Below, piece after piece: positions 1-24,000 of a stretch of DNA of 24,000 nt. A program made the translations under genes and the position numbers. Source of the stretch: Crenobacter cavernae. Lineage in GTDB: Bacteria; Pseudomonadota; Gammaproteobacteria; Burkholderiales; Chromobacteriaceae. The stretch lies in NCBI RefSeq assembly GCF_003355495.1, contig NZ_CP031337.1, positions 1,576,875 through 1,600,874 on the forward strand. The letters are read 5' to 3'. Below the pieces are notes generated by a model that made no database searches, was not told where the DNA came from, and saw nothing but the letters and a program-made list of their open reading frames with translations. Every line of letters begins with the position of its first letter. Position 1 is the first letter of the stretch.

Positions 1-1238
1 CGCGCCGCTTCGACGACCGCTACCTGTTCCTCGAGGCGCTGCTGTCGGCGCGCGACACGCTGTACCTGTCCTACGTCGGCCGCTCGGCGCGGAGCAACGA
101 GCCCTTGCCGCCGTCGCCCTTGATCGCCGAGTTGTTCGACACCTTCGACGCGATGACCGCTGGCGCCGCGCGCGAAAAGCTCACTGTGTCCCACCCGCTG
201 CAGCCGTTCTCGCCCGACGCCTATCCCGACGATGCAACGGACCCGCGCGCGAGCTTCGAGCCGAGCTACGCCGCCGCGCTCGCCGCCCCCGCACGCGACG
301 CCGCGCCGTTCGCTTCGCCGTTGCCGATAACCAAACCAAGCTTAGTGCGGCTCGAAACGCTTGCCCGCTTCTGGCGCCACCCAGCGCGCTTCTGGCTGGC
401 CGAACGCCTCGGCATCCGGCCGCTGAAACACGACGAGGCGCTGCCCGAGGCCGAACCGTTCGGCCTCGGCAATCGCGCGCGCGAGGCGGTGCGCGACGCG
501 TGGCTGACGGCCTACCTGGAGCGCAGGCCGAACGCGCCGGTCGCCTCGCGCCTCGCCGGCGCCGGGCTGTTGCCAGATGGCGCGCTCGGCGACGCGTGGC
601 TGAACCGCGAGCGCGACGACAGCCTCGAATTCGCCGCGCGGCTGCCATCAACGTTGGCCGAGCCGGTACTGCCGCCACAGCCGTTCAGCATCGATTTCCC
701 CTGCGAGACCGGAGTCCAGACATTGGCAGGAGAACTGGCAGGCTTGCGCAGTGCCGGCCGCATCGGCGTCTTGGCGCGCGCGAGCTTCACCGCCGAGCGC
801 ATCGGCTGGTGGCTCGAGCATCTGGCGCTGTGCGCGGCGCGCCCCGACGGGATCGAGCCTATCAGCCGCTGGTACGCGGCCGACGGCCTGTTCGACTTCG
901 CGCCCGTCTCTCAAGACGCCGCACGTGCGCACCTGGCCGCCTGGCTCGCGCACTTCAATCGCGGCCTCGTCGCGCCCTTGCCGTTCTTCCCGCGCACCAG
1001 CTGGGCGTTTGCCGAGGCGCGCGCAAAGAGTCCGGACGACCTGGCGAAGGCCTTCGCCGCGGCGCGCGCCAAGTGGGCGCCGGCCTTCGTCGCCGACGGC
1101 GGCCAGCCGCAGAGCGAGGAGGCCGAGGTCGCGCTGGCCTTCCGCGCGATAGACCCGCTCGCCGACCCCGACTTCGTGCAGCTGGCCGACGCGTTGTTGC
1201 TGCCGCTGATGCAGTGCCTTCAGGGAAGCGAGCCATGA
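1..1238 (+). CDS. recC: Exodeoxyribonuclease V gamma subunit RecC, C-terminal part (5' end lies outside the window)
   Basis: Frame 3 is open from base 3. The translation RRFDDRYLFLEALLSARDTLYLSYVGRSARSNEPLPPSPLIAELFD... is a conserved RecC segment. Stop TGA 1236-1238 overlaps the recB ATG (ATGA). Gene order is recC-recB-recD. Confidence 0.9.
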   Translation, partial: RRFDDRYLFLEALLSARDTLYLSYVGRSARSNEPLPPSPLIAELFDTFDAMTAGAAREKLTVSHPLQPFSPDAYPDDATDPRASFEPSYAAALAAPARDAAPFASPLPITKPSLVRLETLARFWRHPARFWLAERLGIRPLKHDEALPEAEPFGLGNRAREAVRDAWLTAYLERRPNAPVASRLAGAGLLPDGALGDAWLNRERDDSLEFAARLPSTLAEPVLPPQPFSIDFPCETGVQTLAGELAGLRSAGRIGVLARASFTAERIGWWLEHLALCAARPDGIEPISRWYAADGLFDFAPVSQDAARAHLAAWLAHFNRGLVAPLPFFPRTSWAFAEARAKSPDDLAKAFAAARAKWAPAFVADGGQPQSEEAEVALAFRAIDPLADPDFVQLADALLLPLMQCLQGSEP

Positions 1239-4200
1239 GCGCAAAACTCAATCCGCTGACGTGCCCGCTTAACGGCGTGAACCTGATCGAGGCGAGCGCC
1301 GGCACCGGCAAGACCTGGACCATCGCCGCGCTGTATCTGCGGCTCTTGCTCGAGGCCGAGCCCGACGCCGCCCCGCCCCGTATCGACGAGATCCTCGTCG
1401 TCACCTATACGAAAGCGGCGACCGCCGAGCTGCGCGGTCGGCTGCGTGAAAGGTTGGCCGAGGCACTCAAGGCGTTCGAAGACGGCGAGACCGAAGACGG
1501 CTTTCTCGCGTCGCTGCTCGCACAGCACGCGGCACAGGACGCGCGCGAACGCGCGAGACTGCGCATCGCGACCGCGCTGACCGGTTTCGACACGGCCAGC
1601 GTCTACACCATCCACGGCTTCTGCCAGCGCGTGCTGACCGACGCCGCGTTCGAGTCGGGCCAGCCTTTCTCGGCGACGCTTGTCAGCGACGACGGCGAAC
1701 GCCTAGCCTCGCTCGCCGCCGACTTCTGGCGCCGCGAGCTGGTCGGCGACGCCGAGGTCGCCGCGCTCTTGGCGGGCGAGGGCGATACGCCCGACGCGTG
1801 GTTGGCCGAGGTACGCGCCTTCGTCGGCAAGCCCTATCTGGTGGCCGACGCGCCGCCTGATGCCGACCTCGCCCGTGCGAGGCAGGCGCGCGAAGCCGCG
1901 TGGCAAGCGGTGCTGGCGCTCGGCGACGAGACTGTCGCGCAGGGTCTGGAGTTGATGCGGACCAGCAAGGCGCTGAATCGCAGGAGCTACACGGCGAAAG
2001 TGTGCGAGCGCGTTGCCACGCTGCTCACGTCGCTGATTTCGGCCGGAACGCTACCCGATCTTTCCGGCAAGTCGCGCGAAGACGTAGAGCGCCTGTCGCC
2101 GGAAGTCCTGGCGGCCAAAACCCTGGCCGGGCAGCCGGCGCCGTCGCACCGCCTGTTCTGCGCTATCGGCGACTGGCTCGCCGCCGAGGACGAATGGCTC
2201 GTAGCGGTCGCCGCCAAGCGTGCGGCGCTGAAACTTCGAATGATTTCGTGGCTCGACGATGCGCTGGTCGCCGAACGGCAGAAGGCGCGCGAACGCAGCT
2301 TCGACGATTTGCTCACCGACCTTGCCGCCGCGCTCGAAGACCCGGACCGGGGCCCCTTGCTCGCCGCGCACATGGCGCGCACCTGGCGGGTCGCGCTGAT
2401 CGACGAATTCCAGGACACCGACCCGGTGCAGTACGCGATCTTCGCGAAGGGCTTCATCGACAAGGACCGCACAGTCTTTCTCGTAGGCGACCCGAAGCAG
2501 GCGATCTACAGCTTCCGCGGCGCCGACATCTTCGCCTACCTCGCGGCACGAGCGCGCGCGAGCCGCCACTACACGCTGTCTACCAACTACCGCTCGGATT
2601 CGAGGCTGGTCGACACCGTCAATAAACTCTTCGCGCGCGCCGCGCCCTTCGTCTTGCCCGGCATCGACTACCGGCCGGTAGACGCGCGCGACGGCGACAC
2701 TACCGGTCTGATAGGCGACGACGGCGCGCCGTGGCGCTGGTTCTCGCTGCCCTCGCGCGAAGGCGGCAAGGCGCAGCCGAAAGAAGGTGCGCAGCAGCAG
2801 GCGGCGGCGATGACGGCCGACGAGATCGTGCGCCTGATGGCCGCCGGGCGCGCCGGCGAACTGGTACTTAAGGAAACCGGCGCGGGGCTCGCCGGCGGCG
2901 ACATCGCGGTGCTGGTCGCCACGCACCGCCAGGGCGACGCGGTGCGCGACGCCTTGGCCGAGCGCGGCGTCCAGGCGGTGTCGCTGAGCCAGCAGAGCGT
3001 GTTCCAGAGCCGCGAGGCGCGCGAGGTCGCCGCGCTGATGCGCGCGTGGGCCGAGCCTGGGCACGAGGGGCGGCTGAAGGAGGCGCTCGCGACCGAACTC
3101 GCAGGTCTCACCGCAGCCGGCATCGCCGCCTTGCTCGACGACGAGTCGGCGTGGGAGGGCAGGCTTGCCGCGTTTGCCGACGATCATATTCTTTGGCGCG
3201 AACGCGGCTTCATCGCGCTGTGGCGGCGCTTCTGCGCGCGCGAAAAGGTCGCCGAGCGGCTCTTGCCCTTGCCCGACGGCGAGCGCAGGCTGACCAACCT
3301 CGGCCAGTTGGCCGAGCTGATCCAGCAGGAGAGCGACAGCCTGTCGGGCATCGCCCCGTTGATGGCGTGGTTCGAGGCGCGGCTGGCCGATCCGCCGTTC
3401 GGCGAAGAGGCGCTGATGCGGCTCGAGAGCGACGCCGAGCTCGTCAAGATCGTCACCGTCCACACGGCTAAGGGGCTGCAGTACCCGGTCGTGTTCTGCC
3501 CCTTCCTGTGGGACGGCCAGCTCGAACGCAAGGGCACCGCGTTCTGGCGCCACCAGTGCGACGGCGTCGCGCGGCTGACGCCGGCCGCCGGCCACCCGGC
3601 AAGCCAGGCCGCGCGCGAGGCGGCGCTTGCCGAGACGCTATCGGAGAAGCTGCGCCTGCTGTACGTCGCGCTGACGCGCGCGCAATACCGCCAGTACCTC
3701 GCGTGGGGGCCGGTGTCGGGCATGGAGACGGCGGCGCTGTCGTGGCTGTTGCACGCGGGCCGCGCGACCGGTCTGGCCGATATTCCCGACGACGCGTTCA
3801 AGCCGGCTGCGGTGCAACAAGCCTTGGCCGAGCACGTCGCGCGATGCGCGCCCGACGAGGCTTTCGTGCCGCAGTCCGAATGGCCGGTGCGGCTCGCGCC
3901 GCGCGACGAGATCCGCCATCGGCCTGCGCCGCGGACGCTCAAGCGCGCGGTCTACACGCCGTGGCGCGTGACGAGCTTCACCGCGCTCGCGCACCGCAGC
4001 GATACGGGCGCCGACACGCCGGCCATGCCGGTCGCTGAGCGGCCCGACCACGACGCCGGCCAGAGCGCATCGACGTCGGCCGAGCCGATCGCCGTCGAAC
4101 CGGTAGCGGAGGAGCTCATCCCCGCCGCGCCCGCCCTCGACCGCTTCGCCTTCCCGCGCGGCGCGCGCGCCGGCGTGTGCCTGCACGGCGTATTCGAGCG

Positions 4201-4855
4201 CATCGACTTCACGCACCCGCCCTGCGAGCATCGAAAGACGGTGCTCGAGGAACTCGCGCGCGCCGGCTTTAACGAACGCTGGCAGGACGCCGCGCTCGAC
4301 ATGGTCGCGCGCACGCTCGCCGCGCCGCTCGATCCCGATATCACATTGGCCGAGGTGCCGCCGAAGAAGCGGCTGATCGAGCTCGAATTCACGCTGCCGA
4401 TCGAGAAACTGTCGCTGCCTCGGCTCAAGGCCATCCTCGCCGACCCGGAAAACGGCCTCGCCGAGCCCTTGCGCCGCGCGGCCGCGACGCTCGCTTTTCC
4501 GGCGGTAACCGGTTTCCTCAAGGGCTTCATCGACCTCGTCGTCGAGGCGGGCGGGCGCTTCTACCTGATCGACTACAAGTCGAATCATCTGGGCGCAAGC
4601 GACGCCTGCTACGCGCCTTCAAGGTTGGCCGAGGCGATCGCGCGCGAGCACTATTATCTGCAATACCTGTTCTACAGCGTCGCGCTGGTGCGTTATCTGA
4701 CGTCGCGTGGGCTGTCTTTCGACGCCAGCCTGCCCGAGGTGCGCTACCTGTTCCTGCGCGGCATCGACGGGACCGGCAACGGCGTCTGGCGCGACAGGCC
4801 GAGCGCGCGCCTGATCCGCGCGCTCGACGCGTGGTTGGGAGGGAGAAATGTTTGA
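1235..4855 (+). CDS. recB: Exodeoxyribonuclease V beta subunit RecB (UvrD-like SF1 helicase plus C-terminal PD-(D/E)XK nuclease)
   Basis: Starts MSAKLNPLTCPLNGVNLIEASAGTGKTWTIAALYLRLL (Walker A). Also has LIDEFQDTDPVQY, GDPKQAIYSFRGADI, TVHTAKGLQYPVVF and the nuclease motif GFIDLVVEAGGRFYLIDYKSN. The track ORF 500-4855 has an Arg-rich 5' extension that overlaps recC out of frame. The ATG at 1235 overlapping the recC stop is the credible start. Confidence 0.95.
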   Translation: MSAKLNPLTCPLNGVNLIEASAGTGKTWTIAALYLRLLLEAEPDAAPPRIDEILVVTYTKAATAELRGRLRERLAEALKAFEDGETEDGFLASLLAQHAAQDARERARLRIATALTGFDTASVYTIHGFCQRVLTDAAFESGQPFSATLVSDDGERLASLAADFWRRELVGDAEVAALLAGEGDTPDAWLAEVRAFVGKPYLVADAPPDADLARARQAREAAWQAVLALGDETVAQGLELMRTSKALNRRSYTAKVCERVATLLTSLISAGTLPDLSGKSREDVERLSPEVLAAKTLAGQPAPSHRLFCAIGDWLAAEDEWLVAVAAKRAALKLRMISWLDDALVAERQKARERSFDDLLTDLAAALEDPDRGPLLAAHMARTWRVALIDEFQDTDPVQYAIFAKGFIDKDRTVFLVGDPKQAIYSFRGADIFAYLAARARASRHYTLSTNYRSDSRLVDTVNKLFARAAPFVLPGIDYRPVDARDGDTTGLIGDDGAPWRWFSLPSREGGKAQPKEGAQQQAAAMTADEIVRLMAAGRAGELVLKETGAGLAGGDIAVLVATHRQGDAVRDALAERGVQAVSLSQQSVFQSREAREVAALMRAWAEPGHEGRLKEALATELAGLTAAGIAALLDDESAWEGRLAAFADDHILWRERGFIALWRRFCAREKVAERLLPLPDGERRLTNLGQLAELIQQESDSLSGIAPLMAWFEARLADPPFGEEALMRLESDAELVKIVTVHTAKGLQYPVVFCPFLWDGQLERKGTAFWRHQCDGVARLTPAAGHPASQAAREAALAETLSEKLRLLYVALTRAQYRQYLAWGPVSGMETAALSWLLHAGRATGLADIPDDAFKPAAVQQALAEHVARCAPDEAFVPQSEWPVRLAPRDEIRHRPAPRTLKRAVYTPWRVTSFTALAHRSDTGADTPAMPVAERPDHDAGQSASTSAEPIAVEPVAEELIPAAPALDRFAFPRGARAGVCLHGVFERIDFTHPPCEHRKTVLEELARAGFNERWQDAALDMVARTLAAPLDPDITLAEVPPKKRLIELEFTLPIEKLSLPRLKAILADPENGLAEPLRRAAATLAFPAVTGFLKGFIDLVVEAGGRFYLIDYKSNHLGASDACYAPSRLAEAIAREHYYLQYLFYSVALVRYLTSRGLSFDASLPEVRYLFLRGIDGTGNGVWRDRPSARLIRALDAWLGGRNV

Positions 4856-5321
4856 ATCGGCCGAGATCGGGCACGCGATAGCCAAGGAAACCTTCCTGCG
4901 CGAGGCGCCGAAGTTGCGCGAGGCCTTGCTCGACGCACAGTACGAGCTGAAGGAACGCGGCGACTTTCCGCTTCTCATCCTGATCCACGGCTTCGACGGC
5001 GCCGGCCGTGGCGAGACGATGAACCTGGTCAACGAGTGGCTCGATCCGCGGCTGATCCGCACCGTCGCCTTCGACGCGCCTGACGACGAGGAAAAGGCTC
5101 AGCCTTGGCTGTGGCACTTCTGGCGCCACGTGCCGGGGCGTGGCGGCATCACGCTGTTCGACAGGAGCGGGTACGGTCGCGTGCTGGTAGAGCGCGTCGA
5201 GGGGTGCACCGGCACCGACAAGGCGCCGTGGCACCTGATCGAAGCGAACAACAAGTACCACGCGCGCATCAAGGTTCTTGAAATCTTGTGCCGCGCGCTG
5301 GCCGCCAGGCTGGGGGGCTGA
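4848..5321 (+). CDS. PPK2-family (polyphosphate:AMP phosphotransferase-like) collapsed 157-aa ORF, possibly a gene relic
   Basis: The N-terminus MFESAEIGHAI...LLILIHGFDGAGRGETMNLVNEWLDPR is a PPK2/PAP-type Walker A region with GK changed to GR. AQPWLWHFWRHVPGRGGITLFDRSGYGRVLVERVEG is the PPK2 core. This is followed directly by the C-terminal APWHLIEANNKYHARIKVL motif, so the ~100-aa lid/Walker B module is absent. The ATG overlaps the recB stop by 8 nt (ATGTTTGA). The stop at 5319-5321 is 1 nt before the recD ATG. Confidence 0.6.
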   Translation: MFESAEIGHAIAKETFLREAPKLREALLDAQYELKERGDFPLLILIHGFDGAGRGETMNLVNEWLDPRLIRTVAFDAPDDEEKAQPWLWHFWRHVPGRGGITLFDRSGYGRVLVERVEGCTGTDKAPWHLIEANNKYHARIKVLEILCRALAARLGG

Positions 5322-5322
5322 G

Positions 5323-7026
5323 ATGCCGCACGACGACGCGCGCGCGCCGCAGCTTACGGCGCTGTTCAAGAGGCTGGACCCAGCGCTGCCCTGTGAGGTC
5401 GAAAGGCTGGTCGGGCGCCTGATCAACGCGAACGGCGCCGGCCACGTCTGCCTGCCGCTGTCGGGCGCGGAGGCGCGCTCGCTCGCCGGCACGTCCATCG
5501 TCGGCCGGGCCGGCGGCTACGCGCCGCTGATCGTCGACGCGCAGCGCCGGCTCTATTTCGCGCGCCACTGGTACGACGAGCACCGGCTGGCGGCGACGCT
5601 GGCGCGGCTCGCGCGCGAGGCGCTGCCGGTCGACGCGGCGGAGGCGCGGGGGCAGCTCGACGCGCTGTTCGGCGCCGATGCCGGATCGCGCCAGCGGCTG
5701 GCCGCCGCGCTGGCGTTGCGGCAGCGTTTCCTGCTGATCGCCGGCGGCCCCGGCACCGGCAAGACGACGACCGTCGTGCGGCTGCTGGCGCTGATCGCCG
5801 CGACCAGCGGGCGCCCGCCGGTGATCGCGATGGCGGCGCCGACCGGCAAGGCGGCGGCGCGGCTGTCCGAATCGGTGCGCGCCGCGCGCGACGCGCTGCC
5901 GGTGTCGGCAGCGGTGAAGGCATTGCTGCCCGAGCGCGCGCAGACCTTGCACCGGCTCTTGGGCCTCGCGCCCGGCGCCGCACGCGCGCGCCACCACAAG
6001 GGCGCGCCCTTGCCGCTCGACGTGCTGGTCGTCGACGAGGGATCGATGGTGGACCTCTCGATGATGGCGCGCGTCGCCGACGCGCTGCCTTCGAGCGCGC
6101 GGCTGATCGTGCTCGGCGACCCGGACCAGCTCGCATCGGTCGAGGCCGGCAGCGTGCTCGCCGACCTCGCCGTCGGCGAGGCGTGGCGGCCGGACACGGT
6201 GTCATGGTTGGCCGAGGCGGGTTGCGCGGCACCGCCCGAGAGCGGCGCCGCGGTGCTGCCCGACTGCGTGGTGCGGCTGACCGAAAGCCACCGCTTCGAC
6301 GCGAAAAGCGCGATCGGCCGGCTCGCGCGCGCGGTCAACGCCGGCGACGCCGCGGACGCCGAAGCGCTGCTCGACGACCCGGCCGAGCCCGACGCCGCGT
6401 GGCTTTTCGCGCCCGACGGCCTCGTCGCCGCCTTGTTCGCCGCGCGCGCCGGCTATTTCGAGCTGGTGAAAAAGGGCGCTGCGCCCGACGCGCTGTTCGC
6501 GGCGTTCTCGCGCCACATGCTGCTTTGCAGCGAACGCCGCGCGGTGGAAAACATGAACCGGGCGTTCGAGGCGAGGCTGGAAGCCGCGGGGCTGAAGACG
6601 GTAGGTGCCGACTGGTATCCGGGCCGCGCGGTGATGGTCACCGTCAACGACTACGCGGTCGGCCTGTTCAACGGCGACGTCGGCATCCTGGTCGAGACCT
6701 TGTCCGAGAACGGCCCGGTGCGGCGCGTGCTGTTCCCCGAGCCCGACGGCGGCTTTCGCGCGCTCGCGCCGGGGCGCCTGCCGGCGCACGAGACGGTGTT
6801 CGCGATGACGGTGCACAAGAGCCAGGGTTCGGAATTCGACGAGGTGTGGCTCGCGCTGCTCGGCGAGGGCTCGGCGTCGCGCGCGCTCGTCTATACCGCG
6901 ATCACGCGCGCGCGCCGCCGTTTCGCGCTCGCCGCGACGCCGGCCCAACTGGCTTCGGCGTTGGCTTGTGGCGCGTCGCGCGCGAGCGGACTGGCCGATC
7001 AGCTGGCCGCGCAGGCGGACGGCTGA
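5323..7026 (+). CDS. recD: Exodeoxyribonuclease V alpha subunit RecD
   Basis: Walker A LLIAGGPGTGKTTTV, Walker B LVVDEGSMVD, LVLGDPDQLASVEAGSV, and C-terminal TVHKSQGSEFD...YTAITRAR. Start ATG 5323 (MPHDDARAPQL) lies just after the upstream stop. The track start at 5278 would overlap the preceding ORF. Confidence 0.93.
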   Translation: MPHDDARAPQLTALFKRLDPALPCEVERLVGRLINANGAGHVCLPLSGAEARSLAGTSIVGRAGGYAPLIVDAQRRLYFARHWYDEHRLAATLARLAREALPVDAAEARGQLDALFGADAGSRQRLAAALALRQRFLLIAGGPGTGKTTTVVRLLALIAATSGRPPVIAMAAPTGKAAARLSESVRAARDALPVSAAVKALLPERAQTLHRLLGLAPGAARARHHKGAPLPLDVLVVDEGSMVDLSMMARVADALPSSARLIVLGDPDQLASVEAGSVLADLAVGEAWRPDTVSWLAEAGCAAPPESGAAVLPDCVVRLTESHRFDAKSAIGRLARAVNAGDAADAEALLDDPAEPDAAWLFAPDGLVAALFAARAGYFELVKKGAAPDALFAAFSRHMLLCSERRAVENMNRAFEARLEAAGLKTVGADWYPGRAVMVTVNDYAVGLFNGDVGILVETLSENGPVRRVLFPEPDGGFRALAPGRLPAHETVFAMTVHKSQGSEFDEVWLALLGEGSASRALVYTAITRARRRFALAATPAQLASALACGASRASGLADQLAAQADG

Positions 7027-7117
7027 ACGGGGTTTGCGAATGGCATGAGTTTCTTGTCGCACTGCGGCAAAAAACGCGTAAGATGGCCAACTTTCCGGCA
7101 GCAGTCATGGAGTCGCC

Positions 7118-7996
7118 ATGCTTGTTGAAGAAGTTATCGCCGTGCTCGGTCGTGCCACCCATATCGACCGCAGCGCCTTCACCCCGTTGATCGTCGCCGG
7201 CCAGAAGCTCGGTTGTGTCAACGCTGTCTGGCGCGAGCGCCTGCTCGGCCACGAGTCCGCGCTGTTCGAAGAAAAGGGCGGTTCGATCGCCTGTCGCATC
7301 GCGGGCGACGCCGCCCAACTAACCCGCGAACTGAACGCCGCCGCCGAGCGCTGGCAGGCCATCGGCTGGCTGAACGGCTGGCGCAACGAGCGCTTCACCG
7401 CCTTCGGCGCCGACGGCACGCCGCTGTTCGAACTCGAACGCGCGGCGTTCCGCCCGCTCGGGCTCACGAGCCGCGCGGTGCATCTGAACGGCCTGACGCG
7501 GCTCGCCAGCGGCGAAGTGAGGATGTGGATCGCGCGACGCAGCCCGCACAAGGCGGTCGAGCCGAACCGCATGGACAACCTGATGGGCGGCGGCGTCGCC
7601 GCCGGCGAGAGCCTGCAGCAGGCGCTGTTGCGCGAGGGCTGGGAAGAGGCCGGCATGAGCGCAGGCTCCTTGACCGGGCTCGCGCCGGCGAGCCTCTTGC
7701 TCGCCGAGCGGCCGGTGCAGCGCGGCGTGCACCGCGAGTGGCTGTACGCCTACGACGTGTGGTTGGCCGACGGCGAACGCCCGGCGAACCAGGACGGCGA
7801 GGTCGCCGAGCACGTGCTGCTGCCCTTGCACGAGGTCGAAGACCTGCTCGTCGCCGAGCGCTTCATGATCGACGCCGCGCTCGTCGCGAGCGACTGTCTG
7901 GTGCGGCTCGGCTACTGGGGGGGCGAGACCGCGCGCGTCGACGCGGCGCTCGCCGCGGTGCGCCACCCGGTCGACGCCGCCGTCCACGCGCTCTGA
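7118..7996 (+). CDS. Nudix hydrolase with an N-terminal DUF4743-like domain
   Basis: Nudix box GGGVAAGESLQQALLREGWEEAGM (GX5EX7REUXEEXGU pattern). High third-position GC in this frame. Confidence 0.85.
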   Translation: MLVEEVIAVLGRATHIDRSAFTPLIVAGQKLGCVNAVWRERLLGHESALFEEKGGSIACRIAGDAAQLTRELNAAAERWQAIGWLNGWRNERFTAFGADGTPLFELERAAFRPLGLTSRAVHLNGLTRLASGEVRMWIARRSPHKAVEPNRMDNLMGGGVAAGESLQQALLREGWEEAGMSAGSLTGLAPASLLLAERPVQRGVHREWLYAYDVWLADGERPANQDGEVAEHVLLPLHEVEDLLVAERFMIDAALVASDCLVRLGYWGGETARVDAALAAVRHPVDAAVHAL

Positions 7997-8136
7997 GCGC
8001 CATTTCATCCGAGTTGCCCCGGTTTGACCTGGGTCAAGGCCGGCCCGCGCCGCGTCGCTAGACTGGTCCTGTCGGCGCCTCCCCGGCCCGGCTTCCCGAC
8101 GCAGTCCCGGATAGTCACTGCTCTTCATCCCTCCCA

Positions 8137-8165
8137 GCAGACCGCCCACGCGGTCTGCTTTTTTT
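8137..8165 (+). terminator. Rho-independent terminator, ~140 nt downstream of the Nudix stop
   Basis: Perfect 9-bp stem GCAGACCGC (8137-8145) / GCGGTCTGC (8150-8158), loop CCAC, then a run of 7 T (8159-8165). Confidence 0.65.
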
Positions 8166-8317
8166 CGGCCCGTTTCGGGTTAAAACGAGTGTTTGCCATG
8201 ATGGCCGCGCGCATGCCGGCGCGTCACAATCCTCGGGCAAGCCGAACATTGCCGCTGGCCGCGGCGCGCAAAACGTCGTAACACGCATAGAGACCCCGTC
8301 GTCGCGGAGCCACTACC

Positions 8318-8545
8318 ATGTCCATGTACCGTGTGAAGTTGATCTCGCCCGTGTTCGGCGTGGACGACGCCGGCCCGCTGCATCCGGGCGTCTCAGAGGC
8401 GCGCCGGGCCGCACACCTGATGCTGGCGCTGTACCAGGGTCGCGTGCGCGCCGAGATCCACCGGGTGATCGACCTGAGGCTCAAGCAGAGCGAGTGCGTC
8501 GAGGTGATCGGGCCTTGGCCGCAGGCCGGCCCGCCGCCCGCGTGA
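8318..8545 (+). CDS. Hypothetical small protein (75 aa)
   Basis: GGAG at 8306-8309 lies 8 nt upstream of the ATG. Codons show a strong GC3 bias like the host genes. No recognisable motif. Confidence 0.4.
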   Translation: MSMYRVKLISPVFGVDDAGPLHPGVSEARRAAHLMLALYQGRVRAEIHRVIDLRLKQSECVEVIGPWPQAGPPPA

Positions 8546-8929
8546 GTCTCGCCGTTCCCCGCAACGGGGAGCGGGTCCTACGTGATGCGGAGCGGTCGCC
8601 CGGATCGCCATCAGACCATGCTCGGTCGGCAATGCGCCGCCGAGTTTCTCGATATTGACGCCGGCCGGCGCATCCCTTTGCAGAAGGCGTTCGGGCCGCG
8701 GCCTCAATAACAGCCGTTCTGAATATCCGGTGCGCGCAAGATGCCATATCTCCCGCTGTTTTCGCCGCCATTCAATTGGAGCTCCTGACCGAATCGAGCC
8801 CGTTTTCAGGGACTCTGGCGCGGCGATTCGGCCACGCAAGCCGGCGACGGCTTTTTGTATCGGAATGTGACGGGACGCGCGTGAAAGAATCGGGCCTTGC
8901 CGGAGGAAAATCGGGGAGGGGAGGGAAGC

Positions 8930-8976
8930 TGGCGCACCCGACAGGGATCGAACCTGTGACATTCAGTTTCGGAAAC
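8930..8976 (-). repeat. att site: orphan copy of the 3' 47 nt of tRNA-Arg(CCG), from CCA end to anticodon loop
   Basis: TGGCGCACCCGACAGGGATCGAACCTGTGAC[A]TTCAGTTTCGGAAAC matches 19409-19455 apart from A8961 vs C19440. Sequence beyond 8976 lacks a D-arm and a 5' acceptor strand, so it is not a functional tRNA. Confidence 0.9.
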
Positions 8977-9061
8977 CGGAATTCGCGCATCCAAAGCGTT
9001 CCCATGTTGCCCCGCATCAATCTCTAAAGCCTTTGCTATGCCTAGCTTTACGACGTTGTGT

Positions 9062-9089
9062 TGTCCTATCATGTCCTATGTTTTCCTAT
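9062..9089 (+). repeat. Three helically phased 8-mers TGTCCTAT / TGTCCTAT / TTTCCTAT with 10-bp period, a possible accessory-protein (Xis/IHF-like) or integrase binding array
   Basis: Copies at 9062-9069, 9072-9079 and 9082-9089, between the att core and the integrase start. The function is inferred. Confidence 0.35.
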
Positions 9090-9095
9090 CCAAGC

Positions 9096-9131
9096 TTTCC
9101 GGTTTTGTCGGGGCGTGTGTCGGGGCGTGAG
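9096..9131 (+). repeat. Island-end repeat containing tandem 12-mers TGTCGGGGCGTG x2, a putative integrase arm-type site (left arm)
   Basis: TTTCCGGT[T]TTGTCGGGGCGTGTGTCGGGGCGTGAG matches 19321-19356 at 35/36 positions in the same orientation. The 12-mers lie at 9106-9117 and 9118-9129. The repeat ends 2 nt before the integrase ATG. Confidence 0.6.
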
Positions 9132-9133
9132 AG

Positions 9134-10675
9134 ATGGCAAGGGCTGAGTCAAAGCTGACGATCAAGAAGCTGGCAACACTAAAGCCACGCGATAAGGGCG
9201 AGGTGCTGCGTGATGGCGGCGGGCTGGTGGGTATCGTCGGCGTTGCCAAGGACGGGGAAACCGTCACCGTGCGGTTTACCTATCAGTACCGCGACGGCGT
9301 GCGTCGCCGGGAAAAATCCTGTGGCGTCTGGACGCACGATGACCGCCGCGACAAAGTGCCGGGTAGCAAGGGACTAGCTGAGATTCGCACCGAGCGCGAC
9401 CGGCTGAGAGCCCTCGTGAAGGCCGGCATTGATCCGATCCAGCAAGAGGAACAGGAGAGGGAGCGCCAAGAGCAAGAGTTGGCCGAGCGGCAACGCGCCT
9501 TAGTGAAACAGAAAGAGGCCGAACGCCGTGAAGGCGAGGCCATGACGATGGACGGGCTGTACGAGTTATGGGATGCCAACCACGGCGCGACGCTGGAACC
9601 GCACTGGCGGGCGGTGCGCCGATCTCACTGGCGTTGCCATGTCTCCCCGGTGATCGGTGCGCATAAGGTGCACCACGCTGACAAGCAACCTATGCTGCTG
9701 CACTACGACAGGATGGTGCGCAAAGGGAAGGAAGTCACGGCGCGGCGCGTGCTTGCGTTGCTGAAGCAGGTAATCGCGTGGGGTGTGGAACGTCAGCATG
9801 TGGCCGACGACCACCCACTGACTCGCCTGACCATTCCCAAGAAGCAGCGCACCGTTAGGGCCGACCAGCTCCCCGAAAACTTCGACATTCAGCAGTATCT
9901 GAACGCCCGCGGGGACGAAGCGGTCGGCTCCGACCTGGAAGACTCGCTCGCCGGCCGCGCCTTGCCGTTTGCCGAACTGGTGACGCTGTTCAACGACCGC
10001 CTGCCCAAGGCCACCCAAGCCATCACCGGAACACACCTGATGCGGCTGATGCTCGCCACCGGCATTCGCTCGAGCGAGGCAGTACGCCTGCGCTGGCAAT
10101 GGATCGACCTGGACCGGCGCTTAATGATTATTCCGGCCGGCAGCATGAAGAAGCGCAAGATGCACCACATCCACTTGTCCTCCTTTGCGGTGCGCCAGCT
10201 CGAGGAAATGCGGGCGATCCGGACGGGGGATTTCGTGTTTCCGGCTCCGCGTAAAGAGAACGACCACATCCTGCGCACTAACGTCGGCAACGACATCAGC
10301 AGCCGCCAGTTTTACCGCGCGGCAGACGAGTCAGACGAAGCCTTCGCTGCTCGTCTGGCAAAGCGCATGGTGTGCCGGCGGTCCCGTAAGGACTACGACC
10401 TCTATAACCTTCCTGGTGGCAAGTGGACGCTGTACGACCTGCGCCGCACCGTTGCCACGCGCCTGGAGGAGCTGGGCATCGAGCGCGATATGGTGGGTCG
10501 CGTGCTGGCCCATGCCCAGCCCGATGCCAAGACGACTGGACGCTACGCCCGCCATAGTCATTGGGAGCAACGTTGCAAGGCACTCGACCTGCTGGGTGTG
10601 GCGTTGGACATGTGCGAAGCCGGCGAGCTGCCGCTGATCGAGGTTGATAACGTGGTGCGGATGCGTCGCGCCTGA
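9134..10675 (+). CDS. int: Tyrosine-type site-specific integrase (P4-like, N-terminal DUF4102 arm-binding domain)
   Basis: N-terminus KLTIKKLATLKPRDKGEVLRDGGGLVGIVGVAKDGETVTVRFTYQYR is DUF4102-like. Catalytic region has LATGIRSSEAVRLRW (Arg I), LYDLRRTVATRL (box II, Tyr in place of the usual His), VLAHA and GRYARH (nucleophile Tyr). Lies adjacent to the att repeat. Confidence 0.92.
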   Translation: MARAESKLTIKKLATLKPRDKGEVLRDGGGLVGIVGVAKDGETVTVRFTYQYRDGVRRREKSCGVWTHDDRRDKVPGSKGLAEIRTERDRLRALVKAGIDPIQQEEQERERQEQELAERQRALVKQKEAERREGEAMTMDGLYELWDANHGATLEPHWRAVRRSHWRCHVSPVIGAHKVHHADKQPMLLHYDRMVRKGKEVTARRVLALLKQVIAWGVERQHVADDHPLTRLTIPKKQRTVRADQLPENFDIQQYLNARGDEAVGSDLEDSLAGRALPFAELVTLFNDRLPKATQAITGTHLMRLMLATGIRSSEAVRLRWQWIDLDRRLMIIPAGSMKKRKMHHIHLSSFAVRQLEEMRAIRTGDFVFPAPRKENDHILRTNVGNDISSRQFYRAADESDEAFAARLAKRMVCRRSRKDYDLYNLPGGKWTLYDLRRTVATRLEELGIERDMVGRVLAHAQPDAKTTGRYARHSHWEQRCKALDLLGVALDMCEAGELPLIEVDNVVRMRRA

Positions 10676-10758
10676 TTTACACCAGCTTTGCCGCGCCTAG
10701 ATCGGCCAATCGAAAAGCGGGAATCCCTGCCCGCCTGGCGCGGCAATCCATTTCAGAG

Positions 10759-11541
10759 ATGCGCGAGGGAGCGCAAGTACAAATGAACTTTCCTTCATGG
10801 GCGCCAGAAATACTGGTGCATGAATGTCGCCGGAACCCGCACCCCACGCTCAAGACTCTTCTGACCGAGGCTGCCCTTGAACAGTTTTGGGAAAAGGTCG
10901 ATGAACTACTGAGCAAAGCCAGTACCGCCTTTCCTGATGGCATTCCAGCGACTGCAGCACAGGTCGCAGCCAGACAGCTACTTGATGGCGGCCATCCCCT
11001 GCTTACCTACTGGAACGCCATTCGTAGAGCCCAGCAATACGAACCGATGGGGCATACCAAGAACGACAGAAAAGATCATCTGAACGAAGTTAAAAACCTT
11101 GCCTGGCGCTTGTCCCAAAAGCTCGACCGCTCCGAGTACTTCAGCACCGGGAAATTTCGAGATGCAGCGATCTGGATAGAGGCAGCAGCACCGACGATCG
11201 ATGATGACAAGGTAAAAAACTACTACCTGAACCTGGCCGACGGCTTATCAAAAATGACCCTCGACGGAACGATGGCTCGCCTTGCCGACATCATCGCCTA
11301 CATCGATCTTGCCTCGTTGGCCTCCCCTATCGTTGCTAGGCAGAAGGACATTGAGAAGGCACGGCTGATCAAGTTCTGCCGCCAAATGGTTGAGGCCCAC
11401 CGGCACCATCTGTTCGGGCCAACCTCGCCTCGTCATGATCTGATTGCTGACCTAGCCAAAGCACTCGACATCGTCCCTCAAGACTACGACCGGGACGGTT
11501 TTGGGATGCAGGAGGTCAAGTCCATGACAAGAGGGGTGTAG
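10759..11541 (+). CDS. Hypothetical protein (island cargo)
   Basis: Long ORF in a visibly lower-GC segment. An alternative start, ATG 10783 (MNFPSW), has GAGGGA ~12 nt upstream. No recognisable motif. Confidence 0.55.
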   Translation: MREGAQVQMNFPSWAPEILVHECRRNPHPTLKTLLTEAALEQFWEKVDELLSKASTAFPDGIPATAAQVAARQLLDGGHPLLTYWNAIRRAQQYEPMGHTKNDRKDHLNEVKNLAWRLSQKLDRSEYFSTGKFRDAAIWIEAAAPTIDDDKVKNYYLNLADGLSKMTLDGTMARLADIIAYIDLASLASPIVARQKDIEKARLIKFCRQMVEAHRHHLFGPTSPRHDLIADLAKALDIVPQDYDRDGFGMQEVKSMTRGV

Positions 11542-11576
11542 ATAACACCGTAAAAATCGTCGTTATCTACATAACG
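11539..11576. promoter_or_regulatory. Operator-like GATAAC/GTTATC palindromes upstream of alpA
   Basis: TAGATAAC (11539-11546) and GTTATCTA (11562-11569) form a perfect 8-bp inverted repeat. It overlaps the hairpin CGTTAT-CTAC-ATAACG (11561-11576). The intergenic region is AT-rich. Confidence 0.3.
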
Positions 11577-11640
11577 ACCCGTTTCCTCCACAACGCATCA
11601 TGCGGTCATCGATTCCCAACCCTCCTAAAGGGGACAGACG

Positions 11641-11877
11641 ATGGCCGAGCAACTCAAAACCGCCCTGGCGATTCTGCGCCGCAAGCAGGTCGAAGCCCGC
11701 ACCGGGCTTTCCCGCACCACCATCTACGACCGCATCAATCCCAAGTCGCCGCGCTACGACGCCACATTCCCCAAGCCGATCAGCTTGGGCGCGGGGGCGT
11801 CGGCGGTCGGCTGGCTCGAGTCCGAGCTGAACGCCTGGATCGAGTCGCGCATCATTGCCACCCGCCACGAGGCCTAA
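11641..11877 (+). CDS. alpA: AlpA-family phage/island transcriptional regulator (excisionase-like MerR-type HTH)
   Basis: ILRRKQVEARTGLSRTTIYDRINPKSPRYDATFPKPISLGAGASAVGWLESELNAWIESR is the typical AlpA/Phage_AlpA pattern. SD AAAGGGG lies 5-6 nt upstream. Confidence 0.85.
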   Translation: MAEQLKTALAILRRKQVEARTGLSRTTIYDRINPKSPRYDATFPKPISLGAGASAVGWLESELNAWIESRIIATRHEA

Positions 11878-11889
11878 AGGGGACGAGCG

Positions 11890-12267
11890 ATGGAAAAGAA
11901 AAACGCCCGCCCCGCCGAAGCGGAAACGAGCGCTCACATCAGCGCGAATCAGAGCACCGCCACGCCGCCGATCGTGACCGGACAATGCGCCGAGGTGCTC
12001 GCCATCCTGCGCGAGCGCGGCTCGGTGCTGAGCCTCGAACTGACCGCCGATCGCGCCATTCCCGAGGCCGCCGCGCGCATCCATGAGCTGCGCGCCATGG
12101 GCTTCAACATCATCACCACCCTCCTGGCCGAAGTCGTATTCCGGGATCGCGTGCGCCGCAAAGTAGCGCGCTACACGCTCGGCACGCCGGCATGGTCGGC
12201 ACTCGATTACGGCAAGAACGGCACGCTCATGAGCGACCAGGCGGTCGCGCGCTGCCCGCCCGGCTAG
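11890..12267 (+). CDS. Winged helix-turn-helix protein (HTH_39-like)
   Basis: CAEVLAILRERGSVLSLELTADRAIPEAAARIHELRAMGFNIIT matches the PF14090-type pattern as recalled from memory. The same CTAAAGGGGAC ribosome-binding context precedes both this gene and alpA. Confidence 0.65.
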   Translation: MEKKNARPAEAETSAHISANQSTATPPIVTGQCAEVLAILRERGSVLSLELTADRAIPEAAARIHELRAMGFNIITTLLAEVVFRDRVRRKVARYTLGTPAWSALDYGKNGTLMSDQAVARCPPG

Positions 12268-12369
12268 ACCGCTAACCCTCTCCCCGACAATTTGAGCGAG
12301 GCGTGAGGACGTGACCACGAACGGTGAACAACCGGTCGCGGCCACCCTCATGCTTGGAGGATTGTCACC

Positions 12370-13644
12370 ATGGCAAGAATCGAGCCGCAAACCGTCCGCC
12401 GCGAAGCCTTGGTTATATACGCGGAAACTGAGGCCGCTCCCGCAAATCACCACCCTGTGGTCTGGGCCAAACTGCCCGACGACAGCGGCGAAACGCTCGC
12501 TCTCGAACGGCACGGCACCGGCTTCCGCCTCTACGTCAGCCCGCAGGAATCCCGCGCCGAACGCTACGCACTCAAGGCGCTGGTGGCGCGCTGGATGCCG
12601 CGTTCTCGCACGGCCAAGTGTCTGCGCTGGAAGCTGCCGAACCGCCAGCTTGAGCTGATGCGCTCGACCGAGCATGCCAAGGCGTTCTACGCCGGCCTCC
12701 AGGTCTGTGCCATGCCCTGGCTGTGCCCGGTGTGCTCCGCCAAGATTGCCGAACGTCGTAAGGCCGAGCTGCAGGCGGCGATGGCGACGGCGAAGGCCAG
12801 AGGCTGGCAGGTGCTGCTGCTGACGCTGACCGTGCCGCACGGCATGGGCGACGATCTGAACGTGATGCTCGATCAGATGCGCCAGGCGTGGCGCTACTGC
12901 TCCACCAGTCGGGCCGGCAAGGCGATGCGTAAGGCGATCGGTTTGATGGGGACGGTGCGCGCGCTCGAAGTCACCTACGGTCAGAACGGCTTTCACCCGC
13001 ACTTCCACGTCCTGCTGTTCCTGGACAAGTCCAAGACGCCGCACGAGGTCGCGCAGTCCTTCGCGCCGATCTGGCAGCGCGCTTGCCTGAAAGCGGGGTT
13101 GGAGCGTCCGAGCGATGAGCACGGCTGCCGGGTTGACGACGGCAGCAGGGCGGCCGATTACGTAGCCAAGGGCGGGTTGGATTCGCACTGGGGTTTCGAG
13201 GACGAGGTCACGAAAGGACACAGCAAGAAGGGCCGTAGAGGCTCGCTGACGCCGTTCGACTTCCTGCGCGCCTACCGCGAGACCGGCGACGACAAGTTCC
13301 GCCGCCTGTTCCTGGTCTACGCCGACGCGTTTAGCGGTCAGCGCCAACTCTACTGGTCGAACGGCCTTAAGGCGCTGCTGGCGGTCGAGGATCTGACCGA
13401 CGAGGAAGTGGCTACTCAAGAGGACGACGCGGATATTGTCCTGGCGCAGCTCACTAGCGACGACTGGAAGGCCGTCGTGGACACGCACAGCGAGGCTGCC
13501 TTGCTCAATGTGGCCGAGACGCACCCGGACGCGCTGGAGGCGTTCCTAGACGGCGTGAGGGCCATTGCCAGGGCCTGTCGGGGCAGCGGCACCCGTCGCC
13601 GGCTGGCGTTCCCGCTGCGCCTGGCCGGCGAGCGCGAAGGCTAG
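12370..13644 (+). CDS. HUH-type rolling-circle replication initiator (Rep_1/pUB110-like)
   Basis: Zinc-ribbon-like CAMPWLCPVCSAKIAERRK. LLLTLTVPHG. HUH motif GFHPHFHVLLFLD. Candidate catalytic Tyr in AADYVAKGG. GGAGGA lies 8 nt upstream of the ATG. The C-terminal ~25 aa look non-native (see the adjacent pseudogene). Confidence 0.8.
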   Translation: MARIEPQTVRREALVIYAETEAAPANHHPVVWAKLPDDSGETLALERHGTGFRLYVSPQESRAERYALKALVARWMPRSRTAKCLRWKLPNRQLELMRSTEHAKAFYAGLQVCAMPWLCPVCSAKIAERRKAELQAAMATAKARGWQVLLLTLTVPHGMGDDLNVMLDQMRQAWRYCSTSRAGKAMRKAIGLMGTVRALEVTYGQNGFHPHFHVLLFLDKSKTPHEVAQSFAPIWQRACLKAGLERPSDEHGCRVDDGSRAADYVAKGGLDSHWGFEDEVTKGHSKKGRRGSLTPFDFLRAYRETGDDKFRRLFLVYADAFSGQRQLYWSNGLKALLAVEDLTDEEVATQEDDADIVLAQLTSDDWKAVVDTHSEAALLNVAETHPDALEAFLDGVRAIARACRGSGTRRRLAFPLRLAGEREG

Positions 13645-13659
13645 GCGCTGCTGCGCGAC

Positions 13660-14676
13660 ATGGGACTGGCGGCAACCACCCAGCGCGGCCTTCAGGACAA
13701 GCTCGCCAAGTACCACCTGCAAGAGGAAGGCAGCGACGCGATGCACCACGTCACCGCGCGCGGGCTGCTGGACGCATGGCGCGTACATCCTGCCGAGCGG
13801 CGACATCCTGGGCACACCGAGCGAGCCGATTTTCTACCGGGGCGACATCAAGGACGCGAACGCCTACGCGCCGCGCGGCACGCTCGACGGCTGGCGCGAC
13901 CACGTGGCGCGGCTGGCGCATCGGTGTGGGGCCATCACGAGCAAACCAAACTTGCCTGGGACGCTACCGCGCTGGGGCTGGCGAACGCCGCCGCCGCGCG
14001 CAATGACTGCCTGATGTTTCTGGACGAGGCGGGACAGGGCAGCCCGGACGCCGTCAGCTTATTGGCCTACCGGCTGTTCAACGGCACCGGCAAGATGCAG
14101 GGGGCCAAGGACGGCGGCAACCGCGAACAGGCGCGCTGGCGCGTGCTGGCGTTCTCGACCGGCGAGCACCCGGTCGGCGAGCTGCTGAAAGAGGGTGGCC
14201 GCCGCATCAAGGTAGGGCAAAGCGTGCGCTTGCCCAGCATCGCCGCCGACGCCGGCCGGGACTACGGCGTATTCGAGACGCTGCACGGCTACCCGTCCGC
14301 CAAGGCGCTGGCAGACGACCTCAAGCGCCTATGCGGCGAGCACTACGGTACGGCGGGGCGGGCATTCGTCGAGTACGTCGCCCCGCGCCGGGAGGAGCTG
14401 GCCGACCTGATCCGGGAGCACACCGGGGCATGGTGCGCCGATCTGCCACCGTCGAGCGGGCAGGCCGCCCGCGTCGTGACCCGCTTCGCCGTGGTGGCGC
14501 TGGCGCTGGAGTTGGCGACGCGCGCCGGCATCACCGGATGGGCGGAAGGCGAGGCGCGCGAGGCGATCCACGCCCTGATGCGCGAATGGCTGCAGCGCAA
14601 CGGCACCGGCAAGCACGAAGACCGCGCCATCGTTGACCAGGCGGAGGTCTTCCTCGCCCTGCACGGTTTCAGCCGC
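13660..14676 (+). pseudogene. DUF927-family (P4 alpha-like SF3) helicase, decayed: N-terminally truncated, two frameshifts, Walker A region deleted, 3' truncated
   Basis: Family-like sequence switches frame. Frame 1 reads LLRDMGLAATTQRGLQDKLAKYHLQ..HHVTAR. Frame 2 reads GCWTHGAYILPSGDILGTPSEPIFYRGDIKDANAYAPRGTLDGWRDHVARLA. Frame 1 resumes with SVWGHHEQTKLAWDATALGLANAAAARNDCLMFLDEAGQ...LALHGFSR. The P-loop segment expected between ARLA and SVWG is missing. The reading frame is the same as Rep, separated from it by a single TAG (13642-13644). Confidence 0.75.
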
Positions 14677-14807
14677 TCATCAAACAGCGTTTCCCACTGG
14701 TTCTTGCTCCAGGTGTATTCGCGCTGGTAACGAGGGATCGCGTAGACCACGTCCGCTTCGATGTCGAAGAGCTGCGAGACCGGGTAGTTGTTGACCGACT
14801 TGATCAT
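14677..14807 (-). pseudogene. DUF262 (GmrSD/ParB-like NTPase N-domain) protein, 44-codon N-terminal stub
   Basis: MIKSVNNYPVSQLFDIEADVVYAIPRYQREYTWSKNQWETLFDE carries the diagnostic IPxYQRxYxW motif. Homology stops abruptly at ~14676, where antisense DUF927 sequence begins. The ATG overlaps the stop of the upstream gene (ATGA). Confidence 0.7.
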
Positions 14808-15769
14808 AGGGACTCAATCACCTCAGCCGTTTGGCGGTAGTCGGCCAGGTAGCTGTCGAACGAAAAATCAGGGCTCTTGATGGCCGAAATGAAGTCGTCC
14901 ATCCAGCTGCCCGCCTTCTGCTGCAGGCCATGCATGCTGGCCTCCGGCGCGATCACCCCCGCTGGGCGCGACGCGTAGCCCGTCAGGACGTTCAGCGCGG
15001 CATAACCGTGGTGTCCCATCTCCGAGAAGTACGCCTGGGTCAGGCTCTTGGCCTGCTCGCGCAGCGCCAGCAGCTCGTCAACGCGCCTTTGCTTCTTGAC
15101 CACATCTTTGGTCGTCTTGATGTCAAAGACGCGGCAAAGCAGTGGCAGCATCTCCTTCTCTGGCACGTGGTAGCGCTTGAGCTGGTGCAGCTTCTCGGTC
15201 AGTGCCGTTTCCAGCTTGCGGATGTCGCCGATGTTCTGCACGAACCGATCAACCCGGTCCATGCCGCGCCGGGTGTGTGCGTAGCTGAATTCGATACTCT
15301 TGCTACCAAAGATGATGCCGTTCAAGCATATCCAGCGGCAGAAGCCCAACTCGAAGCGCAGCAGCCGGGTGCGGTTGTAGCTGTTGCTGATGCGCAGGAA
15401 TGCGGTCCACTTATCCTTCTCCCAGGGCGAGAATTCCGCTGTCTTGTGGATCAAATCGATATGGCAGAACGACCGGGTCTTGGGCATGGTGATGTTCAAG
15501 CACTCCATGTCGCCGATCTCCGTGGTGAGGAACACCTTCTTCATCACCTTAGCCGCCATGTCGAAGGCCGTCTTGTTGGTGACAAGCTTGTAGTCATCGG
15601 TCACCACGGCAAAGGGGTTCTGCCGCTCCACGTCGACCACGGCGAAGTGCCTTTTGAGCTGCTGGTAATCATTCAGCGCATTCTTGGCTGGCATGTAAAG
15701 CTGCCGCAGCTCGACCGGGAAAAACGCTTCAGCAGGGTCTCTGGCCGTCCAGGCTTGTGCGGTCGTCAT
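14804..15769 (-). CDS. Hypothetical protein, DUF932-like (phage/plasmid-like protein family)
   Basis: Start MTTAQAW at 15769 has AGGAA upstream. The core LRISNSYNRTRLLRFELGFCRWICLNGIIFG resembles the DUF932 NSxDxS...G..R.vC.NG signature as recalled from memory. Lower GC than the host. Translationally coupled to the DUF262 stub. Confidence 0.7.
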   Translation of the reverse strand: MTTAQAWTARDPAEAFFPVELRQLYMPAKNALNDYQQLKRHFAVVDVERQNPFAVVTDDYKLVTNKTAFDMAAKVMKKVFLTTEIGDMECLNITMPKTRSFCHIDLIHKTAEFSPWEKDKWTAFLRISNSYNRTRLLRFELGFCRWICLNGIIFGSKSIEFSYAHTRRGMDRVDRFVQNIGDIRKLETALTEKLHQLKRYHVPEKEMLPLLCRVFDIKTTKDVVKKQRRVDELLALREQAKSLTQAYFSEMGHHGYAALNVLTGYASRPAGVIAPEASMHGLQQKAGSWMDDFISAIKSPDFSFDSYLADYRQTAEVIESL

Positions 15770-15951
15770 GGTCTTATTCCTTTCCCTGTTTGGCGCGAGC
15801 TGCACGCTTCTCGGCCAGGCTCAAGTGATGATCGTTGATGCGGTCGCCGACGTCACATCCCGGACAATCATATAAGTAAACGCCTTTGGAAACTGGCCAT
15901 CGCCCGGGAAGGTATGGGCTTGCTTCTGCAAGCCCTACAACAGCAAAAACG

Positions 15952-16180
15952 ATGATCGTCAAATTACACAAACAAGCTCGAACGACGCCGGCCATCCGCG
16001 AGGAAATCCGCCACGCGACTGGCACCTTGGCCGAACTGACGGCACGCTTCAACGTCAGCATTTCCACCATTCTCAAGTGGAAGAGCCGCGACGCCGTTGA
16101 AGACCGTTCTCACACGGCGCATCGGCTGCAAACCACGCTGACGCCTGCCCAGGAACGCATCGCAGTCGAACTACGCAAGA
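15952..16180 (+). pseudogene. IS481-family transposase, N-terminal HTH fragment (~76 codons)
   Basis: MIVKLHKQARTTPAIREEIRHATGTLAELTARFNVSISTILKWKSRDAVEDRSHTAHRLQTTLTPAQERIAVELRK resembles IS481 N-termini (HKNARLTP...). No DDE catalytic domain follows. The ORF tail to 16299 is unrelated sequence. Confidence 0.6.
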
Positions 16181-16548
16181 TACTCAGAAATAGCTGGTGG
16201 CGTTGGTTTACCACCCAGGCAGTAGGCAGATCGCAAAGCACCTGTATGACGCCAAAGGCCCTAACTAATATTAACCAGCCAAGCCGGCTAAGGCAGTGAC
16301 TTTCCGTGACCTAGACATCAAGAGGGCATGTTGACCTTGCTCTGAGAGGCGCGTGTTCAATAGTGGAATTTGACGGAACAGGTGCGCTTCGCCTACCTGT
16401 CCGGCGCGCGCGGCGTCAACAGCAACTACATTCTGCCGACCGACTGGAGCGGCCACGCCGGCAACGCGCTCGAAGCGCCGGATTCCGACCACATCCTGTA
16501 CGGCGGCGCGGCGACCAGCAAGGCGTCGCTGGCGGCTGTTATCTGATT

Positions 16549-16565
16549 GTCAACTACCCCGGCCT
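16549..16565 (+). repeat. Upstream copy of the 17-nt direct repeat GTCAACTACCCCGGCCT (second copy at 16611-16627)
   Basis: Exact 17/17 identity, 62 bp apart. See findings for the associated hairpins. Confidence 0.9.
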
Positions 16566-16610
16566 GAAGGAATGAGAGGCGCAAATATGCAATTCCGCCC
16601 CTCTTGTATA

Positions 16611-16891
16611 GTCAACTACCCCGGCCTTCAGGCCGGAGCTTGCTGAAAGTCGAGCTGGGTTGACCAGGGAGAGCGGTTCACGCCGCTACGTTTGCAACAG
16701 GTCGTTGAGACCCACTTCGGGATGCTTCCTCAGTCCCGAACCCTGGAAGGACGGGATCATGCTGGCGAAAGGGAAAGCGCCGAAGGTTCTGTCCGCCGCG
16801 ACAGCGGGAGCCGGTTGCAGACATTCCCGAGGGGAGCGGTTCTTCGGAACCCGTTACCAGGCCCGTAAGGGCAACCACAGGAGAAATCGCC
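16611..16891 (+). ncRNA. Candidate IscB omega RNA (guide plus scaffold); 5' boundary uncertain
   Basis: About 280 nt of non-coding sequence immediately 5' of iscB, dense in hairpins: 16621-16636 (CCGGCC/GGCCGG), 16672-16687, 16734-16756 (TCCCG/CGGGA), 16789-16804 (CTGTC/GACAG), a UUCG tetraloop hairpin at 16838-16851, and a GUAA (GNRA) tetraloop hairpin at 16861-16872. A possible pseudoknot pairs CCAGGG 16664-16669 with CCCTGG 16741-16746. The position matches the known IscB locus layout. Confidence 0.55.
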
Positions 16892-18226
16892 ATGGCGGTT
16901 TTGGTACTCAACAAGCAGGGCAAGCCGCTGATGCCGTGCAGCGAAAAGCGAGCCAGGCTGCTTCTGGAGCGCGGTCGTGCCGTGGTACATCGGCAGATGC
17001 CGTTCACCATCCGGCTGAAACACCGGATCGACGGCGCAGTGCAACCGCTGCGGCTCAAGCTCGATCCCGGTAGTCGCATCACCGGACTGGCGCTGGTGCG
17101 CGAAGTGGAAACGGTCGATGTCGAGACTGGCGAGGTGCGGCGCGAAGCGCACCCGCTGCTGCTGGCGGAGTTGCAGCAGCGCGGTGCCAGCATCCGCGAC
17201 GCACTGACCCAGCGGGCCGCCTTTCGCCGGCGGCGCCGCAGTCAGCTGCGCTACCGCGCCGCGCGCTTCCTCAACCGCACCAGGCCGAAAGGCTGGCTGG
17301 CACCTTCGCTACGCCATCGCGTCGCTACCGCGCAGGCGTGGGTGACGCGGCTGCGCCGGCTCGCGCCGGTCACTGCCTTGAGCATGGAGTCGGTGCGCTT
17401 TGACATGCAGCAGCTGCTCAACCCGGAAATCTCCGGGGTCGAGTATCAGCAGGGCGCGTTGCTGGGCTATGAGGTGCGCGAGTACCTGCTGGAGAAGTGG
17501 GGCAGGCAGTGCGCCTACTGCGGCACGGGCAACGTACCGCTGCAAGTCGAGCACATCCAGCCCAAGGCCAAGGGCGGCAGCAATCGCGTCAGCAACCTGA
17601 CGCTGGCCTGTCGGCAATGCAACGAGAAAAAGGGCAAGCGCGACGTGCGCGACTTTCTGGCCCACGCCCCGCAGCGGCTGGCCAGGATTCTGGTGCAGGC
17701 CACGGCCCCGTTGCGCGACGCCGCCGCAGTGAACAGCACGCGCCGCGCCTTGTACCGGGTCTTGGCCGCCACTGGCCTGCCGGTCGAAGCCAGCAGCGGC
17801 GGCCGGACCAAGTACAACCGCCACCTTCACCACATTCCCAAGACGCACTGCCTCGATGCGTTGTGTGTCGGCCAGGTCGATGCTGTCGGCCGGTGGCAGC
17901 GCCCGGTACTGGCGATAAAAGCCTGTGGGCGCGGTAGCTACCAGCGCACCCTACTGGACAAGTACGGCTTCCCGCGCGGCTACCTGACCCGGCAGAAACG
18001 CCACTTCGGTTTCCAGACTGGCGATCGGGTGCGAGCCATCGTGCCGAGCGGCAAGAATGTCGGCACCCATGTGGGCCGGGTCGCCGTCAGAAGCAGAGGC
18101 AGCTTCAACATCCAGACCCCAGCAGGCGTTGTTCAAGACATCAGCCACCGCCACTGCTCGCTGATCCAGCGGGCCGACGGCTATGGCTACTGTCATCAAC
18201 CGGCCGTTCGAGAAAGGAATGCGTGA
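16892..18226 (+). CDS. iscB: IscB, an OMEGA-type RNA-guided DNA endonuclease (Cas9 ancestor; split RuvC with inserted HNH)
   Basis: PLMP domain (NKQGKPLMPCSEKRARLL). RuvC-I LKLDPGSRITGLAL. Arg-rich bridge helix AFRRRRRSQLRYRAARFLNR. RuvC-II SMESVRFD. HNH CAYCG..PLQVEHIQPKAKGGSNRVSNLTLACRQCNEKKG. RuvC-III KTHCLDALCVG. C-terminal TAM-interaction-like domain FGFQTGDRVRA...GRVAVRSRGSFNIQT. AGGAGA lies 7 nt upstream of the ATG. Confidence 0.92.
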   Translation: MAVLVLNKQGKPLMPCSEKRARLLLERGRAVVHRQMPFTIRLKHRIDGAVQPLRLKLDPGSRITGLALVREVETVDVETGEVRREAHPLLLAELQQRGASIRDALTQRAAFRRRRRSQLRYRAARFLNRTRPKGWLAPSLRHRVATAQAWVTRLRRLAPVTALSMESVRFDMQQLLNPEISGVEYQQGALLGYEVREYLLEKWGRQCAYCGTGNVPLQVEHIQPKAKGGSNRVSNLTLACRQCNEKKGKRDVRDFLAHAPQRLARILVQATAPLRDAAAVNSTRRALYRVLAATGLPVEASSGGRTKYNRHLHHIPKTHCLDALCVGQVDAVGRWQRPVLAIKACGRGSYQRTLLDKYGFPRGYLTRQKRHFGFQTGDRVRAIVPSGKNVGTHVGRVAVRSRGSFNIQTPAGVVQDISHRHCSLIQRADGYGYCHQPAVRERNA

Positions 18227-18246
18227 GCAGGCAACGGCCACCGCCT

Positions 18247-18294
18247 CGACGCCTGGGGCGTCGGCGCTCTACCTCCCCGCCATGAATGGCGGGG
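18247..18294 (+). repeat. Two hairpins just 3' of iscB, putative right-end subterminal structures
   Basis: CGACGCC-TGG-GGCGTCG (18247-18263) and CCCCGCC-ATGAAT-GGCGGGG (18275-18294), followed by TTT. Confidence 0.45.
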
Positions 18295-18451
18295 TTTCAC
18301 GCGCAGACTGATGATGTTCGATACCTCGGTGCCGATGCCGAGCAACATCAAGCTGCTGCGCGAGCACGCCGCCGTGCTGCTGCCCTATCTATCCGACGCC
18401 GAGGCGCGGCGCCAGCGAAGAAGCCGAACCGGTGAATGATTTGGAGACACT

Positions 18452-19138
18452 TTGAGCGAACAGAAAAGGCGCGACGCGTTCGAGGCATGGGCGAACGAGC
18501 ATATGGGGTTGCATGGGCTCGACCGGTGCGCGCTCGGCGGTTATCTGGACAACGCCGTCCACGACGCATGGTGCGCGTGGGCCGCCGCGCTCGCCACGCT
18601 GGCTGACCGGCGCAGCGACGAGGTCGAGCCGCCGACCGTGCCGGACTTCGAGACGCTGGTCTGCGAGCTGTACCAGGTGCTCGGCGCACTGGACGCGCCA
18701 CAGGCGGTGCTGGACCAGGTGTGGGCCGCGATCGAAGGCGAGCCGTTGCCGCATGCGACGCGGCTGCCGTTCGAGGCGCCGGTGGTCGAGCCCGACGCCG
18801 CGCTGATCGCCGCCGCCGACAACGCGCTGCGCTTCATCGCGGCTACGCACGGCGTCGCCGGCGAACCGCCGGTCGCCGGGATCGCACTGACGGCCTACGC
18901 GCTCGCCGGTGCGCTGGCGAAGTACAAGACGGTGGAAGGACGGGAAGCGGACCGGCGCATGGCCGAGCAGATTGCCGACTCCATCACGCCCGCGCCGCGT
19001 CAGGTGAAGTACGCCGACTGGCGGCGCGAGCACGCCGCGCGCGTAGCGGCCGAGGCGAGATTGGCCGAGGTGGCGCGCGAGCAGGCGGCCGCAAAGCGTG
19101 AAGCGAGCAACATCGCCATGCAGCCGCCGGCCGAGTAG
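18452..19138 (+). CDS. Hypothetical protein (228 aa, island-borne, high GC)
   Basis: TTG start with GGAGA 4 nt upstream; an alternative ATG lies at codon 18. Good GC3 bias. Ala/Glu-rich C-terminal helix. No recognisable motif. Confidence 0.55.
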   Translation: MSEQKRRDAFEAWANEHMGLHGLDRCALGGYLDNAVHDAWCAWAAALATLADRRSDEVEPPTVPDFETLVCELYQVLGALDAPQAVLDQVWAAIEGEPLPHATRLPFEAPVVEPDAALIAAADNALRFIAATHGVAGEPPVAGIALTAYALAGALAKYKTVEGREADRRMAEQIADSITPAPRQVKYADWRREHAARVAAEARLAEVAREQAAAKREASNIAMQPPAE

Positions 19139-19320
19139 AGCCGCGTGAAATAGCCGGCGCCATAGAACTTTTTGGCATAACTGGCGCTAACCGGCCGGCG
19201 GGACACTCCGCCGGCTACGAGGTGCTCAGAGAGAGGTGCGCTTCATTGATTCGAACCAGATCCAGTGAGGGGGCGGGCGAGAGCAAAGGCCCACCTTAAG
19301 GCCGTCTGGTAAACGATCAA

Positions 19321-19356
19321 TTTCCGGTCTTGTCGGGGCGTGTGTCGGGGCGTGAG
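19321..19356 (+). repeat. Island-end repeat containing tandem 12-mers TGTCGGGGCGTG x2, a putative integrase arm-type site (right arm)
   Basis: Matches 9096-9131 at 35/36 positions. The 12-mers lie at 19331-19342 and 19343-19354, ~55 nt from the tRNA 3' end. Confidence 0.6.
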
Positions 19357-19366
19357 GCCCTGAGAC

Positions 19367-19400
19367 GGAAAAGGGCTTGCGTTCATGTACGCAAGCCCTT
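19367..19400 (-). terminator. Rho-independent terminator of tRNA-Arg, encoded on the island side of the att core
   Basis: 11-bp perfect stem AAGGGCTTGCG (19371-19381) / CGCAAGCCCTT (19390-19400). On the minus strand it is followed by TTTTCC. Lies 8 nt downstream of the tRNA CCA end. Confidence 0.55.
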
Positions 19401-19408
19401 GAATTTGT

Positions 19409-19485
19409 TGGCGCACCCGACAGGGATCGAACCTGTGACCTTCAGTTTCGGAAACTGACACTCTATCCAACTGAGCTACGGATGC
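19409..19485 (-). tRNA. tRNA-Arg (anticodon CCG), 77 nt with encoded CCA
   Basis: The reverse complement folds by hand as GCATCCG-TA-GCTC-AGTTGGATA-GAGT-G-TCAGT-TTCCGAA-ACTGA-AGGTC-ACAGG-TTCGATC-CCTGT-CGGGTGC-G-CCA. All four stems pair (two G-U pairs). The anticodon loop reads UU-CCG-AA. Confidence 0.95.
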
Positions 19486-19502
19486 GCGATAGAACGGGAA
19501 AG

Positions 19503-19532
19503 ATCATACGCTAATTTGCATGACCGCGTCCA
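19503..19532 (-). promoter_or_regulatory. Possible sigma70 promoter for tRNA-Arg
   Basis: Minus strand reads TGGACG (19527-19532), 18-nt spacer, TATGAT (19503-19508), ~17 nt upstream of tRNA position 1. Confidence 0.35.
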
Positions 19533-19543
19533 GCGTGCGGCTT

Positions 19544-19572
19544 TTGCCTTGCCTGCCCCGTTTCCGTATAAT
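19544..19572 (+). promoter_or_regulatory. Sigma70-type promoter for the cytochrome c gene
   Basis: TTGCCT (19544-19549), exactly 17-nt spacer, consensus TATAAT (19567-19572), ~50 nt upstream of the ATG at 19623. Confidence 0.55.
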
Positions 19573-19622
19573 TTGCCCCATTTTGATGTATTTACGGTTC
19601 TATTCTCAGGCGAGGCTCTCAG

Positions 19623-20366
19623 ATGAGTAACGAAAACCAGGCGGCTGGTGCGCCCTTGAAAGCGGTAGTCGGCATCATTGTATTTCTGGCGGTGGCCATT
19701 TATCTCTTGGCCAAGCTGGCGACCAGCGGCTTCCAGATCGATGCGCAGGTGATGACCAAAGAAGCAGTGGCCGCGCGCCTGAAGCCGGCCGGCGATTCGG
19801 TCGCGAGCGACGCGCCGCCGGGACAGCGTAGCGGCGAGCAGGTGTACACGGCCGTGTGTATCTCCTGTCACGGCACCGGCCTCGCCGGTTCGCCGAAGTT
19901 CGGCGACGCCGGCGCCTGGGGCGCGCGCATCGCGCAGGGCTTCGACACGCTGTCCAAGCACGCGCTCGAGGGCCTCAACGCGATGCCGGCCAAGGGCGGT
20001 TCGCCCGACCTGTCCGACGACGAAGTGAAGCGCGCGGTCGCCTATATGGGCAACTCGGCCGGCGCCAAGTTCACCGAGCCGGCCGTCGGCGGCGCGGCGG
20101 GCGGCGAGGGCGCGGCAGCCGATCCGAACACCGTCGGCAAGAAGATCTACGAGAGCATCTGCGTGGCCTGCCACGCGTCGGGTGCCGCCGGCGCGCCGAA
20201 GTTCGGCGACAAGGCCGCCTGGGCGCCGCGCCTGAAGGACGGCGTCGACGCCGTGTTCAATAATGCCAAGAAAGGCCTGAACGCGATGCCGCCGAAGGGC
20301 GGCTTCACCGGCAGCGACGACGAGTTCAAGGCCGCCGTGACCTACCTGGCCAATTCGGCCAAGTAA
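19623..20366 (+). CDS. Membrane-anchored dihaem c-type cytochrome (cytochrome c5 family)
   Basis: N-terminal TM helix AVVGIIVFLAVAIYLLAKLA. Two CXXCH haem motifs (CISCH, CVACH), each followed by GxPKFGD and LNAMPxKGG. The protein is an internally duplicated c5 domain. Confidence 0.88.
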   Translation: MSNENQAAGAPLKAVVGIIVFLAVAIYLLAKLATSGFQIDAQVMTKEAVAARLKPAGDSVASDAPPGQRSGEQVYTAVCISCHGTGLAGSPKFGDAGAWGARIAQGFDTLSKHALEGLNAMPAKGGSPDLSDDEVKRAVAYMGNSAGAKFTEPAVGGAAGGEGAAADPNTVGKKIYESICVACHASGAAGAPKFGDKAAWAPRLKDGVDAVFNNAKKGLNAMPPKGGFTGSDDEFKAAVTYLANSAK

Positions 20367-20382
20367 TCCGCGCCGCAGTCGG

Positions 20383-20421
20383 CATAAAAAAGCGCCTCCC
20401 GAGGGAGGCGCCTTTTTATGC
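20383..20421. terminator. Bidirectional rho-independent terminator between the convergent cytochrome c and rep genes
   Basis: GCATAAAAAAGCGCCTCCC-GA-GGGAGGCGCCTTTTTATGC: a GC-rich 9-bp stem (20392-20400 / 20403-20411) flanked by an A-run and a T-run. Confidence 0.75.
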
Positions 20422-20467
20422 CCGTCGAATCCGCGGGCGGGGCTCGGCCAACGTTGGCCGAGCGTGT

Positions 20468-22486
20468 TCAGCCCGTCTCACCCTTGCCCTTCAGCGCGTC
20501 GAGCGACGACAGCAGCGACGACAGCTTCGCGCGGCCCTCGCTCTTGGACACGATGGGCTCGGCGCCGGGACGGCCGAACAGGCGCACGTCGTCGGCGCCG
20601 ATCTCGGCGATGAAGCGCGACGGGTCGACGAACTGCCATTCGCCGGCGCGCTTCCTCTTCACGCAGTGGGTCAGCGTCAGCGAGCGTTGCGCGCGCGTGA
20701 TGCCGACGTACATCAGCCGTCGTTCCTCCTCGATCATGCCGTTGTCGACCGATTCGCTGTGCGGCAGGATGCCTTCCTCGCAGCCGACGAGGAAGACGTG
20801 CGGGTATTCGAGGCCCTTGCTCGCGTGCAGCGTCGACATCTTCACCGCGTCGACCTCGCTCTCGTCGCGGCCTTCGAGCATGGTGATCAGCGCGATCGTC
20901 TGCGCCAGCTCGATCACGTTCTTGCCGTCGGCCTCGCCCTTCTTCGCGAGCCAGCCGACCAGCTCCTGCACGTTCTTCCACTTGCTCTCGGCGGCGCGCG
21001 GGCTGTCTTCGGAGTCGAGCAGCCACGTCTCGTAGCCGATGTATTTCAGCAGCTCCTGCACCAGTTCGCCCGCCGGTTCGCGCCGCGCGCGCGATTCGAG
21101 GTTGACGATCAGCCGGCAGAAGTCGTCGAGCGCCTCGTGCTGCGCTATCTGGATCTGCCCGCGGAAGCCTTCCTCGGTCGCGGCGGCGAACAGGCTCTTC
21201 TGGCGCTGCCCGGCGTAGGCGCCGAGCTTTTCCAGCGAGACGTTGCCGACGCCGCGCTTCGGCGTCGTCAAGGAGCGGATGAAGGCCGGGTCGTCATCGG
21301 GGTTGGTGATTAGCCTTAGGTAGGACAGCACGTCCTTGATCTCGGCCTTGTCAAAGAAGCTCTGCCCGCCCGACATCTGGTAGGGGATCTTGTTGTTGCG
21401 CAGCACCTGCTCGAAGATGCGTGCCTGGTAGTTGCCGCGGTAGAGGATCGCGTAGTCGGCGAAGCGCGTGCGGCTTTCGAACTTGTGCGCCAGGAGGCGC
21501 TGCACGACGATTTCGGCCTCGTGCTCCTCGTCCTTGCACTGCACGACGTGGATCGGTTCGCCTAAGCCCAGCTCGCTCCACAGCTTCTTCTCGAACAGCT
21601 TAGGGTTGTTGCCGATCACCGAGTTGGCGGCGCGCAGGATGCGTGCGGTCGAGCGGTAGTTCTGTTCGAGCTTGATGATCTTGAGGCGGGGGAAGTCGAC
21701 CTGCAACAGCCGCAGGTTCTCGATGTTCGCGCCGCGCCACGCGTAGATCGACTGGTCGTCGTCGCCGACGGCGGTGAACATGCCGCGCACGCCGGCCAGC
21801 AGTTTTACCATCTGGTACTGGCAGGTGTTGGTGTCCTGGTACTCGTCGATCAGCAGGTAACGCAGCTTGCCCTGCCACTTGGACAGCACCGCGTCGTCGC
21901 TGCGGAAGAGTTGCACCGGCAGGCGGATCAGGTCGTCGAAGTCGACCGCCTGGTAGGCGAGCAAAGTGTCCTGGTACGACAGGTAGGCACGCGCGCACAC
22001 CTGTTCGAACGCGTTCTCGGCTTCGGTCAGGCAGGTCTCGGGCGCGCGAAAGTCGTTCTTCCACAGCGAGATCTGCGTCTGCACCTTGCGGATCTCGTCC
22101 TTGCTCGTGGTCTGGATCAGGTCGGCGACGATCTTGCCGGCGTCGTAGGCGTCGAGGATGGAAAACTGCGGCTTGTAACCGAGGTGGGCCGCTTCCTGGC
22201 GCAGGATCTGCATGCCGAGCGAGTGGAAGGTCGAGACGGTCAGGCCGCGCAGCTCGGACGCGGGCAACAGCTTGCCGACGCGTTCCATCATCTCGCGCGC
22301 CGCCTTGTTGGTGAAGGTGATCGCGGCGATGTTGCGCGCGTTCATGCCGCCTTCGCGGATCAGATGGGCGATCTTCTGCGTGATGACGCGCGTCTTGCCG
22401 CTGCCGGCGCCGGCCAGCACCAAGAGCGGGCCGTCGAGATACTGGATCGCCGCGCGCTGCGGGGGGTTGAGTTGCGGCAGGGACAT
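20468..22486 (-). CDS. rep: ATP-dependent DNA helicase Rep (UvrD/Rep SF1)
   Basis: MSLPQLNPPQRAAIQYLDGPLLVLAGAGSGKTRVITQKIAHLI, AITFTNKAAREM, YLLIDEYQDTN, GDDDQSIYAWRGA, LEQNYRS, and LSTLHASKGLEYPHVFLVG...YVGITRA are collinear with E. coli Rep as recalled from memory. The alternative start ATG 22507 adds 7 codons. The track start at 22606 is unlikely. Confidence 0.93.
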   Translation of the reverse strand: MSLPQLNPPQRAAIQYLDGPLLVLAGAGSGKTRVITQKIAHLIREGGMNARNIAAITFTNKAAREMMERVGKLLPASELRGLTVSTFHSLGMQILRQEAAHLGYKPQFSILDAYDAGKIVADLIQTTSKDEIRKVQTQISLWKNDFRAPETCLTEAENAFEQVCARAYLSYQDTLLAYQAVDFDDLIRLPVQLFRSDDAVLSKWQGKLRYLLIDEYQDTNTCQYQMVKLLAGVRGMFTAVGDDDQSIYAWRGANIENLRLLQVDFPRLKIIKLEQNYRSTARILRAANSVIGNNPKLFEKKLWSELGLGEPIHVVQCKDEEHEAEIVVQRLLAHKFESRTRFADYAILYRGNYQARIFEQVLRNNKIPYQMSGGQSFFDKAEIKDVLSYLRLITNPDDDPAFIRSLTTPKRGVGNVSLEKLGAYAGQRQKSLFAAATEEGFRGQIQIAQHEALDDFCRLIVNLESRARREPAGELVQELLKYIGYETWLLDSEDSPRAAESKWKNVQELVGWLAKKGEADGKNVIELAQTIALITMLEGRDESEVDAVKMSTLHASKGLEYPHVFLVGCEEGILPHSESVDNGMIEEERRLMYVGITRAQRSLTLTHCVKRKRAGEWQFVDPSRFIAEIGADDVRLFGRPGAEPIVSKSEGRAKLSSLLSSLDALKGKGETG

Positions 22487-22649
22487 GGCGGTATCGTCAG
22501 GCGTCATTCGGGGGGAGCGTGCATTGTAACACCGTGGCCCGGCCGGCCCCGGGCGGACGCGTGCGAGCGTAATGACGGCCGGGTCGAGTATCATGGCCGA
22601 AAGCAAAGGCTATCGGACGCGCTTTGCCTTTCAGAGGAATCCAAACACT

Positions 22650-23468
22650 ATGGCCACCTATGCGATCGGCGATATCCAGGGCTGCTACGACCCGTTCCAG
22701 CAATTGTTGCGCGAGATCGACTTCCAGGCCGGGCGCGACACGCTGTGGCTGACCGGCGACCTCGTCAACCGCGGCCCCGAGTCACTGGAAGTCCTGCGCT
22801 GGGTCTACCGCCACCAGGACTGCGTCGAGATGGTGCTCGGCAACCACGACCTGCACCTGTTGGCGGTCGCCGAGGGCTTCGGCAAGTCGCACGCCGACGA
22901 CACGCTGCTCGACATCCTCAACGCCGCCGACGGCAAGCTCCTGCTCGACTGGCTGCGCTGCCAGCCGATGATGATCGCGACCGAAGGCGCGGCGATGGTG
23001 CACGGCGGGCTCTTGCCCGAATGGAGCATCGCCAAGGCGATGCGGCTGGCCGCCGAAGTCGAATCGGCATTGTCCGGCCCGCATCACAGGCAATTCCTGT
23101 CGCGGCTCTACGGCAACAAGCCGACGCGCTGGAGCGAAGACTTGAGAGGCATGGACCGGTTGCGGCTCATCGTCAACGCGATGACGCGGATGCGCATGGT
23201 GACGCGCGACGGCGAGATCGATCTCACGTTCAAGGGGGAAAGGGAAGACGCGCCACCGAACCTCGTGCCGTGGTTCGAAGCGCCGAACCGCAAGAGTGCC
23301 GGTACGCCCATCGTCTGCGGTCACTGGTCGGCGCTGGGGCTGATGCTGACCGACGACGTGTGGGCGATCGACACCGGCTGCCTGTGGGGCGGCAGCCTTA
23401 CCGCGCTTCGGCTCGAAGATCTTCAGGCGTTCTCTCTGCCGTGCCGGGCAAATCGGACGATCGCGTAA
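22650..23468 (+). CDS. apaH: Bis(5'-nucleosyl)-tetraphosphatase, symmetrical (ApaH)
   Basis: MATYAIGDIQGCYDPFQQLL...DTLWLTGDLVNRGPESLEVLR...LGNHDLHLL...GHW...DTGCLWGG matches the metallophosphatase motifs and E. coli ApaH end to end. AGAGGA lies 11 nt upstream of ATG 22650. Confidence 0.93.
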   Translation: MATYAIGDIQGCYDPFQQLLREIDFQAGRDTLWLTGDLVNRGPESLEVLRWVYRHQDCVEMVLGNHDLHLLAVAEGFGKSHADDTLLDILNAADGKLLLDWLRCQPMMIATEGAAMVHGGLLPEWSIAKAMRLAAEVESALSGPHHRQFLSRLYGNKPTRWSEDLRGMDRLRLIVNAMTRMRMVTRDGEIDLTFKGEREDAPPNLVPWFEAPNRKSAGTPIVCGHWSALGLMLTDDVWAIDTGCLWGGSLTALRLEDLQAFSLPCRANRTIA

Positions 23469-24000
23469 GCGCGGCCCCGATCTGCTCGCGCGCCGCTTCG
23501 CTCAGTGCGAAGCGGCTGTCGAACGCCGTCGCCGGCAGCGGCGTGCCAAACGACAGTTCGACCGTCATCGACGGTTCGGCGAGGATGTTGGCGATACAGG
23601 TCCACAGGCTGGTGTCGCCGGCGTAGGCCGGCGCGGTCGTCAGTTCGCCGTTCGCGTCGAGGTAGCGTAGCGCCACCGGTTGCACCATGCCGCGGGACAA
23701 TATGGCCGACTCGAACAGCGACGCCTTGAACGGCAACAGCACGGTGCCGTCCGACGTCGTCGACTCCGGGAACACCGCCATGCAGCCGCCGTTCTCGAGC
23801 GCGCGCGCCAGTTGTTCGTTGATGCGGCTCGCGTCGCGACGCTTGCTGCGGTCGATGAACAGCGTGCCGGCGTTCTTCACCAGCCAGCCGGCGATCGGCC
23901 AGGAGAGGATCTCGCGCTTGGCGACGAAGCGCGACACGGTGACGCTGTTCAGCGCGAAGATGTCGAGCCACGACACGTGGTTGGCGACCAAGAGCGTGTT
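23398..24000 (-). CDS. Lysophospholipid (1-acyl-sn-glycerol-3-phosphate) acyltransferase family protein, partial (5' end outside the window)
   Basis: Acyltransferase motif I VANHVSWLDI (NHxxxxD), motif III FPESTTSDG, and LPFKASLFE. The frame stays open to the window edge (..NTLLVANH). The 3' end overlaps apaH convergently by 71 nt. Confidence 0.85.
   Translation of the reverse strand, partial: NTLLVANHVSWLDIFALNSVTVSRFVAKREILSWPIAGWLVKNAGTLFIDRSKRRDASRINEQLARALENGGCMAVFPESTTSDGTVLLPFKASLFESAILSRGMVQPVALRYLDANGELTTAPAYAGDTSLWTCIANILAEPSMTVELSFGTPLPATAFDSRFALSEAAREQIGAALTRSSDLPGTAERTPEDLRAEAR

Follow-up and report, generated by a model that had tools for sequence, protein, structure and literature searches.

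IscB is the ancestor of Cas9. IscB/omega-RNA systems have been described, structurally solved and engineered since 2021, and their RNA, HEARO, has been in Rfam for years. Among the described systems closest to the locus analyzed here is the AwaIscB clade, which consists of proteobacterial IscBs of ~440-470 aa and is named after the protein of Allochromatium warmingii. The best fold match is OgeuIscB (PDB 7xht, 7utn, 8csz; 496 aa), which works with a pseudoknotted omega-RNA carrying its guide at the 5' end. At the level of entire elements, the closest described case is GstIscB of the IS605-family ISGst elements of Geobacillus (Meers et al.). In these elements the omega-RNA precedes iscB and has the right end as its border, while the guide is external and the target-adjacent motif (TAM) adjoins the left end. 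The elements are non-autonomous and multi-copy, with a cognate TnpA in the same genome. Type II CRISPR Cas9 shares with the IscB analyzed here an HNH-split RuvC, a bridge helix and a 3' target-adjacent motif.

We analyzed a stretch of 24,000 nucleotides (the window) of the betaproteobacterium Crenobacter cavernae. According to our preferred reading, to which we give a probability of about 0.9, it contains a non-autonomous IS200/IS605-type element of the OMEGA class that encodes IscB and its omega-RNA (HEARO). The element spans 1.7 kb (16611-18310) and, like the guide, TAM and relic discussed below, is read on the plus strand. Domain order and a HEARO-type omega-RNA are common to this locus and the AwaIscB clade. 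The window IscB is 67-73% identical to many IscBs of Chromatiaceae, Acidithiobacillus and Thiomonas, including some of Allochromatium humboldtianum. AwaIscB itself was compared through its TAM and through relatives from its genus, Allochromatium, which are 68-70% identical to the window protein; the latter is a distinct ortholog. For comparison of entire loci we used the copy in the window and seven relatives. Three loci (L001-L003) were the useful ones from a genome-collection scan with the single protein, and the other relatives came from contigs encoding homologues.

The iscB coding sequence (16892-18226) starts with ATG and encodes 444 aa. The product matches the NCBIfam equivalog NF040563 (guided_IscB, 'RNA-guided endonuclease IscB') over the entire profile (1-314 of 314) with 433.6 bits, the cutoff being 175 bits. 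Pfam RRXRR (PF14239) matches aa 3-188 (9e-66), while Pfam HNH and HNH_5 match aa 207-255. The original prediction had read a full IscB domain order from this ORF, and all of the motifs that it listed were located. The order begins with PLMP (aa 12-15), which lies within the RRXRR match and is aligned with PLMP of OgeuIscB and TbaIscB. RuvC-I (DPGS, aa 58-61) is followed by the Arg-rich bridge helix motif RRRRRSQLRYRAARF (aa 112-126, with RRRRRS at 112-117), which aligns to the equivalent region of solved IscBs; the AF2 model has a helix at aa 98-118. Next come RuvC-II (ESVRFD, aa 166-171), HNH (CAYCG, aa 207-211; VEHIQPK, aa 219-225; CRQCNEKKG, aa 240-248), RuvC-III (HCLDALC, aa 319-325) and a beta-rich C-terminus (aa ~332-444). 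The ORF is thus a member of the IscB family, as the profile comparison proposed with the original prediction also indicates: NF040563, RRXRR and HNH are all positive, and a split RuvC flanks HNH.

The catalytic residues, likewise predicted to be intact, are all present as far as they can be aligned. D58, E166, H221, H319 and D322 correspond one to one to OgeuIscB D61, E193, H247, H340 and D343 (5/5; residue list from PMC9640706). D58, E166, H319 and D322 make up the split RuvC, and H221 is the catalytic His of HNH, inserted between RuvC-II and RuvC-III. A set of 27 homologues shows no variation at D322 and keeps each of D58, E166 and H319 in at least 90%. Sequence searches of PDB with phmmer matched TbaIscB (1.7e-42) and OgeuIscB (1e-28, over window aa 3-331). 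The best Foldseek matches of the AF2 model (pLDDT 73.6) are solved IscB-omega-RNA complexes (8csz_D, 7.7e-23). PLMP, RuvC-I/II/III, bridge helix and HNH are shared with OgeuIscB; yet the structure-based identity is only 18-21%, and the window protein is ~50 aa shorter.

Public names for this protein and its homologues differ. NCBI already lists a protein 100% identical to the ORF product as 'RNA-guided endonuclease IscB [Crenobacter cavernae]', which contradicts the expectation that routine pipelines would call it only an HNH or RRXRR protein. An exact-protein lookup among assemblies returned no record. UniRef and JGI homologues are named 'HNH endonuclease' or 'McrA'. These names and the Pfam HNH matches fit the pre-2021 reading of HEARO, that is, a stand-alone HNH homing endonuclease with a structured cis-regulatory 5' leader, and so does the extension of the RNA to the ribosome-binding site (see below). 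However, HNH is here surrounded by a complete split RuvC with intact D/E/H/D, the fold matches solved IscB-omega-RNA-DNA complexes and relatives have been experimentally found to be RNA-guided. For the family this reading has already been refuted, and for the window locus we consider its probability negligible.

For the last 113 aa, no resemblance to solved IscBs was seen at the sequence level. The profile alignment with PDB sequences ends at ~aa 331, and the C-terminal WED/TI region of OgeuIscB is not sequence-alignable. In the AF2 model the C-terminus is beta-rich (pLDDT 84-92), as anticipated by the original prediction, which had also likened it to a TAM-interaction domain. This second part is weakly supported by the model. 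The domain modelled alone has no Foldseek match at E 1e-3 or better; HfmIscB ranks second (E 0.03) and DtIsrB third (E 0.07), with rmsd 3.0-3.5 A over 63-67 columns.

As for Cas9, weak matches to Cas9 and Cas9d models cover the HNH region of the window IscB and stay far below the cutoffs (TIGR01865, 14.5 vs 100; Cas9d, 38.6 vs 375). In contrast to Cas9, the 444-aa protein is without a REC lobe, and its predicted partner is one long omega-RNA rather than crRNA plus tracrRNA. We found no CRISPR repeat array in the window and no Cas proteins among its Pfam-scanned ORFs.

Directly upstream of iscB, on the same strand, lies the RNA component. The original prediction had placed an omega-RNA candidate here, within ~280 nt of non-coding DNA, and both statements are borne out. 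None of the reading frames of 16611-16891 yielded a protein family. The covariance-model scan suggested at that time gave a full-length, untruncated match to Rfam HEARO (RF02033, model 1-211 of 211) at 16611-16842 with 113.3 bits (E 5e-23), compared with the gathering score of 83 bits. By family membership this 232-nt region is the scaffold core of an IscB omega-RNA, and it is also the right end of the transposon. The match ends 49 nt 5' of the iscB ATG. HEARO is found 5' of iscB in relatives as well (L002, L009, L010, L012-L014), and relatives score 93-120 bits.

Since the minimum-free-energy z-score of the omega-RNA is only -1.78, the structure is argued from covariation and from the Rfam model. 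To assess covariation, we considered 74 modelled pairs (65 from Rfam and 9 added in this analysis) in a MAFFT alignment of just eight sequences (the window and seven relatives). Overall, 82.3% of cells are paired, compared with 27-48% after sliding the partners. Compensatory changes on both sides were seen for 36 of the 74 pairs, a value that none of 500 shuffles reached. In the window copy 69 of the 74 pairs are standard.

The first hairpin of the RNA occupies 16620-16638. A pseudoknot, present in the Rfam consensus, is formed by 16667-16671 with 16824-16828; compensatory changes occur in 3 of its 5 pairs, with pairing in 90% of cells. It replaces the 6-bp long-range pairing (16664-16669 with 16741-16746) put forward in the original prediction. 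The complementarity of those two segments is real, but their pairing is not conserved: no covariation was detected (150 to 341 of 500 shuffles do at least as well), and the segments overlap the family model's pseudoknot and its helix P1. The upstream hairpins that had been noted, including those with UUCG and GNRA tetraloops, are present. The latter two belong to a 3' extension past the Rfam model (16838-16872), which is kept in all eight loci with compensatory changes and includes a UUCG hairpin (16838-16851) and the invariant CCCGUAAGGG GNRA hairpin (GUAA loop, 16861-16872). Meers et al. point out that downstream elements are missing from RF02033. Conservation across the eight loci reaches the iscB ATG. 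A Shine-Dalgarno-like GGAG, as read from the sequence, is located at 16880-16883, 8 nt 5' of the ATG, and relatives have a purine-rich block at the matching position.

The 16 nt just 5' of the scaffold (16595-16610, CCGCCCCTCTTGTATA) belong to the host flank, outside the element, and are the predicted guide of the omega-RNA. Their position and length agree with the published 16-17-nt guide, located 5' of the scaffold and beyond the transposon end (Meers et al.; PMC9640706). The segment is unique within the window. A scan of 16200-18600 for sigma-70-like promoters found none, so that omega-RNA synthesis would depend on read-through from the flank.

The ends of the element were set by comparison with relatives, since the search for an empty site (the reconstructed donor joint, and the right flank alone) gave no match in metagenome or viral collections. 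Conservation across the eight loci starts sharply at GTCAAC (16611), and sequences 5' of this position are unrelated. On the other side it runs to ...CAGACTG / ...GGGGTTTCACGCGCAGACTG (18310) and then ATGA (18311-18314), beyond which the sequences are again unrelated. The element is bounded as GTCAACNNCCCC...ATGA. The terminal non-coding region (18227-18310), which in IS200/IS605 nomenclature is the left end as seen from the opposite strand, contains two hairpins (18247-18263 and 18275-18294), the second of which resembles the first hairpin of the omega-RNA.

ATGA comprises the last four conserved nucleotides, just outside the element end. A boundary motif search found ATGA in 6 of 7 located loci and ATGG in the remaining one (L017); for L009, ATGA was assigned by alignment. 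Altogether, ATGA or ATGG adjoins the element end in all eight loci compared. We predict from this position that ATGA is the TAM of the window IscB and, as TCAT on the other strand, the target site of TnpA. The same ATGA is the published TAM of AwaIscB, and the GstIscB TAM, TTCAT, reads ATGAA on the iscB strand (Meers et al.). OgeuIscB differs from this predicted specificity, its TAM being NWRRNA or NNRR.

A solo iscB had been predicted, and indeed Pfam searches in all six frames of the flanking DNA between 15800 and 19400 revealed no Y1 transposase (PF01797); Y1_Tnp was also not found in the large ORFs elsewhere in the window. Because no Y1 TnpA was found in the element or nearby, we call the element non-autonomous. 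In this the element differs from ISGst, for which a cognate TnpA is known, and it also differs in being single copy: the IscB protein cluster has one member on one contig, and the genome record contains one copy. With a single copy and no empty site found, the element is at most presumed, by analogy with related ones, to be mobile today. It should be added that iscB genes usually stand without TnpA close by (~98.5% of them are reported to do so, all but ~1.5%), which corrects the emphasis formerly placed on the solo state.

The literature on characterized IscBs (Meers et al.; PMC9640706) suggests how such an element would work. As the guide is external to the element, transcription would enter through the upstream flank. 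The resulting RNA would start with ~16 nt of flanking sequence (16595-16610) and continue into a ~260-nt scaffold (16611 to ~16872) with a pseudoknot and several hairpins. IscB would bind this omega-RNA, and the complex would recognize double-stranded DNA in which a guide match has ATGA on its 3' side. This combination is the 'donor joint' that would be left on excision of the element. By homology to characterized IscBs, cleavage would depend on both guide and TAM, with HNH (H221) cutting the target strand and RuvC (D58, E166, H319, D322) the other one. Repair of the break from a sister copy would then restore the element. Mobility would require Y1 TnpA in trans, as none is nearby.

An alternative is that the element is a fossil: intact-looking but immobile and unexpressed in the junk of an island, with no omega-RNA made and IscB inactive. 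The single-copy state and the outcome of the searches for TnpA and for an upstream promoter-like site are in line with it. So are the upstream flank, which consists of gene fragments (an IS481 transposase fragment and short ORFs), and a truncated relic of another copy next door. On the other hand, the 444-codon frame is open with all of its catalytic residues intact, the omega-RNA scores on par with its relatives and retains nearly all standard pairs, and there is a Shine-Dalgarno sequence. Under neutral decay at least one such feature should already have been harmed, and we therefore regard the fossil as unlikely compared with an element of the functional kind described above.

The surroundings of the element agree with the predicted tRNA-Arg island. 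A tRNA-Arg(CCG) gene is located at 19409-19485 on the minus strand (ARAGORN and the Rfam tRNA model). The 3' half of this gene (19409-19455) serves as proximal att repeat, and a 98% identical copy of it forms the distal att repeat (8930-8976) as a 47-nt direct repeat. The resulting 10.5-kb island carries an integrase gene (9134-10675), Rep_1, DUF927 and DUF932 genes and the IscB element. Such a location, together with the phage-like neighborhood of one relative (L015, with YqaJ, RecT and SSB genes), might indicate that the island has co-opted IscB and its omega-RNA, for example to be retained, to compete with other mobile elements or to defend itself, and that they no longer work for the small transposon. 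However, the predicted guide is plain local flank, as expected for passive insertion, with no other match in the window. Moreover, relatives occupy unrelated sites in other genomes, in housekeeping operons (cbiG, gyrB, polysaccharide synthesis genes), so there is no conserved association with islands. Co-option thus appears very improbable, and the passively inserted OMEGA element remains the preferred reading.

The IscB element is real but ordinary, as both of its parts are already in public databases. What this analysis adds is the anatomy of one copy: predicted guide, scaffold, pseudoknot, both ends and a predicted ATGA TAM derived independently from the boundaries. It would permit direct reconstitution should a compact 444-aa ortholog, predicted to be ATGA-specific, be wanted from a GC-rich betaproteobacterium. 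Beyond correct annotation its importance is little; the relic and an overlap of boundary motifs with start codons offer minor hints at the genomic behavior of such non-autonomous elements.

The overlap is that for no fewer than 5 of the eight loci (L001, L012, L015, L016, L017) the ATG of the boundary ATGA/ATGG begins the downstream host ORF. In addition, an upstream gene was called for 6 relatives and is co-directional with iscB in 5 of them. A speculative explanation, rather unlikely in our opinion, is that ATGA is more than a short target motif in this clade and that the elements insert at start codons within operons or persist there, where read-through would make the omega-RNA and the downstream coding sequence would stay intact. 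The relic would then be a footprint of an earlier insertion or of aberrant TnpA excision and, if so, would show that the island saw recent activity even though no TnpA is local.

The relic itself repeats, in isolation, the first 22-23 nt of the element end (GTCAACTACCCCGGCCTGAAGGA, 16549-16571) and abuts an ATGA of its own (16572-16575). It is identical to 16611-16627 at 17/17 nt, with 0.03 such matches expected by chance, and 22/25 nt match over 16546-16570. No other parts of an element were found after it. We also asked whether the 62 nt between relic and element could derive from the opposite end of such an element, and rejected this since local alignment gave only a 17-22-nt match. The relic is a leftover oddity, the apparent trace of a second copy. 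Before the present element was inserted, the relic's ATGA lay only 39 nt from the insertion point.

The IscB protein and upstream omega-RNA of the original prediction are real and were read correctly, and they are already known; the activity of this particular copy is predicted from sequence. IscB family and mechanism are well characterised, and the copy is not new: its protein is 100% identical to the NCBI entry 'RNA-guided endonuclease IscB [Crenobacter cavernae]' (3.27-Mb contig). The remark that routine annotation hides such proteins is therefore partly true, failing for NCBI and holding for UniRef and JGI, where homologues are still named 'HNH endonuclease' or 'McrA'.

The iscB ORF (16892-18226, forward strand) begins with ATG and codes for 444 aa. 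It lies exactly where it had been placed and contains all the named motifs in order: PLMP (aa 12-15), DPGS (aa 58-61), RRRRRS (aa 112-117), ESVRFD (aa 166-171), CAYCG (aa 207-211), VEHIQPK (aa 219-225), CRQCNEKKG (aa 240-248) and HCLDALC (aa 319-325). In the proposed profile comparison, Pfam assigned RRXRR (PF14239, 9e-66, aa 3-188) followed by HNH (aa 207-255), and the curated NCBIfam equivalog NF040563 ('RNA-guided endonuclease IscB') matched over its whole length with 433.6 bits (cutoff 175). Matches to Cas9 models were confined to the HNH region and scored far under the cutoffs. The top PDB sequence matches are TbaIscB (1.7e-42) and OgeuIscB (1e-28). Residue-by-residue alignment places D58, E166, H221, H319 and D322 opposite D61, E193, H247, H340 and D343 (7xht numbering), the RuvC and HNH catalytic residues according to Kato et al. 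(PMC9640706). All of 27 homologues have D322, and each of the other four residues is kept in at least 90% of them. An AlphaFold2 model built on these homologues (pLDDT 73.6) retrieved with Foldseek first the solved IscB-omega-RNA-DNA complexes (8csz_D, 7.7e-23) and then IsrB, Cas9d-like proteins and Cas9.

The sole soft spot of the protein assignment is the C-terminal 113 aa, which lie beyond the end (around aa 331) of the family profile alignment with solved IscBs. Modelled separately, this domain forms a confident small beta-barrel, which bears out its description as beta-rich. Its proposed TAM-interaction-like nature is plausible, the fold similarity being weak: in a search against PDB, HfmIscB ranked second and IsrB third, with nothing at E 1e-3 or better.

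A covariance-model scan of the upstream region, suggested together with the original prediction, matched the full Rfam HEARO model (RF02033) at 16611-16842 with 113.3 bits (gathering score 83). HEARO and the IscB omega-RNA are now recognised as one and the same (Meers et al.), and HEARO matches lie directly upstream of iscB in every related locus tested (L002, L009, L010 and L012-L014). For comparison we used seven related loci, their IscBs being about 65% to 80% identical to the one studied here. The Rfam structure, its pseudoknot and two extra 3' hairpins, one with a UUCG loop (16838-16851) and one with a GUAA loop (16861-16872), were projected onto a MAFFT alignment of eight sequences. Both hairpins lie beyond RF02033, which agrees with Meers et al., who note that this model is without downstream elements. 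In the alignment, 82% of cells are paired, and both partners have changed in 36 of the 74 pairs. Not one of 500 shuffles attained any of five measures, and sliding the partners by 1-3 columns reduced pairing to 27-48%. Three of the five pseudoknot pairs (16667-16671 with 16824-16828) are compensatory. The 6-bp pairing originally put forward between 16664-16669 and 16741-16746 is complementary here, but we rejected it, as it has zero covariation and clashes with both helix P1 and the pseudoknot.

Similarity between loci starts abruptly at GTCAAC (16611) and reaches the start codon, the sequence 5' of it being unrelated. Beyond the iscB stop codon the loci stay similar over some 85 nt, across two hairpins and as far as ...GGGGTTTCACGCGCAGACTG (end 18310); ATGA (18311-18314) comes next, and then again unrelated sequence. 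These sharp limits define the element as 16611-18310. The hairpins near its two ends, 16620-16638 (CCCCGGCCTTCAGGCCGGAG) and 18275-18294 (CCCCGCCATGAATGGCGGGG), are alike. Such resemblance is expected for IS200/IS605 elements. In the published architecture (Meers et al.), the right end bounds the omega-RNA, the guide is encoded beyond the element and the left end directly adjoins the TAM. By this arrangement, we infer 16595-16610 (CCGCCCCTCTTGTATA) as the guide and ATGA as the TAM, the predicted target being the donor joint of guide and ATGA. The putative TAM agrees with those published for AwaIscB (ATGA) and GstIscB (TTCAT, or ATGAA on the iscB strand; Meers et al.). Since homologues 68-70% identical to this IscB include Allochromatium proteins, it is probably a member of a clade validated by experiment.

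The boundary motif (ATGA, but ATGG in L017) supplies the ATG that opens an ORF of 91-443 aa in five related loci (L001, 522; L012, 6389; L015, 4421; L016, 4412; L017, 4413), and in L012, L016 and L017 this ATG is also where the called downstream gene starts. The upstream gene, where called, has the same direction as iscB in five of six relatives. Together these observations suggest that the elements are inserted between the genes of operons and that their position coincides exactly with a start codon; selective survival of harmless insertions may account for the pattern.

A perfect repeat of the 17 nt that open the element stands at 16549-16565 (0.03 matches expected by chance); over a longer stretch, 22 of 25 nt agree. 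This relic stands alone and carries 22-23 nt of the element/omega-RNA 5' terminus (GTCAACTACCCCGGCCTGAAGGA). It begins 2 nt past the stop of a short ORF (16370-16546) and directly adjoins an ATGA (16572-16575), which is also the predicted TAM motif of the intact copy; relic and ATGA together span 16549-16575. No further element sequence was found 3' of it. The relic may have been left behind by an earlier copy inserted at a neighbouring TAM, or by aberrant excision. Twelve of its nucleotides (16559-16570) are complementary without mismatch to 16625-16636, a stretch of the first hairpin of the omega-RNA. With the intact element taken out, the ATG at 16572 and ORF 18311-18439 share a reading frame, and joining them reconstructs an ORF of 55 aa. 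Just upstream of the element, ORF 15886-16299 (forward strand) matches through aa 46-100 only positions 13-74 of the 284 in an IS481-family transposase model (NF033577, 7.8e-7); it is a truncated IS fragment.

The element was described as solo, and indeed we found no Y1 transposase in any frame of its flanks (15800-19400) or in other large ORFs of the window. In related loci, none of the called genes flanking iscB is recorded with a Y1 transposase family. Solo occurrence is the norm, tnpA being nearby for only ~1.5% of iscB genes (Meers et al.). No CRISPR array was found in the window. A scan of 16200-18600 revealed no sigma-70-like promoter before the omega-RNA, which fits the published view that its synthesis relies on transcription that begins outside the element and reads into it.

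The surrounding tRNA-Arg island was likewise recovered: a 47-nt direct repeat (8930-8976 and 19409-19455) of the 3' half of the single tRNA gene in the window, tRNA-Arg(CCG) (19409-19485, reverse strand), bounds 10.5 kb around the element. The island codes for a tyrosine integrase, an int-alpA RNA and, within 11890-14730 and 14804-15805, winged-helix (HTH_39), Rep_1 replication, DUF927 and DUF932 proteins, the DUF927 protein weakly matching a cassette-chromosome replicative helicase model. With this content, it resembles a small integrative element of replicative type, or a satellite. The int-alpA RNA (RF02996, 10690-10758, forward strand; 65.3 bits, gathering score 35.8) directly follows the integrase gene and directly precedes ORF 10759-11541, for which, as for island ORFs 18452-19138 and 8393-8962, no family match was found. 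Just inside the island ends lies a second direct repeat of 36 nt (9096-9131 and 19321-19356, 97% identical), each copy holding tandem TGTCGGGGCGTG and one stopping 2 nt short of the integrase start codon. Circularisation of the island would place one repeat on either side of the att core, an arrangement resembling arm-type binding sites of integrases. The chromosomal flanks (500-7026 and 20468-22606) code on one side for RecB-like (1451 aa, UvrD helicase and PD-(D/E)XK nuclease) and RecD-like helicases, and on the other for a di-haem cytochrome c and a UvrD/Rep helicase. In L002, the Sulfobacillus locus with a related IscB, group II intron RNA matches occur about 5 kb downstream (11073-11146, reverse strand; 12200-12319, forward strand).
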